Source of the DNA: Candidatus Levyibacteriota bacterium
Lineage (GTDB): Bacteria; Patescibacteriota; Microgenomatia; Levybacterales; UBA12049
DNA: 64,000 nt
NCBI GenBank assembly: GCA_052034235.1
Contig: JBPOIT010000002.1
Span: 69,939-133,938, forward strand
Direction of reading: 5' to 3'
Below, in pieces: positions 1-64,000 of this stretch. The notes beneath the pieces were generated by a model that searched no databases, was not told the DNA's origin, and worked only from the letters and a program-made list of their open reading frames with translations. The translations under genes were made by a program, and so were the position numbers. Positions within the stretch are counted from its first letter, which is position 1. The number at the start of each line of letters is the position of its first letter.

Positions 1-1
1 T

Positions 2-208
2 GCAAACGGTCAAGCAAATGCAATCGAAGTGCCTGCAAAAGATGAAGTAACATTGAACCAATTGTCTCTACCTGAAACAGGTGTTGCAGCAGTCGCTTCA
101 ACGTCCAGTACAGGACTCTTTGATCTCTGCCCGGAGTGTGGCTCAGGAACACTTGCTTACGAAGAAGGTTGTAAAAAATGCTATGCCTGCGGGTATAGTG
201 AGTGTTAA
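2..208 (+). CDS. 3' end of a ribonucleotide reductase-like protein, probably class II NrdJ-type, with a C-terminal Cys-rich zinc-ribbon tail; partial, start lies outside the window
   Basis: Open frame from position 2 to TAA at 206-208; translated tail ...[29 protein letters not shown] resembles the Cys-rich C-terminal tails of ribonucleotide reductases. Confidence 0.4.
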
Positions 209-211
209 AAA

Positions 212-335
212 AGAAAGAGGAAATCACGGTGTAAATCCGTGGCTGTGCCGCAACTGTTAAAGCCAGAAAACGTATGTCCGCATGTCGCGGAATCCCGAGC
301 AGGAAATCAAGGAATTATTATCCTTCTGCCTGCTT
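212..335 (+). promoter_or_regulatory. Cobalamin (B12) riboswitch #1 in the leader of the 355-1810 operon
   Basis: Core GAGGAAATCACGGTGTAAATCCGTGGCTGTGCCGCAACTGTTAAAGCCAGAAAAC matches the cobalamin riboswitch consensus (GGGAA..GGTG.AAATCC..GC.G.CCCGC.ACTGT then AGCCAG... B12-box-like); it ends at the RBS and ATG at 355. Confidence 0.7.
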
Positions 336-354
336 TCGGTAGAGGGATTTTTTT

Positions 355-735
355 ATGAAAAAAATTATTATCATTATCGTTGCGATTCTCATCTTTGCCT
401 TTGCTGGAGCATTTGCTGCGACGCAGGCTCCAACGACGCCTACTGACAAACCTCAGCCTCAAGTATCAACCGTCCCAACTAAATCAGTAATGAATGATGC
501 AGGCATTAGTTATCAAGGGAAAGAAGGTGTAGATGCGTTAACATTGCTCAAAGAAAACAATGAAGTAGAACAGAACGCTTCTGGGTTGGTAACGACTATT
601 GCTGGACGCAAAGCAGAAGACAGTAAAAGAGAATATTGGGCGTTTTACATTAACGGCAAAATGGCAGCAGTGGGACCTGCAGATTATGTAACCAAAGATA
701 CTGACAAACTTGAATGGAAGGTAGACAATTATTAA
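355..735 (+). CDS. Secreted DUF4430-like (transcobalamin-like) putative corrinoid-binding protein
   Basis: N-terminal signal peptide MKKIIIIIVAILIFAFAGAFA; C-terminal segment GVDALTLLKENNEVEQNASGLVTTIAGRKAEDSKREYWAFYINGKMAAVGPADYVTKDTDKLEWK has the DUF4430 pattern; immediately downstream of the B12 riboswitch. Confidence 0.6.
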   Translation: MKKIIIIIVAILIFAFAGAFAATQAPTTPTDKPQPQVSTVPTKSVMNDAGISYQGKEGVDALTLLKENNEVEQNASGLVTTIAGRKAEDSKREYWAFYINGKMAAVGPADYVTKDTDKLEWKVDNY

Positions 736-738
736 GCT

Positions 739-1266
739 ATGAAAAACTATTCACTTCTTTATCCTCTTAGTATCGTCTTTTTAGCTGCGTTTATGCGTAT
801 TGTGCCGCATCCAGTGAATGTTGCTCCAATTGCAGCCATGGCGCTTTTTGGTGGTGTGTATCTTGATAAGAAATATGCGCTGATAGTTCCGCTTGTTGCT
901 ATGTTTGCTTCAGATTTGTTTTTAGGTTTCCATGCAAGTATGCCAATGGTCTATGCAAGCTTTATCATAACCGGACTTATCGGTCTCTGGGTTCGCTCTC
1001 GCAAATCTGTCCCTACGGTACTGATTGCAAGCTTGAGTTCATCAATTATCTTTTTTCTGCTCACAAACTTTAACTATTGGTATGCAGCCTCTTTATATCC
1101 AAAAACATTTGTCGGGATCATCGAATCATATACAATGGCACTTCCGTTTTTTAGGAACACATTGCTAGGTGATCTTCTCTATGTAGGAGTATTCTTTGGC
1201 GGATATGAATTTTTGAAAGCAACTTTTTTCAAAACACACCCAACGATCGCTGCCCATAAAAAATAA
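739..1266 (+). CDS. Small polytopic membrane protein, ECF-transporter S-component-like (possible corrinoid uptake component)
   Basis: 175 aa with about 5-6 hydrophobic helices; 3 nt after the previous gene and 1 nt before the next; sits in the B12-riboswitch operon. The functional assignment is an inference. Confidence 0.45.
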   Translation: MKNYSLLYPLSIVFLAAFMRIVPHPVNVAPIAAMALFGGVYLDKKYALIVPLVAMFASDLFLGFHASMPMVYASFIITGLIGLWVRSRKSVPTVLIASLSSSIIFFLLTNFNYWYAASLYPKTFVGIIESYTMALPFFRNTLLGDLLYVGVFFGGYEFLKATFFKTHPTIAAHKK

Positions 1267-1267
1267 C

Positions 1268-1810
1268 ATGCCTATTTATACAAGAACTGGAGATAAAGGA
1301 GACACAGCTCTTTTTGATGGATCACGTGTTTCTAAATCGCACCCCCGTGTTGAAACGTATGCAGTTATTGACGAGCTGAATAGTGTTCTTGGGGAAGTCC
1401 TAGCGTTTATGCCTAAAAGTATTTCTAAGCAGCTCACAAAAGAACTAGAACAGATTCAGCATGATTTGTTTGCCATAGGTTCAGTTTTGGCTCTTCCGCA
1501 TCCTATGCCAGTTCAGGGTTTGGAAAAACGGCCAAAGGAGTTTGAAGAGATTATTGATTCCTTAACCAAAAAACTACCAGAACTAAAGAATTTTATCCTA
1601 CCTGGTGGAGGCAAGTCAGGATCACTTCTGCACGTTGCCAGAACCCTCGCCAGACGCGCTGAGAGGCGCGTAGTGACGCTTAAAGAGACTGATGAGGTTG
1701 ATACACATATTTTGGTATATCTCAACCGTCTTTCCGATTTGTTATTTACCATGGCGCGTTCTGTAAATCATCAAGAAAAACGTAAAGAGATTAAGTGGAT
1801 TAAAAAATAA
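1268..1810 (+). CDS. PduO-type ATP:cob(I)alamin adenosyltransferase
   Basis: N-terminus MPIYTRTGDKGDTALFDGSRVSKSHPRVETYAVIDELNSVLG matches the PduO-type ATR signature (YTRTGDKG...DELNS). Confidence 0.85.
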   Translation: MPIYTRTGDKGDTALFDGSRVSKSHPRVETYAVIDELNSVLGEVLAFMPKSISKQLTKELEQIQHDLFAIGSVLALPHPMPVQGLEKRPKEFEEIIDSLTKKLPELKNFILPGGGKSGSLLHVARTLARRAERRVVTLKETDEVDTHILVYLNRLSDLLFTMARSVNHQEKRKEIKWIKK

Positions 1811-1811
1811 A

Positions 1812-1958
1812 CGGGTGAAACCGGTGTAATTCCGGTACTGTGCCGCAACTGTAAAGTCGCCTTTGGTGACAAGTCAGATCCCCATTCCTGAAACGCAGGA
1901 TAAAGACTTCCGAGCTAGAAGCACATCATTTGCTGCAACTTCTCGGAAACGAGGAGTT
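1812..1958 (+). promoter_or_regulatory. Cobalamin (B12) riboswitch #2 in the leader of the 1964-3412 gene
   Basis: GGGTGAAACCGGTGTAATTCCGGTACTGTGCCGCAACTGTAAAG core is nearly identical to riboswitch #1; downstream AAGTCAGATCCCCATTCCTG is B12-box-like; a terminal hairpin TCTCGGAAACGAGGAG overlaps the AGGAG RBS just before ATG 1964. Confidence 0.7.
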
Positions 1959-1963
1959 TTTTT

Positions 1964-3412
1964 ATGGGTAATATTATTGAAGGACATTTCAGGCAGCACA
2001 CATACGAACCACCACAAACCATTGGCGCATTAGCGCTTTCTGAACCTGTATCGCAACGTTCTCAGCTCAGACTCGTTCGGGATATACAACCCGAACCAAA
2101 AGACGCCAATGTCGTAATGCTTAGCCGTGCGATAAGAACATCGCTGTCAGCACCTTCTGCCTCTATTGTTGATGGCGCTCGCCAGTCAGTTATAGAAACA
2201 GATCTTCAAGAACTTAGAAGTTTGCAGTGTGAGTTCGATGCTGCACTGGGACGAACATATGATTCACAAGATTTGCTGCAGCGATCGTATAATCCTGTTA
2301 TCGACGTATTGCATATGAAACAATTGCGTCGGAAAGGAGATATTGAAGGCGAACGGGCTCATATGCAAGAAATTAATCTGAATATGGAAACAAACTTACG
2401 GGAACGGTATAAGGTTTCTAAAAGTGTTATTGATTATCACATGAATGGGGGGAGATTATATTCGCAACATTTTCCTCATGAGCCGTTTGGAAAGGTATTG
2501 GAAAGAGGTGTTGAATACCGGCTGCAACATAATACACCTGAACCTGAACGTGAAGGCGTGCTGGGTGAACAAGCTGGCTGGGCAATCATTGAGAATAAAT
2601 TAACTGACCCCAAGACGAAAATTGGTTCAAAGATGACTGCATTTTCTCCACCTGGCCTGGCTAAGAATACGGCATACACGGGTAAATTTATTGATGAATA
2701 TGAATTGGCTGAGAATAAACTTGGGGAAAGATACGTCAAGCTGACTCGATATGCGGTAAAATTTGATGAGGCAGAATATGCACGCGCCGCACTATCGCTT
2801 GATCCTGATTACTTTAAGGGCTATGATGGGAGACCAAAAGATGCATGGATGTTGGCACATCCCGTTGAAGGTTCTCTCAATATTCAGGAAGATCAGATAA
2901 ATGTGAATGCAGATTTTGTTCCTGATCTTAAAAGTGGAAAATTGTTAAGCTTTTTAAACTATTATAAACATGCACTTGGCGAAGAACCAATAGATTGGAA
3001 AAAGATAGCACTGACATTTAATGCCTTTCTCAATCAATCAGATGAGGAAAGGGCAGCTTATGATAAGGGTGGAAAGGTATTGAAACATGGAGACATGCCA
3101 GTATCAATTGCAGCCATTAAAAGTGAAATTTATAAAAAAGGTATGCAGCAAGTGCGAACAGTTGTTGGGGGCGGATGTCCTCCGAATAAAGGTTTTAGTA
3201 TCACAAATAGTTTGAATACAGGCTCAAGTATTAGTGTGAGGGAACCAGGGACTGCGCAATTTAGTGTGTTCAGTAAGATGAGTACTCTTGGAAAAAAAAC
3301 CGTTCATTGCAACGAGTGTCCTAATTGCAAAGAAAAGGATATTGATGCCAAAGTTATGGGAGGTAGAATTATTTGTCCAAAGAATGGCTGCTCAGCACCG
3401 TATGCGTGTTAA
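1964..3412 (+). CDS. Uncharacterised 482-aa protein under B12-riboswitch control, with a C-terminal Cys-rich tail (CNECPNCK...CPKNGCSAPYAC)
   Basis: Long ORF directly after riboswitch #2; no signal peptide or TM segment evident; no family recognised by eye. Confidence 0.6.
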   Translation: MGNIIEGHFRQHTYEPPQTIGALALSEPVSQRSQLRLVRDIQPEPKDANVVMLSRAIRTSLSAPSASIVDGARQSVIETDLQELRSLQCEFDAALGRTYDSQDLLQRSYNPVIDVLHMKQLRRKGDIEGERAHMQEINLNMETNLRERYKVSKSVIDYHMNGGRLYSQHFPHEPFGKVLERGVEYRLQHNTPEPEREGVLGEQAGWAIIENKLTDPKTKIGSKMTAFSPPGLAKNTAYTGKFIDEYELAENKLGERYVKLTRYAVKFDEAEYARAALSLDPDYFKGYDGRPKDAWMLAHPVEGSLNIQEDQINVNADFVPDLKSGKLLSFLNYYKHALGEEPIDWKKIALTFNAFLNQSDEERAAYDKGGKVLKHGDMPVSIAAIKSEIYKKGMQQVRTVVGGGCPPNKGFSITNSLNTGSSISVREPGTAQFSVFSKMSTLGKKTVHCNECPNCKEKDIDAKVMGGRIICPKNGCSAPYAC

Positions 3413-3415
3413 TGT

Positions 3416-3565
3416 ATGAATACAAAAGAGTGTGTAACATGTTTCAAAATAATTTGTAAACAGTGCGGCTGGGAAGCTCAAGAGTGTGATGTTTTGTTGA
3501 TTCAAAAAGGGGAGATGACTGCTTGTCCTGATTGTGGGTGGAAACCAGGTGAAAAGGTCTTATAA
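3416..3565 (+). CDS. Small (49 aa) zinc-ribbon protein
   Basis: ATG 4 nt after the previous stop; MNTKECVTCFKIICKQCGWEAQECDVLLIQKGEMTACPDCGWKPGEKVL has CxxC...CxxC...CxxC spacing; below the 60-aa ORF-track threshold. Confidence 0.4.
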   Translation: MNTKECVTCFKIICKQCGWEAQECDVLLIQKGEMTACPDCGWKPGEKVL

Positions 3566-3594
3566 TGGAAGTATTATCATGCTAAGATTAAAGT

Positions 3595-4146
3595 ATGGAT
3601 AATACTCAGCAAAGACCTATACAGCAGCCGACACAGCATGTCGCGTTACCTGTGCCAGACATTCCTTCTGAAGATATAGTCAAAAAACCAGAAGAACAAT
3701 CTCAAATTAGTGGACCAAATAAAGAATTGGGACCGATGTCAGCTTCTCCAAGCGAATCAGGGGGGCAGCCTGAATCAGACGATGAAGATGAAATAAAAGT
3801 TGCCAGGCAGGAAGTAATGCTTGGGCAGAAAGTCACTCCGGCAAAAGAAGTTCCCATTTCAAAGGAGCTGCAGGAAGCAGGCGTTGAGCAGGGTTCTGAC
3901 ACTGAGCAGGAAATACCTGTCGTAGTACAACGAGCGGGTATGCGGGCAACAAGTGCTGATTCTGCGATACCAGTGTCAGCAACAGCGTCCATCAAGCTTC
4001 CGATTAGCTACGCACATGCAAAAGAACTTGACAAGCACGCTAAAATAAAAGAATCAATAAAATGGCTTGCACGATTTATCAAACGTCAGTGGGAGCGTGT
4101 GCAGTTTGTCGAAAAACATAAAGAGCAAAAATTGGAGGAACTATGA
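3595..4146 (+). CDS. Acidic, low-complexity hypothetical protein, co-transcribed with the downstream ATPase
   Basis: 183 aa rich in E, D, Q and P; its stop overlaps the next start (ATGA at 4143-4146). Confidence 0.45.
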   Translation: MDNTQQRPIQQPTQHVALPVPDIPSEDIVKKPEEQSQISGPNKELGPMSASPSESGGQPESDDEDEIKVARQEVMLGQKVTPAKEVPISKELQEAGVEQGSDTEQEIPVVVQRAGMRATSADSAIPVSATASIKLPISYAHAKELDKHAKIKESIKWLARFIKRQWERVQFVEKHKEQKLEEL

Positions 4147-6536
4147 ACTTACAGGCAGCAACACCAGACATGATTATTGGATTGTTAATAAATCTTATCC
4201 TCGCAGTTGCGATAGTAGCGATTCTGTGCGGTTTGGGATATGGCGCCTGGATTGTCTTTGTTATGTGGATGAGAAATCGGTCACGAGAGTCTCAATCTTT
4301 AAACTCCACGCTCCTGCAGGTAACCATGCCGAGAGATAACGAAGTAAAAATCGATGCTGCTGAACAACTCTTCTCAAGCCTTGCGTCACTCCGCGTAACC
4401 TGGAATTCTGACAGAATGTATTACTTTAAATCACAGCCGCAGTTGTCTTTTGAACTTGTAGGTTTACCGGGTGATATCAGATTTTATGTGAACGTGCCAA
4501 ATAAATTTAGAGATTTTGTTGAAAAGCAGATAAATGGTGCTTACCCAGACGCTGAGATTCTGGCAGTTAATGAGCCTTCAGCAAAGCAACGAGACGGTGC
4601 TGTAATTGGTACTGAATACAATATTTTTTCTGACAATGGTAAAGTTGCCTTTTACGCAATGACATTAAAGGCAGCTTCTTATTTGCCAATTCAAGTATAT
4701 AAAGAGTTGCCTGTGGATCCACTTTCATCACTTACTTCAACCCTCGCTAAGATGGGAGAAGGAGAAGGGGCAGCTATCCAATTGGTAGTGCGTTCAACTG
4801 ACAGTAAGTGGAAAAAGCTAGGAAGGTCATATCTTAGCTCTACAAAAAAAGCAGAATCAAATCCAGAGAAAGCTAGTTACAAAACAGACGCAAAAGAACT
4901 TGAAGCTATTGAAACAAATATTCAAAAAGCGGGGTTTGAAGCCGCTGTGAGGATTGTTGTATGCGCCAAAACTGAGGCTGCTGCGCAGGCACATCTGGAC
5001 ACCATTAAAAACGCGTTTAGTCAGTATAACGGGCTTAATTCGTTTCGACGCCACAGAGTTATGTTTAAGGGGCTTTTCATGACTGACTTTATTTATCGCT
5101 ATTTCCCACTCTGGGGACAGACTTCCATTTTCAGCGTTGCTGAAATAGCAACGTTGTGGCATATGCCAAATAAAGCCATTTTAACCCCAGGTGTGCATTG
5201 GTTGACAGCCAAACGTGCCCCAGCGCCTTCAAATATCGCCACAACAGGTTTGTATTTAGGAAAGAGCGTGTACCGTGGACTCATGCGTCCTGTGTTTATT
5301 GAACGTGATGACAGGCGCCGACATACTTATATTATCGGAAAAACCGGTACCGGTAAAACTGAATTTTTGAAACAGATGATTATGCAGGATATTAATGCAG
5401 GGGAAGGCTTAGCTGTTATTGATCCTCATGGAGATTTAGTCGAAGACATTTTGAAGTTAATCCCACCAAAACGTGCTGAAGACGTTATTTTGTTTGATCC
5501 TTCTGATACCGAAAGGCCGATGGGCTTTAACATGCTTGAAGCAGATACTGAGCAGCAGAAGCATTTTGTAGTTAATTCTATTATCGGTCTTATGTATAAG
5601 CTTTTTGATCCTAATAAAACCGGTATTATCGGTCCGCGTTTTGAGCATGCAATCCGTAACGCGATGCTTACTGTTATGTACGAGAAGGGGAGCACCTTTA
5701 TTGAAGTTGTTCGTGTTTTGACTGATCAGAAATTTGTAGAGGAGTTACTCCCCAAAGTGGAAGATCCTATTATTCGTCGGTACTGGACTGATCAGATTGC
5801 TCAAACATCTGACTTCCATAAGTCTGAAGTGTTGGATTACATCACCTCAAAGTTTGGAAGGTTTGTTACTAACAAAATGATTCGTAATATCATCGGACAA
5901 TCAGATAGCGCATTCCAGTTCAGAAAAGTTATGGATGAGGGCAAAATTCTGCTTATTAACCTTTCCAAAGGTAAAATCGGAGAGGAGAATGCGAGTTTCT
6001 TAGGTTTGGTTCTTGTGCCTAAAATTTTGGTTGCAGCCATGTCCAGACAGGATATTATCGATAAAGACAAAAGACGTGACTTTTTTCTTTATGTCGACGA
6101 GTTCCAGAATTTTGCAACGCCTGATTTTGCTCAAATTCTTTCTGAGGCTCGAAAATACAAACTTAATCTGATTGTTGCAAACCAGTTTATCGGACAAATG
6201 GAAGAAGAAATTAAAAACGCTATCTTTGGTAACGTGGGTACAATTGCTTCATTCCGCGTGGGTGTGACTGATGCAAACTATCTGCAGCATGAATTCTCAC
6301 CAATCTTTAATGAAGTCGATTTGGTAAATGTTGATAAGTACAATGCGTATATGCGTACCATCGTCAATGGTGAACCGGTGAGACCATTCTCAATTGATAC
6401 AACCAAAGATGTCGCTAAAGAAAAAGCGCTGGAGAATGAACGCGTTGCTGAGTTAGTGAAAGAATTATCACGTCTAAAATACGGCAAGAGTGTCGATTCA
6501 GTCGAGGCAGAAATTGCACAGCGGGCTAAGCTCTAA
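4143..6536 (+). CDS. Membrane-anchored FtsK/HerA/TraD-superfamily P-loop ATPase (TrwB/VirD4/AAA_10-like coupling-protein architecture)
   Basis: Two N-terminal TM helices (IIGLLINLILAVAIVAILCGLGYGAWIVFVMW); Walker A HTYIIGKTGTGKTEFLKQMI...AVIDPHGDL; Walker B FLYVDEFQNF; 797 aa. Confidence 0.6.
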   Translation: MNLQAATPDMIIGLLINLILAVAIVAILCGLGYGAWIVFVMWMRNRSRESQSLNSTLLQVTMPRDNEVKIDAAEQLFSSLASLRVTWNSDRMYYFKSQPQLSFELVGLPGDIRFYVNVPNKFRDFVEKQINGAYPDAEILAVNEPSAKQRDGAVIGTEYNIFSDNGKVAFYAMTLKAASYLPIQVYKELPVDPLSSLTSTLAKMGEGEGAAIQLVVRSTDSKWKKLGRSYLSSTKKAESNPEKASYKTDAKELEAIETNIQKAGFEAAVRIVVCAKTEAAAQAHLDTIKNAFSQYNGLNSFRRHRVMFKGLFMTDFIYRYFPLWGQTSIFSVAEIATLWHMPNKAILTPGVHWLTAKRAPAPSNIATTGLYLGKSVYRGLMRPVFIERDDRRRHTYIIGKTGTGKTEFLKQMIMQDINAGEGLAVIDPHGDLVEDILKLIPPKRAEDVILFDPSDTERPMGFNMLEADTEQQKHFVVNSIIGLMYKLFDPNKTGIIGPRFEHAIRNAMLTVMYEKGSTFIEVVRVLTDQKFVEELLPKVEDPIIRRYWTDQIAQTSDFHKSEVLDYITSKFGRFVTNKMIRNIIGQSDSAFQFRKVMDEGKILLINLSKGKIGEENASFLGLVLVPKILVAAMSRQDIIDKDKRRDFFLYVDEFQNFATPDFAQILSEARKYKLNLIVANQFIGQMEEEIKNAIFGNVGTIASFRVGVTDANYLQHEFSPIFNEVDLVNVDKYNAYMRTIVNGEPVRPFSIDTTKDVAKEKALENERVAELVKELSRLKYGKSVDSVEAEIAQRAKL

Positions 6537-6583
6537 GCTTCTTTTTTCCTCGTATTTTTGCTACAATCGTGAGTGTTCTAACC

Positions 6584-6656
6584 GGGCCAGTAGTTCAGTG
6601 GCTAGAACAGCTGTCTTATACACAGCATGTCGGAGGTTCGAGTCCTCCCTGGCCCA
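6584..6656 (+). tRNA. tRNA-Ile, anticodon TAT (UAU)
   Basis: Cloverleaf by hand: acceptor GGGCCAG/CTGGCCC, D-arm GTTC-AGTGGCTAG-AAC, anticodon stem GCTGT/ACAGC with loop CTTATAC (anticodon TAT at 6617-6619), T-arm GGAGG-TTCGAGT-CCTCC, discriminator A. Confidence 0.7.
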
Positions 6657-6671
6657 CTCAGGACCTAATCA

Positions 6672-7217
6672 GTGCCTGGATTTTACCTCATGAAGAAAAT
6701 CTTACTTTACGCAGCATTTAGTGTCATTATCATTGGAAGTTTAGGGGTCATTTTTAGGAATCAGATCCAAGCAACACTTTTCCCCATTAAAGAAATACAT
6801 ATCCATGCAGGATTTCAAGTTTATGAAAACGGCAAACAAAAATCCTTCGAAGATTTTGCCTACATGAACGACAAACCATGCGGTGATCACGCTCCGGGTG
6901 AACATGTTGATGAACAGCTTGAAAAAGCTCATTTGCATGAATTGGTAGGAGATGTTGTGCACGTTCATCGTGAAGGTGCAACGTGGGGAGATCTTTTTAC
7001 CAATCTAAAATATCCCCTTGAGGCAGAAAAGATTGAGGCATATGTTAATGGTGAGAAGTTACCGATGGTTTTGGCACGCAAAATCCAGCCGTATGATCGT
7101 TTGGTCGTGTTTATTGGCAATCGTGATGAAAACCTCAATAAGTATCTGGACAAACAAGTTACAAAGGATCATATTGTAAAGACGGAAAAGCGCAGCGAAC
7201 AATGCGGCAAAGTATAA
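6672..7217 (+). CDS. Membrane-anchored or secreted His-rich hypothetical protein (likely start MKKILLY at 6690)
   Basis: N-terminal hydrophobic segment; His-rich stretches (HIHAGF, HLHELVGDVVHVH); no family recognised. Confidence 0.4.
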   Translation: MPGFYLMKKILLYAAFSVIIIGSLGVIFRNQIQATLFPIKEIHIHAGFQVYENGKQKSFEDFAYMNDKPCGDHAPGEHVDEQLEKAHLHELVGDVVHVHREGATWGDLFTNLKYPLEAEKIEAYVNGEKLPMVLARKIQPYDRLVVFIGNRDENLNKYLDKQVTKDHIVKTEKRSEQCGKV

Positions 7218-7218
7218 T

Positions 7219-7770
7219 ATGAAACTACCACCAGACGCAAAAAAAGTATTTCAAGGCAAAATCTTCTCAGTTTTCCAGTGGGAGCAGGAAATGTATGATG
7301 GTACGACTGCCACGTTTGAAATGCTCAAACGTCTAGGCACAATCCAAATTATCCCAACAATAGGGGACAAAATCCTCCTATCGCACGAAGAACAGCCAAC
7401 CAAACCCAAAAGTTTTACTTTCCTCGGCGGTAGGCAGGAAACAGATGAAGAACCACTCGTGACTGCCAAACGCGAATTATTGGAGGAAGCAGGTTTAGAA
7501 TCGGAGGAGTGGGAACTTTTAAAGATCTATCACAATGACGGCAAAATTGAATGGGACGTGTATCTCTTTGCAGCGCGTAATTGCAAGAAAATTACCGAGC
7601 CAAATCTAGATGCCGGAGAAAAAATTGATGTTGTAGAAGTGAGTTGGGAGGAATTCCTCGAAAAAGTCTCAAGCGAACATTTCTGGGGTCAAATTATTGC
7701 TAATGATATTTTACGTATGCGGTTAGATTCTACTAAGCTGGAATCCTTAAAGAAGAAGTTATTACCCTAA
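7219..7770 (+). CDS. NUDIX hydrolase
   Basis: Nudix box GGRQETDEEPLVTAKRELLEEAGL (Rex4LLEExG). Confidence 0.75.
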   Translation: MKLPPDAKKVFQGKIFSVFQWEQEMYDGTTATFEMLKRLGTIQIIPTIGDKILLSHEEQPTKPKSFTFLGGRQETDEEPLVTAKRELLEEAGLESEEWELLKIYHNDGKIEWDVYLFAARNCKKITEPNLDAGEKIDVVEVSWEEFLEKVSSEHFWGQIIANDILRMRLDSTKLESLKKKLLP

Positions 7771-7790
7771 TTAATACTAATTAGTATTAT

Positions 7791-8651
7791 TTAGAGTTCG
7801 CTGAGGGTTGTGGTGTCTTTAGCTCTTTCTTGAACGTAATCTAAATATCTCTCGGTTGTTGAGAGTCTCTTATGACCGAGAATTTTTGAAAGTAGTACGA
7901 GCGAAACACCGTGTTTGAGGTGGTGTGCTACAAACGTGTGTCTCAAGTCATTCACTTTTGCATTTTCAATGCCTGCGATTCTGAAGTATCTTTCAATTGC
8001 TGTTCTGATGTTACGAACGAGGAATGGTTTGCCTGATTTGGTAACGAAAACGTGATTGTCTTCAATCTTTGGACGGATAGTCAGATATCTCTGTAATGCT
8101 TCTTTTGCTGATTTGTTAAGTGGTACAACGCGTTCTTCATGTTTTTCATGTGGGCGAATCTTGAGTGAATCATCGCGGACATCATCAGTTCTCAGATCTG
8201 CTAGTTCACCAATTCTGATGCCTGTTTGGAGAAGAAGTTCGATAATTGCGTACATTCTTGCGTCATTTCTCGCTGCGTCTCTCAGGGCACGATATTCAGT
8301 AGGTTTAAGAATTCTTGGTGCTGCGAGTTCATATTGTGGATGTGAAACTAAAAGGGAAGGATCATCGGTTATATATTCGTTTACTTTCAGGAAGCGGTAA
8401 AACGTACGTGTTGAATTAAGTTTGCGTGAAAGAGACTTCGGGGTATAACCTTTTTCTGAAAGTTTGCCCAAAAAAGCTTGGATGTCATCTTTAGAGACAT
8501 CGTTAATCTGGTGCTTTTCGAGCTCTTCAAGGAAGGAAGCAAGCTGGTCAATATCTTTGCCATATGCCAAAATCGTGGCACTGGAGTGCTTCTTGCCTTT
8601 CAAAAAATCTATAAATTCTTGGTGTGCGTCACGCACTTTTATTATTTTCAT
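7791..8651 (-). CDS. Tyrosine site-specific recombinase (XerC/XerD family)
   Basis: C-terminal catalytic region LRHTFVAHHLKHGVSLVLLSKILGHKRLSTTERYLDY (R..H..R..Y); N-terminal core-binding domain. Confidence 0.8.
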   Translation of the reverse strand: MKIIKVRDAHQEFIDFLKGKKHSSATILAYGKDIDQLASFLEELEKHQINDVSKDDIQAFLGKLSEKGYTPKSLSRKLNSTRTFYRFLKVNEYITDDPSLLVSHPQYELAAPRILKPTEYRALRDAARNDARMYAIIELLLQTGIRIGELADLRTDDVRDDSLKIRPHEKHEERVVPLNKSAKEALQRYLTIRPKIEDNHVFVTKSGKPFLVRNIRTAIERYFRIAGIENAKVNDLRHTFVAHHLKHGVSLVLLSKILGHKRLSTTERYLDYVQERAKDTTTLSEL

Positions 8652-8743
8652 AAAAACCTGAAGCCCATAATATCACATTTAGGCCGAAAGTACAAGCAGT
8701 TAGTTTGCAATGACTTTCAAAAGAGATTATAGTATACATCGTT

Positions 8744-9091
8744 ATGCCGATTAAGAAAATACTCTTCTTTACGATTATTATAGCGTCTGTTTTTATAATA
8801 AACAACCTCGTACATTCAATCTATACACTATGGCAGAAACAGCAATTGGTAGACAATGCCAGAAGAGAGCTTATACGTGAGAAAGAAGAAAATCAGGAGT
8901 TAAAGAGGAGATTAAGCATGGCACGTGATCCGCTCTTTATCGAAGAAGAAGCAAGAAATAAATTGTTTCTCACTAAGCCTGGAGAAGGAGTAATAGTGAT
9001 ACCAACAGAAGCAATAAAAGCTAGTTCTGGTGCCATTATAAAACCAGATACCAGGCAAAATTGGGAGAAGTGGCGCGACACATTCTTATAA
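8744..9091 (+). CDS. ftsB: Septum formation initiator FtsB/DivIC-like protein
   Basis: N-terminal TM, coiled coil, and the ARDPLFIEEEARNKLFLTKPGE motif typical of DivIC/FtsB. Confidence 0.6.
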   Translation: MPIKKILFFTIIIASVFIINNLVHSIYTLWQKQQLVDNARRELIREKEENQELKRRLSMARDPLFIEEEARNKLFLTKPGEGVIVIPTEAIKASSGAIIKPDTRQNWEKWRDTFL

Positions 9092-9201
9092 AAGTTACAT
9101 AAGCACAAGTAATGAGTATCACGTACGAGAACCTCAATGGCGCTTTCGGTTTTAAATCACGTGATACTCATGATCCTCGTGGTATTGTTTAATATTCGCT
9201 A

Positions 9202-9552
9202 TCACAGTTCCGTAAATAACCCCTTGCAAAGCAGCTCTTGTTCACGAATAACTGTAATGTTGTCTATCTGTAATCCAAGAGTCGCGGATATTTTGTTGAG
9301 TGTTGATTGGGATATACCTCTTGAGCCAGTTTTCCACTGAGAGACATACCTTGCATTGTCAGTTGTTAAGAAATCTGCAAGTTTGTTGCTGATTTCATCG
9401 GCAAGGCTTTCTTGATGAATTGCAGGGAGTGATCGCAGCTGAAGAGGGAAGTTTTGATAATGAATGAGTTTCCATTCGGTTTTATTTACCTCATAGATGC
9501 GGACGACAATCTCTGTTTTTTCAAGCAGAAGGATTCCATAGACGTGGATCAT
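9202..9552 (-). CDS. Hypothetical 116-aa protein immediately downstream of an XRE-family regulator
   Basis: ORF co-directional with and 43 nt after the HTH gene; no family recognised. Confidence 0.35.
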   Translation of the reverse strand: MIHVYGILLLEKTEIVVRIYEVNKTEWKLIHYQNFPLQLRSLPAIHQESLADEISNKLADFLTTDNARYVSQWKTGSRGISQSTLNKISATLGLQIDNITVIREQELLCKGLFTEL

Positions 9553-9595
9553 GTTCTTATATTAATAGGGATAACTCTATAATGTCAAGAGGGTT

Positions 9596-9916
9596 TTACT
9601 TAGCTTTTTTGAGGAGACTTTTCACTTCTTGTAGTTCACGTTCAATTGATTGTAGTTTGGCGGCAATCGTTGTTTCATTCACATTGTCTTCAGTGAAGTA
9701 GGCAAGCGGGTGGCTTGTGACATCTGCAATTCTTTTTAGTTTTTCAAAAGGAGGAACGCTTCTTCCTTGTTCGTATGCAGAAATAGATTTATCAGATACG
9801 CCGATACCATTCCCAAGCTCAAGTTGTGAGAGGTGGGCTTCCCGTCGTGCCTTTCTGATGCGGGTTGCGATTTCGTCTAGATTTTTTTCTGATGGTTGGG
9901 TATCATTCATTTTCAT
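9596..9916 (-). CDS. XRE-family helix-turn-helix transcriptional regulator
   Basis: [36 protein letters not shown] is a canonical Cro/C1-type HTH; C-terminal coiled coil. Confidence 0.7.
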
Positions 9917-9985
9917 ATGCTATATATTATACTATATTATGTATATATGCAAAGTGATCTATTACGAGGCAAAAAAAGAAAAAGA

Positions 9986-10147
9986 ATGAAAGATTTTCCC
10001 CTTGCCGACAGGCCACGTGAGAGAATGTTAGCAAAAACTGCAAAACATTTATCAGACGCAGAACTTTTAGCAATTCTCCTAGGAACAGGCTCCTCTAAAC
10101 AGAATGTCCTTGTTATAAGTCAGGCCATCGTAAAACAGTTTCCTTAA
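9986..10147 (+). pseudogene. radC: RadC N-terminal fragment, separated from the JAB domain by two in-frame TAA codons and frame changes
   Basis: [53 protein letters not shown] matches the RadC N-terminus and then hits TAA at 10145-10147. Continuing in the same frame gives KGLKKMRLQD, a second TAA, then VKIPGVGKSKAARILAALELGERL (the HhH segment). Confidence 0.5.
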
Positions 10148-10222
10148 AAGGGGCTGAAAAAAATGAGATTACAGGATTAAGTTAAAATTCCAGGAGTAGG
10201 AAAATCAAAAGCTGCGAGAATT

Positions 10223-10657
10223 TTGGCAGCTTTAGAACTCGGAGAGCGGCTTTATTCGTCATCGTCACTTACCAAAGTGACTATTTCATCAACGCAGGAT
10301 TTATTGCCTCACATACGAGAGTATGCAGGGAAGAAACAAGAATATCTGGTAGTTTTTTATCTTAATACCAGAAATGAACTGCTTCAAAAGGAGATTGTGG
10401 GAGTAGGCACGCTAAATAGCATGATGATTACTCCCAAGGGAATTTTTTCCCATGCACTGACAATTCCGTGTGCCTCACTCATCGTGGTTCACAATCATCC
10501 TTCAGGTGATCCAACACCATCAGATGAAGATATCAATTTCACCAGAAGAATCCATGAAGCAGGAGAAGTTATGAGCATTCCACTTATTGATCATGTTATT
10601 ATTGCAAATTCTGAATACTTTTCCTTTCGTGACAATAAAAGTGGGAAAGAGAGTTAG
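10223..10657 (+). CDS. radC: RadC-like JAB/MPN domain protein (C-terminal part of RadC; may be expressed as a short form)
   Basis: LIVVHNHPSGDPTPSDEDINFTRRI JAMM motif (HNHPSG...SxxD); the ORF-track M is at MAALELGERL. Confidence 0.65.
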   Translation: MAALELGERLYSSSSLTKVTISSTQDLLPHIREYAGKKQEYLVVFYLNTRNELLQKEIVGVGTLNSMMITPKGIFSHALTIPCASLIVVHNHPSGDPTPSDEDINFTRRIHEAGEVMSIPLIDHVIIANSEYFSFRDNKSGKES

Positions 10658-10902
10658 TTTGTGGACAAGTGAAGATTTTGTATTTTTTCAACGCGTTTCC
10701 ATTTTTTAATCTCTGCTTCTCTTTTTAATGCCTCAGATTTTGTCTCAAATGATTCCGAATACAACATTTTAACTGGTGGGTGTGAACGAGTGTATGCTCC
10801 GCCTTTGCCGCTTTGGTGATCTTTAAAACGCTTCTCAAGATTATTTGTTGCACCAGTATAAAAACTTTTATCTGCACAAAGGAGGATATAAATGTGCCAC
10901 AT
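10654..10902 (-). CDS. GIY-YIG nuclease-family protein (UPF0213/YhbQ-like)
   Basis: WHIYILLCADKSFYTGATNNLEKRFKDHQSGKGGAYTR matches the GIY-YIG/UPF0213 signature. Confidence 0.7.
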   Translation of the reverse strand: MWHIYILLCADKSFYTGATNNLEKRFKDHQSGKGGAYTRSHPPVKMLYSESFETKSEALKREAEIKKWKRVEKIQNLHLSTN

Positions 10903-10906
10903 AAGA

Positions 10907-12067
10907 CTAGTCTAGTATACCAAACTGGTTGAGTTTAAAATGTTTGAGGTGCTGCTCTTTTTCTATCGAAGCTAACTCTTTTTGCGTATGCTGATTGACG
11001 GGAATTCCGTCTTTCCCGCGCTTAAGTTCTGTTTCGTATTCAATTTCTGAGGGCGTATAAATTCTTTCGTGACCTGACATTTTCTTTGAGTTGCGAAGTG
11101 TTCTGAGTATATCGCCGGTAGTTTTTTTGAATTCTGAAGGTTCGACAAAAGAGCCGATATCCATAGCGATAAAGAAATGGCCTAACCCAAATGGCACTTT
11201 CTTGCCGTTTTTGATTCCTGAAAGTGCTTTGAGGTAGTTTCCCTGCTGGAGTGCTGCTGATAAAACTTCAACAACCAAGGCATAGCCATAACCTTTGTGT
11301 CCTCCATACATTGTTCCCAATCCACCCATAGGTGTCAGCGCGCAGGTACCATCGGTAAGTCCTTTAAGTGCCTTATTTGGGTTTGTAACAGATTTCCCTT
11401 CAAGATCAATAACCCAGCCTGCAGGGATCTTTTTTTTCTGTCTGGCGTGCTGTTCAATTTTACCGCGTTGGGCAAGTGATGTTGCGCAGTCTACGATGAG
11501 TGGGAACGATTCGTCTGTTGGCATGCCAAAGGAAAGGGGATTGGTGCCGAGTAAGTTTTCAACGCCGTATGTTGGCGCAACTGCTGGACGAGTATTGGTG
11601 CCTGTTATGCCTATCAGGTTTTGTTTGGCTGCCATTTCAGCGTAGTAGCCAGCTATGCCGTAGTGCGTAGAATTTCGTACCACAACCATGCCGAGTCCAT
11701 AACGTTTAGCTTTCTTTATTGCAAGTTCCATAGCTTTTGTTGCAATAACTTGTCCCATACCATTATGACCATCGATAACTGCAGTTGTCGGTCGTTGTCT
11801 GACAATCTCGATTCTCGTTTTGCCATTTTGCTGTCCAGAAAGTACACGGTCATAATAAAAGGTTTTAAAACGCTCAACACCGTGGGAATCAATGCCGCGC
11901 CTGCTTGCAGCAATAGTCACAGCTGCACAGGTCTTCGCGTCGTTAAGGGGAACTCCTATATTTTGAAGCGCTGCGGTCATGAATTGTTCGAGGAAATCAG
12001 AGGGAATAAGGATAGTTTTATCATCTGCAGTGTGCATTGTTTTAAAAAGAAAAACATACTCTACCAC
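10907..12067 (-). CDS. Ldh_2-family (malate/L-lactate/sulfolactate-type) dehydrogenase; alternative start at 12037
   Basis: GIDSHGVERF...GMGQVIATKAMELAIKKAKRYGLGMVVVRNSTHYGIAGYYAEMAAKQNLIGI pattern of PF02615. Confidence 0.6.
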   Translation of the reverse strand: MVEYVFLFKTMHTADDKTILIPSDFLEQFMTAALQNIGVPLNDAKTCAAVTIAASRRGIDSHGVERFKTFYYDRVLSGQQNGKTRIEIVRQRPTTAVIDGHNGMGQVIATKAMELAIKKAKRYGLGMVVVRNSTHYGIAGYYAEMAAKQNLIGITGTNTRPAVAPTYGVENLLGTNPLSFGMPTDESFPLIVDCATSLAQRGKIEQHARQKKKIPAGWVIDLEGKSVTNPNKALKGLTDGTCALTPMGGLGTMYGGHKGYGYALVVEVLSAALQQGNYLKALSGIKNGKKVPFGLGHFFIAMDIGSFVEPSEFKKTTGDILRTLRNSKKMSGHERIYTPSEIEYETELKRGKDGIPVNQHTQKELASIEKEQHLKHFKLNQFGILD

Positions 12068-12118
12068 AGAAATTTAGAGAAGGCAATGATCTTAAATGAG
12101 GAAATAAAAAGACTTATG

Positions 12119-12187
12119 TTGCGGGGCTAGGAGTTGAACCTAGCCTGTAAGATTATGAGCCTCACGTGCACCGTACACTACCCCGCG
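12119..12187 (-). tRNA. tRNA with CAT anticodon; unpaired C1-A72 and 3' ...CCCCGCAA suggest an initiator tRNA-fMet-like gene; unusually short (about 69 nt)
   Basis: Reverse complement reads CGCGGGGTAGTG...GGCTCATAATC...CTAGGTTCAACTCCTAGCCCCGCAA; CTCATAA anticodon loop; perfect T-arm CTAGG/CCTAG; 5' CGCGGGG and 3' CCCCGCA ends match E. coli tRNA-fMet. The D-arm fold is ambiguous. Confidence 0.5.
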
Positions 12188-12252
12188 TATGCTTGCTAGT
12201 ATACCATTTGCGCTCACTGTGGTCAAATTGGTATAATCTCAGAGTAGAAATT

Positions 12253-12326
12253 GCCAGGGTAGCTCAGTTGGTTAGAGCACAGCATTCATAACGCTGAGGT
12301 CGTGGGATCGTGACCCACCCCTGGTA
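12253..12326 (+). tRNA. tRNA with CAT anticodon (elongator Met, or Ile2 if lysidine-modified)
   Basis: GCCAGGG-TA-GCTC-AGTTGGTTA-GAGC-A-CAGCA-TTCATAA-CGCTG-AGGTC-GTGGG-ATCGTGA-CCCAC-CCCTGGT-A; one A-C mismatch in the anticodon stem and a G1-U72 wobble. Confidence 0.6.
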
Positions 12327-12381
12327 CTGAATCTGTAGAGGCAGAATTTGCGAACAAAATACAATTGCCCCGCTTCAAATT

Positions 12382-13173
12382 ATGAAAAATAAACCCATAG
12401 GAATAATTGACTCTGGCATCGGTGGTTTTTCTGTTTATCAGGAAATTATCTCGCTCCTGCCAAACGAATCCACAGTGTATGTAGGAGATAATGCATACGC
12501 GCCGTACGGCGTATTGTCTACGGAAACAATCTATGAACGTTCAATTGCTCTTGTCTCTTTTCTGCTGGAGAACGACGCCAAACTGATTGTCATTGCGTGT
12601 AATACCATAACGGTTTGTTGTATCGATAAACTTCGCAAATCATTTCCGCATGTTGCAATCGTCGGTACCGTACCTGTTGTTAAAACAGCAGCAGCAGTTA
12701 CTCGAAATGGCAAGATTGGTATTCTTTCAACGACACGAACTGCTGACAGTGACTATCAAAAGTCACTCATAACTGAATTTGCGGGGGACAAGACAGTTAG
12801 TAATTTTGGAACTGATTTGTTAGTGCCGCTTATTGAACAGGGAATTGTGGAAGGGGAAAAACTAGAACACGCAGTGCAACCAATTCTTACAGATTTTCAA
12901 AAGCAGGAAGTTGATACGCTTGTTCTTGGCTGTACGCATTATCCGTTTATTAAAAAACCGCTGCAACGAATGCTTGGCAATGAGGTACAGATACTGGATT
13001 CTGGTGAAGCAATCGCACGGCAGGTAAGACGTGTCTTAGAAACAAAAGAGCTTCTCGCTCAAAGAACAGATCCAGAGCGTGTGTATTACACAACAGGTGA
13101 AGCAAGACATATCGATAATATTGCAAAAAAATTATTAGGAGTTACAATAGCAAGTACAACAGTTACATTATGA
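12382..13173 (+). CDS. murI: Glutamate racemase
   Basis: IGIIDSGIGGFSVYQEI..., VIACNTITV and GCTHYPF motifs. Confidence 0.85.
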   Translation: MKNKPIGIIDSGIGGFSVYQEIISLLPNESTVYVGDNAYAPYGVLSTETIYERSIALVSFLLENDAKLIVIACNTITVCCIDKLRKSFPHVAIVGTVPVVKTAAAVTRNGKIGILSTTRTADSDYQKSLITEFAGDKTVSNFGTDLLVPLIEQGIVEGEKLEHAVQPILTDFQKQEVDTLVLGCTHYPFIKKPLQRMLGNEVQILDSGEAIARQVRRVLETKELLAQRTDPERVYYTTGEARHIDNIAKKLLGVTIASTTVTL

Positions 13174-14579
13174 AATACGACGTAAAGGATTTGCCTCAAA
13201 TTGTTACCAAAATGGTAGCTGGCAAGCAGATTGCCATACTGGGATTAGGAATAGAAGGCCTCACAACACTACAGTTTTTAACAAAATATGGAGCTTCTGT
13301 GTGGGTACTTGATAAAAGAAAAAAAGAAGAACTCGATCAAGAGCTCTATAACCAGGCTGAAAGATTGGGTGCGAAGTTTTTCTTAGGTGACAATTATCTT
13401 ACCAATCTCTCCCAATACAATATCATTTTTAGAAGCCCTGGTATCAGAAGAAAGACAAAAGAACTTCTTGAAGCAGAACTTAAGGGTGCAGTTGTGACTT
13501 CTCAGACACAGTTGTTTTTTGATCTCTGTCCAGCGCCAATCATTGGTGTGACAGGTACAAAAGGAAAGGGAACTACTTCTTCATTGATTCATGCAATGCT
13601 TTTGGAGGCGGGAAAGGATTCTTATATCGGTGGTAATATCGGTGTGCCGCCGTTAACGTTTCTAGAAAAACTAAAGGATTCAAGTATTGTTGTTTTGGAA
13701 CTCTCAAGTTTCCAATTACAGGATATGTATAAAAGTCCGCACATTGCCGTTATGCTTATGACGACAAGTGAACATCTGGATCATCATGAGACGCTTGAGG
13801 AATATATCGATGCCAAACGTAACTTGTTGCGATTCCAAAAATCAACAGATTTTGCAATCCTCAATAGGGACTATCCGGCATCAAATGAATCAGATATCTT
13901 TACTGATGCGAAGGTGTATTTTGTTTCCAGAGAACGAGAAACTGATAATGCATGCTTTGTCGTGGGCACGACAGTAACAATGAGAAAAAATGGAATGGAT
14001 ACGGACATTGTCTCAACTGATGAAATACTATTGCCTGGTAAACACAACTTAGAAAATGTCTGCGCAGCAATCCTTGCTGCTAGTCTAGCGGGCGTGGGTA
14101 CGACTCCTATGGCGAAAGTACTCAAGACATTTGCAGGACTTGAGCACAGACTTGAATTAGTGCGTGAATTAAAAGGTATTCGATACTATGATGATTCTTT
14201 CTCCACAACTCCCGAAACAGCTATTGCAGCCATCGAAGCATTTGATGCTCCCGAAATACTCATTCTAGGAGGATCAAGCAAAAATGCAGATTTCTCTCAG
14301 TTGGGCAGAGTCATTGGCGAAACGAAAAATATTAAAGCCATTATTGGTATTGGTACTGAATGGGAACGGATTAAGGAATCATTAAAGGGGGAACTCGGAA
14401 AAGAAACTATCCTGGTAGAGGGTGCTATGTCAATGCAGCAAGTAGTAAAGGCTGCTGAGACAATAGCAGTGCCTGGAGATGTCGTGTTACTCAGCCCTGC
14501 ATGTGCAAGTTATGACATGTTTAGAAACTACAAAGAGCGAGGGGAAGCTTTTAAAAAAGCAGTTTCGCATTTAGCATAA
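13170..14579 (+). CDS. murD: UDP-N-acetylmuramoylalanine--D-glutamate ligase
   Basis: N-terminal Rossmann KQIAILGLGIEG; Mur ligase P-loop GVTGTKGKGTTSSLIHAML; ATGA overlap with murI. Confidence 0.8.
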   Translation: MKYDVKDLPQIVTKMVAGKQIAILGLGIEGLTTLQFLTKYGASVWVLDKRKKEELDQELYNQAERLGAKFFLGDNYLTNLSQYNIIFRSPGIRRKTKELLEAELKGAVVTSQTQLFFDLCPAPIIGVTGTKGKGTTSSLIHAMLLEAGKDSYIGGNIGVPPLTFLEKLKDSSIVVLELSSFQLQDMYKSPHIAVMLMTTSEHLDHHETLEEYIDAKRNLLRFQKSTDFAILNRDYPASNESDIFTDAKVYFVSRERETDNACFVVGTTVTMRKNGMDTDIVSTDEILLPGKHNLENVCAAILAASLAGVGTTPMAKVLKTFAGLEHRLELVRELKGIRYYDDSFSTTPETAIAAIEAFDAPEILILGGSSKNADFSQLGRVIGETKNIKAIIGIGTEWERIKESLKGELGKETILVEGAMSMQQVVKAAETIAVPGDVVLLSPACASYDMFRNYKERGEAFKKAVSHLA

Positions 14580-14632
14580 TTACGCTGCCATTAGTCACAA
14601 ATAGCATTGAAGAAATAATTTTTTATTGACTT

Positions 14633-15379
14633 ATGACTAAAAAAGAGCCAGAACTATTGACGACAGCAAGGCACATACCTGGCTTGGAAGAAATTATGGC
14701 ACGCCCTGATGTGACTGAGCTTTTAGAGCCTCTTGCTCGTAGGGTGCCTTTTAAATTTCATCATTCTGTGAGAACAGGCTTAACCGCACGCGATGCTCAT
14801 AAAAGTTTGGGTAGTTCTCCTGAAATTCAACAGCTGGCGTTGATTGCTGGCTTGAAACACGATGCATTTCAAGTAGTTAAAAATACCTCAGAAGGTCTTA
14901 CAATTATTGAGAGAAGGGTAGCAGCTGTTACTCATTCCGGTATAGGTACTCAACAAGACAGGGGTATTCTCGAGTCTCATCCTACAGAGGCAGCACACTA
15001 TATTGCTGAAGTGCAAGGCTTACCTGACCAGGCTGAACTTATTTTCCATCACCATGCTCTGCAAGGAACTCAAGCGTCATATCCTTACCGCATAACACAG
15101 GTACCTTTTACTCATGAAAGGTTGAAAGGGTATGCTCTCTTTGCGGCCGCTGATACTGTAGATGCGCTACTACATATGGAAGAGCGTCCTTATAATCCTT
15201 GGCAAGGGGACTGGAGAAATGAAACTTCTCCTCCTTCGAAGTGGACGGTATATGAGGTAGGTAAAGAATTGAAAGACAAATTTAAAAGTTATCTGGCTCC
15301 AAACGAATTAGAAGCTGTTTTAGAAGCGGGTGAGCGTTATGTAGGTAAGAACGTTACAAATTTGGCTGAAGCTGCCTAA
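14633..15379 (+). CDS. HD-domain phosphohydrolase-like protein
   Basis: H..H...(about 27 aa)...HD spacing (FHHSVRTG...LIAGLKHD) followed by later His and Asp residues. Confidence 0.4.
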   Translation: MTKKEPELLTTARHIPGLEEIMARPDVTELLEPLARRVPFKFHHSVRTGLTARDAHKSLGSSPEIQQLALIAGLKHDAFQVVKNTSEGLTIIERRVAAVTHSGIGTQQDRGILESHPTEAAHYIAEVQGLPDQAELIFHHHALQGTQASYPYRITQVPFTHERLKGYALFAAADTVDALLHMEERPYNPWQGDWRNETSPPSKWTVYEVGKELKDKFKSYLAPNELEAVLEAGERYVGKNVTNLAEAA

Positions 15380-15483
15380 AAAAGAAAAGCATACGAGCCT
15401 TGAAGTTATTGAAAATGAAGTATACTCATGAAGATTCAGTACTAGCATAGGCTCATATTATATGGTATACTGACACTCAATTT

Positions 15484-17382
15484 ATGGCTTCAAACGGCAA
15501 AAAAAACCTCGCAAACGGCAGGAAAAAAATTGGTAAATTTAAGAACAAATTTTCTTGGAAGAATATCTTTCTTTACGGGTTCCTCATCATTTTCTCTTTA
15601 TTTGTCTTTTCAGCGTTAAGTGCTCCTTATGAAGGCGATCGTAAATCCGTTGCTTTGTCACAAATTATTGCTGAGGTAAAGAAAAATGAAGTGAAAAGTA
15701 TCGCTGTCACGGGTGATAAATTGGCGGTTGAGAAAAAAGACGGTACCAAACTCCAAACTGTTAAAGAGCCAGGCGCAGATGTCTATGCATTATTTAAAGA
15801 TGCAGGAGCACCGCTTGATAAAGGGACAGTAAACGTTGAGATTAAAGACGAAACTGTTTTTAATAATTGGATTGGTATCACTTCAGCGATTTTACCAGTG
15901 CTTTTGATGATCGTTTTCTTCTACTTTATTTTCAGACAAGCTCGGGGAACACAAGAAAGTATTTTTTCCTTCGGCCAATCACGTGCCAAACTTTTTAACC
16001 GTGACAATCCTAAAGTAACTTTTGCCAATGTTGCAGGTGTTGATGAAGCAAAACAGGAACTGACTGAAATTGTCGATTTCCTCAAACATCCTATGAAATA
16101 TCGTGCAATGGGTGCTCGAACACCAAAAGGTGTGCTTATGGTTGGCCCAGCAGGAACAGGAAAAACTCTTCTTGCTCGAGCAACCGCAGGTGAGGCAAAT
16201 GTTGCTTTCTTCAGTATGGCAGGTTCAGAATTTATGGAAATGCTTGTTGGTGTCGGTGCATCACGTGTTCGTGATTTGTTTAATACAGCAAAAAAAGCGC
16301 AGCCTGCAATTATCTTTATTGATGAAATTGATGCAATCGGACGTCAGCGTGGTGTGGGTATTATGGGTGGACATGATGAACGTGAGCAGACACTTAATCA
16401 AATCCTTGTTGAAATGGACGGTTTTACGCCAAGTGAACATGTTATCGTAATTGCTGCAACCAATAGACCAGATGTCTTAGATCCTGCACTTGTTCGTCCA
16501 GGTAGGTTTGATCGTCGAGTTATGTTGGATTTGCCCGATGTTGAAGGCCGCAAAAAGATTTTGGCAATTCATGCTAAAGGAAAACCGTTTGAAGCAAAGG
16601 TTGATTGGGAGAAAGTTGCAAAGCGAACAGTTGGATTTTCAGGTGCTGATCTTGAGAACATGCTTAATGAATCAGCTATCATGGCAGCGCGTCTCAATAA
16701 GAAGGCAATTGACATGCATGATCTTGAAGAATCTGCAACTCGTGTCAAGCTCGGTCCTGAGAAACAGCGTTTGCAGTCAGAGCTTGATCGTCGTATGACA
16801 GCATATCATGAGGCAGGACACGCACTTGTCGCATGGGAAATGCCTCATGTTGATCCTGTGCACCGCATTTCAATTGTTTCTCGAGGTATGAGTTTGGGAC
16901 ACACAATGACTGAGCCTATTGACCGTGTTCATGAAACAAAAGCACATCTGCTTGAACAGATTGCGATGATGATGGGTGGTCGTGCTGCAGAAGCGTTAGT
17001 CTTTGATGACATTACAACCGGTGCTTCAAATGATATTGAAAAAGCAACACAGGTTGCCCGTGCAATGGTCACCAAATTCGGTATGAGTGAACTCGGTCCA
17101 GTTAATTTTGATGGAGAGAGGACAATTTATGAGCAAAGTGATTTATCTCAGGAAATGGCAGCTAAAATTGATGTGGAAGTCAAGAAAATCTCTGATGTTG
17201 CTTATAAACAAGCAATAACGATTTTGACCAGGCTTCGAGGCAAACTTGATATTATTGCCGAAGAACTTATGAAGAAAGAGACAATTGATTCAGATGAATT
17301 TATCAAACTTATCGGTCCGAAAAAAGGGCAGGCTGCAGCAACAGTTCCAGCTAAAAGCGGATCAACCTCTAAGGCAAAATGA
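15484..17382 (+). CDS. ftsH: ATP-dependent zinc metalloprotease FtsH
   Basis: N-terminal TM, AAA Walker [17 protein letters not shown] region, HEAGHAL zinc motif; ends on TGA overlapping the next ATG. Confidence 0.95.
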
Positions 17383-18251
17383 ACAAATCAGTCATAGCAG
17401 TCGTTTTTGACTTTGACGAGACGCTTGGTCCGGATACCATCTCCTTTTTACTTTCCGCTCACAAACAAAAGCCCGAAACGTTTTGGGAGGAGGTTGCGAA
17501 GCTTGTCCATGACAATTGGGATCCGCCGTTTGCGTATATGCACCTCTTGATGATGTATGCTCACGCGCGAAGGATTGAAGTTACTCCAAAATCGTTACAA
17601 AAACTTGGGGCTGCTTTACCCCTTTTTCCAGGACTCCCTGGTATGTTTGAAGAGTTACACACGTTTGTGCAAAAGGAATCTCGACTCAAAAAGGTTGGGG
17701 TAAAACTTGAATTCTATATTATCAGCGGTGGTCTGCAAACGATGATTGAAGGTACGAAGGTTGCAAAATATGTTGATGGTATTTTTGGGAGCAATTTTGC
17801 CTACGACACTCAAACAACGCTACCGATCGGTGTTAAGTCTGCAATTTCATTTACTGAAAAAACAAGATTTCTGTTTGGTTTGAATAAAGGAATAAGTGTG
17901 AAGGAAATTCGAACAAATCCATACAAAATAAATGATGCGCTAGCAAGTGAGAAGAGGAGGATCCCTTTTGCGCAAATGATCTACATCGGTGATGGGCCGA
18001 GTGATATTCCGTGCCTTTCAACGGTAACGCAATACGGAGGAGCGGGGATTGGTGTTTCAGCTCCGACCAAAACGTTTAAAAAAGGATATGAACTTGCACG
18101 AGGTAAACGTATTACTGTTGGACCATATACAGCAAATTACAGTGCAGGAACAGATATGCGAAAGGCTTTGGAGGAAACGATTTTACGAATTGGACTTGAG
18201 ATTGACCTGGAAAAGAAAAAACATGTGATTCGTGCTCCAAAAATGGGATAG
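17379..18251 (+). CDS. HAD-superfamily hydrolase
   Basis: DxDxT motif VVFDFDETLG and C-terminal IYIGDGPSD motif. Confidence 0.55.
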   Translation: MNKSVIAVVFDFDETLGPDTISFLLSAHKQKPETFWEEVAKLVHDNWDPPFAYMHLLMMYAHARRIEVTPKSLQKLGAALPLFPGLPGMFEELHTFVQKESRLKKVGVKLEFYIISGGLQTMIEGTKVAKYVDGIFGSNFAYDTQTTLPIGVKSAISFTEKTRFLFGLNKGISVKEIRTNPYKINDALASEKRRIPFAQMIYIGDGPSDIPCLSTVTQYGGAGIGVSAPTKTFKKGYELARGKRITVGPYTANYSAGTDMRKALEETILRIGLEIDLEKKKHVIRAPKMG

Positions 18252-18334
18252 CTGTAGGTGGGGAGGGAGCGTGTTACAAATTTTTCATTTTCAGCTCGCG
18301 TTCTCTTTCTATTTTGTGTGTTAGAATATGGTTT

Positions 18335-19261
18335 ATGAAGAAATTGTTGATTATTGATGGGAATGCTATTCTTCACCGTGCATATCATGCGTATCCACCT
18401 CTTACTAATCCCAAAGGAGATGTTATTAATGCAGTTTATGGATTTTTCTCCATGCTTCTTACCATTCTGCAGGATCAAAAGCCTGATTATTTAGTTGTTT
18501 GTTTTGATCGCGGCAAGCCTACTCTTCGTCAAACCATGTATGCAGGATATCATGCACATAGACCCAAAATGGCTGATGATTTTGTTTTTCAGGTGAAGCT
18601 TGTTGATGAGATTGTTGAGAAGATGAATATTGCGGTGTTTGCAATGGAAGGGTATGAGGCTGATGATCTTATTGGTACGATTGCGAAAAAAGTTGTTGAT
18701 GATCATGGCAAAGAAGTGATTATTGTGACAGGGGATCGGGATTTACTGCAGCTTGTGAATCCTCACGTGTCTATCCTCATGCCGCTTAATGGTCTCACCA
18801 AAACTGCGCTTTTTGATGAAGAGGCAGTGGAAGCAAAATACGGAGTGCATCCGAGGCAGTTTATTGACTATAAAGCACTTATCGGTGATCAATCTGATGG
18901 TTATCCTGGTGTGACAGGTATTGGTCCGAAAAGTGCTGCCAAACTGCTTCAGGAATACGGGACATTTGAAAACCTATATCTGAAAGTGAATGAATTGCCT
19001 CCCAAAGTCGGTCTGAAACTAGCAACGGATGCAGAACAGGCGAGTTTGGCCAAACAATTGGCAACAATCATGACTGATATACCTCTCCAGTTTGATCTCA
19101 AAAAAAGTGAGTGCTCCAATTTTGATCTAAAAGCGCTTCGAAAAGCGTTTAGAGAACAAGGCTTTACCAGTCTGTTGGGACGTCTTGATCTCATGTTTGG
19201 GAAAGAAGTTGAACCAGTAGCAGAAGAAATAAAATCTTCTGATCAACTTGAACTTCTATGA
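18335..19261 (+). CDS. Stand-alone 5'-3' exonuclease (FEN/Pol I N-terminal domain-like)
   Basis: MKKLLIIDGNAILHRAYHA..., TGDRDLLQL, and an HhH region with GVTGIGPKSAAKLL. Confidence 0.8.
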   Translation: MKKLLIIDGNAILHRAYHAYPPLTNPKGDVINAVYGFFSMLLTILQDQKPDYLVVCFDRGKPTLRQTMYAGYHAHRPKMADDFVFQVKLVDEIVEKMNIAVFAMEGYEADDLIGTIAKKVVDDHGKEVIIVTGDRDLLQLVNPHVSILMPLNGLTKTALFDEEAVEAKYGVHPRQFIDYKALIGDQSDGYPGVTGIGPKSAAKLLQEYGTFENLYLKVNELPPKVGLKLATDAEQASLAKQLATIMTDIPLQFDLKKSECSNFDLKALRKAFREQGFTSLLGRLDLMFGKEVEPVAEEIKSSDQLELL

Positions 19262-19911
19262 AAATCCCAAAACACATAAAAGCAGTTATTTTTGATATGG
19301 ATGGACTGCTTATTGATTCAGAACCATATTGGCGTCAAACCACTGAAGCATATTTTGCAAAACACAACAAACCGTTTTCAGACGAAGTACATCGTCATAT
19401 CATGGGCAGAGGCCTTCGTGACATCATTGAATATTTCAAAAGCGAGTGGGGTTTTGAGGGGGATACGGATGCCATGATTGTTGAGCGAAAAGAACTTTTA
19501 TATACGTATCTCTTGGAAAATTTAACACTCATGGAAGGTGCAGAAGAGCTTATCAGAGCGCTTCATGAAAAAAGCATACCTCTCGCCATTGCAACAAGCG
19601 GTCATTCTGTTGAAAAGACAAAACAAATTGTGCAGAAGTTTGATTTAGAAAAATGCTTTACACTTTTTGTCTCGGGTGATGATGTCCCCAATGCGAAGCC
19701 CTCGCCAGATATCTATCTCAAAACCGCAAAGTTACTCAAAATCAGTCCATCAGATTGCCTGGTCTTTGAAGATGCTCCTAATGGCGTAAAGGCTGGAAAA
19801 GCTGCTGGTATGCTCGTATATGGTATAAATAGTGAAGAGGAAATCGGTAACAAACTCAAAAAAGAACATGCAGATTATATTGCTAAATCACTAACTGAGA
19901 TTGAAGTATGA
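19258..19911 (+). CDS. HAD-IA family phosphatase (beta-phosphoglucomutase-like)
   Basis: AVIFDMDGLLIDSE (DxDG), ...SG... and GDDVPNAKP...FEDAPNGVKAG motifs. Confidence 0.75.
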   Translation: MKIPKHIKAVIFDMDGLLIDSEPYWRQTTEAYFAKHNKPFSDEVHRHIMGRGLRDIIEYFKSEWGFEGDTDAMIVERKELLYTYLLENLTLMEGAEELIRALHEKSIPLAIATSGHSVEKTKQIVQKFDLEKCFTLFVSGDDVPNAKPSPDIYLKTAKLLKISPSDCLVFEDAPNGVKAGKAAGMLVYGINSEEEIGNKLKKEHADYIAKSLTEIEV

Positions 19912-21032
19912 AAGTTGCACTTGTCCATGATTACATAAAAGAGTACGGGGGGGCTGAGCGGGTGCTTGAGGCTTTGATTGAGGCATTTCCTGATGCGCCT
20001 ATCTATACTGCGTTTTACAAAGAAGGATCAGAAGCCCACGAGCGTTTTAAGCATAAAACAATTATTCCTTCCTGGGTGCAGCAGATTCCTGGTTTTGATA
20101 CCAAACTTCATAGCCCGCTCAGGTTTTTGGCACCTCGCATTTGGAATAGTTTTGACTTTTCTGCATATGATGTAGTAATTACTTCTGCATCTTGGTATGT
20201 CACAAAGGGTATTAAGAACAAGGGTAAAGCAATTGAGATTTGTTATTGTCACACACCGCCGCGCTGGTTGTATGGGTACAAAACTTCAGTTGAATGGCAG
20301 AAGTTTTGGCCGATAAAGATCTATGGCAATGTCGTTGGACACATTATGCGTCAATATGACTTTGATGCTGCTCAGCGCGTGGATCATTTCATCGCCAATT
20401 CAAAAGAAGTGCAGGCGAGGATTAAAAAGTTTTATAGAAGGGATGCAACTGTGATTTATCCACCGGTGAGTTTGCCAGCGGAAGCAAAAACTAAGAATAA
20501 AGAAGCAAGAGGCTATTATTTTATTGTGTCCCGTATTGTTGGAGCAAAAGGGATTGATATGGCAATTGAAGCTGCTCGAAAGCTTGGATTCAAACTCAAA
20601 ATAGCAGGTGCATCAGCTGGCTACTATACTGGTCTAAAAGATATGCAGGAAACTGCACCTGACAATGTTGAATTCTTAGGACGGGTTTCGGATGAAGAAC
20701 TGGTAAATCTGTATGCAGGTGCAAAAGCTTTTATCGCAACCGCGACTGATGAAGATTTCGGTATCACACCCGTTGAATCAATGCTTTGCGGCACACCAGT
20801 GATTGCGTATTATGGCGGAGGATTTAAAGAAACAGTCATTGAAGGCAAAACAGGTATTTTCTTCCGCGAATCAAACCCAGATGCACTCGCTGCAGCAATA
20901 AAACAGTTTCAGAAGTTAAAACTTGATCCCAAGGATTGTGAACACCAAGCAGAGAAGTTTTCAAAAGAGCGATTTATAAAAGAGATAAAAGCTTTTGTGA
21001 AGGAGAAGTATGCCGGAACTACCAGAAGTTGA
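19908..21032 (+). CDS. Glycosyltransferase family 4
   Basis: C-terminal EDFGITPVESMLCGTPVIAY (E-x7-E-like GT4 motif). Confidence 0.75.
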   Translation: MKVALVHDYIKEYGGAERVLEALIEAFPDAPIYTAFYKEGSEAHERFKHKTIIPSWVQQIPGFDTKLHSPLRFLAPRIWNSFDFSAYDVVITSASWYVTKGIKNKGKAIEICYCHTPPRWLYGYKTSVEWQKFWPIKIYGNVVGHIMRQYDFDAAQRVDHFIANSKEVQARIKKFYRRDATVIYPPVSLPAEAKTKNKEARGYYFIVSRIVGAKGIDMAIEAARKLGFKLKIAGASAGYYTGLKDMQETAPDNVEFLGRVSDEELVNLYAGAKAFIATATDEDFGITPVESMLCGTPVIAYYGGGFKETVIEGKTGIFFRESNPDALAAAIKQFQKLKLDPKDCEHQAEKFSKERFIKEIKAFVKEKYAGTTRS

Positions 21033-21849
21033 AACAATTCGTAAAGGACTACAAACACACCTCGTTGGTCACAAAATTGAAGATGTCATCATCAATTTAC
21101 CCAAGCAGCTCAGTGGTGATTCCAAATATATTATTGACACCAAAATACGTGAGGTTAAGAGATTTGGGAAGGGACTCGTGATTGATCTTGAAAATGGTTA
21201 CAGTATTACGATTCACGTCAAAATGACCGGTCAAATGTTGTATAAAGCTGAGGGGACAGTTTCAGGTAAGGAAAAAATAGACATACTGAGTTTGCCTGAT
21301 AAATACACACATGTCATTTTTAAGCTGGATCGGGGCGCTGAATTATTGTATAGAGATGTTAGGCAATTTGGGTGGATAAAGATCGTTAAAAGTGATTCTG
21401 TGGCCTCTCAGCCATATTTCAAAAGTCTGGGGCGAGAGCCGTTAAAAGATTTAACGCTTAATCATTTTTCTACAATTCTTGAGAAAAGAAAAACACCAAT
21501 TAAAATCCTCCTTATGGATCAGAATCAAATTGCAGGCATCGGCAATATTTATGCAAATGATGCTCTCTATCTGGCAGGAATTCTTCCCACACGTCCGGCA
21601 AATTCGTTACAAAAAAAAGAGCAGCAGAAACTATTTGAGTCTATCGAAGCAGTTCTCCAAAAGGGAATTAGTGTCGGCGGAGCATCAGAATGGTCTTACG
21701 TCGACGCCTTAGGAAAAGCCGGAAAATACCAAGATTTTTTCAAAGTCTACAGAAAACAAGGCACAAGCTGCACAAAATGCGGAACAACAATCGAAACTAT
21801 CAAACTGGGAGGCCGGGGAACCTTCTTCTGCCCAAAATGTCAAAAATAA
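21010..21849 (+). CDS. mutM: Formamidopyrimidine-DNA glycosylase (Fpg/MutM, or Nei family)
   Basis: N-terminal MPELPEVETIRKGL; C-terminal zinc finger CTKCGTTIETIKLGGRGTFFCPKCQ. Confidence 0.85.
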   Translation: MPELPEVETIRKGLQTHLVGHKIEDVIINLPKQLSGDSKYIIDTKIREVKRFGKGLVIDLENGYSITIHVKMTGQMLYKAEGTVSGKEKIDILSLPDKYTHVIFKLDRGAELLYRDVRQFGWIKIVKSDSVASQPYFKSLGREPLKDLTLNHFSTILEKRKTPIKILLMDQNQIAGIGNIYANDALYLAGILPTRPANSLQKKEQQKLFESIEAVLQKGISVGGASEWSYVDALGKAGKYQDFFKVYRKQGTSCTKCGTTIETIKLGGRGTFFCPKCQK

Positions 21850-21850
21850 T

Positions 21851-23170
21851 CTAATGAGATGTGTAAACATGTGGCCATAACTTTTGAATAGTATCATACC
21901 CCTTGCCTGTATAAACTTTTATGCAATACTTTTTGCTTACCTTATGAGGCAAACCTAAAAATTCAATAATCGCGTGTTCATCGCTGTTGAGTTCTTTTGG
22001 ACCATGCCAATAAGAAGTTATACCCTTGGTGTACATTTTCTCAGCAAGCTTGTATACAGAGTAGTACCCAAGGTTTCGGAGTGTTTTATTGACAGGAACT
22101 ACAACTGCATTGAGTCCAGCAACCGTGTGATTATTTCTTGATGCAACAACGACACCTAATAGTTCTCCTTTGGTCACGTTGTCATGCTCATTTCTTGCCC
22201 GGATTGCGCACGCAAAGTAATCTTGGTTTTGTTTTCCAGGAGGTCTTTCAGTTAAAGGTTTTGCGATTGTATTTATAAGATAAACAGGATCTATTTCGGT
22301 GATTCCCCTGCGTTCTAGCCGTTCCAATTTCGATAGAGCCCATTTACGAGCAATAAAATTAGCTTCTTGTAGATCAAATTGCCAATCTTCGCAGTATACA
22401 ATTTTATTGAGTTTTTTTACCAATGTTACTGCTTTTGGTTTTTTATGTATACCTTGATGGATACCCGTTTTGACCAATGACTTCACTTTTCGAATATCAT
22501 ATGAGAGAGCAGGAAAGTTTTCTTCAGCAGTAATTGTTGAAACATCCTTATCAAGTTCTACAATGCTGTTTTCTGCTTTGACATTAAGTGCATATGTTAT
22601 TTGTTTACTGAGGCCTTTAACCACTAATGGGAAATTTCTTAGCGAATGATTCTTAGAAATTTCATGAATTTCACTAATCATACGTCTGATGATGGGGAGT
22701 TCATCACCGCTTAAGTAATAGGGAATGGCTACTAGGCAAATGGGAGCATTTGTATTAAATGTGACTGGAATAAAAGAGTCGGTCTCCTCATCGTGGTAAG
22801 TAAAAAGAACACCGTTACGAAGATTTGTTCTGGCAAAAATATAGTTATTACCATGAGTATCACTTTTGGTATCAGTGTAAGGAATTTTATGATTTTTATT
22901 ATATATTTCTGGATGAAGAGGGTTATATTGCTCTAAGGTTAGAAATTTGCTTGATCTGAATATTGGATGTTTTCCAAGGAGTAACTGTTTAAATGACGTT
23001 AGTTCAGATTTATAATATTTTGACAAATTTGTCGGAAGTGTTTCAAAAACCGTGGAAGTTTTGAGTAAGTCTGCTCGCGCTTTCATTGACAAAGGAGGAT
23101 TGGGTAGAAGCACACTTCGAGCAAAATCAAGGATTTCGTTTAATATTCTGATGTCTACTACTTTAGTCAT
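21851..23170 (-). CDS. Hypothetical 439-aa protein
   Basis: Long ORF, no family recognised; co-directional with the downstream TrmB-like regulator. Confidence 0.45.
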   Translation of the reverse strand: MTKVVDIRILNEILDFARSVLLPNPPLSMKARADLLKTSTVFETLPTNLSKYYKSELTSFKQLLLGKHPIFRSSKFLTLEQYNPLHPEIYNKNHKIPYTDTKSDTHGNNYIFARTNLRNGVLFTYHDEETDSFIPVTFNTNAPICLVAIPYYLSGDELPIIRRMISEIHEISKNHSLRNFPLVVKGLSKQITYALNVKAENSIVELDKDVSTITAEENFPALSYDIRKVKSLVKTGIHQGIHKKPKAVTLVKKLNKIVYCEDWQFDLQEANFIARKWALSKLERLERRGITEIDPVYLINTIAKPLTERPPGKQNQDYFACAIRARNEHDNVTKGELLGVVVASRNNHTVAGLNAVVVPVNKTLRNLGYYSVYKLAEKMYTKGITSYWHGPKELNSDEHAIIEFLGLPHKVSKKYCIKVYTGKGYDTIQKLWPHVYTSH

Positions 23171-23173
23171 AGT

Positions 23174-23932
23174 TTATTCAGGTAATATTTTCCAAATGAA
23201 ATCAAAGAGCAGTCGAAGATTATTATAAAGATCAGTGTTGCGAAGTATAACACCATGGATATCATCCTTAAGGTTTATGATTCCTACTTTTCCCTCAAAT
23301 ATTAAAATATCTTGTGCTGTTAGTTTCATGTCTGGGGGTAAAATCTTATGAAAGTGCATTTTATCGGAGGTTTGTGTGCGTGTTTTTGAACGAGGTGAGT
23401 TTTCGACTATTTCAAATATTTTAAGTTGGGGATTTGCTTTGAATGCTGCATCAAATAATCTGAAGTTTTCAGGAAAGACTTCCTGAATTGCTGATAAATT
23501 TACATAAGAACGCATTTCGTTTGCTGTTAAAGCATCTTCATAGATTTTTCTAACTCCGTTCTTGCCTTTATAATACCGAATTTCTGAATCATTAGTGTCT
23601 ATCTGTTCAGGAAGTGAGGAAGTTATTGTCTGCAAGATAGAGGGGAAAGTTTGCTCAACAAGTTTGGCGGAGGCTACTTTTTGTTCGACTAAATGTTGGA
23701 GAGATTCTGGAGGATTTGCTGCTACTTGTTTTTTTGAACCTTTTACTAATTTCATTATGAGGCCTTTTTCGACGAGTTGGTCAATATAGAAGTAGGCGGT
23801 GGTGCGTTTGATTTCGATTGTTTCTGCAAGTTCACGTACACTTGTAGAGCCGTGTTGTAGCAAAGTTAAGTACAACTTTGCCTCGATTTCGGAGAGTTCT
23901 AGTTCTTTTAGAAACTTTAGGATGTTTTCCAT
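23174..23932 (-). CDS. TrmB-family transcriptional regulator
   Basis: N-terminal wHTH LELSEIEAKLYLTLLQHGSTSVRELAETIEIKRTTAYFYIDQLVEKGLI. Confidence 0.65.
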   Translation of the reverse strand: MENILKFLKELELSEIEAKLYLTLLQHGSTSVRELAETIEIKRTTAYFYIDQLVEKGLIMKLVKGSKKQVAANPPESLQHLVEQKVASAKLVEQTFPSILQTITSSLPEQIDTNDSEIRYYKGKNGVRKIYEDALTANEMRSYVNLSAIQEVFPENFRLFDAAFKANPQLKIFEIVENSPRSKTRTQTSDKMHFHKILPPDMKLTAQDILIFEGKVGIINLKDDIHGVILRNTDLYNNLRLLFDFIWKILPE

Positions 23933-24013
23933 GGTTCTAAATGCCTATTATATCATAGTGTTGGTGTTTTGTAGTACCAAAATCCCAATAGTTGTCAAAA
24001 AAAGACGACATAG

Positions 24014-24042
24014 CTTGACAATTGGGGAAAAACAGTTTAGAA
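24014..24042 (+). promoter_or_regulatory. Sigma-70-like promoter (TTGACA-N17-TAGAAT) upstream of pyrH
   Basis: TTGACA at 24014-24019, 17-nt spacer, TAGAAT at 24037-24042; about 85 nt upstream of ATG 24128. Confidence 0.45.
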
Positions 24043-24127
24043 TCGTTGAGATGAAGGATAAAAGCTTATCCTTTGTCCGTGTACTTACTTTATGTTATGA
24101 TAAAAGATAATCATAAAGTTTCAAGTT

Positions 24128-24841
24128 ATGGGTAATCGTTTTGGTCGTGAGAGAATAATTATATCAGTCGGAGGTTCGCTCATTATCCCCAATGGAGGGA
24201 TAAATACGACGTTTCTCAAGCAATTGAACGATTTTATTAGAAACCAACTGGCGCAAGATCCCAAGCGTCAGTTTTTTTTAATTATAGGGGGTGGAGCCAC
24301 AGCAAGACATTATCGTGACGCAGGACATGATGTTGTCGGTCACGAACTAACTCCAGACGATCTTGACTGGCTAGGAATCCACGCTACCCGTTTAAACGCC
24401 CATCTTGTAAGAACTATTTTCCGCGATATAGCACATCCCAAAATCATTTCCGATTACGACATAATCCAAAAAGCATCTGAAGCTGTTATCGTTGCAGCAG
24501 GGTATAAGCCTGGCTGGTCAACTGATTATTGTGCAACTTTGCTTTGTGAAGATTACGGTGTCAGCCACGTTATCAACCTCAGTAATATCACCAAAGTTTA
24601 CGATAAAGATCCCAACAAATATAACGACGCAACTCCGATTGATAAAATCTCATGGACTGAATTTCGCAAATTAGTAGGCGATAAGTGGATTCCTGGAATG
24701 AATGCCCCATTTGATCCAATCGCTGCGCAAAAAGCGCAGGAACTTGGTATCAAAGTCGTTGTTATGTCTGGTAATGACTTTGACAACATAGACGCTTATT
24801 TCCACGGTGACGACTTTGTCGGAACAGTTATTGAGTCATAA
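24128..24841 (+). CDS. pyrH: Uridylate (UMP) kinase, archaeal-like type
   Basis: Amino-acid-kinase fold: IIISVGGSLI, LIIGGGATARHY, VIVAAGYKPGWSTD. Confidence 0.75.
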   Translation: MGNRFGRERIIISVGGSLIIPNGGINTTFLKQLNDFIRNQLAQDPKRQFFLIIGGGATARHYRDAGHDVVGHELTPDDLDWLGIHATRLNAHLVRTIFRDIAHPKIISDYDIIQKASEAVIVAAGYKPGWSTDYCATLLCEDYGVSHVINLSNITKVYDKDPNKYNDATPIDKISWTEFRKLVGDKWIPGMNAPFDPIAAQKAQELGIKVVVMSGNDFDNIDAYFHGDDFVGTVIES

Positions 24842-24940
24842 TTTTATCTTCAGGCACCCTTTTCCAAGACGTTTCAATTTGTAAATTGATCAATAGAAAA
24901 AGTGTGCTATAAATGGAACGTGGCAAATGATACAGGGAAA

Positions 24941-25999
24941 ATGATATTACAACACCTATCTCTTCAAAACTTTCGTACCTATTCCAAAGCAGCATTTGAT
25001 TTTGATCCGCAAACAACGGTAATCATTGGTCCAAATGCGATAGGGAAGACAAATCTGCTTGAGGCAATCTATATTGCGGCAACTGGCAAGAGCTTTAAAT
25101 CTGAGAAAGAGGGACAAGTCATTCAGTTTGGGAAGCAGGCATGTCGGGTAAAAGCATCCATTGAAGAAGAGAGTACAACTGAGCTTGAAGTTGTTCTTTC
25201 ACAAGCTGCGACAAACTACCTGCAGCGCAAATATCTTGTGAACGGTGTACCGAAGCGGCGAGTTGATTTTGCTTCGCATATGCAAGTTGTCCTTTTTACG
25301 CCGCTTGATTTAGATATTGTTTCAGGTCAGCCTTCATCACGGAGAAATTACCTTAACGAAATCCTCGAGCAAATAGATCCTGAATACAGACTTGCGTTTG
25401 GACAATACACCAAGGCACTTCGTCAGCGAAATGCATTACTTGAACAAGCTCAGGAGGGCGGCTATCGAGACGAAGAGCGGTTTGCGTATTGGGATGAATT
25501 GTTAATCTCCAATGGCCAACTGATTACCGATCGGCGAGAAGAGCTTATAGAATACATCAATGCAGGCGAAAAACACCTCTTTCCATTCACCCTGGAGTAT
25601 GACAAGAGCTTGATCTCAGAGGAGCGTCTTGGCCAGTATCGTCATGCTGAAATTGGAGCCGGAGTAACACTCGTCGGGCCGCAGCGTGATGATGTGTTGA
25701 TAAAAGCTTCTCAAAAAGGTTCAAAGACGCTTGAAGCTGTAAAACATTTTTGTTCAAGAGGGCAGCAACGGCTTGTCACACTTGAACTTAAGAAATTGCA
25801 AATTGCATATATAAAAGAACAGGCTGGAGCTGAACCGCTTCTTTTACTTGATGATATTTTCTCAGAACTGGATGCGGCACATATCGAGCTTGTGTTAAAA
25901 CTTATTGGGAAAAATCAAACGATACTGACAACCACACATAAAGAATTTGTCTCTGAAAATATGCCCGAGAAGCCTCATATGATAGAATTGAATCAATAA
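24941..25999 (+). CDS. recF: DNA replication and repair protein RecF
   Basis: MILQHLSLQNFRTY...IIGPNAIGKTNLLEAIY Walker A; C-terminal LLLDDIFSELD. Confidence 0.85.
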   Translation: MILQHLSLQNFRTYSKAAFDFDPQTTVIIGPNAIGKTNLLEAIYIAATGKSFKSEKEGQVIQFGKQACRVKASIEEESTTELEVVLSQAATNYLQRKYLVNGVPKRRVDFASHMQVVLFTPLDLDIVSGQPSSRRNYLNEILEQIDPEYRLAFGQYTKALRQRNALLEQAQEGGYRDEERFAYWDELLISNGQLITDRREELIEYINAGEKHLFPFTLEYDKSLISEERLGQYRHAEIGAGVTLVGPQRDDVLIKASQKGSKTLEAVKHFCSRGQQRLVTLELKKLQIAYIKEQAGAEPLLLLDDIFSELDAAHIELVLKLIGKNQTILTTTHKEFVSENMPEKPHMIELNQ

Positions 26000-26001
26000 G
26001 T

Positions 26002-26883
26002 ATGGAGACATTTAATCCAGACATTCTCAAACAACTTTATGTCCCGCCGCCAAGTTCACATAAAGGCCAAAATGGAAAACTGATGGTAATTGGTGGTTCA
26101 CATTTATTTCATGCCGCATCGCTTTGGGCTTTAACGATGGCCTCACGAATTGTTGATATGGTTTTCTATTCATCAGTTCCGGAAAATAATGAAATTGTCC
26201 AAAATACAAAAAAGGAATTTGGAGACGGTATTGTTGTACCGCGAGTGGATATTGAATCATACATTGAAGAGGCTGATGCGGTTCTTATTGGGCCTGGAAT
26301 GATGAGAGATGAAGGATCTCACAATAAGGATCAAATAATAAGTATTAAAGAAATTAACGAATTACCTCATGAAGGACAGCAAAGTTATCATTTAACAAAA
26401 TATTTGCTCGCAAACTATCCGCAGAAAAAATGGGTGATTGATGCGGGAGCACTGCAGATGATTGATTTATCATGGCTTAAGAAACTTGAGCAGCCCGCAA
26501 TTTTGACACCACACCAGGGAGAATTTGAACGGGTTTTTGGGACTTCGGGGGATGAACAAAAAGTTTCTGCCATGGCCAAAAAATACAACAGTATTATTCT
26601 TCTGAAAGGTGAATTTGATATTGTTTGCGGACCAGATCGTTGTCTGCAAATTACCGGAGGCAATGCAGGTATGACAAAAGGTGGAACAGGTGACGTTTTA
26701 GCGGGATTAGTTGGTGGTTTGGCTACAAAAAATGAGCAATTTCTTTCAGCCGCAGCTGGTGCATATTTTAATAAAAAAGCAGGTGAAGCATTATTTGAAC
26801 GTGTTGGTTTTTATTACAATGCCTCAGATTTGGCGAGTGAAATACCTGTGGTTATGAAAAAGGAGTTAGGAATTACCTCATGA
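26002..26883 (+). CDS. ADP/ATP-dependent NAD(P)H-hydrate dehydratase (YjeF C-terminal/Nnr2 family)
   Basis: HKGQNGKLMVIGGS...GPG...TGGNAGMTKGGTGDVLAG pattern. Confidence 0.7.
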   Translation: METFNPDILKQLYVPPPSSHKGQNGKLMVIGGSHLFHAASLWALTMASRIVDMVFYSSVPENNEIVQNTKKEFGDGIVVPRVDIESYIEEADAVLIGPGMMRDEGSHNKDQIISIKEINELPHEGQQSYHLTKYLLANYPQKKWVIDAGALQMIDLSWLKKLEQPAILTPHQGEFERVFGTSGDEQKVSAMAKKYNSIILLKGEFDIVCGPDRCLQITGGNAGMTKGGTGDVLAGLVGGLATKNEQFLSAAAGAYFNKKAGEALFERVGFYYNASDLASEIPVVMKKELGITS

Positions 26884-27590
26884 GAAAGCTTCAGCCGATT
26901 CACTACGCGCAAATAGCTATAGTCATTATCGTTTATCTTGCAATTATGTGGCTTGCAAGAAAATATATCGTTGACGCCCCGACGCTTATTAATAATCTGA
27001 AAGGTTTTTATGATACATATGGCTATTGGCTGATTCTTGTTGGGGCTATGCTTGAAGGAACATTTATTGTCGGCCTTTATCTGCCAGGCTCGCTTGTCGT
27101 ACTTTTAGGCGCAGCGCTTGCAAAGACTGGTGTTGTTTCTTTTCCGCTGGTTATTCTTATTGCAGTCATAGGATTCAATACTGGTTATACAATCAACTAT
27201 CTTCTGGGCAAATACGGCTGGTATAAGGTTGTTGAAGGACTAGGGTTTAAAAAACAAATTGATCACGCCAAAGCCAAACTTGAAAAGTATGAAGTCATGG
27301 CACTTCTTTTTGGTTATGTTATGCCGAGCTCTGCATCATTTCTTACTACGTCAGCCGGCATCATGCACTTTCCATTCAAAAAGTTTCTAATCGCAAGTCT
27401 TCTTATCCAAACTGGATGGAGTCTCTTGTGGGGCACCCTTGCGTATGTGTTGGGACTGACATTTGTCGAATATTTCATTCAATATTTTGGCTTCATAGTC
27501 ATCATTGGTCTGGCTATTTATTTCTACAAAAAAATGCCTGAAATCCAAGAGGAGTTGAAGGAAGAGGATAAAGCAGAAAAAAAGAAATAG
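26880..27590 (+). CDS. DedA/TVP38-family membrane protein
   Basis: GYWLILVGAMLEGTFIVGLYLPG DedA signature; multiple TM helices. Confidence 0.65.
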   Translation: MRKLQPIHYAQIAIVIIVYLAIMWLARKYIVDAPTLINNLKGFYDTYGYWLILVGAMLEGTFIVGLYLPGSLVVLLGAALAKTGVVSFPLVILIAVIGFNTGYTINYLLGKYGWYKVVEGLGFKKQIDHAKAKLEKYEVMALLFGYVMPSSASFLTTSAGIMHFPFKKFLIASLLIQTGWSLLWGTLAYVLGLTFVEYFIQYFGFIVIIGLAIYFYKKMPEIQEELKEEDKAEKKK

Positions 27591-27657
27591 CCCCGCTTAT
27601 TTCCCTTGTTTTTTCTCGGGAAATGTGTAAGAATTGGATTGTTTTCCGCTCGGAGCT

Positions 27658-28716
27658 ATGTACACACCAAAATATACAATTACCAATACCATACTTCGAA
27701 ATATAGGTGTTATCGAGGCTGCTCGTGAGGTTATAGACCACGCACCGCTTTTACCGTACTACGAAAAAGAATTCCAAAAAGACGCAATGGTTCGTGCAGT
27801 TCATCACGGGACCCACATTGAGGGAAATGAGTTGAATATCGATCAGGCTGAAAAAGTCATTGAGGGTCAGGACGTGATTGGCAGACAGCGTGATATTCAG
27901 GAAGTTATCAATTATCGTAAAGTCATGGAATATATAGGTGAGATCAGAAATATCGAAGCCAAACATGAATTTAAAATTGAGGAGTTATTTATTAAATATC
28001 TTCATAAGCTTACTGTTGATAAAATCCTTGACCTAGACAGATGCGGAACATACAGGCAAACCCAGGTTGTTGTGAAGAATAGTTTAACCGGACAGGTTAC
28101 GTTTACGCCGCCTTTGGCAATAGCAGTGCCACTGCAGCTTGAATCACTGTTGAAATTTATGAATTATGCCAGAGCTGAACATGTACACCCTGTTCTGAAA
28201 AGCGGTATTGTCCATTATGAATTTGTCCGCATCCATCCATTTATTGACGGCAATGGCCGTGTCGCAAGAGCATTATCAACGTTTATCCTGTTTCAGGAAG
28301 GTTACGATATCCGGAAATTCTTTTCACTTGAAGAATATTTTGATTATGATGCTAACAGTTATTATATGGCTCTTCAAAGTGTCGAGCGGAATGAAGGAGA
28401 TGTGACTGAATGGCTTGAATATTTTACGCAGGGATTGGCAATCGAGTTAAATAAAATTAAGGAGAAAATTGAAAAGATATCAGTTGATAGCAATCTCAAA
28501 CAGCGACTGGGTGGTGCGCCAGTATTGCTTTCTGAACGTCAGATTAAGATAATTGAATACATCCAAAAAACAGGATTCCTGCAAAACAGGTCATTTAACT
28601 CAATTTTCCCAATGGTTTCAGAGGATACTGTGCTCAATGAACTCAAATCACTCATAAAGCAGGGCATTGTCAAAAAAACAGGAGCAACCAAAGCCGCCAA
28701 ATACGTAATGGCTTGA
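27658..28716 (+). CDS. Fic/DOC-family protein with C-terminal wHTH
   Basis: Fic motif HPFIDGNGRVARAL (HPFx[DE]GNGR). Confidence 0.85.
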   Translation: MYTPKYTITNTILRNIGVIEAAREVIDHAPLLPYYEKEFQKDAMVRAVHHGTHIEGNELNIDQAEKVIEGQDVIGRQRDIQEVINYRKVMEYIGEIRNIEAKHEFKIEELFIKYLHKLTVDKILDLDRCGTYRQTQVVVKNSLTGQVTFTPPLAIAVPLQLESLLKFMNYARAEHVHPVLKSGIVHYEFVRIHPFIDGNGRVARALSTFILFQEGYDIRKFFSLEEYFDYDANSYYMALQSVERNEGDVTEWLEYFTQGLAIELNKIKEKIEKISVDSNLKQRLGGAPVLLSERQIKIIEYIQKTGFLQNRSFNSIFPMVSEDTVLNELKSLIKQGIVKKTGATKAAKYVMA

Positions 28717-28722
28717 TTTACT

Positions 28723-30486
28723 ATGCATTTTTCAGAACTAACTACATTTTTTGAAAGACTTGAAGAGACATCGTCTCGGCTTGCTTTGATTGAGATACTT
28801 TCTGAGCTTTTTAAAAAGACTGATAACACAACAGTTGATAAAGTGATGTACCTCGCTCAGGGGAGAGTGGCACCGTTTTATGAGCCTGTAGAAATTGGGA
28901 TGGCTGATAAGATGGTTGCACAGAGTATTGGTGAGGCTTTCGGTCTTACCAAAGACGAAGTGCTTGAAGAGTATGCGCGAAAAGGAGATCTTGGCATCGT
29001 TGCATTTGAGCTTTCAGAAAAGAAACGGCAAAAAGGGAAGAAAGAAGAACTGTCTGTCGTAACGGTTTTTGATGAACTCAAAAAGATTGCAGATACAGGT
29101 GGAGTTGGCAGTGTTGAGAAAAAAATTACAGCACTTAAGGAACTGCTTGAACATATGAGCGCTGTTTCTGCAAAGCATCTTGTACGAATTCCCTTAGGTA
29201 AAACCAGACTCGGTATTGGTGATCCAACGATTCTTGATGGCATTGCGATCGCGGTATTGGGAGATAAGAGCAAGAGAAAACTTCTTGAAAAAGCATACAA
29301 CGAAACTTCAGATTTAGGTTTGATCGGAAAAACATTGGTCGAATCTGGCCTCGAAGCAGTGCAAAAATTAGGAGTTACCGTAGGTCGTCCAATCAGGTCT
29401 GAACTTTGTGAGCGGTTGCCAAACCCAGTTAAAGTCTTTGAGAAGATGGATACTGATGATTTGGGCGTTCATGTGACATACAAGTATGATGGCTTTCGTG
29501 TGCAGATCCATAAGAATGGTGACAAGGTTGAGATGTTCTCCCGAAACCTTGAAGACATGACGCATATGTTCCCCGAACTAATCGAAGGAACCCTCAAGCA
29601 GATTAAAGCAAAAACTGTCATTCTGGATAGCGAAGCGATGGCATACTTGCCTGAGTCACAAGAGTTTTTGCCATTCCAAGAAACTACCAAGCGTCGTCGC
29701 AAACACAACATTGAGGAAATGGCAGAGTCGTTGCCACTGAAAGCATTTGTCTTTGATATTCTCTATGTTGATGGGAAATCACTCCTCGAAACGCCACTGA
29801 ACGAACGTATTGAGATTATGAAGAAAACAATTGCAGGTGATGAGATATTAGTCCCAGAACCTGGAACAATTATGAAGAAGGCTGAGGATTTACAACTCAT
29901 GCTTGATGAAGCATTTACACAGGGACTTGAAGGTGTGGTCATTAAACGACCCGATTCAGGATATGAAGCTGGAGGACGCAATTTTAATTGGGTGAAGTTA
30001 AAGAAACACTCTGCTGGCGATTTGAATGACACAATTGATTGTGTGATTCTCGGTTACATCTTTGGCAAAGGAAAGAGAACTGCTTTCGGTGCCGGTGCAC
30101 TTTTAGTGGGACTTTACGATAAGAAGGCTGATCAATTTGTCAGCGTAAGCCGCATCGGGACGGGTCTTACTGATGAAGAGTGGATAAGTATTAAAGACAA
30201 GACAAAAGGTCTTGAGATAGATCACAAGCCCGCGAGAGTCCATTCGTATATCACACCAAGCGTCTGGGTAAAGCCGGAAATTGTGATTGAGGTGTTGGCT
30301 GATGAAATTACTCGCAGTCCGCTTCATACTGCTGGAGCAATAGAAAAAGACGGAGTCAAAGAGCCAGGTTATGCTCTGCGTTTCCCGCGTTTGGTCTCTT
30401 TTAGAGATCGTGACAAAAAAGCAGAGGACGCAACAACAGTTGAAGAACTTATTGAAATGTTTCATCAACAAGGGAAAAAAGAATAA
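28723..30486 (+). CDS. ATP-dependent DNA ligase (archaeal/eukaryotic-type)
   Basis: Adenylation motif I YKYDGFRVQIHK (KxDG); OB-fold domain; 587 aa. Confidence 0.85.
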   Translation: MHFSELTTFFERLEETSSRLALIEILSELFKKTDNTTVDKVMYLAQGRVAPFYEPVEIGMADKMVAQSIGEAFGLTKDEVLEEYARKGDLGIVAFELSEKKRQKGKKEELSVVTVFDELKKIADTGGVGSVEKKITALKELLEHMSAVSAKHLVRIPLGKTRLGIGDPTILDGIAIAVLGDKSKRKLLEKAYNETSDLGLIGKTLVESGLEAVQKLGVTVGRPIRSELCERLPNPVKVFEKMDTDDLGVHVTYKYDGFRVQIHKNGDKVEMFSRNLEDMTHMFPELIEGTLKQIKAKTVILDSEAMAYLPESQEFLPFQETTKRRRKHNIEEMAESLPLKAFVFDILYVDGKSLLETPLNERIEIMKKTIAGDEILVPEPGTIMKKAEDLQLMLDEAFTQGLEGVVIKRPDSGYEAGGRNFNWVKLKKHSAGDLNDTIDCVILGYIFGKGKRTAFGAGALLVGLYDKKADQFVSVSRIGTGLTDEEWISIKDKTKGLEIDHKPARVHSYITPSVWVKPEIVIEVLADEITRSPLHTAGAIEKDGVKEPGYALRFPRLVSFRDRDKKAEDATTVEELIEMFHQQGKKE

Positions 30487-30554
30487 TTGATATCAGTTCA
30501 CGGCAGTTTTCATGTTAGTACATGGTGGAGTGGTTTGAGCAATATGCTTAAAAG

Positions 30555-31196
30555 TTGTATAGTAAACTTATGGCGTTTGATAACCTAGAGGATTTTCTCA
30601 AAGCAAAAAATATTTCACTTCCAATCAATTCGAATGATCCCAATTCGAAAAAAGATGATCAAGATGCGGTAAAGCCATTCGGTAATACTCCTGTTGATCC
30701 GTTGACTGGTCACCCGATGTATGGAAGTGCTGCAAAGCATTCGGGACTTCGCGCCACAATAGGTGATCAGCATGGTGGGCACAGGGCAATTATCCTTAAA
30801 CGTTCGTTTGAAGATGGGAAAGTAAGAATTTATGAAGATGCCAGAGGGCTTGCTGAGCGGACTGAAATACTTGTTGTGGGGCAAGGGAAAGTCATGGTCT
30901 ATAAAGACACAGAGATCCCAGGAGGAATAGCTCGCTACAAACGAATCGAAGTGTACTCATTGAGTGAAGAATTATTCGGTTCGCTCAATCTCTATCCAAA
31001 GGATAAATTTAGCTCACATCCTGTTTATAGGATTTTTTATGATCAGTCAGAAATAGGCTCAGGTAATGGTGATATCGCCCTTTTTATTGCTCAGGCGCTT
31101 GTTGCCAGAAGTATCCAAGCGAGATCAGGAGCTGGCACTTCACTCGATGGAGAAGTTATCACCACAATAAAACAAATCCTTGATACAAAACGCTAA
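30555..31196 (+). CDS. Hypothetical protein
   Basis: ORF only; no family recognised. Confidence 0.4.
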   Translation: MYSKLMAFDNLEDFLKAKNISLPINSNDPNSKKDDQDAVKPFGNTPVDPLTGHPMYGSAAKHSGLRATIGDQHGGHRAIILKRSFEDGKVRIYEDARGLAERTEILVVGQGKVMVYKDTEIPGGIARYKRIEVYSLSEELFGSLNLYPKDKFSSHPVYRIFYDQSEIGSGNGDIALFIAQALVARSIQARSGAGTSLDGEVITTIKQILDTKR

Positions 31197-31239
31197 GCCT
31201 TTATAGAACATATTGCGGTCAGGATGTGAATTGAATGAG

Positions 31240-33402
31240 TTAACTGGTAACTTCTTCAAGCTCAGAGGCGGGTGTTAGGACTCTACGAATATACTCATTC
31301 CAAGAGAGGTTTTTTTCTCGCAAGAACGGAATAACAACCTCTTGTTGTGCTTGATTAAAATCCATAGTGCTAGAACGCTGATTGAGAAAACGAAGGCTTG
31401 CGGATCTTGTCTCATGATCTGTAACAGGATCAGCATAAAGAAGTATCTCAAGGAGTCGAGTATAGACATAGCTCCAGGGTATGCTTTTTCTCTCTTTAAA
31501 ATCTACGATAGCTGACATCATTTCACCTTCAACACCCTTCATTTCTTGTGCACGAACAAGCTCAAGATAATGAGAGGCGATCAGTAGTTTTATTCGTGGA
31601 TCGTTTGGTTCCCATTTAGTTGCTTCTCTCAATGTCCGCATTCGAGGGAGAAGTGAATGTGAGATTGCATCAAGTCCATGATGCATACCATAAACGAGAT
31701 TATCTTTGAGCCAAGCCCATTTTTCTTCTGTTATTTTTTGTGACTTAGCGTCTTTTGTAACAAAGATTTTCTTTGCTGTTGCCTCAATATCAATAAGCAT
31801 CGTTTTGTCATCTTCTAAGGCGTCAGCTCTAAAAACCGTGACAGGTGTTGCATCTGGAGATGCTGTTTCTCCTTGTGCTTCGAGTTCACTAATTCTTGCT
31901 CGTAGTATCACATTTTCTGCTTCGAGATCACGAATTCTTTGATCTCTTTCTTGGATTTGTGCCTGTAGATTAGCGGCTTCATCAGGCAGAGATGGCCTTT
32001 CTATAGGGGCAGCTCTTCTGTCAGAAGTGCTCATTGTTCTTTCCACATGTGATGAGTCAGAACTGAGAAGTGTGGCTTCAGCAATCGCTTGGTCGAGTCT
32101 TCTGAGATAAGTCGTTATTTGATTCGTTGGGCGTGTGCGCAAGTTATCAAGAATTGTTGAAATTTTCTTTCGACTTGCTGAATTATCAGGTAATACTGCA
32201 ATAATTTGTTGCGCTTTGGTAAATGCTTCATCAAGTTGTTTGATTTTGTCCTTCGCTCTTACACCTCTTTTTATAAACAAGGCTTCTATAGGGGTCAGTG
32301 CACGATCATCTACAGATTCTTTGTAGGTTTGGATAAATGCTTCTAACTCTCTTTCATCGTCAATAGCTTTTTTTGCGTCGCTTGGATGTTTAGCTTCCAA
32401 TACTTTAAGTAGGTCAGTTGCTTGGTAGTCAGGGTGAGTAATTACGTGATAGATTGCATCAAAATCATAAGTAACGGGGCGACCTGCTATAGAAACAATT
32501 TTTCCCCGTAGTAGTGAATCTAAATGGATCCCTGGTTTTCCAAGTGCAAATTTCGCCTTTGCAGTGGGGATCTTAAAAAGCCCTGCAATTTGCTGCGCTG
32601 CTATATCGGGACCACCTATATATTCATTTCCAGTGGTAACGAGTTCTAGTGCTTCTTTCTGCAACTTATCACGGCTAAGCTGTGTTGTGCTTTTTGTTTT
32701 ATCCCATAGATCGTCAAAGATATCGTCAATTGAAAAAAGAGCTGCAAGAATGATATCTTTTTGAGGATGTTCATCAAAAATAGTATTTGTGTAATCCTGA
32801 ATACTGGTACTTCCTCCAAATGATCGAGCATCTTTACTTGTAAGCAAGGTTACTGCAGCAAATGCAGGTATTTCCGCTGCTATCTCGTGTCCGACAGTAT
32901 CTTCCCAACCCATAAAAATATGACCCAGTGTTCGTTTTGCTTCAATTTCTGAATGCTGTCTGGTCGGTGCCATAACATCTTTTAAATACTCCGTCATACT
33001 CAGTTCTTTTGGGCGTGTAGGATTTTCCTTACCATAAAATCTTGTAAGCGCGGTCTCTGTAACATCAAAGGTCTTGAAGGTAAATTCAGGGAAAGTTTCC
33101 TTAATTGCATTCCAATTTTTATAAACAGCAATTGTACGATGATGACCATCTCGAATTAATTCCTTTACCATTCCATCTGCAGTACGCACACGAACAGTAT
33201 GAACAGGTTGAAACGCATCTGGATCAAAAAGTAATGCTTTTTCAGGTTCATCGAAACTGCCAAACCAGTTTTCATAGTTTTGTTTGCTTATGATTCTCGT
33301 TGGTCCATTATTTGCCACAAGTTGCTCTAGGGAAGGATAATCAAATGATTTAAATCGCTCACCTATGCTCAATGGCCCGGCAGCTATTTCTTTTGTAGTC
33401 AT
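31240..33402 (-). CDS. 720-aa protein with N-terminal ParB/Srx-like (ParB nuclease/NTPase fold) domain and a large uncharacterised coiled-coil C-terminal region
   Basis: GPTRIISKQNYENWFGSFDEP...VHTVRVRTADGMVKELIRDGHHRTIAV (DGHHR motif); Q/E/R-rich coiled coil around residues 470-530. Confidence 0.55.
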   Translation of the reverse strand: MTTKEIAAGPLSIGERFKSFDYPSLEQLVANNGPTRIISKQNYENWFGSFDEPEKALLFDPDAFQPVHTVRVRTADGMVKELIRDGHHRTIAVYKNWNAIKETFPEFTFKTFDVTETALTRFYGKENPTRPKELSMTEYLKDVMAPTRQHSEIEAKRTLGHIFMGWEDTVGHEIAAEIPAFAAVTLLTSKDARSFGGSTSIQDYTNTIFDEHPQKDIILAALFSIDDIFDDLWDKTKSTTQLSRDKLQKEALELVTTGNEYIGGPDIAAQQIAGLFKIPTAKAKFALGKPGIHLDSLLRGKIVSIAGRPVTYDFDAIYHVITHPDYQATDLLKVLEAKHPSDAKKAIDDERELEAFIQTYKESVDDRALTPIEALFIKRGVRAKDKIKQLDEAFTKAQQIIAVLPDNSASRKKISTILDNLRTRPTNQITTYLRRLDQAIAEATLLSSDSSHVERTMSTSDRRAAPIERPSLPDEAANLQAQIQERDQRIRDLEAENVILRARISELEAQGETASPDATPVTVFRADALEDDKTMLIDIEATAKKIFVTKDAKSQKITEEKWAWLKDNLVYGMHHGLDAISHSLLPRMRTLREATKWEPNDPRIKLLIASHYLELVRAQEMKGVEGEMMSAIVDFKERKSIPWSYVYTRLLEILLYADPVTDHETRSASLRFLNQRSSTMDFNQAQQEVVIPFLREKNLSWNEYIRRVLTPASELEEVTS

Positions 33403-33484
33403 AGTGAAGGGGATTATAGCAAAGTGTATCTCTTTTCCAATAGTACATAAATAAATCTGGATAAGTTACAATACTGGTGCATCT

Positions 33485-34822
33485 ATGCACTACGTTACTG
33501 ATTTGCATTTGCATTCCAAATATTCACGTGCTGTTTCTCCACAAATGACCTTGCCGGTCATGGCAGCTGTTGCTTCTCAAAAAGGCCTCGATATTCTTAC
33601 TGCTTCAGATTTTACGCATCCTGTGTGGTTTAAAGAAATAACAGAACAACTTATCGAGTCTGAGTTTGAAGGGATGTATACGCTCAAAGGGCAGGAAGGA
33701 GAGAAGAAAACGCTATTTCTGCTTTCTACTGAAATATCCTGTATATATAAGCAAGGTGAAAAATTGCGGAGGATTCACAATCTTGTTTTTGTGCCTAATC
33801 TTGATATTGCGGAAAAACTCAACAAAGAGCTTGTAGTACGCGGTTGTAACCTTAGTGCAGATGGGCGACCAATTATTGGGCTCTCATCAAAAAATTTGCT
33901 CGAACTCATCCTTTCGCTTGATACTCGGTGCATGTTGATTCCTTGTCATATCTGGACTCCACATTTTGGCATTTATGGCAGCGCTTCGGGGTTTGATTCT
34001 TTGGAAGAAGCATTTGGCGAACTTGCGCCTCAGATTTACGGTATTGAAACGGGGCTTTCAAGCGATCCTGATATGAATTGGCAGGTTGAAGAACTGCGTA
34101 CTCGAACCATTCTCTCGTTTTCAGATGCGCATAGCGCTCCAAAGATGGCACGTGAGGCAACGGTTATGGAACTTCAGGCACCCACGTATGACAATATCAG
34201 AAAAGCTATTATGAGGCTTGCAAAGCCAGAACTCGGAGACAGAAATAAAATTGCTTATACACTTGAGTTTTACCCTGAGGAAGGGAAATATCATTTTTCC
34301 GGGCATCGAAATTGCAAAATAGTACAAGGACCAGATGAAATTCGTGCCGGCGGCAATAGTTGTCCTGTCTGCAGGCGCAGATTGACTGAGGGTGTTTTAT
34401 TTCGCGTGCAGCAGCTTGCAGATCCTAAACTGCGCCGCCGCACGCAGGAAAAAACAAATGAGCAGGGAATAAAATGGTACACAGATACTGCCCAGAGTCA
34501 GCCGCCTTATGTAAAACTCGTGCCGCTTCTTGAAATTGCAGCAGAATCGCTCGGTTTAACCGTGAATAGTCTAAAAGCCAAAGATTTATATACCAAACTG
34601 TGCAAAGAATTCACATCAGAGCTTAATGTTTTGCTCCATGCAAAAATCTCAGATATTGCAAAAGTCGGTGGTGCAAGGCTTGCCCAGGGAATCACAAGAA
34701 TCCGAGAAGGCAATCTCACGATAGATCCTGGGTTCGATGGTGTGTTTGGTAAGGTTTCAATTTGGAGTAAAGAAGAGAAGATAACAAGTCCAAAAACGCC
34801 GCAATTGCAGTTTGATTTATAA
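33485..34822 (+). CDS. Endonuclease Q (EndoQ)-like PHP-domain nuclease with C-terminal zinc finger
   Basis: DLHLHSKYSRAVSPQMTLPVMAAVASQKGLDILTASDFTHPVWFKE and LSSDPDMNW...SFSDAHSAPKM parallel the archaeal EndoQ PHP motifs; CPVCRRRL zinc finger. Confidence 0.7.
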   Translation: MHYVTDLHLHSKYSRAVSPQMTLPVMAAVASQKGLDILTASDFTHPVWFKEITEQLIESEFEGMYTLKGQEGEKKTLFLLSTEISCIYKQGEKLRRIHNLVFVPNLDIAEKLNKELVVRGCNLSADGRPIIGLSSKNLLELILSLDTRCMLIPCHIWTPHFGIYGSASGFDSLEEAFGELAPQIYGIETGLSSDPDMNWQVEELRTRTILSFSDAHSAPKMAREATVMELQAPTYDNIRKAIMRLAKPELGDRNKIAYTLEFYPEEGKYHFSGHRNCKIVQGPDEIRAGGNSCPVCRRRLTEGVLFRVQQLADPKLRRRTQEKTNEQGIKWYTDTAQSQPPYVKLVPLLEIAAESLGLTVNSLKAKDLYTKLCKEFTSELNVLLHAKISDIAKVGGARLAQGITRIREGNLTIDPGFDGVFGKVSIWSKEEKITSPKTPQLQFDL

Positions 34823-34873
34823 ATAAATTAATACATTGCGAAACTATAAGCTTCATGGTAAAATGCTTTTTCT

Positions 34874-35509
34874 ATGTCAAGAGTAAAAGAAAGAGCAGAA
34901 AGAGGAGAAGAACCTACATCACAAGAAGAACCACAGGGGTTATTTACTGAGCGTTTAGGTGAGTTTGCTCAGGTTGCACTTCACGCAGTTCAGGGAGTTG
35001 AGAATTTATCTCATACAGCACCTCATTTTGTAGAAGTCAAAAAAGCTGACGGTACAGTTGACACATCGAAGATAACTATTGTATTCGGTAAAACCACTGT
35101 TCCTAGTGCGCCACGTTTGCAATTCTCTTTGGTAGAACCTAGTTCACACGTTCATACGGGGAGCGGTTGGCTTCGATCAAATGAAAAAGTTCTTGATATC
35201 ACGTATGAAGCTTCAGGGAGTGTTAACCTGTTGCTTACAGGGGATACGGAAACAGATGATATGGTACGTGAGCAATTAGCACAAAACGATAGTGGAACAC
35301 TACACAAGGAATTAGCAAAAAGACACAAGGAATTAGCAGGATCGGGAGTGAGTATAACAGCTGTTGCTAGAGGAGAAAATGATACTGTGACAACTATTAA
35401 TATGAGGATTGGATATCCTCCCATGCGTCAATCATCAGTTATTGGAAGGCGTCTTGAACCTTTTGTTCAGACTGTCGGCAAGCTGAAACCTCTTCCAGTT
35501 GCTAAGTAG
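34874..35509 (+). CDS. Hypothetical protein
   Basis: ORF only. Confidence 0.4.
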   Translation: MSRVKERAERGEEPTSQEEPQGLFTERLGEFAQVALHAVQGVENLSHTAPHFVEVKKADGTVDTSKITIVFGKTTVPSAPRLQFSLVEPSSHVHTGSGWLRSNEKVLDITYEASGSVNLLLTGDTETDDMVREQLAQNDSGTLHKELAKRHKELAGSGVSITAVARGENDTVTTINMRIGYPPMRQSSVIGRRLEPFVQTVGKLKPLPVAK

Positions 35510-35574
35510 ATTCAAAATCTTCTTTTATTTTCTTTCAATTTTCTAACACAACTATGCTATAGTAGATTCATTCT

Positions 35575-36168
35575 ATGAAGTTGATTGTTGGCCTTGGTAA
35601 TCCTGGCGAAAAATATGATGGAACTCGTCATAATTTAGGTTTTAGGGCAGTTGATCAATTTCTGAAAGATACCTCATCAGTTTCTGATAGTGTTTGGACA
35701 AAAAATGACAAGCTGAAAAGTGATATTGTCAAACTCGGAGACACCATCCTCGCTAAACCTCAAACATTCATGAATAATTCAGGCATAGCAGTTAGTTTGC
35801 TCGCATCGTTTTATAAAGTAGAACCTGAAGATATATGGATCGTCTATGATGAGCTTGATTTACCAGTTGGTGCAATGAAAATCCGTTTTGGAGGAGCAGC
35901 AGCAGGCCACCACGGCGTGGAATCAATTCTTGAAAAACTCGGTACTGATAAATTCTGGCGAATCAGATTAGGCATTGGCACCTCACACGATAAAGATCAC
36001 GCGATTGGCAGGCAAAAGCAGCATGATGTTGAAGGTTATGTGCTGAGTGGTTTTAAAAGTGGTGATCAGGGGAAAATAAAAGATATTACAAAGCGCTCAT
36101 CGCAAGCTTTACAACTCGCCCTTGATAAGGGAATTGAAGCCGCAATGAATAGGTATAATACAAAATAA
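35575..36168 (+). CDS. pth: Peptidyl-tRNA hydrolase
   Basis: MKLIVGLGNPGEKYDGTRHNLGF N-terminal signature. Confidence 0.9.
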   Translation: MKLIVGLGNPGEKYDGTRHNLGFRAVDQFLKDTSSVSDSVWTKNDKLKSDIVKLGDTILAKPQTFMNNSGIAVSLLASFYKVEPEDIWIVYDELDLPVGAMKIRFGGAAAGHHGVESILEKLGTDKFWRIRLGIGTSHDKDHAIGRQKQHDVEGYVLSGFKSGDQGKIKDITKRSSQALQLALDKGIEAAMNRYNTK

Positions 36169-36178
36169 TAAGTAACTT

Positions 36179-36478
36179 ATGCAGTCTGTAAAAAGCGTTT
36201 TAAAAACGTTTAATCCCACAACTGACAAATATGTTTCCCGGGAATTTCAAACCTTCGGGCTGCATTTGGCAGAGTCGCTTGATGATTATAAACATAAAAG
36301 CCTTTATATGAAGCTTGCAAAAACAGTTCATAGATCAATTCTTGAACGGGCACTCTCATTTGCCATCGATAGTAGGGCAACCAATAAAGGTGCACTTTTT
36401 ATGTGGAAACTAAAAGAGTTGAAAAAAGAAACAAAAAAAGTCGTTCTCGAGTCATCTGTTCCCGAGAAACTGCTCTAA
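36179..36478 (+). CDS. Hypothetical small protein
   Basis: ORF only, 99 aa. Confidence 0.35.
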   Translation: MQSVKSVLKTFNPTTDKYVSREFQTFGLHLAESLDDYKHKSLYMKLAKTVHRSILERALSFAIDSRATNKGALFMWKLKELKKETKKVVLESSVPEKLL

Positions 36479-36483
36479 TCCTC

Positions 36484-36768
36484 ATGAAACAAGCACGCGT
36501 TTTTATATCAGGTACAGTTCAGGGAGTAGGCTATCGCTATTTCGTCGAACAACACGCCCAAACACTACATCTCACAGGTTGGGTCAGAAATACTGAAGAT
36601 GGTGGAGTAACAGCTATATTTCAGGGGGAGGCTCCAAATATAGAGCAAATGATAAAGCTTTGCCAAAAAGGTCCTGGTATGTCAGATGTAAAGCAGGTGA
36701 GTTATGAATGGGAAGAAATAGGACAGACATTCACAGACTTTATTATACACACAGACGGAGTTGTCTGA
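36484..36768 (+). CDS. Acylphosphatase
   Basis: VFISGTVQGVGYRYFVEQHAQTLHLTGWVRNTEDGGV acylphosphatase signatures (V.G.VQGVGFR and GWV.N). Confidence 0.8.
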   Translation: MKQARVFISGTVQGVGYRYFVEQHAQTLHLTGWVRNTEDGGVTAIFQGEAPNIEQMIKLCQKGPGMSDVKQVSYEWEEIGQTFTDFIIHTDGVV

Positions 36769-36795
36769 TATTATAGGGTATGATATACTCCCCAA

Positions 36796-37407
36796 ATGGT
36801 CCCACAAGAAGCTACTCCTCAAAGACATAATGAAGCACTACTGGCAGGTTTACCTGATGGACTTGTTGTTCTTGATAGATATTGGGATGGATACGGTCAT
36901 TTGTTGGGAAATCTGCATTCGGGTGATATTACTATAGATAGTTTTAGAAGATACCCTTTAACATCATTAGTTGGTCTTGATGGATTACGGGCAAAGGCAG
37001 AAGAGCTTGGAGAAGAACGGAATATTGAAGTAGTAAATGGTTCTGTTGAAACCTCACGCATGCGCAACGGAGTACGATATGTAGCAAGTCATCTGTTTGT
37101 GGGATCACATATAGTTCAACTACAATACTGGAAATCTCCTACACGGGAAGAAGGGCCTGAATGGGAGAAAGTGCATTATCGTCCAAGAAGTGAAATGGTC
37201 AAATTCCAGGATATTCACGGAAAGAATCTGCGTAGTTTATTGCTCGAGGTTGGTGATGGTTGGTATCGGCTAGAATCAAATAATATGCGTGAGACTCCGA
37301 TATGGAGGAGAGCTGTCGAGCTGAATGGGAAATTTAGAGATGATCCAAGTGGTGAGATGGTAGAAGCGAATATACGTGTGAGGCGGCCAGCTTTACACTT
37401 GCAATAA
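36796..37407 (+). CDS. Hypothetical protein
   Basis: ORF only. Confidence 0.4.
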   Translation: MVPQEATPQRHNEALLAGLPDGLVVLDRYWDGYGHLLGNLHSGDITIDSFRRYPLTSLVGLDGLRAKAEELGEERNIEVVNGSVETSRMRNGVRYVASHLFVGSHIVQLQYWKSPTREEGPEWEKVHYRPRSEMVKFQDIHGKNLRSLLLEVGDGWYRLESNNMRETPIWRRAVELNGKFRDDPSGEMVEANIRVRRPALHLQ

Positions 37408-37414
37408 ATTACGG

Positions 37415-38233
37415 CTATTTCTTCAACTCTTCCTCAATAATTCTTTCAAATTCACTAAATGGCTGGGCTCCTACCATTCTGTAGCCGTTGACGAAAAAGG
37501 CAGGAGTTCCGTCAACTTGTACTTGTGATGCAGCAGCCATATCATCCTCAACAGCTTTTTTGTACGTGTCATTTGCTAAACAAGATTGGAATTTTGTGGT
37601 ATCGAGTCCCAATTCGCCAGCATAGGTAACAAAAGAGGTGATTGCATCAGCTTCTTCTTGTGGTGACCATGTGTCTTGTGTTGCAAAGAGTTTATCGTGA
37701 TATTCCCAGAATTTGCCTTGTTCATTGGCGCACTCTGTTGCTTCTGCGGATTTCTGCGCAAGTGGATGAATTGAAGTCAGGGGATAATGTCTGTATGCAA
37801 ACTTCACCTTGCCGGTTTTGATATATTTTTCATCAATCTGTCCATAGGTATCGTCATAAAAGCTTTTACAGAACGGGCATTGGAAATCGCTGAATTCAAC
37901 AATTGTCACAGGGGCATTGGCGTCACCTTTTAAAGGCAGTTTGCCAACTGCAACATCAACTACCGGAGGAGGAGCTTCAACAGTCGGGGTATCGTTTCCG
38001 GCTGCAACCGCGGTATTGGCCTGAGGGTTTTTGACCTGTTGCTCAAGATACATAACCTTGTTTGTGAGCATACCGAGGAAAAATGAAAAAATAACGAGTG
38101 CAAATACAAGATACCCATTGGTGCCTGACTCCTGAAGATTTACACGGGGTATTTTTAGTTCCCAATAACCTTTTGCTTTATCTGTTGGAGGTGCTATAGG
38201 AGAAGTGTCAGAGAGAACAGCCGTTTTCTTCAT
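37415..38233 (-). CDS. Membrane-anchored DsbA-like thiol:disulfide oxidoreductase
   Basis: N-terminal TM; thioredoxin-fold active site FSDFQCPFCKSF. Confidence 0.75.
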   Translation of the reverse strand: MKKTAVLSDTSPIAPPTDKAKGYWELKIPRVNLQESGTNGYLVFALVIFSFFLGMLTNKVMYLEQQVKNPQANTAVAAGNDTPTVEAPPPVVDVAVGKLPLKGDANAPVTIVEFSDFQCPFCKSFYDDTYGQIDEKYIKTGKVKFAYRHYPLTSIHPLAQKSAEATECANEQGKFWEYHDKLFATQDTWSPQEEADAITSFVTYAGELGLDTTKFQSCLANDTYKKAVEDDMAAASQVQVDGTPAFFVNGYRMVGAQPFSEFERIIEEELKK

Positions 38234-38343
38234 GTAGGATTATTCTATTGATATTCTGCCGATTTGTCAATCTAAATGTTCATATTGATTTAGGAAACGT
38301 TAGGGGAGACAATGGTATATAATTAGTGCATAGCTTTTAATAT

Positions 38344-39984
38344 ATGGATAAAGATACAACCGCAATTCCTGCAATAGAAGTGGCAGGTGAAGTAACAGAA
38401 GAAAAAGAAGAACCAGAACCTAGGCCTCTCTCGCCGCTAGCTCGCTATGTTATGGGCGCATTTTTGAAGGAGCAAGAGGACGAATTAGAAGAGAAAAAAA
38501 TAACAGTAAATCCTATTGTTACCAAATTTGCTTCATGGTACGAGAAACTCCGCAACGCGATGGAATTTCGTGAAGATGAAGTTGTGCTTCGTGCAACGAT
38601 TGAAAGAATCCTCAAACGCAGGCTGCTTCTCGGCGGAAACGGGAAAACTACAGCTGAGATCTTGATTAAAGAATTATTGTGGGCGCGCTATTTACCTGAA
38701 AATGAAATATCCGAATCTGTCGTGCATTCGGTTGAACGGACAATTGATCTCTATTTGGCTTTGCGTTTGAAAGTGATGCACCACCAACGCATGCCTGATG
38801 CTCTGGTTATTGAATGGATTTATGATCTTATGTCTTCAGACATTCAATACATCCTCAATCCAAAACGTGAAAAAGAAGTTATAGCCAATTTTATGTTTCA
38901 GGTACTCAAGGATGATGTGGAAATACTTGATGACACTGAACAAACAAAATATGCACAAGTGTTCATGGCTATCAGAAAAGCATATGCCAGAGATGATCTT
39001 GCATTTTTGCGTTATCATTTATTTAATCAATACTTCGGTAAACTATCGCATACCACGCTTGATCATACTGCCGAACATTTCAAAAAAGGGCTTGAGGAAA
39101 TTGAAAAACAGCTGACATATCCCCTTAAAGATAGAATTTATACCTACGTAAAGAAGCGAACAGCTGCGTTTTTTATTCTCGAAGATGTCATGCGCGCAAA
39201 AGATCTGCCACTTGAGTCAGTACTGACCAATGATGAAAGATTACAAGATGTCGTATTTGCGGCCTGTGATGTGAGATATCAAAGTATTACCTCCAAAGTC
39301 AAACGCGCAATTATCAGATCAGTCATCTTCATTTTTATGACCAAACTTGGATTTGCATTTTTTGTTGAGGGGACGTATGAGATTTGGCGTTACGGCGAAA
39401 TCCAATGGGCTTCAATCGTTATTAATACAACGGTTCCGCCTTTACTGATGGTAATTGTGAGTTTGTTTATTCGTACGCCTGGCATTGATAATTCCAAGAA
39501 AATCCTTGAGTACATTCAGCATTTGTTGTATCAGGAGAATCCAAGGCTTGGAAGCAAATTAACAGTTGCAAATGAATCAAATAAGAAGGCCGCGTCTGAC
39601 AAAGTCTTTAATACGCTGTGGTTTTTGGGCTTTTTACTTTCCTTTGGAGTCATTGTCTTTATTCTCTCAAATCTTCGCTTCAATATCGTCAGCCAGGGTA
39701 TCTTTATCTTCTTCCTGGCAATTGTTTCGTTCCTCTCATACAGAATTAGTCTTATCGCCGGCACCTTTAAAGTCGGGGAGAAGCAGGGTTTAACAACACT
39801 TATTGTCGATTTCCTCTTTATGCCGATAATCAGAGTCGGACGCAAGCTTACCCAAAGTATTGCGCAGGTAAACATCTTCCTCATGTTCTTTGATTTTTTC
39901 ATCGAAGCTCCATTCAAATACATCTTCGCTTTCTTCGACCAATGGTTCCACTTCCTCCACGCCAAAACAGAAGAACTCGAATAA
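38344..39984 (+). CDS. Hypothetical protein with a C-terminal multi-TM region
   Basis: 546 aa; soluble N-terminal about 330 aa followed by several hydrophobic helices. Confidence 0.45.
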   Translation: MDKDTTAIPAIEVAGEVTEEKEEPEPRPLSPLARYVMGAFLKEQEDELEEKKITVNPIVTKFASWYEKLRNAMEFREDEVVLRATIERILKRRLLLGGNGKTTAEILIKELLWARYLPENEISESVVHSVERTIDLYLALRLKVMHHQRMPDALVIEWIYDLMSSDIQYILNPKREKEVIANFMFQVLKDDVEILDDTEQTKYAQVFMAIRKAYARDDLAFLRYHLFNQYFGKLSHTTLDHTAEHFKKGLEEIEKQLTYPLKDRIYTYVKKRTAAFFILEDVMRAKDLPLESVLTNDERLQDVVFAACDVRYQSITSKVKRAIIRSVIFIFMTKLGFAFFVEGTYEIWRYGEIQWASIVINTTVPPLLMVIVSLFIRTPGIDNSKKILEYIQHLLYQENPRLGSKLTVANESNKKAASDKVFNTLWFLGFLLSFGVIVFILSNLRFNIVSQGIFIFFLAIVSFLSYRISLIAGTFKVGEKQGLTTLIVDFLFMPIIRVGRKLTQSIAQVNIFLMFFDFFIEAPFKYIFAFFDQWFHFLHAKTEELE

Positions 39985-40043
39985 CAAAGAAAATTGTAGA
40001 TTCTTTGCGAGTCATGATTTTTACTTCATATGTGATAGCATAA

Positions 40044-40934
40044 ATGCTGAGGCTCGTTTTTTTAGATAAAAAAGTGTACTTGACGAGTTTATTTTCATAT
40101 AGTAGACTGCTTTTTCTTATGAGCGCAGCAGTACTTGAACAGGCACGACCAACGATCAATGAACGTCTCAGTGTAAGGGATCGTATTAAAGTTATTTTTG
40201 TAAACACACAACCGAGAAAGGCAATTGCGGACTATGGTTTACCACCGTATGAAAATTGGATAAAGGATCATACAGGCCTTGCTCACGATCAACTTGAAAC
40301 TATTGACCTTGCAGAAGGAGATAAATTACCTGATCGAATAGAAGCAAGTGGGGTGATGGGTGGTGGATCTGGTATTGATTTTGGAGAGGGAATGATGCCT
40401 GATGCTCCCATTTTATACCGCAACCTTCATACCGCAACTGATAGACCGTTTTTTGGTATTTGTTATTCACTACATGCGGCGGCACATGGTTTGGGTGGAA
40501 CAGTAGAAAGAGGAGCAAAAGGGAGAAGATTTGGAATTGAGAGAGCATCCTTGACGACAGCAGGTCGGGATCACCCTATGTTTAATGGCGTTCCTGATGA
40601 ATTTGACATATTTACAAGTCATAAAGATGTTGTAACAAGCTTGCCTCAAACGGCTAATGGCCATCCTGTCGTTGAACTTGCAAGAGGCGCAGCATATCCA
40701 TTCCTTGCTGTTGGAGCGGGGGAAACATGGCTTATCCAGGATCATTTTGAAGTAAACCCTTTCGTTATGGAAAAACTTACTCGAGTCAGGACTGAAGAAC
40801 TACGAGAGGAAGGTATTTTGGGAGAAACACCTGATCATGTAGAAGCTTTTGTAGCAGATCTGCACACACGTTATGAAGAAATAAGATTGACAAATCAGCA
40901 GATAGGTCATAATTGGGTACGCTCATTGCTTTAA
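40044..40934 (+). CDS. Class I glutamine amidotransferase-like protein (start may be MSAAV at about 40119)
   Basis: FFGICYSLH nucleophile-elbow-like motif (GxCxG.) and a C-terminal His/Glu region. Confidence 0.45.
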   Translation: MLRLVFLDKKVYLTSLFSYSRLLFLMSAAVLEQARPTINERLSVRDRIKVIFVNTQPRKAIADYGLPPYENWIKDHTGLAHDQLETIDLAEGDKLPDRIEASGVMGGGSGIDFGEGMMPDAPILYRNLHTATDRPFFGICYSLHAAAHGLGGTVERGAKGRRFGIERASLTTAGRDHPMFNGVPDEFDIFTSHKDVVTSLPQTANGHPVVELARGAAYPFLAVGAGETWLIQDHFEVNPFVMEKLTRVRTEELREEGILGETPDHVEAFVADLHTRYEEIRLTNQQIGHNWVRSLL

Positions 40935-40999
40935 GATATTAGGGCTTAAAAACTTCCTTGACAGCATAGATTACTTCCTGCTAATATGGGTAGACACTT

Positions 41000-41323
41000 A
41001 TGGCAGATCAAACATTTACTGACGCAAATTTCCAGAAAGACGTACTCGGCAATGACAAGCCTGTTGTTGTTGATTTTTGGGCTCCTTGGTGTGGACCATG
41101 CAAAGTTGTTGGACCGACAATTGAAGAACTTGCAAAAGATTACGATGGTAAAGTCGTTGTCGGTAAAATGAATGTTGATGAGAATCCTCAGGCAGCAGGG
41201 CAGTACGGTATTATGAGTATCCCAACCGTTATGGTTTTTAAAGGTGGAAAGCCTGTTAAATCCCTCGTTGGAGCGCAAGGTAAAGAAACTTACAAAAAAG
41301 CAATTGATGAATCAATTAGCTAG
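41000..41323 (+). CDS. trxA: Thioredoxin
   Basis: WAPWCGPCK active site; 107 aa. Confidence 0.95.
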   Translation: MADQTFTDANFQKDVLGNDKPVVVDFWAPWCGPCKVVGPTIEELAKDYDGKVVVGKMNVDENPQAAGQYGIMSIPTVMVFKGGKPVKSLVGAQGKETYKKAIDESIS

Positions 41324-41422
41324 TTTGTACAGTTAAGATTTACGAATTAAGATTCAAGAGCTTCGTATTTACCTCAAGATTACTATTCTTAAATCTAACA
41401 TCTTGAATCTTACAGCAAATCT

Positions 41423-42334
41423 ATGTACGACGTAATCATTATCGGTTCAGGCCCCGCAGGTCTCACAGCAGCAATTTATACCACACGTGCCAATCTTAAA
41501 ACACTTGTGCTTGCAGGCATTAAATGGGGTGGACAACTGCAGCTCACCTCACTGGTTGAAAATTTTCCAGGGTTTCCTGAAGGTATTCAGGGTCCTGAGC
41601 TTATGAGTAATATGCGAAAGCAAGCTGAACATCATGGTGCTGAGATTGTTGAAGGAGAGTTTACGAGCGGTGACTTTACGACGCGTCCTTTTAAAATCAC
41701 ATCAGGAGATAAAACCTATGAAGCCAAATCAGTTATTCTCGCTTCAGGTGCTGACGCTCGTTGGCTTGGCGTACCAGGAGAAGAAGAAAAAATCGGTAGA
41801 GGCGTTTCGTCATGTGCTACTTGTGACGCTGCCTTTTTCCGAAATAAAAATGTGATCGTTGTCGGCGGTGGCGATAGTGCTATGGAAGAAGCTTCAGTTA
41901 TTTCTCATGTTGCAAACAAAGTACATTTGCTTCACAGAGGTGATTCTTTCCGTGCAAGCCAAATCATGCAGGATAGAGTAAAGGAAAATCCAAAAATTGA
42001 AGTACATTATAATACCCAGATCACTGAAGTCATGGGGGAATTTAAAGTTGAAAAAGTAAAACTCCTTAATAATAAGACCAACGAGGCAAGTGAACTGCCA
42101 ATTGATGGCGTTTTTGTGGCTATCGGCCATATACCAAATACAAAAGCATTCCAAGGCATTACGCTTGATGAACAAGGTTATATAAAGGTGCAAGACCATT
42201 TCCATACCAATGTTGAAGGTGTTTTTGTCGCTGGAGATGTCCATGATCGCCAATATCGCCAGGCAATAACCGCATCAGGTTTTGGTGCAGCAGCAGCACT
42301 CGAAGCAGAGCGTTGGCTTACCAAACAAAAATAA
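41423..42334 (+). CDS. trxB: Thioredoxin-disulfide reductase
   Basis: FAD motif IIGSGPAGLTAA; redox-active SCATCDAAF; NAD(P) motif VVGGGDSAMEEA. Confidence 0.9.
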   Translation: MYDVIIIGSGPAGLTAAIYTTRANLKTLVLAGIKWGGQLQLTSLVENFPGFPEGIQGPELMSNMRKQAEHHGAEIVEGEFTSGDFTTRPFKITSGDKTYEAKSVILASGADARWLGVPGEEEKIGRGVSSCATCDAAFFRNKNVIVVGGGDSAMEEASVISHVANKVHLLHRGDSFRASQIMQDRVKENPKIEVHYNTQITEVMGEFKVEKVKLLNNKTNEASELPIDGVFVAIGHIPNTKAFQGITLDEQGYIKVQDHFHTNVEGVFVAGDVHDRQYRQAITASGFGAAAALEAERWLTKQK

Positions 42335-42362
42335 CGTTTCATAACGTGAGACAAACCCACTA

Positions 42363-42391
42363 TTGACACCCTCTGGAGGCTATGGTAAGAT
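42363..42391 (+). promoter_or_regulatory. Sigma-70-like promoter (TTGACA-N17-TAAGAT), candidate rRNA operon promoter
   Basis: TTGACA at 42363-42368, 17-nt spacer, TAAGAT at 42386-42391; about 180 nt upstream of tRNA-Ala-23S-5S. Confidence 0.4.
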
Positions 42392-42567
42392 ATCCTTTAC
42401 GAACCGAAGAAAACGTTGTTTATGATAATTTCGAAACATATTTGTTTGAAACTTCGAGTCGCCTAGTGCGACCATATTGACTTCATAACACTACGCTTTT
42501 CTCACGGTTTATTTGACAAGATACGTAATTTCGTGGACGCAAGAGGTTTTTTTGTAGTTTGACAACT

Positions 42568-42640
42568 GGGCTCGTAGCTTAGCTGGTAGAGCGCATCATT
42601 TGCAATGATGAGGTCGAGAGTTCGAATCTCTTCGAGTCCA
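42568..42640 (+). tRNA. tRNA-Ala, anticodon TGC
   Basis: GGGCTCG-TA-GCTT-AGCTGGTA-GAGC-G-CATCA-TTTGCAA-TGATG-AGGTC-GAGAG-TTCGAAT-CTCTT-CGAGTCC-A; G3:U70 alanine identity pair present. Confidence 0.9.
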
Positions 42641-42706
42641 CAATACTCAGTCTCTGAGACAAGCCCTCTAGTAAGAGAGGGTTTATCTGAGAAGACTGAT
42701 TGCTTA

Positions 42707-42718
42707 GTTCTTTAACAA
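42707..42718 (+). promoter_or_regulatory. boxA-like antitermination element (GTTCTTTAACAA) in the tRNA-23S spacer
   Basis: Matches the boxA consensus GCTCTTTAACAA at 11 of 12 positions, located in the rRNA leader. Confidence 0.45.
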
Positions 42719-43304
42719 GTGAAGAGAATATCCTGTATTACCCCGTCAGCCGACGGGTTGATTCAGGATAAAAAACGTCTTAGTACTACGTTTCGCATGC
42801 GCGTGATCGTAGTACTTAATAAATTTATTATTAATGCCAACAACGGATGCCTAGGAGATTTTGACCGAGGAAGGACGCAGACGGCGGCGATACTCGTCGG
42901 GGAAGTGCCATCAACTTTTGATCCGGCGGTTTCCGAATGGAGCAATCCCTCCCATACGGGAGAGCCACGCGTGAAGTTAATTCCGCAAGGAGTTATATTA
43001 GCGTTTGGCTGGGAACGGCGTGAACTGAAACATCTTAGTAACGCCAGGAATATAAATCATATGAGATTCCGTCAGTAGCGGTGAGCGAAAGCGGAAAAGG
43101 CTAAACCACTTTAAGTGGGGTTGCAGGGCAGACGATATTCGAGTGTAGCAGGTAGCAGAAAGGTCCGGAATGGCCTTCCAAAGAGAGTGAAAGACTCGTA
43201 TGCGAAACTTTCTACACCGATAGTTTGTTCCTAAGTACCATGGAGCACGATAAACTTTGTGGGAATCTGGGTCGACCACGATCCAAGCCTAAATATCAAA
43301 ATCT

Positions 43305-43343
<39 letters not shown>

Positions 43344-43915
43344 CACCCCGGAAGGGGAATGAAATAGAACTGAAATTGTTGGCTAACAAGCAGCCAGAGT
43401 CCGCAGCAATGCAGGATGATGGTGTGCCTATTGAAGAATGAGCCGGTGAGTTTTTGAATACTGCTCGTTTAACCAATTTTCATTGGGAAGACATAGTGAA
43501 AGCGAGCCCTAACTGGGCTATTTACGTAGTATTCATAAAACCCGAAACTGGGTGAGCTAACCTTGAGCAGGTTGAGTCTCGAGTAATATCGAGAGGAGGA
43601 CCGAACTCGTGTCCGTAGCAATGGGCTGAGATGACTTGAGGTTAGGGGCAATATGCCAAACGAACCCAGAGATAGCTGGTTCTCCCCGAAATATATTAAG
43701 GTATAGCGCTGGTTATAACACAGGGGGTAGAGCACTGAATGGTTTATGGGGGGGCAACCTCTCGTAGCTTATCAAACTCCGAATACCTGTACTTGAATTC
43801 CAGTAGTCAGACTTGTCGGGCTAAGCTGATGAGTCAAAAGGGAAACAGCCCAGACTCCCAACTAAGGCCTCTAAATAGTAGCTAAGTTTTTAAGGAAGTC
43901 ACAACCCAGAGACAC

Positions 43916-43946
<31 letters not shown>

Positions 43947-44814
43947 TAAAGATAGCGTAACAGCTCACTGGCGGATGGTTTGTGGCGCCGAAAATTTATC
44001 GAGGATTAAGCTACTTGCCGAAATTGGAGAATTTATAATTTCTTAATTATAATTTGGTAGGGGAGCGTTCTATTTGCAGTGAAGTTGTGGTGTAAACCAT
44101 GGTGGAGCGGATAGAAGTGAGAATGCCGGCATGAGTAGCGCAATGCAGATGAGATATCTGCACACCGAAAGCCCAAGGTTTCCTCCGCAATGTACATCAA
44201 CGGAGGGTAAGTCGGCTCCTAAGGGTATTCCTCGTTAAAGGGGATTAGCCCGATGGACAACGCGTTAATATTCGCGTACAGGATATAAGTATTGTAAGGG
44301 GGTGACGTAGTAGGAAGTCTCAAGCATGCCGCAAGGTGTGTCCAAGCAGTAAGGTAGTGACGATAGGCAAATCCGTCGTTGTGTTTAATCGAGCTGCAAA
44401 TGAAAGTTCCCTGTTAAAGGGGGATAATTTGAACACTTTCAATTACCGGGAAAAGCCTCATTATACTTCCTTTATGGATAGTAAAACTTATGTTTTGCCG
44501 TACCGCAAACCGACACAGGTGGGCAGGTCGAGTAGACTAAGGTGATCGGGAGACAGAGGATTAAGGAACTCGGCAAAAAAGCTAGGCGTAACCTATGGGA
44601 GATGCCTCGCCGCGCGTAAAAACGCGGTTACAACAAAAGTGTACTTGGCGACTGTTTATCTAAAACACAGGTCCCTGCAAAAGCGAAAGCTAACGTATAG
44701 GGGCTGACACCTGCCCAGTGCTGGTAAGTCAAAAATCTCGGATGAAGGTAGTAATACACAGTCTAGGATTTAAGCTCCAGTAAACGGCAGCAGTAACTAT
44801 AACTGTTCTATGGT

Positions 44815-45067
44815 AACTAACTTCGTTGCCTTAGAAATAACGTGTTTTAGAAAATCCAACTATATGCTGGAATAGCTCAGTATCTGACAGTACCTGAAAA
44901 GGTAAAAATCTGATCAGTGGAGCCAATCAGCAGGGAAGATCCCGATTTAATCGGGAAACCCTCAGAGACTACATGTTGGAGTCCAGCTAGGCTGGGCAAG
45001 ATATAGTCCGACCTTTATGGCGACATAAAGAATTATAGATTACAAGGATCTATAGATTAACATATTG
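44815..45067 (+). other. Putative ORF-less group I intron/intervening sequence in 23S domain IV, near the E. coli 1931 site
   Basis: 23S collinearity breaks after ...GTAACTATAACTGTTCTATGGT(U) and resumes at (G)AGCGAAGTTCCTTGTCGGG; about 253 nt with no rRNA homology; 5' flank ends in U and the insert ends in G, as for group I introns. The exact boundaries are uncertain. Confidence 0.5.
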
Positions 45068-45074
45068 AGCGAAG

Positions 45075-45109
<35 letters not shown>

Positions 45110-45538
45110 TAGAACGACCAAGTAACTGTCTTAATCCTTTACCCGGCGAAATTGAGATGGCTGTGAAGACGCGGCCTAGGTATACATGGACAAAAAGACC
45201 CCGGGAGCTTTACTGTAGCTTGGCATTTGCAAGCTTATTTCAATTATTTAGAATAGGAGGGAGATTCGTCATCAGTGAAATACCTCTTTTTGGAATGAGT
45301 GAGCATAACTTGGACCCGCTTAAAAATACGGGCCAGGGACAGTGTCTGGTGGGCAGTTTTACTGGGGAGGTAGGCTCCTACAACGCAACGGAGCCGCGCA
45401 ATGGTTGGCTAACTCCGGATGGAAATCGGAGTGATAGTGTAAATGCACAAGCCAGCTTGACTGCGAGACCTACAAGTCGAGCAGGTACGAAAGTAGGCGT
45501 TAGTGATCCTGTGATGGATAGTGGTATCCACACAGCTT

Positions 45539-45571
<33 letters not shown>

Positions 45572-45614
45572 GATCGCATCCAAGCGTCCATAGCGACGAT
45601 GCGGTTTGGCACCT

Positions 45615-45932
45615 TAACTACAACATTGGGGCGCCTTAGAGAGTAATCTCTAAAGTCTGGTTATCAACAAACATGCAGATAGAGAATGCATAAAGATAAT
45701 AAAAATACTAGTTCAAATCGGTGAACACCAATAGTGCGAACAGCTGTTGGTCAATACCGAGATTCGACTTTATGTCGGATTGTATCGACTGATTCCTGAT
45801 TATCAAATTAGGATGAGATAGAAACTCTGTTTGGTTAAACAAACAAATTTATAGTTTTTATCATACGACTAGCTCCTCTACAATGATGAAGAGGATGAAG
45901 GTATAGTCAGCGCACATAGTAATATGTGATTG
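45615..45932 (+). other. Putative ORF-less group I intron/intervening sequence in the 23S peptidyl-transferase region, near the E. coli 2500 site
   Basis: TTTGGCACCT | 318 nt | CGATGTCGGCTCATCACATCC. The flanks rejoin to the universal GGCACCUCGAUGUCGGCUC sequence; the insert starts after U and ends in G. Confidence 0.6.
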
Positions 45933-45993
45933 CGATGTCGGCTCATCACATCCTGGAGCTGGAGAAGGTTCCAAGGGTCCGGCTGTTCGCCGG

Positions 45994-46024
<31 letters not shown>

Positions 46025-46169
46025 GCGTGAGCCAGTTCGGTCTCTATCCTGTATACCCGTGTGAGATTTGAGGAGATTCGACCCTAGTACGAGAGGACTG
46101 GGTTGAGGGAATCCCTGGTGTGTCGGTTGTTTCCCGAAAGGAGCACTGCCGAGTAGCTAGATTCCCAAC

Positions 46170-46202
<33 letters not shown>

Positions 46203-46417
46203 GCCTCCGAGATAAGATCTCGATGGATCGCAAGATCCGAAAAACCCCTTGTAGACTACGAGGTTGATAGGAGGGCAGTAGAAGTACAGTAATGTATTAA
46301 GCTTACCCTTACTAATGGTTGACAATAAATTTATTAAGACGTTTTGCCCGCCGAAAGGTTGGTTATCTCTTCACTTGCTAGGGAACTAGCATGTTAGTAC
46401 CTTTAAAGATAAAAATT

Positions 46418-46529
46418 TCTTGGTGATTTGAGCGGTGTGGCACCACCTCTTCCCTTTCCGAACAGAGAAGTGAAACACGCCAGCGCCTACGATACTGCTT
46501 TTTAGTGGGACAATAGGTCATCGCCAGGA
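46418..46529 (+). rRNA. rrf: 5S ribosomal RNA
   Basis: ...GGTGTGGCACCACCTCTTCCCTTTCCGAACAGAGAAGTGAAACACGCCAGCGCCTACGATACTG...GTGGGA...CATCGCCAGG matches 5S conserved helices and loops. Confidence 0.85.
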
Positions 46530-46565
46530 TATTTTTATCTTTAAAGAAAATTCTCTTCACACATA

Positions 46566-46592
46566 CTAACCTCCGAAAGGGGGTTTTTTTGT
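46566..46592 (+). terminator. Rho-independent terminator after 5S rRNA
   Basis: AACCTCC-GAAA-GGGGGTT stem-loop followed by TTTTTTT. Confidence 0.6.
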
Positions 46593-46619
46593 GGGAAAAA
46601 AGAAGGGGAGCGGTACTGC

Positions 46620-47411
46620 TTAATAGAAACGGACGTTGGTGGTTTGGCGGAAGGCGTTATTCAGCTGGTTTTCAAGGGTGCGTTTCGTCTTCTGTTGGTT
46701 GTAGACAGATGTGGTGCACGCATTTTTATCTGTATTATATTGTCTTCGTGTTTGTGTAATCGTGCTGAGTACTTGATTTCTTTGTGCGTTTATCTGATCT
46801 CTTTGGGCACGCAGTTGTGCTCTGGCTGCTGGCGTATTTGGATCGCTGGGGTTAAGAGCAAGCTCTTGCTGTCTGATTTGGTTTGCTGTTGCTTGTAGTT
46901 GCTGCTCATTTGCGCGAAGTTGTGCGACTTGCGATTGTGCTCGCTGTGAAAGTTGAATGCATGACTGCATGTTTGAAAGGATAGAAGCATTTATCTGATT
47001 GATTTGGTTTGTTAAACCGTTGATATCTGCACTCGGAACAGTAGTTGGCTGAATATAAGGTGTAATAAACGGCTGATTATAATAGTATCCATATGTTGGT
47101 GTGGGGGACGTATATGGCCTATGGTATTCAGTTGTCGTATTTTGTGATAAATATCTCATAATACCTGGCTGTTCAGGAGGAACTGTTCTATCGGTTATGG
47201 TTCGGGCTGTTTGCGCCTGGATTGCATGTTGGCCTGCAACAACGAGCATGTTTATGCCAAGAAGAAGAATGATCATACTCACGATGACGCCGAGGGGTTT
47301 CCAAAAAGTACTCGTCAGTGTATGATTTTTTACTGAGGCAGTTTTAGCGCGCACATTCTTCCGATTACGCTTTATATAAATATCACCGCTTTTAGAGATT
47401 AATCCACTCAT
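46620..47411 (-). CDS. Membrane-anchored Q/N-rich coiled-coil hypothetical protein
   Basis: TM segment LGVIVSMIILLLGINMLVVA followed by Pro/Tyr-rich and Gln-rich coiled-coil sequence. Confidence 0.45.
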   Translation of the reverse strand: MSGLISKSGDIYIKRNRKNVRAKTASVKNHTLTSTFWKPLGVIVSMIILLLGINMLVVAGQHAIQAQTARTITDRTVPPEQPGIMRYLSQNTTTEYHRPYTSPTPTYGYYYNQPFITPYIQPTTVPSADINGLTNQINQINASILSNMQSCIQLSQRAQSQVAQLRANEQQLQATANQIRQQELALNPSDPNTPAARAQLRAQRDQINAQRNQVLSTITQTRRQYNTDKNACTTSVYNQQKTKRTLENQLNNAFRQTTNVRFY

Positions 47412-47576
47412 ATCGTATAAATATATAAAACAATTATATCACAGATTTATATGATTTTTAAGAAATTGAGTAATATATTAGTAAGGAAAGAAGTATATGT
47501 ATGAAAATGCGAATTGCACATTATGTAAGAGAGTGCTATACTTGCCTTATCTCTTTTATGAAAGGTGGATCTATGA

Positions 47577-48710
47577 ATGACAAACGATACGACAGAATTT
47601 AATCCTATAAAATCTTCACAAGCACTTTCAGGAAGTAAGGGTGGAGCTTCGACAATGGCAGAACTTATGGCCAAACAGAAAAAAGCTGTTGTCACACTCA
47701 AAAAAGGTGAAACTGTCAAAGCCCGAATTTCTAAACTCACTCCAAACGAAATGCTTGTTGATGCCGGTGCAAAAACAGAAGCAATGGTACTCGAAAAAGA
47801 CAAGCGAATCCTCAGGACTATTCTTTCAATGTTTAAAGTAGGCGATGAAGTTGAAGTAACTGTTCTTAATCCAGAATCAGATAGCGGACAGCCGGTAGTA
47901 TCATTTAGACGTTTCCTCGGAAATCTTGCTTGGACCAAGCTCGAAGAGCTGCAAAAGAGCAAAGAGCAAATAGATGTTAATGTTACAGAATCTACCAAAG
48001 CAGGTTATCTCGTCGCAACTGATTTTGGTATTGCAGGTTTTCTTCCACAATCACACACATCATTTAATCAGCAATCAGAACTCGCAGCAGGTACACGTGT
48101 GAAAGCATCAGTTCTTGAGCTTAACAGAAAAGATAACAAAATTATTTTCTCTCAAAAAACAGCCATTACTGAAGAAGATTTTACGCATGCCATGAAACAA
48201 ATGAAGGTTGGACAAAGTGTGGATGTCACAATCGCAAATGTCACACCGTTTGGTTTGTTCGTCACATTGCCATTTAAAAAAGCAAAAGGCGAAGAATCCC
48301 TTGAAGGATTCATTCACGTTTCTGAGATTGCTTGGGAAAAAGTTGATGATTTAACCAGTGAATACACACAAGGACAAAAAATCGAAGCTGTTGTAAGTCG
48401 ATTTGATACCGAAACCCGACGCATTAATCTCTCAGTCAAGCGTTTGACAAAAGATCCGTTTGAAGAACTCATGGAAAGATATCCTGTAGACAAAAAAGTA
48501 ACAGGTACGATTACCAAAGTTGAAGAAAGTGGCATAACAATGGAACTCGAAGAAGATGTTGAAGGTATTATTAAAAAAGATAAAATACCTCCTACGACCA
48601 AATACACAGTTGGACAAAGCATCACAGCAACTGTCTCAGAACATGACAAGAAACGTCATAAAATCAGCCTCGTTCCAGTCCTCTTGGAAAAACCAATAGG
48701 CTACCGCTAA
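47577..48710 (+). CDS. rpsA: 30S ribosomal protein S1-like protein with four S1 domains (start may be the internal M at about 47655)
   Basis: Repeated S1-domain pattern (GETVKARISKLTPNEMLVDAG..., GYLVATDFGIAGFLPQS, GQSVDVTIANVTPFGLFVTL, VTGTITKVEESGITMELEE). Confidence 0.7.
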   Translation: MTNDTTEFNPIKSSQALSGSKGGASTMAELMAKQKKAVVTLKKGETVKARISKLTPNEMLVDAGAKTEAMVLEKDKRILRTILSMFKVGDEVEVTVLNPESDSGQPVVSFRRFLGNLAWTKLEELQKSKEQIDVNVTESTKAGYLVATDFGIAGFLPQSHTSFNQQSELAAGTRVKASVLELNRKDNKIIFSQKTAITEEDFTHAMKQMKVGQSVDVTIANVTPFGLFVTLPFKKAKGEESLEGFIHVSEIAWEKVDDLTSEYTQGQKIEAVVSRFDTETRRINLSVKRLTKDPFEELMERYPVDKKVTGTITKVEESGITMELEEDVEGIIKKDKIPPTTKYTVGQSITATVSEHDKKRHKISLVPVLLEKPIGYR

Positions 48711-48762
48711 ACACGAATTTTACGATTAAAAATTGTCACCTCTGTGGGTGTATAATTAAAAT

Positions 48763-50118
48763 ATGGCTAAGAAATCCACAACCAGTTTTGTCTGTCAGGA
48801 CTGCGGCTATGATACACCGTCTTGGATGGGAAAGTGCCCTGAATGTGGCCAGTGGAATACGTTAAAAGAAATCAGGAACGTCGCACTTTCTTCATCAACT
48901 CCGATGCAAGTATCCCTTAATCCTGGAGATGGAAAGCCCAAACAATTAAAAGAAATTGTATATTCGGAGAAGTCGCGAATTCAAACAGAATACACTGAAC
49001 TGAATACAGTTTTGGGAGGAGGAATTGTCATGGGTGCTGCAATGCTGATTGCCGGTGATCCGGGAGTTGGTAAGTCCACTTTGCTTTTGCAGTTGTGCAT
49101 GAGCCTTGCAGGGAGTGGAAAAAAAGTCCTGTATATATCAGGTGAGGAATCTTCAGAGCAAATAAAAATGCGCGCCGATAGGCTCGAGCAACAAAGTGCA
49201 AAAAACAAAAATAGAAAAGCCGCAACTGGTGATAATTTGCTTCTTGTTTCACTTACCAACGCCGACGATATCGTTGCACAAATTGAGGCTATAAAACCAG
49301 AACTTGTGATTATTGATTCTATCCAAACGATAGAGTCTCAAAATGTTGCAGGACTATCAGGTTCTGTCGGGCAAGTTCGCTACGGAGCTTTGCAATTCGT
49401 GAGACTTGCAAAGCAGTTAAATATCCCTATAATGATCGTGGGTCACGTTACCAAGGAAGGAATGGTTGCCGGTCCCATGGTTCTGTCCCACATGGTCGAT
49501 ACCGTACTTTTCCTCGAAGGTGAGAAATTCGCCAAGACCAGAATACTGAGATCACTCAAAAATCGTTTCGGACCTGTTGATGAGGTCGGCATCTTTTTGA
49601 TGCAGGAAGATGGTATGGTCGAAGCGACAAATCCCGAGCAATTATTCTTGGATGGAACACACGGTGATGTCCCTGGCAGTGTCCTTGTAGCGACACTAGA
49701 AGGGTCAAGAGCATTTCTTGTGGAGTTACAAGCGTTAGTTGTCTCAACTAAGCTTCCAATGCCGCGTAGAGTCGTTTCCGGTACTGATCAGAGACGTGTC
49801 GAGTTGCTCCTTGCAGTATTACAAAAACATTGCCGGCTGCCTGTTGATAGTATGGATGTTTTTGTCAATGTTGCGGGAGGTTTAAAACTTTCAGATCCAG
49901 GAATTGATTTAGGCATTTGTCTTGCAATTTATTCAAGCCTGCAAAACGTACCAATGACCAAAACTGTCGGCATTGCCGAAGTTGGTTTGTTGGGCGAACT
50001 GAGAAGTGTCAGTGGCCTTGAAAAACGAGCTCGGGAAGCCGAAAAACTTGGATATAAAAATATCATTACAGCAAAGACGCACAAATCTTTGCGGGATGTC
50101 ATGCAGGGTTTTAAATAA
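48763..50118 (+). CDS. radA: DNA repair protein RadA/Sms
   Basis: N-terminal zinc finger CQDCGYDTPSWMGKCPECGQWNT; Walker A GDPGVGKSTLLLQ; KNRFG motif; Lon-like C-terminal domain. Confidence 0.9.
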   Translation: MAKKSTTSFVCQDCGYDTPSWMGKCPECGQWNTLKEIRNVALSSSTPMQVSLNPGDGKPKQLKEIVYSEKSRIQTEYTELNTVLGGGIVMGAAMLIAGDPGVGKSTLLLQLCMSLAGSGKKVLYISGEESSEQIKMRADRLEQQSAKNKNRKAATGDNLLLVSLTNADDIVAQIEAIKPELVIIDSIQTIESQNVAGLSGSVGQVRYGALQFVRLAKQLNIPIMIVGHVTKEGMVAGPMVLSHMVDTVLFLEGEKFAKTRILRSLKNRFGPVDEVGIFLMQEDGMVEATNPEQLFLDGTHGDVPGSVLVATLEGSRAFLVELQALVVSTKLPMPRRVVSGTDQRRVELLLAVLQKHCRLPVDSMDVFVNVAGGLKLSDPGIDLGICLAIYSSLQNVPMTKTVGIAEVGLLGELRSVSGLEKRAREAEKLGYKNIITAKTHKSLRDVMQGFK

Positions 50119-50131
50119 TTTACAAATAATT

Positions 50132-50980
50132 ATGGCTAAAGCACTTACAATCAAAAATAAACAAGCGGCAGTTGAATCACTGGTAACAGCGCTTGCACTT
50201 GAATCTGCTGATGGTAAAGCAGTTGAAGGTAAAGAAACTGAAGAAAAGCGTACGTCAGGATTCTCTCCCAAAATAATTGGTGCTATTGCTGACGAAGTCT
50301 CCAAAGCACTGCTCAATCGTTTACCGGCAATGCGTACCCGCAAGCGTGCTACAAAACCTAAAAAAGCAAACAAGATAGAGAATGCAATCTTTTTGGATAC
50401 AAGCGCTATTATTGATGGTCGTATCTTTGATGTTATCTATTTGGGACTCCTCACTGGAACGGTTGTGATTATCGATAGTATCTTACTAGAACTCAAACAT
50501 ATAGCAGATTCACAAGATATGGTTAAGCGCGAACGCGGGCGAAAAGGACTTGAGGCACTTGAAAAGCTCCGTAAATCAAAAAAACTCAAAGTGACAATAC
50601 TCAATGCCGAAGATGAAAAACCGTTTCAAAAAGGAAGAGAAGTCGATGAGCATCTCATTAGAATTGCCAAGTTCCACAAAGGGCGTGTTATTACCTGTGA
50701 TTATAATCTTGAGAAGAAAGGCAGTATTGAAAGCGTGGCTGCCATAAACATGAATGCGCTCGCAAACAGTTTGAAAGTGATAGCTGTTCCTGGAGAAGCA
50801 CTGCACGTTAAGGTTTCACATCAGGGAAAAGAAGCGACACAAGGTGTTGGTTATCTGGATGATGGAACTATGATCGTGGTTGAGCAGGGAACTGATGACA
50901 TTGGAAAAGCGATAGATGTGGTTGTTGCCAGAGTCATTCAGACTGCTACTGGGAGAATTTTATTTGCCAAAAAGATTTAG
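50132..50980 (+). CDS. PIN + TRAM domain protein (YacL-like)
   Basis: PIN core IFLDTSAIIDGRI...; C-terminal TRAM-like beta-rich domain; lies after radA as in Firmicutes. Confidence 0.6.
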   Translation: MAKALTIKNKQAAVESLVTALALESADGKAVEGKETEEKRTSGFSPKIIGAIADEVSKALLNRLPAMRTRKRATKPKKANKIENAIFLDTSAIIDGRIFDVIYLGLLTGTVVIIDSILLELKHIADSQDMVKRERGRKGLEALEKLRKSKKLKVTILNAEDEKPFQKGREVDEHLIRIAKFHKGRVITCDYNLEKKGSIESVAAINMNALANSLKVIAVPGEALHVKVSHQGKEATQGVGYLDDGTMIVVEQGTDDIGKAIDVVVARVIQTATGRILFAKKI

Positions 50981-51767
50981 CCTCTAAAATCAGGGTACAA
51001 AAAAGCTCATCTCCTCTGTAGAAGTAGGAGTCCCTGCCCAAGACTCCTACCTCATCAAAAAAGATGAGCGTGAAAACAATTCATGAAAAGTATTGAACTG
51101 TCAACAAAAATTCATGTTTTTGGCCTCATGCATTTTTCTTGACAATAATATCTTCTTTCAGATATATTTTACTCTGGCAATTGGTTTTATTCCTGCCTGA
51201 AGGACCAACTGCCTTTTACCCTAAGAGCATTGCTTTTCGTACCTGAACTTATCATCTGTATCGAAAGTGATGCTCTTTTTTTGTCTGCAATGCAGACTTC
51301 TTCAAATAGTTCCTCATATTTTACCCTGATACTTAGTTCTATCTGACGGATAAATTCAAATTTAAAAGTACTTTTAAGCTAATCTTACTGGGATGCTGAG
51401 TCCTAGATCTTTTAGCTTCTCAAACTGCTGCTTTCCTTGTGAGATAAGCATTTCCCTCTGATATTCAGCCAATGATTTTTCTTCAATTTTCTTCTTTTGA
51501 CTGAACAGACGGGCTAACAGTTTCATATTATGGTGCAATCGTAACACATCTTTGTTACTATGTCAACCTATAATAATGTAAGGGTAAAGTAAGATGCATC
51601 CTATAAGTAATACGCATCAAATTAGCTTGCTATATCAATAAAAAATACTTATCCAAAAAGATGTGGATAACTTTTGGACAGTAATAAACGTTTGAAACTA
51701 ACAAAACATAAGGGAAAGTTGCATGAATCTTGGTAATGATGGAATAGTTGCAATAGTAAAGGGGGCT

Positions 51768-52535
51768 TTATGCGTTGCGTAGCATTGCTGGAAGAGAACT
51801 TCTCAGACTTGGGCGGTAGTCGTAGTTGGTTCTTGATTTAAGCCAAAGTTTGACTACTTCGACTGTTTGTTTGATGCCTGTATTGGCATTTTCGTAGCGC
51901 TTCACACCTTCCCGATGGAAATACAGTGATTGCGCGATATTGGCTACTTTGCCGTATTGGAAAAACTTCACAAACACTTCAGTAAAAACGAGTGGATATT
52001 TGTTGTGTTTGAAATACAAAAGGTCTTTCGGAAGCATTTTTCTGTCAATCATGACTGTTTCAGGCTTGAGTGTTGAGGCTGAAAGAATAGTGTCATAAAT
52101 TGGTGCATGGTCTTCAGGAAGCTTGCTGCGTTCAAGTTTTTTGCAATCCTCATCTATACTCGTAAACTGTGTACCAACAGCTACTGTCTTTGGATTGTTA
52201 ATAAGGAAGTTTACTTGTCTTTTGAAACGGCTGACACTGTTGACGTCGTTAGGGTTCATGAATGCCACAAATCGGCCCTGTGCTTTCTTTAAAGCTCTGT
52301 TATAGCAAATAGCTGTACCATAACGCTTTTTGTTACGTATGAGCTCAAAATGTTTAAAATCTTTTTTGAATTTTCGAAGAATAGCACTGGAGTTATCACG
52401 AGAGTGGTCATCAACGGCGATGATTTGAATATCCTGGTAGGATTGGTCTTTGAGGCTCTGCAAACATTCCGGCAGAAACTTGCTCGCGTTGTACACTGGT
52501 AAAATAACAGTAACAAGGTAATCTTTTAGTTTCAT
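51768..52535 (-). CDS. Glycosyltransferase family 2
   Basis: VILPVYNASKFLPECLQSLKDQSYQDIQIIAVDDHSRDNS GT2 N-terminal signature (DxD-type). Confidence 0.8.
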   Translation of the reverse strand: MKLKDYLVTVILPVYNASKFLPECLQSLKDQSYQDIQIIAVDDHSRDNSSAILRKFKKDFKHFELIRNKKRYGTAICYNRALKKAQGRFVAFMNPNDVNSVSRFKRQVNFLINNPKTVAVGTQFTSIDEDCKKLERSKLPEDHAPIYDTILSASTLKPETVMIDRKMLPKDLLYFKHNKYPLVFTEVFVKFFQYGKVANIAQSLYFHREGVKRYENANTGIKQTVEVVKLWLKSRTNYDYRPSLRSSLPAMLRNA

Positions 52536-52667
52536 GGCGTTTGGTTTGGTTCCGCAAGTAGGTTTCGCGCGGACGTATATAATGAGCAGTAATTCTGTCG
52601 GGCAGAAGGTGTTAACCTTATCATAAATCGCTCTTTTTTGTCAAGTTTTGAGGCTGAGTCTGCCTTT

Positions 52668-53511
52668 TTATGCTGCTCGTTTATGATGATCTTGGAGCGA
52701 TACATAGGCAGTAGTGAATGTTAAGAATGTACTATCCCAATCACGATGGGTCTTTCCCTCGGAATAATCCATATAAAGCTGTACTAATGTAGTGATGTCA
52801 AGATCTCGGTCAGGAAACGCTTGACGGATAATCCTAGCTGCTCGTGTTATCATGCTTGGATGTATAGTACGCTTTTCTTTACGTGCAGTTTCATTATGTG
52901 AACTAAGTGGATAGGCATAGCTATTTGTAAAGCCGCTGTTTGATAGCGTTTCTCCTGAAAAAACCGTATGTGTTGGTCTATGTGCTGCTGCTTCAGAGTG
53001 CAAGTTTGTTACTGTTGGTGCGGGTGGACCAGCGTGTCTTGGATGCGGAGGTGCTATTGTGGGAACTGTCCATCTACCATCTCTCTCAGCAGGATCTTCA
53101 GTGGGACCGAGTTCATAGCGAGGTGAGATGGGGACAGGAACACCAATATCTATAGGGTCAAATGGGGAGGCGGTCTGTCCAACTTGTGGGTACACTTTCA
53201 GGTTTGGGTTGAGGTAGTTCTATAATAGTTGCAGGCTCTATGACAGTTGTTTTGAGAGGCTCGTTTGTTTGTATCAATTCTTCAGGTGTGCTTGTGCCCG
53301 TACCATCATGGGTAGCCAAATACTGCAGGATATGTTCTCCTTGTGCATTTTTGGTAATAGTGCTTGCCGAAACTTTAACATTAAATCTATCTGCAAAATG
53401 AGTCAGATCTGAATTACTTTTAAATCGGCCCAAGTTATCAGCAAAAGCAAATTCTGCAACCTCGCGTTCAGCTACAGTTTGCCATTGTTTCAGCTCTTGC
53501 TGCAATAGCAC
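52668..53511 (-). pseudogene. Pro-rich hypothetical gene split into two overlapping frames (53511-53158 and 53195-52668); possible frameshift
   Basis: Upstream ORF ends ...PQPKPESVPTSWTDRLPI*. The downstream ORF has no ATG; it begins at GTG directly after an in-frame TAG, and the two frames overlap by 38 nt. Confidence 0.35.
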
Positions 53512-53662
53512 GCATTATACACAAAACCCCACAAATCTGCGTGAGAGAAATGTGAGACAAGAGAATGAAGAATAATTCTTTCCTAAATAGAGTCAAAATC
53601 GTTAGTATCGTAACTAGAAACAGGTATGCTAATATAAAAATACTAGTATTTATTAGCTAATT

Positions 53663-56600
53663 ATGAGTGAAGGATCAGAAGGAGTTCCACAGCCTGGGGC
53701 TGCGGATACTGAGGAATTATCAATACCCAGAGAAGTAAAGCCAACCTATTCACCTGAGGTTGTGTCGGTTGATCGGATTGTTCCGGCTGATCGGGTGCAA
53801 GATAGAGATCAGGCTATCATCAGGGCTGTCGGGGAGACAATGGTAGTCCTCAATAAAGATGCAAAGCGAATAGATTTTTTTAACGAACGCGGAGAAAGGA
53901 TAGAACGCCCAGGAACAGAATTAATGATTGCGGATTGGGCACAAATTGTAGATGGGCCTTGGAAACTGGTAAGGACAGAGGGTGAAATTCCTCCAGGGAA
54001 TCCTCAGTATCATACTTTAGATTCTATTCCATCAACGGTCAGACTTGCAGGTGAAGCGTTGCTGGAAGGATTATCAGAAATCGAACTACCTCAAGAATCA
54101 TGGAATATTGACACTACAAATTTGGATCAGGTAGCAATTGATGTAAATGATGATGCAGTGGTGCTATCTATGCCTGGGACAGATAGTTATATTGGGTTTC
54201 TCAGAAAAGATGATGCTGATAATCCACTGTCTGGTGCAAACTGGAGACGTGTTGATTCTCTTTTTGCTGATGCCAGTGCATTACCTGATGTGGTCAATGC
54301 AAGAATCGCTCTAATAGACCAACCTGATATACAAGCTGTAGCGTCGCTAGATAATGCGTATTCTGTTGCATCTACAGAACATGCCATTATTATTTCTGAT
54401 CCTACTGGTGCCGAACGGCACAGAGAATCCCTCTCAAATGTCGGCAACAATATTGCTAAACATCCCCAACAATCAGGGACTTTTTACTTTTGCACAGAAG
54501 ATGCTGACACGATTTCATTTATGGATACCAATACTACTGTTATGCGCACCCAGCAAATTCCGTTGCCTGAGGCATATACAGATGTTCACAATCTGCAACT
54601 AGATCCTTCGGGTCATTTTGTCAGTTTTGCTTCACAGGACAAATTTGTGTTACTTCGTTTGGATAATGGTGAATTGAAACCTATTGATACTGTTGATGGA
54701 GTTTATCACGCAAGTATTGTATATGAAGAGTCGCCTTCAGGAGAGTTGCGGGCACAACTAAAGGGACTCAATCAAAATGGGCATCTTGTTTCCCGAGATG
54801 TAGATTTTGGACCCGTTTTTCGGGAAATACAACGTGAAGAAGCAGAGCGTAGGGCAGCGGCAGTTGACGTAGACAGTATGACTGATGATGAACGAGAAGC
54901 TGAGCGCTTGAGGATTATTGAAGAACGATACGAACCAGTACTTGGAGCTGATAGAGCCACACGCGTACAAGCTCTTCAAGCGCAATTGGAAGGTGTAACT
55001 ACCTTTGAAGAGTTACGAGCTTTGCGTGAACGAAACACTATGTGGCTGAATAATCTGCAATCTCGCGTGAGTGAGGATGAAGTGACATTCTATCGTATCG
55101 GTTTGGAAGGAGCCATTAATGTTAGAGAAGAAGCCATGAGCGTGGGAAGATTCTCTGAAGATTTAGCTGCATTTACCGAGATTATAGGTACACCGTTAGC
55201 ACCAGATTCGTATGTTGATGCTACAAGACTTATTGAAGACTTACGGGATTTACAAGGAAAAGTGCCGGCAGAATTACGTGCACAACTTACCAGCGAGCTG
55301 AGACGTTTTGAACAAGTGGAACGAGATTTTAAAGCCGTTCAAAACGAACGACTCACCCATGATACCACTGAAATACTCACTCAAGCGCAGAATATACTGA
55401 CAACGATCAATACGGCTAGCGCTCTGACAGCTTTTGAAGACGGTTTACCTGATGGAGATGATTTACAGTCCTTGACTGCTAGGCTGAACTATTTGCATAG
55501 CGTAAGTATCCCTGAGTATCGTGCGATGATTGATAACGCTCGTCGAAGGATTATTACTATGATTGTTGAAAGGAGTCGAGCGATTGCTGAACGTGAGGCA
55601 GAACGGGGTATTTCACCAACAGAAGCCCATGATACTTTGGTACAACTCCATAAAGACGAAATTCAAAATATCATTGATTCATTACGCAGAAGAGGATTGC
55701 ATAGCAGAGAGTCTGTAAATGATGCTCTTGGGGTTAACGATACAGAAGAAGATCCTGACGCACAAGGTCTTAAATTAACCTATCGAAGAGTACGGGATGC
55801 AATTGAAGATTTGCAAGATAGCTATCCAGGTGATTATCGTACGCTTAAACGCACATTAGGTGTTTCCGTGGCGCGCTACATTGCAGAAGTTGAACGTGTA
55901 ACTACTAGAGGAGAAGGAGGAGACCAGCGCCCAATGGTAAGAATGGGAGAGCGAAGCGTTCGTGTCTATGAGGAAAAACCCAAAGCAAAACGGCAAAAAG
56001 AACGCAAGGCAACGCTTAATTTTGTTGAAGACAATCCAGAAAGTGGGATAGGACATTTAGAGATTCTTTTGAAGAATGGTAAAACAGATACAGTCTCACG
56101 AAGAGTATTCGCAGATCATCCTCTTCAGGGAAAGTATGAAAGCGGTTTGGTGCGATACAGGCTCAAAAGAACAACAAAAACAACAATGACTGAGGATGAT
56201 TTCCTGGCACTTGAAGATGATTTTTTTGATTGGCAGAAAGGTGAAGAAAAGTCTGAAATACGAAAAACCATCAAAGAAAAGCGTGGGAAAGTTCAAGAAT
56301 ATCACCAAACAAGACCGGTACGTCTTTTTGGAAGTGATGAAAATACACCACCCATACCTTTGAGAGAGGCAAGAGAACAGCTAGCTGCACTTCGGGAAGA
56401 AAATAAAGAACGAGCACGCAACGGTGAGCCTGAAGTGCCGATTCCAACCGATGAAAACCGCAACCCTTTAATGAGGGTCGAGGATGAAGCGTGGGTTCGT
56501 GGATATGAGGAGGTTATGAATGAATATGCTCAATATGCAGCAGATCACCATTATATACTGTTCTCTGAGATTGACAAACAGCTTACTGCTCCAGAAGAAG

Positions 56601-57712
56601 AAAAATCAGAATCTATTGGCTATGTTCCAGAGCTTAGTCCATATTGGACCTTTGATGAACAAACAGAAAAGAGTTTGGAACTGATGGCTGAATTTGCAGA
56701 CATACAGGAACGTTTGCAAGTAGGGATGATCAATATGCGAGGTCATGCCGGTACTGGAAAAGATGTACTTGTAGAGATGTTTTGCAATATGACAAAACGG
56801 CAATATTTTGCTTTTAACTGTTCAAAGTGGACTGACGAAACAGATCTCTCAGAAGCAATTTCACTCAAAGATGGCAGTGTTATCACTATTCCATCAACAG
56901 TATACCAAGCAATTCAAACTTCAGGTGCAGTATTGTACTTTAATGAGTTCAATGCATTGCCTGAGCCGACACAGCTATATCTTAATTCACTGCTTGATCA
57001 AAAACGTGAATTGGTTCTCCCTTCAAAAGGTTCCATCAAAGCAGAACCGGATGTCCTGATGTTTAGCTCAATGAATGAAGGAGAAGGGTATGCTGGAGTC
57101 AATCCGATTGCCAAGCCAGTCCGTGACCGTTTGCAGTGGATTGATGTAGAGTACCCGCCATTACACCGTGAGCCTCGATCTGAAGATACTCGAGCAGTAC
57201 CATTTAGCGCATCAGAAGCACTGCGTATTGCCAGAGGTGTCACATCGCTTGAAGAATTCACTTATGATTTTGACATGCAATACAATGACTTTGTTAAAAT
57301 GTGGGATCATTTCATAAACGGTGTGGACAATGGTGTTGCTGATGACTCACTAACGGCAGAACAGCGATTTGATCTTGAAACAGTATTTAATCTCGTACAG
57401 TATAGTGAAAAACTGCGTATAGCATTTGTCAACAGTACCAAGCCAAAACGTGCGCAAGTAAAAATTATGCCAACAGATCCACAACCACTTATGACTATGG
57501 AACCAATTACTGGAAGAGGGTTGTTGTTTGCTGCCGCTGATCTCAGTAATATACCTGTTGAGGAGAAAACAACCCCTGGAAGGCGTAGCGCTCACTCTAC
57601 AGCAGTAGAACTTTTACAGAGAAGATTCTTACCAAAGATAGCAGATGTTACTGAGCGGCAGAGTGTAGATACGGCACTACGTGCTTGGCCAGTAGAAGCT
57701 GCTGCAGCATAA
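53663..57712 (+). CDS. Giant (1349 aa) protein: about 950 aa of uncharacterised N-terminal and coiled-coil region fused to a C-terminal MoxR-type AAA+ ATPase
   Basis: C-terminal region GHAGTGKDVLVEMF (Walker A), VLYFNEFNALPEPTQLYLNSLLDQKREL (Walker B and sensor region) and MFSSMNEGEGYAGVNPIAKPVRDRLQWIDVEYPP match MoxR/AAA_3-AAA_5 motifs (DEiNRa...tQsaLL; ATqNP.e.eG...DRF....v.YP). Confidence 0.7.
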   Translation: MSEGSEGVPQPGAADTEELSIPREVKPTYSPEVVSVDRIVPADRVQDRDQAIIRAVGETMVVLNKDAKRIDFFNERGERIERPGTELMIADWAQIVDGPWKLVRTEGEIPPGNPQYHTLDSIPSTVRLAGEALLEGLSEIELPQESWNIDTTNLDQVAIDVNDDAVVLSMPGTDSYIGFLRKDDADNPLSGANWRRVDSLFADASALPDVVNARIALIDQPDIQAVASLDNAYSVASTEHAIIISDPTGAERHRESLSNVGNNIAKHPQQSGTFYFCTEDADTISFMDTNTTVMRTQQIPLPEAYTDVHNLQLDPSGHFVSFASQDKFVLLRLDNGELKPIDTVDGVYHASIVYEESPSGELRAQLKGLNQNGHLVSRDVDFGPVFREIQREEAERRAAAVDVDSMTDDEREAERLRIIEERYEPVLGADRATRVQALQAQLEGVTTFEELRALRERNTMWLNNLQSRVSEDEVTFYRIGLEGAINVREEAMSVGRFSEDLAAFTEIIGTPLAPDSYVDATRLIEDLRDLQGKVPAELRAQLTSELRRFEQVERDFKAVQNERLTHDTTEILTQAQNILTTINTASALTAFEDGLPDGDDLQSLTARLNYLHSVSIPEYRAMIDNARRRIITMIVERSRAIAEREAERGISPTEAHDTLVQLHKDEIQNIIDSLRRRGLHSRESVNDALGVNDTEEDPDAQGLKLTYRRVRDAIEDLQDSYPGDYRTLKRTLGVSVARYIAEVERVTTRGEGGDQRPMVRMGERSVRVYEEKPKAKRQKERKATLNFVEDNPESGIGHLEILLKNGKTDTVSRRVFADHPLQGKYESGLVRYRLKRTTKTTMTEDDFLALEDDFFDWQKGEEKSEIRKTIKEKRGKVQEYHQTRPVRLFGSDENTPPIPLREAREQLAALREENKERARNGEPEVPIPTDENRNPLMRVEDEAWVRGYEEVMNEYAQYAADHHYILFSEIDKQLTAPEEEKSESIGYVPELSPYWTFDEQTEKSLELMAEFADIQERLQVGMINMRGHAGTGKDVLVEMFCNMTKRQYFAFNCSKWTDETDLSEAISLKDGSVITIPSTVYQAIQTSGAVLYFNEFNALPEPTQLYLNSLLDQKRELVLPSKGSIKAEPDVLMFSSMNEGEGYAGVNPIAKPVRDRLQWIDVEYPPLHREPRSEDTRAVPFSASEALRIARGVTSLEEFTYDFDMQYNDFVKMWDHFINGVDNGVADDSLTAEQRFDLETVFNLVQYSEKLRIAFVNSTKPKRAQVKIMPTDPQPLMTMEPITGRGLLFAAADLSNIPVEEKTTPGRRSAHSTAVELLQRRFLPKIADVTERQSVDTALRAWPVEAAAA

Positions 57713-57713
57713 T

Positions 57714-60700
57714 ATGTCCCAAGAATCTAATGAATTTCATGACCAGTCTCTCATAGGTGAACAGCCGACATTACCAGAACGTCCAGTGCATCATAATCGA
57801 GCAGTTGATCGGGCAAGAGAATTACTTAGAAGGATCTTCAAGAAAACTGGAACAAGAAATCGTGCAGAAGAGCCACATCATCGTGAGCCCCCTCAAGCTC
57901 TAGAGGAAACCTTATCTGATGAGCCAGAACCCAAAATGCCTCCTTCTGAACATTTTAACCGTCAGAATGCGAGAGAGATGGAAAGGCTTGCTGAACAAGG
58001 AACTCCCGAATTGCGTGTTCTTCCCGGCGACCAATGGGCGATGCATTATCCCAACGGTATAGATGCCAGAAATGAAGCAGTTGAGCGGCTATTTGCAGGA
58101 GAAGCCGATCCGCATGTCGAAGTTGATACTGTCACCCCTGATACGCTTTTTTATGATCAGAATGAATTGACTAATAAAGGGTTTTCTACTGTACGTAATA
58201 GGGTATTTGATGTTGTGACATCTCATGAACATTATGATTATGCAAAGTTCACCAATTTTATCTCTGAAATGCACGGGACAACCATAGATGCAGCATTGGC
58301 GCAAAAATTGTATAACACAATTGCGTATGATCGTATCAGACATGTCATGCTTGATACGTATCATGCAACTGATCGAGCAAGAATTGTTGAGACTATCCGT
58401 ACTGAAATGCAGGCTACTCCAGCTCAAATAAGGTCACTTGCTGGAATGGAACAGATTCTTGCTGCCTTGAAGACAAACACATATGCAGATGATTTTGAGT
58501 TTGTTACCCCTGCAATACAGCGCAGAGTAGAAGATAGCTTAGCTCCAGAAGATGCGAGTCTTACAAGTGGATTGCAGGAAAGTTATAACCAATATATGCA
58601 ACAGGGGACACCTGATGCCTATGATACCCTTGTGCGAAGCATTAAAGAGTATTATCAACCTGAGCAAGAGCACTCGCATGAACCTCAGCAAAACGAAGAT
58701 CAACAAATGCCTCCTTTTAACGAAGAATATCAACCTCCTACAGAAAGTGATAGGGATTCGATGCGATATTTTGAAGTAATACCAACCGGTGATGCAACAG
58801 AACCTGTATTTGGCAAATACAAAACAGTCAAACAGGGTTATTTTGATAGAGCAAGTATGTCCTGGAAAAGTAAAAATGTGAGACGTCCATACACGTCAGT
58901 AGTTGAAGGAGCGCAGCGATACACAATTGCCAATATTCCAGCAATTCAGGATGCAGAACTTTATGATATTCCCGTACCAGATGGTTTTGCGCTTGACTAT
59001 AACTCGTTCCAGACAACGGGTTCTGATGCCAAGCTTTTGCAAGATACTGATGGGTGTTTTTTTATTCAGGGTAGCGATGTCGGAAAGTTTACCGTAGATT
59101 TTCTTCCATCGGACAAAACATTTACTAATCCTCCTCAAACAGTTGACAGTATACCTCTTCATAGTGGATCACTCTCAGAAGAAGCAGAAGACTTTGTCAG
59201 GGAAGTAAAGAATGCAGATCCGGAAAACGAAGTGATTGCGCAGAAAGTAGATGAGTTTATTAAATCCAGACATCTCTATCCGAGTGAGGATGAACTCATG
59301 ACATTACAGAGTGAACTGCTAAGTATTTCAACTGGCGATACGTATATACAAAACCTTGAACGATCAGATCTTCTTGATTGTTACCTAGGGAATACTTTGG
59401 CGATTGCTATGCTCAGGCATGCTGGGGTTCCTGCCAGAATCGTCAAAGGACATGAAGTTTCAGATACAAACGAAAACATGGCAGTCATTGACGGCAGTAC
59501 CGGACATGCTTGGAGTGAGTTTTGGGATGGAAATCAATGGATCCAATACGACTTTACACCTGATAAACCATCCGATGCAGCACAAGAAGAACAAGAACAA
59601 CAATCTGGAAATGAAAGTGGAGTGGGGCAAGAAGAAAAAGAACCTGGTGAGGGAACGGAAGCTAAAGATTCACCTGAAGGCATTCGTCCACCAGCATTAC
59701 CGAGAGTTGATAATGATAGTAATCTGATCCCACAATCAGGTGCTGGTGAAGAAGAAGAACAGCTAGCTGAGCGGGATCTAGAAGCGGCGGGAGAGGCCAT
59801 AGAAGAGGCGAGAACGCGCCAAAGAGAATTGCAGGGGCAAATAGGTGATCTAGATTCTTTTGAAGGCATTCAAGGCATGCAAGAAGAAGTATCGGGTGAC
59901 GAACAGCTTTTTAATGATATGAAAGACCAATTTGCAGATGCGCTCAGTGCTCGTGCGCTACAAATGAAAGAAAACATGCTTGAAGAATTGGAGAATATGG
60001 TTGAGGATGGGTTTATGAGTGAAGAACAGGAAGCAGCCATGCGTGAGCAAATAGGACAAGCAGAGTATACAGAGCTTGATCAAGTGCGTGAACAAATTGC
60101 CACTGAGAATAGTGCTTACAATGAATTCCAGCGTATTCGAGAAGAAATAGAACCGCTCGTTGATGAGTGGTTTGAGTATTTTGTTTCAAAGTTACCGAGA
60201 GAAGATGTTGTAACCTATGATGATACTGCTGTAGGCAAGCGCGGGAGAATTAATGAAAATGCACTTTCGAGCCCCGGGAAATTTATAACCGGAAAAGTGT
60301 TAAGTCCACGGGTTATGAGGCCGGAAATCAGAGCGAAGTTTCTCGCATCCGTTGTCGTTGATGTAAGTCAATCAATGGTGCTTAACGACACTCTTACTGC
60401 CTATGATCCTACTAAATTGAATAACGCGAAAAAGCTCGTTGTCTTTTATAACGAACTGTTCTCACGTATTAGTGAACAGTACGGGTATATTAAGTATGCA
60501 AATTACGCTTTTGCCCAAGACGTAATCGTCATTAAGCGTTTCGAACAGCAATATAACTCTGCAAAACGATATACCTATGAAGGCGATGAATCCTCAACAG
60601 TAAAGGCACGATTAATGGAAAGTTTACAAGCAAAAGATTCCAGTTATACGCTCGAAGCGGTACAAACTGCTGCTGATGATTTAAATGCTATCAAACAACA

Positions 60701-60989
60701 ATATAGCGATTATGCTTCAGCATTATATTTCGTGGGAGATGGTGGCGATAGTCTGAATAGAGAGGCACAAATACGGGATTTTTTAAGCAGAAGTGAGGCC
60801 GAAGATGGTTTCGGAGACCATCAATTGCATGCTACAATGCTTGGAGATGAAAACCAGCGAGCGATTCTTGCCGATATCTTTGGAGACCGAAATACTGCGG
60901 TCGCTCCGGATTTTGATTCATTGATTGAACGAAGTATGGAGCAGTTTGAAGATGATATGGAAGATTTCCTGCGGGGGAAAGTAAGCTAA
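57714..60989 (+). CDS. Giant (1091 aa) protein with transglutaminase-like cysteine-protease core, acidic coiled-coil linker and C-terminal vWA (MIDAS) domain
   Basis: TGase core CYLGNTLAIAMLRHAGVPARIVKGHE...GHAWSEFWDGNQWIQYDFTPD (Cys-His-Asp); vWA MIDAS VVVDVSQSM with a downstream Thr and GDGGDS; start is 1 nt after the stop of the AAA+ gene. Confidence 0.7.
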   Translation: MSQESNEFHDQSLIGEQPTLPERPVHHNRAVDRARELLRRIFKKTGTRNRAEEPHHREPPQALEETLSDEPEPKMPPSEHFNRQNAREMERLAEQGTPELRVLPGDQWAMHYPNGIDARNEAVERLFAGEADPHVEVDTVTPDTLFYDQNELTNKGFSTVRNRVFDVVTSHEHYDYAKFTNFISEMHGTTIDAALAQKLYNTIAYDRIRHVMLDTYHATDRARIVETIRTEMQATPAQIRSLAGMEQILAALKTNTYADDFEFVTPAIQRRVEDSLAPEDASLTSGLQESYNQYMQQGTPDAYDTLVRSIKEYYQPEQEHSHEPQQNEDQQMPPFNEEYQPPTESDRDSMRYFEVIPTGDATEPVFGKYKTVKQGYFDRASMSWKSKNVRRPYTSVVEGAQRYTIANIPAIQDAELYDIPVPDGFALDYNSFQTTGSDAKLLQDTDGCFFIQGSDVGKFTVDFLPSDKTFTNPPQTVDSIPLHSGSLSEEAEDFVREVKNADPENEVIAQKVDEFIKSRHLYPSEDELMTLQSELLSISTGDTYIQNLERSDLLDCYLGNTLAIAMLRHAGVPARIVKGHEVSDTNENMAVIDGSTGHAWSEFWDGNQWIQYDFTPDKPSDAAQEEQEQQSGNESGVGQEEKEPGEGTEAKDSPEGIRPPALPRVDNDSNLIPQSGAGEEEEQLAERDLEAAGEAIEEARTRQRELQGQIGDLDSFEGIQGMQEEVSGDEQLFNDMKDQFADALSARALQMKENMLEELENMVEDGFMSEEQEAAMREQIGQAEYTELDQVREQIATENSAYNEFQRIREEIEPLVDEWFEYFVSKLPREDVVTYDDTAVGKRGRINENALSSPGKFITGKVLSPRVMRPEIRAKFLASVVVDVSQSMVLNDTLTAYDPTKLNNAKKLVVFYNELFSRISEQYGYIKYANYAFAQDVIVIKRFEQQYNSAKRYTYEGDESSTVKARLMESLQAKDSSYTLEAVQTAADDLNAIKQQYSDYASALYFVGDGGDSLNREAQIRDFLSRSEAEDGFGDHQLHATMLGDENQRAILADIFGDRNTAVAPDFDSLIERSMEQFEDDMEDFLRGKVS

Positions 60990-61357
60990 TTTTTAGCTTT
61001 GGGTTTTTTCTTCGAGGCGCGGATTTCGTTGATAATTTGCTCCATTGCACGTCTGGCAATTGCGAGATCAACATTTTCTGTTTGTGAAGAAAGGTCTTTC
61101 TTTTCCTGCTGATCGGTTTTTTTCAGAACATGGTTATAAAAATCTGTACCGAGAGGTGCTTCTCCAGCTTCAACTGCTGCAAGTTCTTTTTCAAGGTTCA
61201 TTTGTACCTTTTCATCGTGTAAAAGGAAATATGTTTTCCAAGCAATGACTTCAACAGTCAGTTTCTGTTCAGGTTCCATGTAATCATACATGTTTAAAAC
61301 CTGCATCTTAAGCTTCTCATCCAGCGGCAACAGTTTAATTGCATCTTTCGTCGTCAT
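60986..61357 (-). CDS. Hypothetical 123-aa protein
   Basis: ORF convergent with the giant vWA gene, overlapping it by 4 nt; Lys-rich C-terminus. Confidence 0.4.
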   Translation of the reverse strand: MTTKDAIKLLPLDEKLKMQVLNMYDYMEPEQKLTVEVIAWKTYFLLHDEKVQMNLEKELAAVEAGEAPLGTDFYNHVLKKTDQQEKKDLSSQTENVDLAIARRAMEQIINEIRASKKKPKAKN

Positions 61358-61382
61358 AGTACTGAGTATATCATTTTATAGT

Positions 61383-64000
61383 TTAAGGAATTTTCTTTTC
61401 GAGATGTTCAAATAAGACTACACTTGAGAAAAAATTGGCAAGATGTTTTTGGTCTACTTCACGTATTTTTTCTAGTGCACCCTTAAGAGAGCTTCCAGGT
61501 ACTGTTATTTTAAAGTGTGTAATGATGAGATCAGCAAGGCTCTTTTTATCGAGTACCTTTTTATTCCTGGCAAAGGCTGCTTCAGGACCTGTCTCACCAT
61601 TATAGTTGACGTCGTAATCCTGTTTGTGATTAAAGATTAAATCCATAATATTTCTATATGCTTTGTCTTCATCTATCGTACCACTAGCTGTGCCAGAAGT
61701 TGGTGGGGTATATTCAAAGAACGTATTTCTGTCGGCTTGCTCAGGCATTTGTTCCATGAATTTCTCGACGATCTTGCCAAATCTGCCATAAGCTCGATCT
61801 ATTGCTTCAATCTCGGGTGTACTGATACCTTTTTCAACCAACTTAGTTAGCTTTTCTGTAGTTTCTGTTTCTCTTTTATCAAGGTTGATAAGTAGTTGAT
61901 TTATACCTCTTTGTCGTGCTCCTAGACGTTTTGCAACTGCATCTTTTACGGTTCTCAGTGTGGTAATATCTACTGCACCAAGGCTAGGATTTAAGCCTCG
62001 TTTTTCGGTGATGGCTGCACCTATTTCCTCAGCGCTTAGACTATATAAGTCAAGCTCAGAAAAGCCGTAGGTCATAACATCTGTTAGGGAAGTGAGGTCT
62101 GCATTTGGTGTACGTACCTCAGCTTCCGCGTTTTGTGCACGAGCTTCAGCCATCGCATGAATCAACATTATTCTGTTATCAGCTAAAGTATTGGCGTCCT
62201 TCGGCCATCCTTTAGTACGATCAGCGGTATTTGCATCGTTCATAGCTTTTTCAAGGTCGCTATAACTGCTTGTTACCAATGTGCCTGATGTAACGCCTGG
62301 GATACTCCATGCAAGGACATTATCAAAAGAATATCGCATGGCCATAATTGCAAGGTCGGTATTTTGTCTGCCTACTGTATCGCTACTGAGTAGTGATTCT
62401 CGAGCATTGGTGAGGTTGTCTGTGCCTCCACTAAGCGCATCAAGTGTTTGCTCAATGACCGCACGTCTTCGCTCAATAGCCTCAGCCCTGTTTTTAAATT
62501 CCGCAGATTCGCGGATTGTCTGTTCATTTTGTCTAGCCTGCTCAATCATGCTTGATAATCTCGCATTTGCAGTATCAAGCGCACGTTGGCGGACTGCCAA
62601 TTCCTGCCTGTCAGTAGTTGGTGTTGCCAAACTTCCTTCTGCGCGGCCTACTGCTTCCCGTAGTGGTTGCACGTATGTTGTCTCGAAATCTTTGGCGCGG
62701 TCACGAATGTCTTCTTCTAAAGTTTTCTGTTCGTTAGCAATCGAGTTTATACTCGTGCCTTTAATTGTGATTTCTGTGCCACCTTCAGCGAGTGCTTTTT
62801 GTAGCGCAGCTTGTTTCTCAGCGGGTGTTGCTGTAGGTTTGCCATCGATACTAATTGATCGTAAGGATTTTTCCTGTTCGCGTGCTATTCTTTGAATCTC
62901 TTTGCGTTGTTCAGCTACTGATTTTTGGAAACTAGTCAGTGCTTCGTTTTCTGAAGTGAGGGTAGCAGTATCGGTTGTCAACGCAGCTTTCTCTTTGGTC
63001 AATCGTTTTTGTTCAGCATCGACCATCTTACCTGAACGATGGCCTTCTTTCGCTGCTTTGAGTCTGTCTTTAAAAAGTATTAAATGATCTGTTTTGCCGT
63101 CAACGATACTTTGAAATATTTCTTTAACATCTTTTTTGATTACTTCTTCTTCAGCTTTAAGCATACGTTCAGCATTACCTGCAATGTCCAAATTGTTCCA
63201 ATCAAACTCAGGATTTTCTCCCCATGTTTGATTGCCTTGTGCGTCGAGAATTGGTCGGAGACTGATATCTGCATGTGTTGCTGTTCTAGAGCGGGGAATC
63301 ATTACAGGTACTCCATGTGTGTCAAATACTCCATGACCATGGACATCTTGAAGACGTATCATGTCGGGTACAGACACAAAGTTGCCTGCGCTATCTGTGG
63401 TAGTCACCATCTCAGGAATTTGTTGTCCTATCCCATCGCGAGCTGAAACAGTTCTCATAACTGGTAACATAATCGGATTACCGGAACTATCAAACATAGG
63501 CGCACCTGCCGCATCTACTGCCTGCTGCATGCGAGGAACAAATACTTGTTCTAGAAGTGTTTCTCTTGTCCGTTGGTCTACTTGAGCGGTACCACTAGCA
63601 TCGAGAATAGGCACAAACACTGGGATGAGTTCAGGTACTTGGATGCCTTGTATCGCTTGCACCTCAACAGTATTGTTATTTCTGTCTCTTAGCCCTTCAC
63701 GATTAGGGTTAAATTTCTCCATAACTGCTTGTTCAGCATCTGTGCCCTGAGTTGGACGGCTACGAGTACCCTCAAGTATCCAATCTATATTCATGGGTCT
63801 TCGCAGTTCTGCTGGAATGCCATCTTCTTTTTGAAACGCCATGATATCCTTTGCACTTCCGTTTAAATCATCAACTAATTTCTTTGCAAGGGTAACGCCT
63901 GTTTCGCTAATGCGATTCTTTCTCACAATTTCGCCACGTGCATTAATCGAAAAGTCTTCAGGATCCATATTATGGAATGTTTTCATCCATTTGATTTTTG
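61383..64000 (-). CDS. Giant (more than 867 aa) coiled-coil hypothetical protein; the N-terminus may lie beyond the window edge
   Basis: ORF is open to the window end with no stop upstream of M 63986; long Q/E/A/R-rich predicted coiled coil in the middle. Confidence 0.5.
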   Translation of the reverse strand, partial: KIKWMKTFHNMDPEDFSINARGEIVRKNRISETGVTLAKKLVDDLNGSAKDIMAFQKEDGIPAELRRPMNIDWILEGTRSRPTQGTDAEQAVMEKFNPNREGLRDRNNNTVEVQAIQGIQVPELIPVFVPILDASGTAQVDQRTRETLLEQVFVPRMQQAVDAAGAPMFDSSGNPIMLPVMRTVSARDGIGQQIPEMVTTTDSAGNFVSVPDMIRLQDVHGHGVFDTHGVPVMIPRSRTATHADISLRPILDAQGNQTWGENPEFDWNNLDIAGNAERMLKAEEEVIKKDVKEIFQSIVDGKTDHLILFKDRLKAAKEGHRSGKMVDAEQKRLTKEKAALTTDTATLTSENEALTSFQKSVAEQRKEIQRIAREQEKSLRSISIDGKPTATPAEKQAALQKALAEGGTEITIKGTSINSIANEQKTLEEDIRDRAKDFETTYVQPLREAVGRAEGSLATPTTDRQELAVRQRALDTANARLSSMIEQARQNEQTIRESAEFKNRAEAIERRRAVIEQTLDALSGGTDNLTNARESLLSSDTVGRQNTDLAIMAMRYSFDNVLAWSIPGVTSGTLVTSSYSDLEKAMNDANTADRTKGWPKDANTLADNRIMLIHAMAEARAQNAEAEVRTPNADLTSLTDVMTYGFSELDLYSLSAEEIGAAITEKRGLNPSLGAVDITTLRTVKDAVAKRLGARQRGINQLLINLDKRETETTEKLTKLVEKGISTPEIEAIDRAYGRFGKIVEKFMEQMPEQADRNTFFEYTPPTSGTASGTIDEDKAYRNIMDLIFNHKQDYDVNYNGETGPEAAFARNKKVLDKKSLADLIITHFKITVPGSSLKGALEKIREVDQKHLANFFSSVVLFEHLEKKIP

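Follow-up and report, generated by a model that had tools for sequence, protein, structure and literature searches.

An AAA_5 ATPase and a transglutaminase-like/vWA partner encoded side by side: a giant gene pair that looks conserved among uncultured small-genome bacteria

The locus and its ATPase

The window, meaning the whole stretch of 64,000 nucleotides that was analyzed, carries two genuine genes that code for giant proteins and, as the original prediction had stated, lie a single nucleotide apart. Both products, ORF1 and ORF2, are acidic, with 237 Asp and Glu against 159 Lys and Arg residues in the former and 206 against 105 in the latter, and both are soluble: a hydropathy scan found neither transmembrane segments nor signal peptides in either of them, and the highest 19-residue Kyte-Doolittle value of ORF2 is 1.24, with no membrane-like segment there or in its orthologue at locus L001. 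A search of NCBIfam gave no match for either protein. The pair and its surroundings comprise the following features.

53512..53662, forward strand: AT-rich intergenic region 5' of ORF1, presumed promoter region of a two-gene operon
53663..57712, forward strand: ORF1, 1349 aa, soluble acidic giant AAA+ protein
53798..54817, forward strand: probable beta-propeller domain, from weak matches (ORF1 residues ~46-385)
54818..56662, forward strand: charged middle region (ORF1 residues ~386-1000), with a conserved block at ~741-860
56738..57133, forward strand: AAA_5 ATPase core (ORF1 residues 1026-1157; Pfam AAA_5, E 1.7e-15)
56741..56764, forward strand: Walker A, GHAGTGKD (G1027-D1034), with Asp at the canonical Ser/Thr position
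56942..56947, forward strand: Walker B, N1094-E1095, with Asn for the canonical Asp and the catalytic Glu retained
57714..60989, forward strand: ORF2, 1091 aa, soluble and very acidic transglutaminase (TGase)-vWA giant
57921..58658, forward strand: N-domain, alpha/beta and helical (ORF2 residues ~70-315)
58764..59573, forward strand: beta-sandwich and transglutaminase-like core (ORF2 residues ~351-620; Cys556/His598/Asp613)
59574..60191, forward strand: acidic linker (ORF2 residues ~621-826), a disordered acidic stretch followed by long acidic helices
60198..60986, forward strand: vWA domain with intact MIDAS (ORF2 residues ~829-1091; D883-x-S885-x-S887, S977, D1009)
60986..61357, reverse strand: conserved small protein of 123 aa, syntenic only in the window's subclade, its membership of the system being uncertain
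61383..64000, reverse strand: C-terminal ~870 of the 1191 aa of a coiled-coil giant, cut by the window end

The operon promoter is presumed rather than located, because sigma-70 patterns between positions 53000 and 61500 are no more numerous than in shuffled controls, and a combined promoter and terminator scan around the pair likewise did no better than such controls.

The C-terminal part of ORF1 is an AAA+ module that, with its lid, reaches to about residue 1349. Pfam AAA_5 scores 57.6 bits against a gathering cut-off of 22 and is matched by all 34 homologues, whereas AAA_3 has no match in ORF1 at E<=1 and is absent from the families found at E<=0.01 among those homologues. When compared with the PDB, a profile of the module retrieves midasin (1.7e-17), NorQ (9e-15), CbbQ (3e-12), and CobS (1e-3). 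Read from its sequence, the ATPase belongs to the MoxR class, as had been predicted, but to the AAA_5 type of the CbbQ/NorQ/midasin group and not to the AAA_3 type of YeaC and RavA.

Regarding the nucleotide-binding site, ORF1 has neither the canonical GK[ST] Walker A nor the hhhhDE Walker B pattern; in the profile alignments its GKD falls on the GKT/GKS of midasin and NorQ, and its NE on the DE of midasin. All 38 distinct homologues keep G1030, G1032, K1033, and D1034 of Walker A and both residues of Walker B, and likewise sensor-1 N1138 and R1156, the arginine finger before strand 5, which align with their NorQ and midasin counterparts. The helix-2-insert residues K1055, W1056, and E1059 are invariant as well, in a family whose members share only 20-36% overall identity. 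Because GKD and NE differ from the residues that usually coordinate Mg, ATP hydrolysis by ORF1 is not assured, and the module may be catalytically dead or very slow, in which case ORF1 would bind nucleotide as a scaffold or switch, and the pair would form a static TGase complex. We consider this unlikely, even if the two replacements, Thr/Ser by Asp and Asp by Asn, are found in all 38 homologues at positions that normally organize Mg-ATP: they never occur apart and leave one carboxylate close to the Mg site, which would resemble the relocation of a ligand more than decay, and the invariance of the Walker Lys, Glu1095, and the sensor, finger, and insert residues would be unexpected in a dead site. 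Literature searches returned nothing relevant on a GKD Walker A motif, and no account of P-loop chemistry in which Walker A takes over the Mg ligand of Walker B.

The N-terminal region of ORF1 is probably a beta-propeller. Its profile, built from 26 homologues, matches only beta-propellers in the PDB, and those weakly (NHL repeats of Thin, E 3e-4, and of Brat, 0.02; WD40 repeats of Tex1, 0.2), and other weak signs are a match to Beta-prop_THOC3 in ORF1 and one to CPSF_A in a single homologue. The middle region has no Pfam match among 34 members and, judging by its composition, may be helical or coiled-coil; within its conserved block G755, Q757, G762, F766, W769, and E770 are nearly invariant.

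The transglutaminase-like and vWA partner

The fold of ORF2 was modeled by AlphaFold2 from an alignment of 50 sequences (pLDDT 87, pTM 0.57), an earlier prediction from two sequences having been unusable (pLDDT 35.6). In this model the N-domain, with pLDDT above 90 and conserved residues P104, W108, H111, Y112, G129, and P142, appears as a new and confidently folded domain without detectable relatives, as a profile search of the PDB gave no match to it and it does not figure among the top fold matches. The search for remote homologues of the two N-terminal regions, which the original prediction had proposed, hence yielded the weak propeller matches for ORF1 and none for ORF2. Taken together, ORF1 residues 1-1000 and ORF2 residues 70-315 make up most of the pair, and are conserved but of unknown fold or function.

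The transglutaminase-like core is recognized by Pfam Transglut_core at 42.6 bits (cut-off 23) and in 23 of 23 family members, and its nearest structure in a fold comparison of the model is TgpA of P. aeruginosa, a protein whose transglutaminase activity has been measured (PMC3507681). C556 is kept in 56 of 57 homologues and H598 and D613 in all 57, and the invariance of this triad argues for catalysis and not mere binding. The linker that follows is as acidic as had been predicted, with 29% Asp and Glu and a net charge of -31 at residues 679-826; the model has pLDDT below 50 at 631-668 and then helices at 679-711, 734-764, and 785-826.

By its motif, the C-terminal domain of ORF2 carries a genuine MIDAS and is not of the DUF58 kind, for which neither ORF2 nor its homologues gave any match. 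At the sequence level, Pfam vWA reaches 15.5 bits in the window's ORF2 (cut-off 27), with VWA_2 matching 10 of 23 family members (best E 9e-6) and VWA 6 of 23, and a vWA profile found nothing significant in the PDB. In the predicted structure, the fold is nearest to the MIDAS domain of MDN1/Rea1 and the vWA of NorD, ahead of generic vWA domains, and the domain would on these grounds be of NorD/midasin type; its fold matches in BFVD are only generic phage vWA or CobT-like proteins. The metal-site residues are kept in every sequence compared (D883, S885, and S887 in 55/55; D1009 in 54/54), and position 977 is Thr in 47, Ser in four, the window included, and Asn in three. A candidate for a pore finger or MIDAS loop is the conserved insertion around Y947...T962-x-K964. 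Both the Cys-His-Asp centre and the DxSxS motif are essentially invariant among the 57 homologues.

Relatives and gene neighbourhoods

The pair had been thought unusual for a small genome, and its apparent rarity was rejected once an exhaustive HMMER search and a rescan with a 23-sequence alignment found many relatives, the rescan counting 359 in JGI metagenomes. The impression of rarity came from the low sensitivity of single- and two-sequence searches: word-seeded searches with single sequences found a single relative for ORF2 but no relative for ORF1, and two-sequence pattern scans of genomes and metagenomes found one fragment and then nothing. ORF1 orthologues measure 1256-1680 aa in more than 55 loci. 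In all 55 distinct loci compared, an ORF1-type gene immediately precedes the ORF2-type gene in the same orientation, and a median of 10 nt separates the two; this bears out the tight operonic coupling and, with the profile and fold comparisons, the three-domain composition and the AAA+/vWA partnership that had been proposed, the link being one of gene adjacency and not of physical interaction.

When the ORFs of 75 loci were clustered, ORF1 and ORF2 alone proved conserved, with no constant neighbour that would hint at a substrate, and the flanks of the pairs of the window's kind (type A; 48 loci) are variable housekeeping genes, a few of these loci lying near PBP, Mur, or Fts genes. One relative fragment is labelled Candidatus Peregrinibacteria, and the lineage placement rests on that MAG fragment; a literature search for Peregrinibacteria together with transglutaminase gave nothing relevant. 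The pair looks conserved across many uncultured small-genome (CPR/Peregrinibacteria-like) bacteria, its core status being read from context, and it has no described function, in keeping with the original prediction. The window also contains a 23S gene with an intron and without an adjacent 16S, a CPR-like trait, and relatives of the pair lie on contigs of 0.9-1.4 Mb.

A sister clade, type B (L010, L011, and L012), likewise joins a TGase (Cys-His-Asp) to a vWA (DxSxS) in one protein beside an AAA_5 gene, but in reversed order, the TGase-vWA giant preceding an ATPase that is shorter (~770-870 aa) and has canonical GKT/DE Walker motifs where type A has GKD/NE. Some type-B members, and only these, have a mobile or defence-like context.

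The latter bears on the proposal that the pair is an NTP-dependent conflict system, anti-phage or abortive, akin to the MoxR-vWA ternary systems and with the TGase-like peptidase as effector. Genes for a reverse transcriptase, an EcoRI-type methylase, and GmrSD-HNH do adjoin type-B pairs on an IMG/VR contig, and another such pair has genes for a terminase, a ParB-methylase, and a MAP3K_TRAF_bd/TPR-S protein in its vicinity; moreover, VMAP ternary systems include an occasional TGL peptidase (Kaur et al. 2020, PMC7159879). For type A, we judge this proposal quite unlikely, given that PADLOC has no match for ORF1 or ORF2, that no third component is conserved in the 75 loci, that the architecture is fixed and without variable effector domains, and that no defence family is among the 25 most frequent Pfam families flanking the 48 loci. 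In addition, a scan of viral contigs found no type-A member, and the hosts are small-genome bacteria and not the multicellular lineages in which ternary systems concentrate (PMC7159879). The inheritance of the pair as a fixed unit among housekeeping genes points instead to a housekeeping role in protein processing or complex assembly.

Next to the pair, the window's subclade keeps a trio of further genes. The 123-aa protein is 54% identical to its L001 orthologue, and its gene adjoins the pair in L001, L004, L013, L051, and the window's own contig (L002), and nowhere else. The coiled-coil giant, full length on that contig, is 38% identical to its L001 orthologue, contains a hydrophobic stretch rich in Gly (residues 257-275), and has no Pfam match; it co-occurs with the pair within this subclade (only five distinct loci besides the window's contig) but not elsewhere. 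With a 569-aa protein that has a C-terminal transmembrane anchor, they form with the pair a block of five genes, 27-54% identical among the same loci. In L005 and L008, genes of comparable size lie close to the pair; they were considered as divergent homologues of the trio and rejected as not homologous.

This block, kept despite differing flanks, is one reason to think of a cell-envelope or surface-assembly machine comparable to TgpA and YebA, in which the pair would work, in the window's subclade, with the trio; the structural nearness to TgpA, the membrane anchor, the hydrophobic segment of the giant, and the few loci near PBP, Mur, or Fts genes are others. The surface option is nonetheless disfavoured because neither ORF1 nor ORF2 has a signal peptide or a transmembrane segment, and the trio is undetectable beside the pair in about 60 other loci, so that we hold this reading to be very unlikely.

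Comparison with known systems and a proposed mechanism

To our knowledge, MoxR-class AAA+/vWA pairs are widespread but a mechanism has been worked out for few of them (NorQD, CbbQO, the chelatases, and midasin), and the common association of MoxR, vWA, and TGase has never been explained by experiment. NorQ has about 270 aa, and midasin, a eukaryotic protein that acts on pre-60S ribosomes, carries six AAA domains in tandem on one polypeptide.

By comparison with NorQ-NorD and CbbQ-CbbO, ORF1 has about 1000 additional N-terminal residues and the GKD/NE motifs, and ORF2, whose modeled layout of N-domain, linker, and C-terminal vWA appears to match that of NorD, differs in its inserted beta-sandwich/TGase module, its unrelated N-domain, and a vWA without similarity at the sequence level. 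The pair differs from midasin in having one AAA domain per chain, two genes, a TGase domain, and a bacterial origin. With the set formed by MoxR, DUF58/vWA, and YebA/TgpA it shares the three domains, and sets of this kind have been predicted to be ATP-dependent degradation systems (Zhang & Aravind 2012, PMC3495828). That set, however, comprises three genes, with AAA_3 and DUF58, and is membrane-bound, YebA-like proteins having about eight transmembrane segments (PMC3495828), whereas the pair has two genes, AAA_5, a true MIDAS fused to the TGase, and giant extra domains. Owing to the AAA_5 module, the true MIDAS, and the lack of transmembrane segments, it is not simply a fused YeaC/YeaD/YebA set. 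With the ternary conflict systems it has in common the core of MoxR-class AAA+ and vWA, but not a third component (VMAP, iSTAND, or FtsH), the host lineage, the variable effectors, or the defence and mobile context, and their propeller is fused to the vWA protein while the probable propeller of the pair sits on the ATPase.

The pair represents a separate version of the motor-plus-adaptor plan found in other known systems; as the sequences indicate, ORF1 provides a NorQ/midasin-type ATPase motor and ORF2 a TGase-like, metal-dependent docking partner. We favour, at a probability of roughly 55%, a cytoplasmic two-component MoxR-class AAA+/vWA machine resembling NorQ-NorD, CbbQ-CbbO, and midasin, with a TgpA-like thiol-enzyme domain in the vWA partner. 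Its closest solved relatives (NorQ/NorD, CbbQ, and CobS) and the CobT-like fold matches of the vWA could also suggest a chaperone that inserts a metal cofactor or activates an enzyme in the strict sense of NorQD, CbbQO, and CobST, for one client and with the TGase-like domain as a binding module. This we regard as the most improbable of the readings, in view of the invariant triad, which argues for catalysis, and of the 75 loci, where the pair never has a gene for a client enzyme such as NOR, Rubisco, or CobN among its neighbours.

In the favoured two-component machine, ORF1 would form a hexameric ring through its C-terminal AAA_5 module, and the vWA of ORF2 would dock on it as in NorD, with a finger in the pore and a C-terminal contact; in NorD itself, the finger of the vWA reaches into the pore of NorQ, and the linker is drawn out (PMC13036017). 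A protein substrate may be held by the MIDAS metal site, by the N-domain of ORF2 and the propeller-like N-domain of ORF1, or by both. Movement of the ring driven by ATP would then pass through the acidic helical linker of ORF2 and remodel the substrate, presumably with force in this direction, either exposing it to the Cys556-His598-Asp613 centre or gating that centre, which might finally cleave, deamidate, or cross-link it.

A bolder version, tentative and on balance improbable, holds that type-A pairs are a lineage-wide, essential, soluble mechanoenzyme of the midasin kind in CPR/Peregrinibacteria-type bacteria. Its AAA_5 ring, with one such domain per chain and with the Mg ligand transferred to Walker A from Walker B (GKD/NE), would power a transglutaminase or thiol protease, tethered through the MIDAS, that processes a major cytoplasmic complex, for instance in the maturation of the ribosome or of another large complex. 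If it were true, the pair would represent a previously unrecognized class of ATP-dependent protein-modifying machine. The coupled change of Thr to Asp in Walker A and Asp to Asn in Walker B is a natural experiment on the coordination of Mg-ATP by P-loops. As a compact and soluble version made of two proteins, abundant and with its catalytic residues intact, the pair could offer a tractable case in which to study the coupling of a thiol enzyme to an AAA+ ring by a MIDAS adaptor. For the uncultured small-genome bacteria in which it is abundant, its roughly 7.3 kb are a large investment.

The gene pair and its chromosomal setting

The pair consists of two giant open reading frames, placed exactly as the original prediction described them, with a single T read between the TAA stop codon of the first and the ATG start codon of the second.

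53663-57712, plus strand: ORF1, 1349 aa
57714-60989, plus strand: ORF2, 1091 aa

The window is a segment of bacterial chromosome with about 41% G+C, and its rRNA operon has the order tRNA-Ala, 23S, 5S. No 16S rRNA gene adjoins the 23S gene or occurs anywhere in the 64-kb window, and a group I intron splits the 23S gene; an intron-bearing 23S without an adjacent 16S is typical of CPR/Patescibacteria.

42820-46335: 23S rRNA
44805-45030: group I intron
45079-45540: 153-aa ORF following the intron, without a Pfam match; it may be a degenerate homing endonuclease

Several further features of the window deserve mention. A tRNA-Ile with anticodon UAU lies at 6584-6657; most bacteria decode AUA with a modified CAU tRNA, not with UAU. 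Two divergent tRNA-Met(CAU) genes stand 65 nt apart (12118-12187, minus strand; 12253-12327, plus strand), one of which may be the initiator, or the tRNA-Ile2 precursor if the lysidine modification is present. An AdoCbl-II (cobalamin) riboswitch aptamer at 219-271 is only just over threshold (39.9 bits against a gathering score of 36.5), in an apparently reduced genome. Finally, a RadA/Sms-like gene (48763-50118; zinc ribbon, AAA_25/KaiC, and ChlI domains) and the listed start region of a PIN-TRAM domain ORF (50006-50980) share about 110 nt, and the GTG start of that ORF was probably called too far upstream.

Domains and active sites of the two proteins

Neither protein matches NCBIfam or PADLOC. 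In Pfam, ORF1 matches AAA_5 at residues 1026-1157 (E 1.7e-15), as do 34/34 of its homologues, none of which matches AAA_3, and its nearest profile matches are the midasin AAA domains (1.7e-17), NorQ (9e-15), CbbQ (3e-12), and CobS (1e-3). On these sequence comparisons the ATPase is assigned to the CbbQ/NorQ/midasin group, so that the MoxR-type module originally proposed holds at the level of the MoxR class and not as MoxR proper.

The nucleotide-binding motifs are unusual: in residue-level alignments, GTGKD of the ORF1 family aligns with GxGKT/S and FNEFN with LDELN.

56741-56764: Walker A motif with GKD, ORF1 residues 1027-1034
56942-56947: Walker B motif with NE, ORF1 residues 1094-1095

With an overall identity among ORF1-type proteins of only 20-36%, residues G1030, G1032, K1033, D1034, N1094, and E1095 are present in 38/38 distinct full-length homologues, as are sensor-1 N1138, R1156, and K1055, W1056, and E1059 of the helix-2 insert. 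The coupled GKD/NE motifs thus mark all 38 ATPases of type A, in which the ORF1-type gene lies upstream of the ORF2-type gene, while type B, a sister clade with the reversed gene order, has canonical GKT and DE instead. A catalytically dead ATPase is possible with such altered motifs, but the invariance of all its other catalytic residues speaks against it. After the paired Thr-to-Asp and Asp-to-Asn exchange, one carboxylate still lies close to the Mg site, from which we infer a relocated Mg ligand, not decay. No description of this motif pair was found in the searchable literature.

Over the N-terminal ~1000 residues of ORF1, none of 34 members matches a Pfam family; weak matches over residues ~46-385 are all to beta-propellers (NHL repeats, WD40, cytochrome cd1), and the residues around 741-860 form a conserved block. 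One relative, locus L001, carries directly upstream of its ORF1-type gene an 897-aa paralogue (3267-5960), in which a Ser/Thr kinase domain (Pkinase, E 1.6e-30) stands in place of the N-terminal region; after it come a middle region like that of ORF1 and an AAA_5 module with no Walker A by the G..GxGK pattern.

Regarding ORF2, Pfam places Transglut_core, a transglutaminase-like (TGase) domain, at residues 555-613 (E 7.9e-11), with VWA_2 giving only a sub-threshold match at 880-1010 (E 0.028). An AlphaFold2 model built from a 50-sequence alignment (pLDDT 87; 801 residues at 90 or above) divides the protein as follows.

Segments of ORF2 in the AlphaFold2 model
Residues 70-315: N-domain, alpha/beta plus helical
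Between N-domain and beta-sandwich: low-complexity break
Residues 351-470: beta-sandwich
Residues 480-620: TGase core
Residues 631-668: disordered acidic stretch
Residues 679-826: long acidic helices, 29% D+E, net charge -31
Residues 829-1091: vWA domain

The top Foldseek match of the model is the periplasmic domain of P. aeruginosa TgpA (E 3.7e-10, 299 columns); next come the vWA of NorD, as seen in NorQD complexes, and the MIDAS domains of Rea1/MDN1. Sub-classification of the predicted vWA with NorD and Rea1/MDN1 is structural only, because its sequence profile finds no relative in the PDB. Both active sites are conserved among distinct ORF2 homologues: the triad as C556 (56/57), H598, and D613 (57/57 each), and the MIDAS, the metal-dependent docking site, as D883, S885, and S887 (55/55) and D1009 (54/54), its Thr position being T in 47, S in 4 (the window among them), and N in 3. 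Hence the predicted Cys-His-Asp core and the vWA with intact DxSxS are both upheld. Several residues are conserved in the N-domain (P104, W108, H111, Y112, G129, P142), which has no detectable relatives, including in a PDB profile search.

No transmembrane segment was found in ORF1 or in ORF2, the latter differing in this from YebA/TgpA. Since both proteins are soluble, the pair itself is unlikely to be an envelope or surface-assembly machine, as had been one suggestion, although in the window's subclade it may cooperate with adjacent membrane-associated proteins.

Distribution, gene order, and neighbours

Word-seeded searches and two-sequence pattern scans gave the impression of a near-unique pair, a sensitivity artefact that exhaustive searching overturned. 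HMMER on 1.84 billion representatives returned 1076 matches at E<=1e-3 (56 at E<=1e-30), taking in about 25 full-length architectures, and JGI metagenomes rescanned with a 23-sequence alignment gave 359 relatives, from which 80 loci were kept; the pair is therefore not the oddity it was taken for. Names such as Hainich among the contigs point to groundwater as a source of the JGI relatives. One relative is labelled Candidatus Peregrinibacteria, and further relatives come from contigs 0.91 Mb and 1.37 Mb long, consistent with small genomes.

For synteny, iterated HMMs, one set per window protein, were run against the ORFs called at every locus. Adjacency proved obligatory: an ORF1-type gene (1256-1680 aa) lies directly upstream, on the same strand, in 55/55 distinct loci where the sequence before the ORF2-type gene extends for 400 nt or more, at a median spacing of 10 nt (range -22 to 31; one outlier of 297). 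All-against-all ORF clustering of 75 type-A loci revealed no further conserved neighbour, the other clustered "families" being spurious ORFs overlapping the giants or subclade-restricted. The flanking genes (Pfam census of 150 from 48 loci) have ordinary housekeeping functions, among them cell wall and division (PBP transpeptidase, FtsZ, FtsA, Mur ligases, MurG), ribosomal protein S2, TsaD, primase Toprim, RuvX, signal peptidase II, and serine dehydratase; the 25 commonest families include none of defence or of mobile elements.

This housekeeping context, together with the fixed architecture, the lack of a third component, and the lack of a PADLOC match, disfavours the proposed conflict system for type A. 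The same idea is plausible for some type-B relatives. The TGase-vWA proteins of type B are giants of 1000-1300 aa with the CHD triad and DxSxS MIDAS, match the ORF2 profile only over residues ~325-670, and are followed by an AAA_5 gene (762-869 aa) with canonical Walker motifs. Some of these pairs sit in mobile or defence-like contexts, beside Peptidase_C39_2, a reverse transcriptase, an EcoRI-type methylase, and GmrSD-HNH in one locus (L012, IMG/VR contig, 7688-19342) and beside a terminase, a ParB-methylase, and a MAP3K_TRAF_bd/TPR-S gene in another (L011, 5205-19960), and type B may therefore have a conflict-related role.

Downstream of the window's pair lies a trio of genes.

60986-64000, minus strand, and 9964-15654 in L002, the window's own contig: trio region, no family matches
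First gene, minus strand: 123 aa
Second gene, minus strand: 1191 aa, cut by the window end
Third gene, plus strand: 569 aa

The trio is kept at 27-54% identity in L001, L004, L013, and L051 and is undetectable outside these subclade loci, the similar-sized neighbours in L005 and L008 not being homologous; co-occurrence with the downstream coiled-coil giant is accordingly confined to that subclade. The 123-aa protein is helical, and its gene and the ORF2 stop codon, on opposite strands, overlap by 4 nt. In the 1191-aa protein, residues 257-275 make up a Gly-rich hydrophobic segment, and the middle, coiled-coil-like, gives weak JetC/LmuB/SMC-like matches; the 569-aa protein is acidic with a C-terminal TM anchor.

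A putative remodelling machine

The best-supported reading is that the pair works as a cytoplasmic remodelling machine, an AAA+/vWA system of the NorQD/CbbQO/midasin type with a built-in TgpA-like thiol enzyme. A strict metal-insertion chaperone is unlikely, since the TGase triad is invariant and no client gene is linked to the pair.

In NorQD, the ring carries the vWA, whose finger reaches into the pore and contacts the helix-2 inserts (PMC13036017). The ORF2 order of N-domain, linker, and C-terminal vWA matches NorD, and helix-2-insert residues are invariant in ORF1. By analogy, ORF1 would form a ring on which the ORF2 vWA would dock as in NorQD, force would pass between ring and ORF2, and the triad would carry out its presumed chemistry on a putative substrate. 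For MoxR-vWA-TGL sets, Zhang & Aravind proposed a role as ATP-dependent degradation systems (PMC3495828), and TgpA, which is essential, has measured transglutaminase activity (PMC3507681).

Both the families that make up the pair and the AAA+/vWA(+TGL) logic are already known. Undescribed, as far as we found, are the architecture of two genes for soluble giants, the fusion of TGase and vWA, the novel domains (the propeller-like one among them), the GKD/NE motif pair, and the lineage-wide conservation in small-genome bacteria. The pair is real, widespread, and experimentally tractable, and in concept it stands close to systems already predicted.
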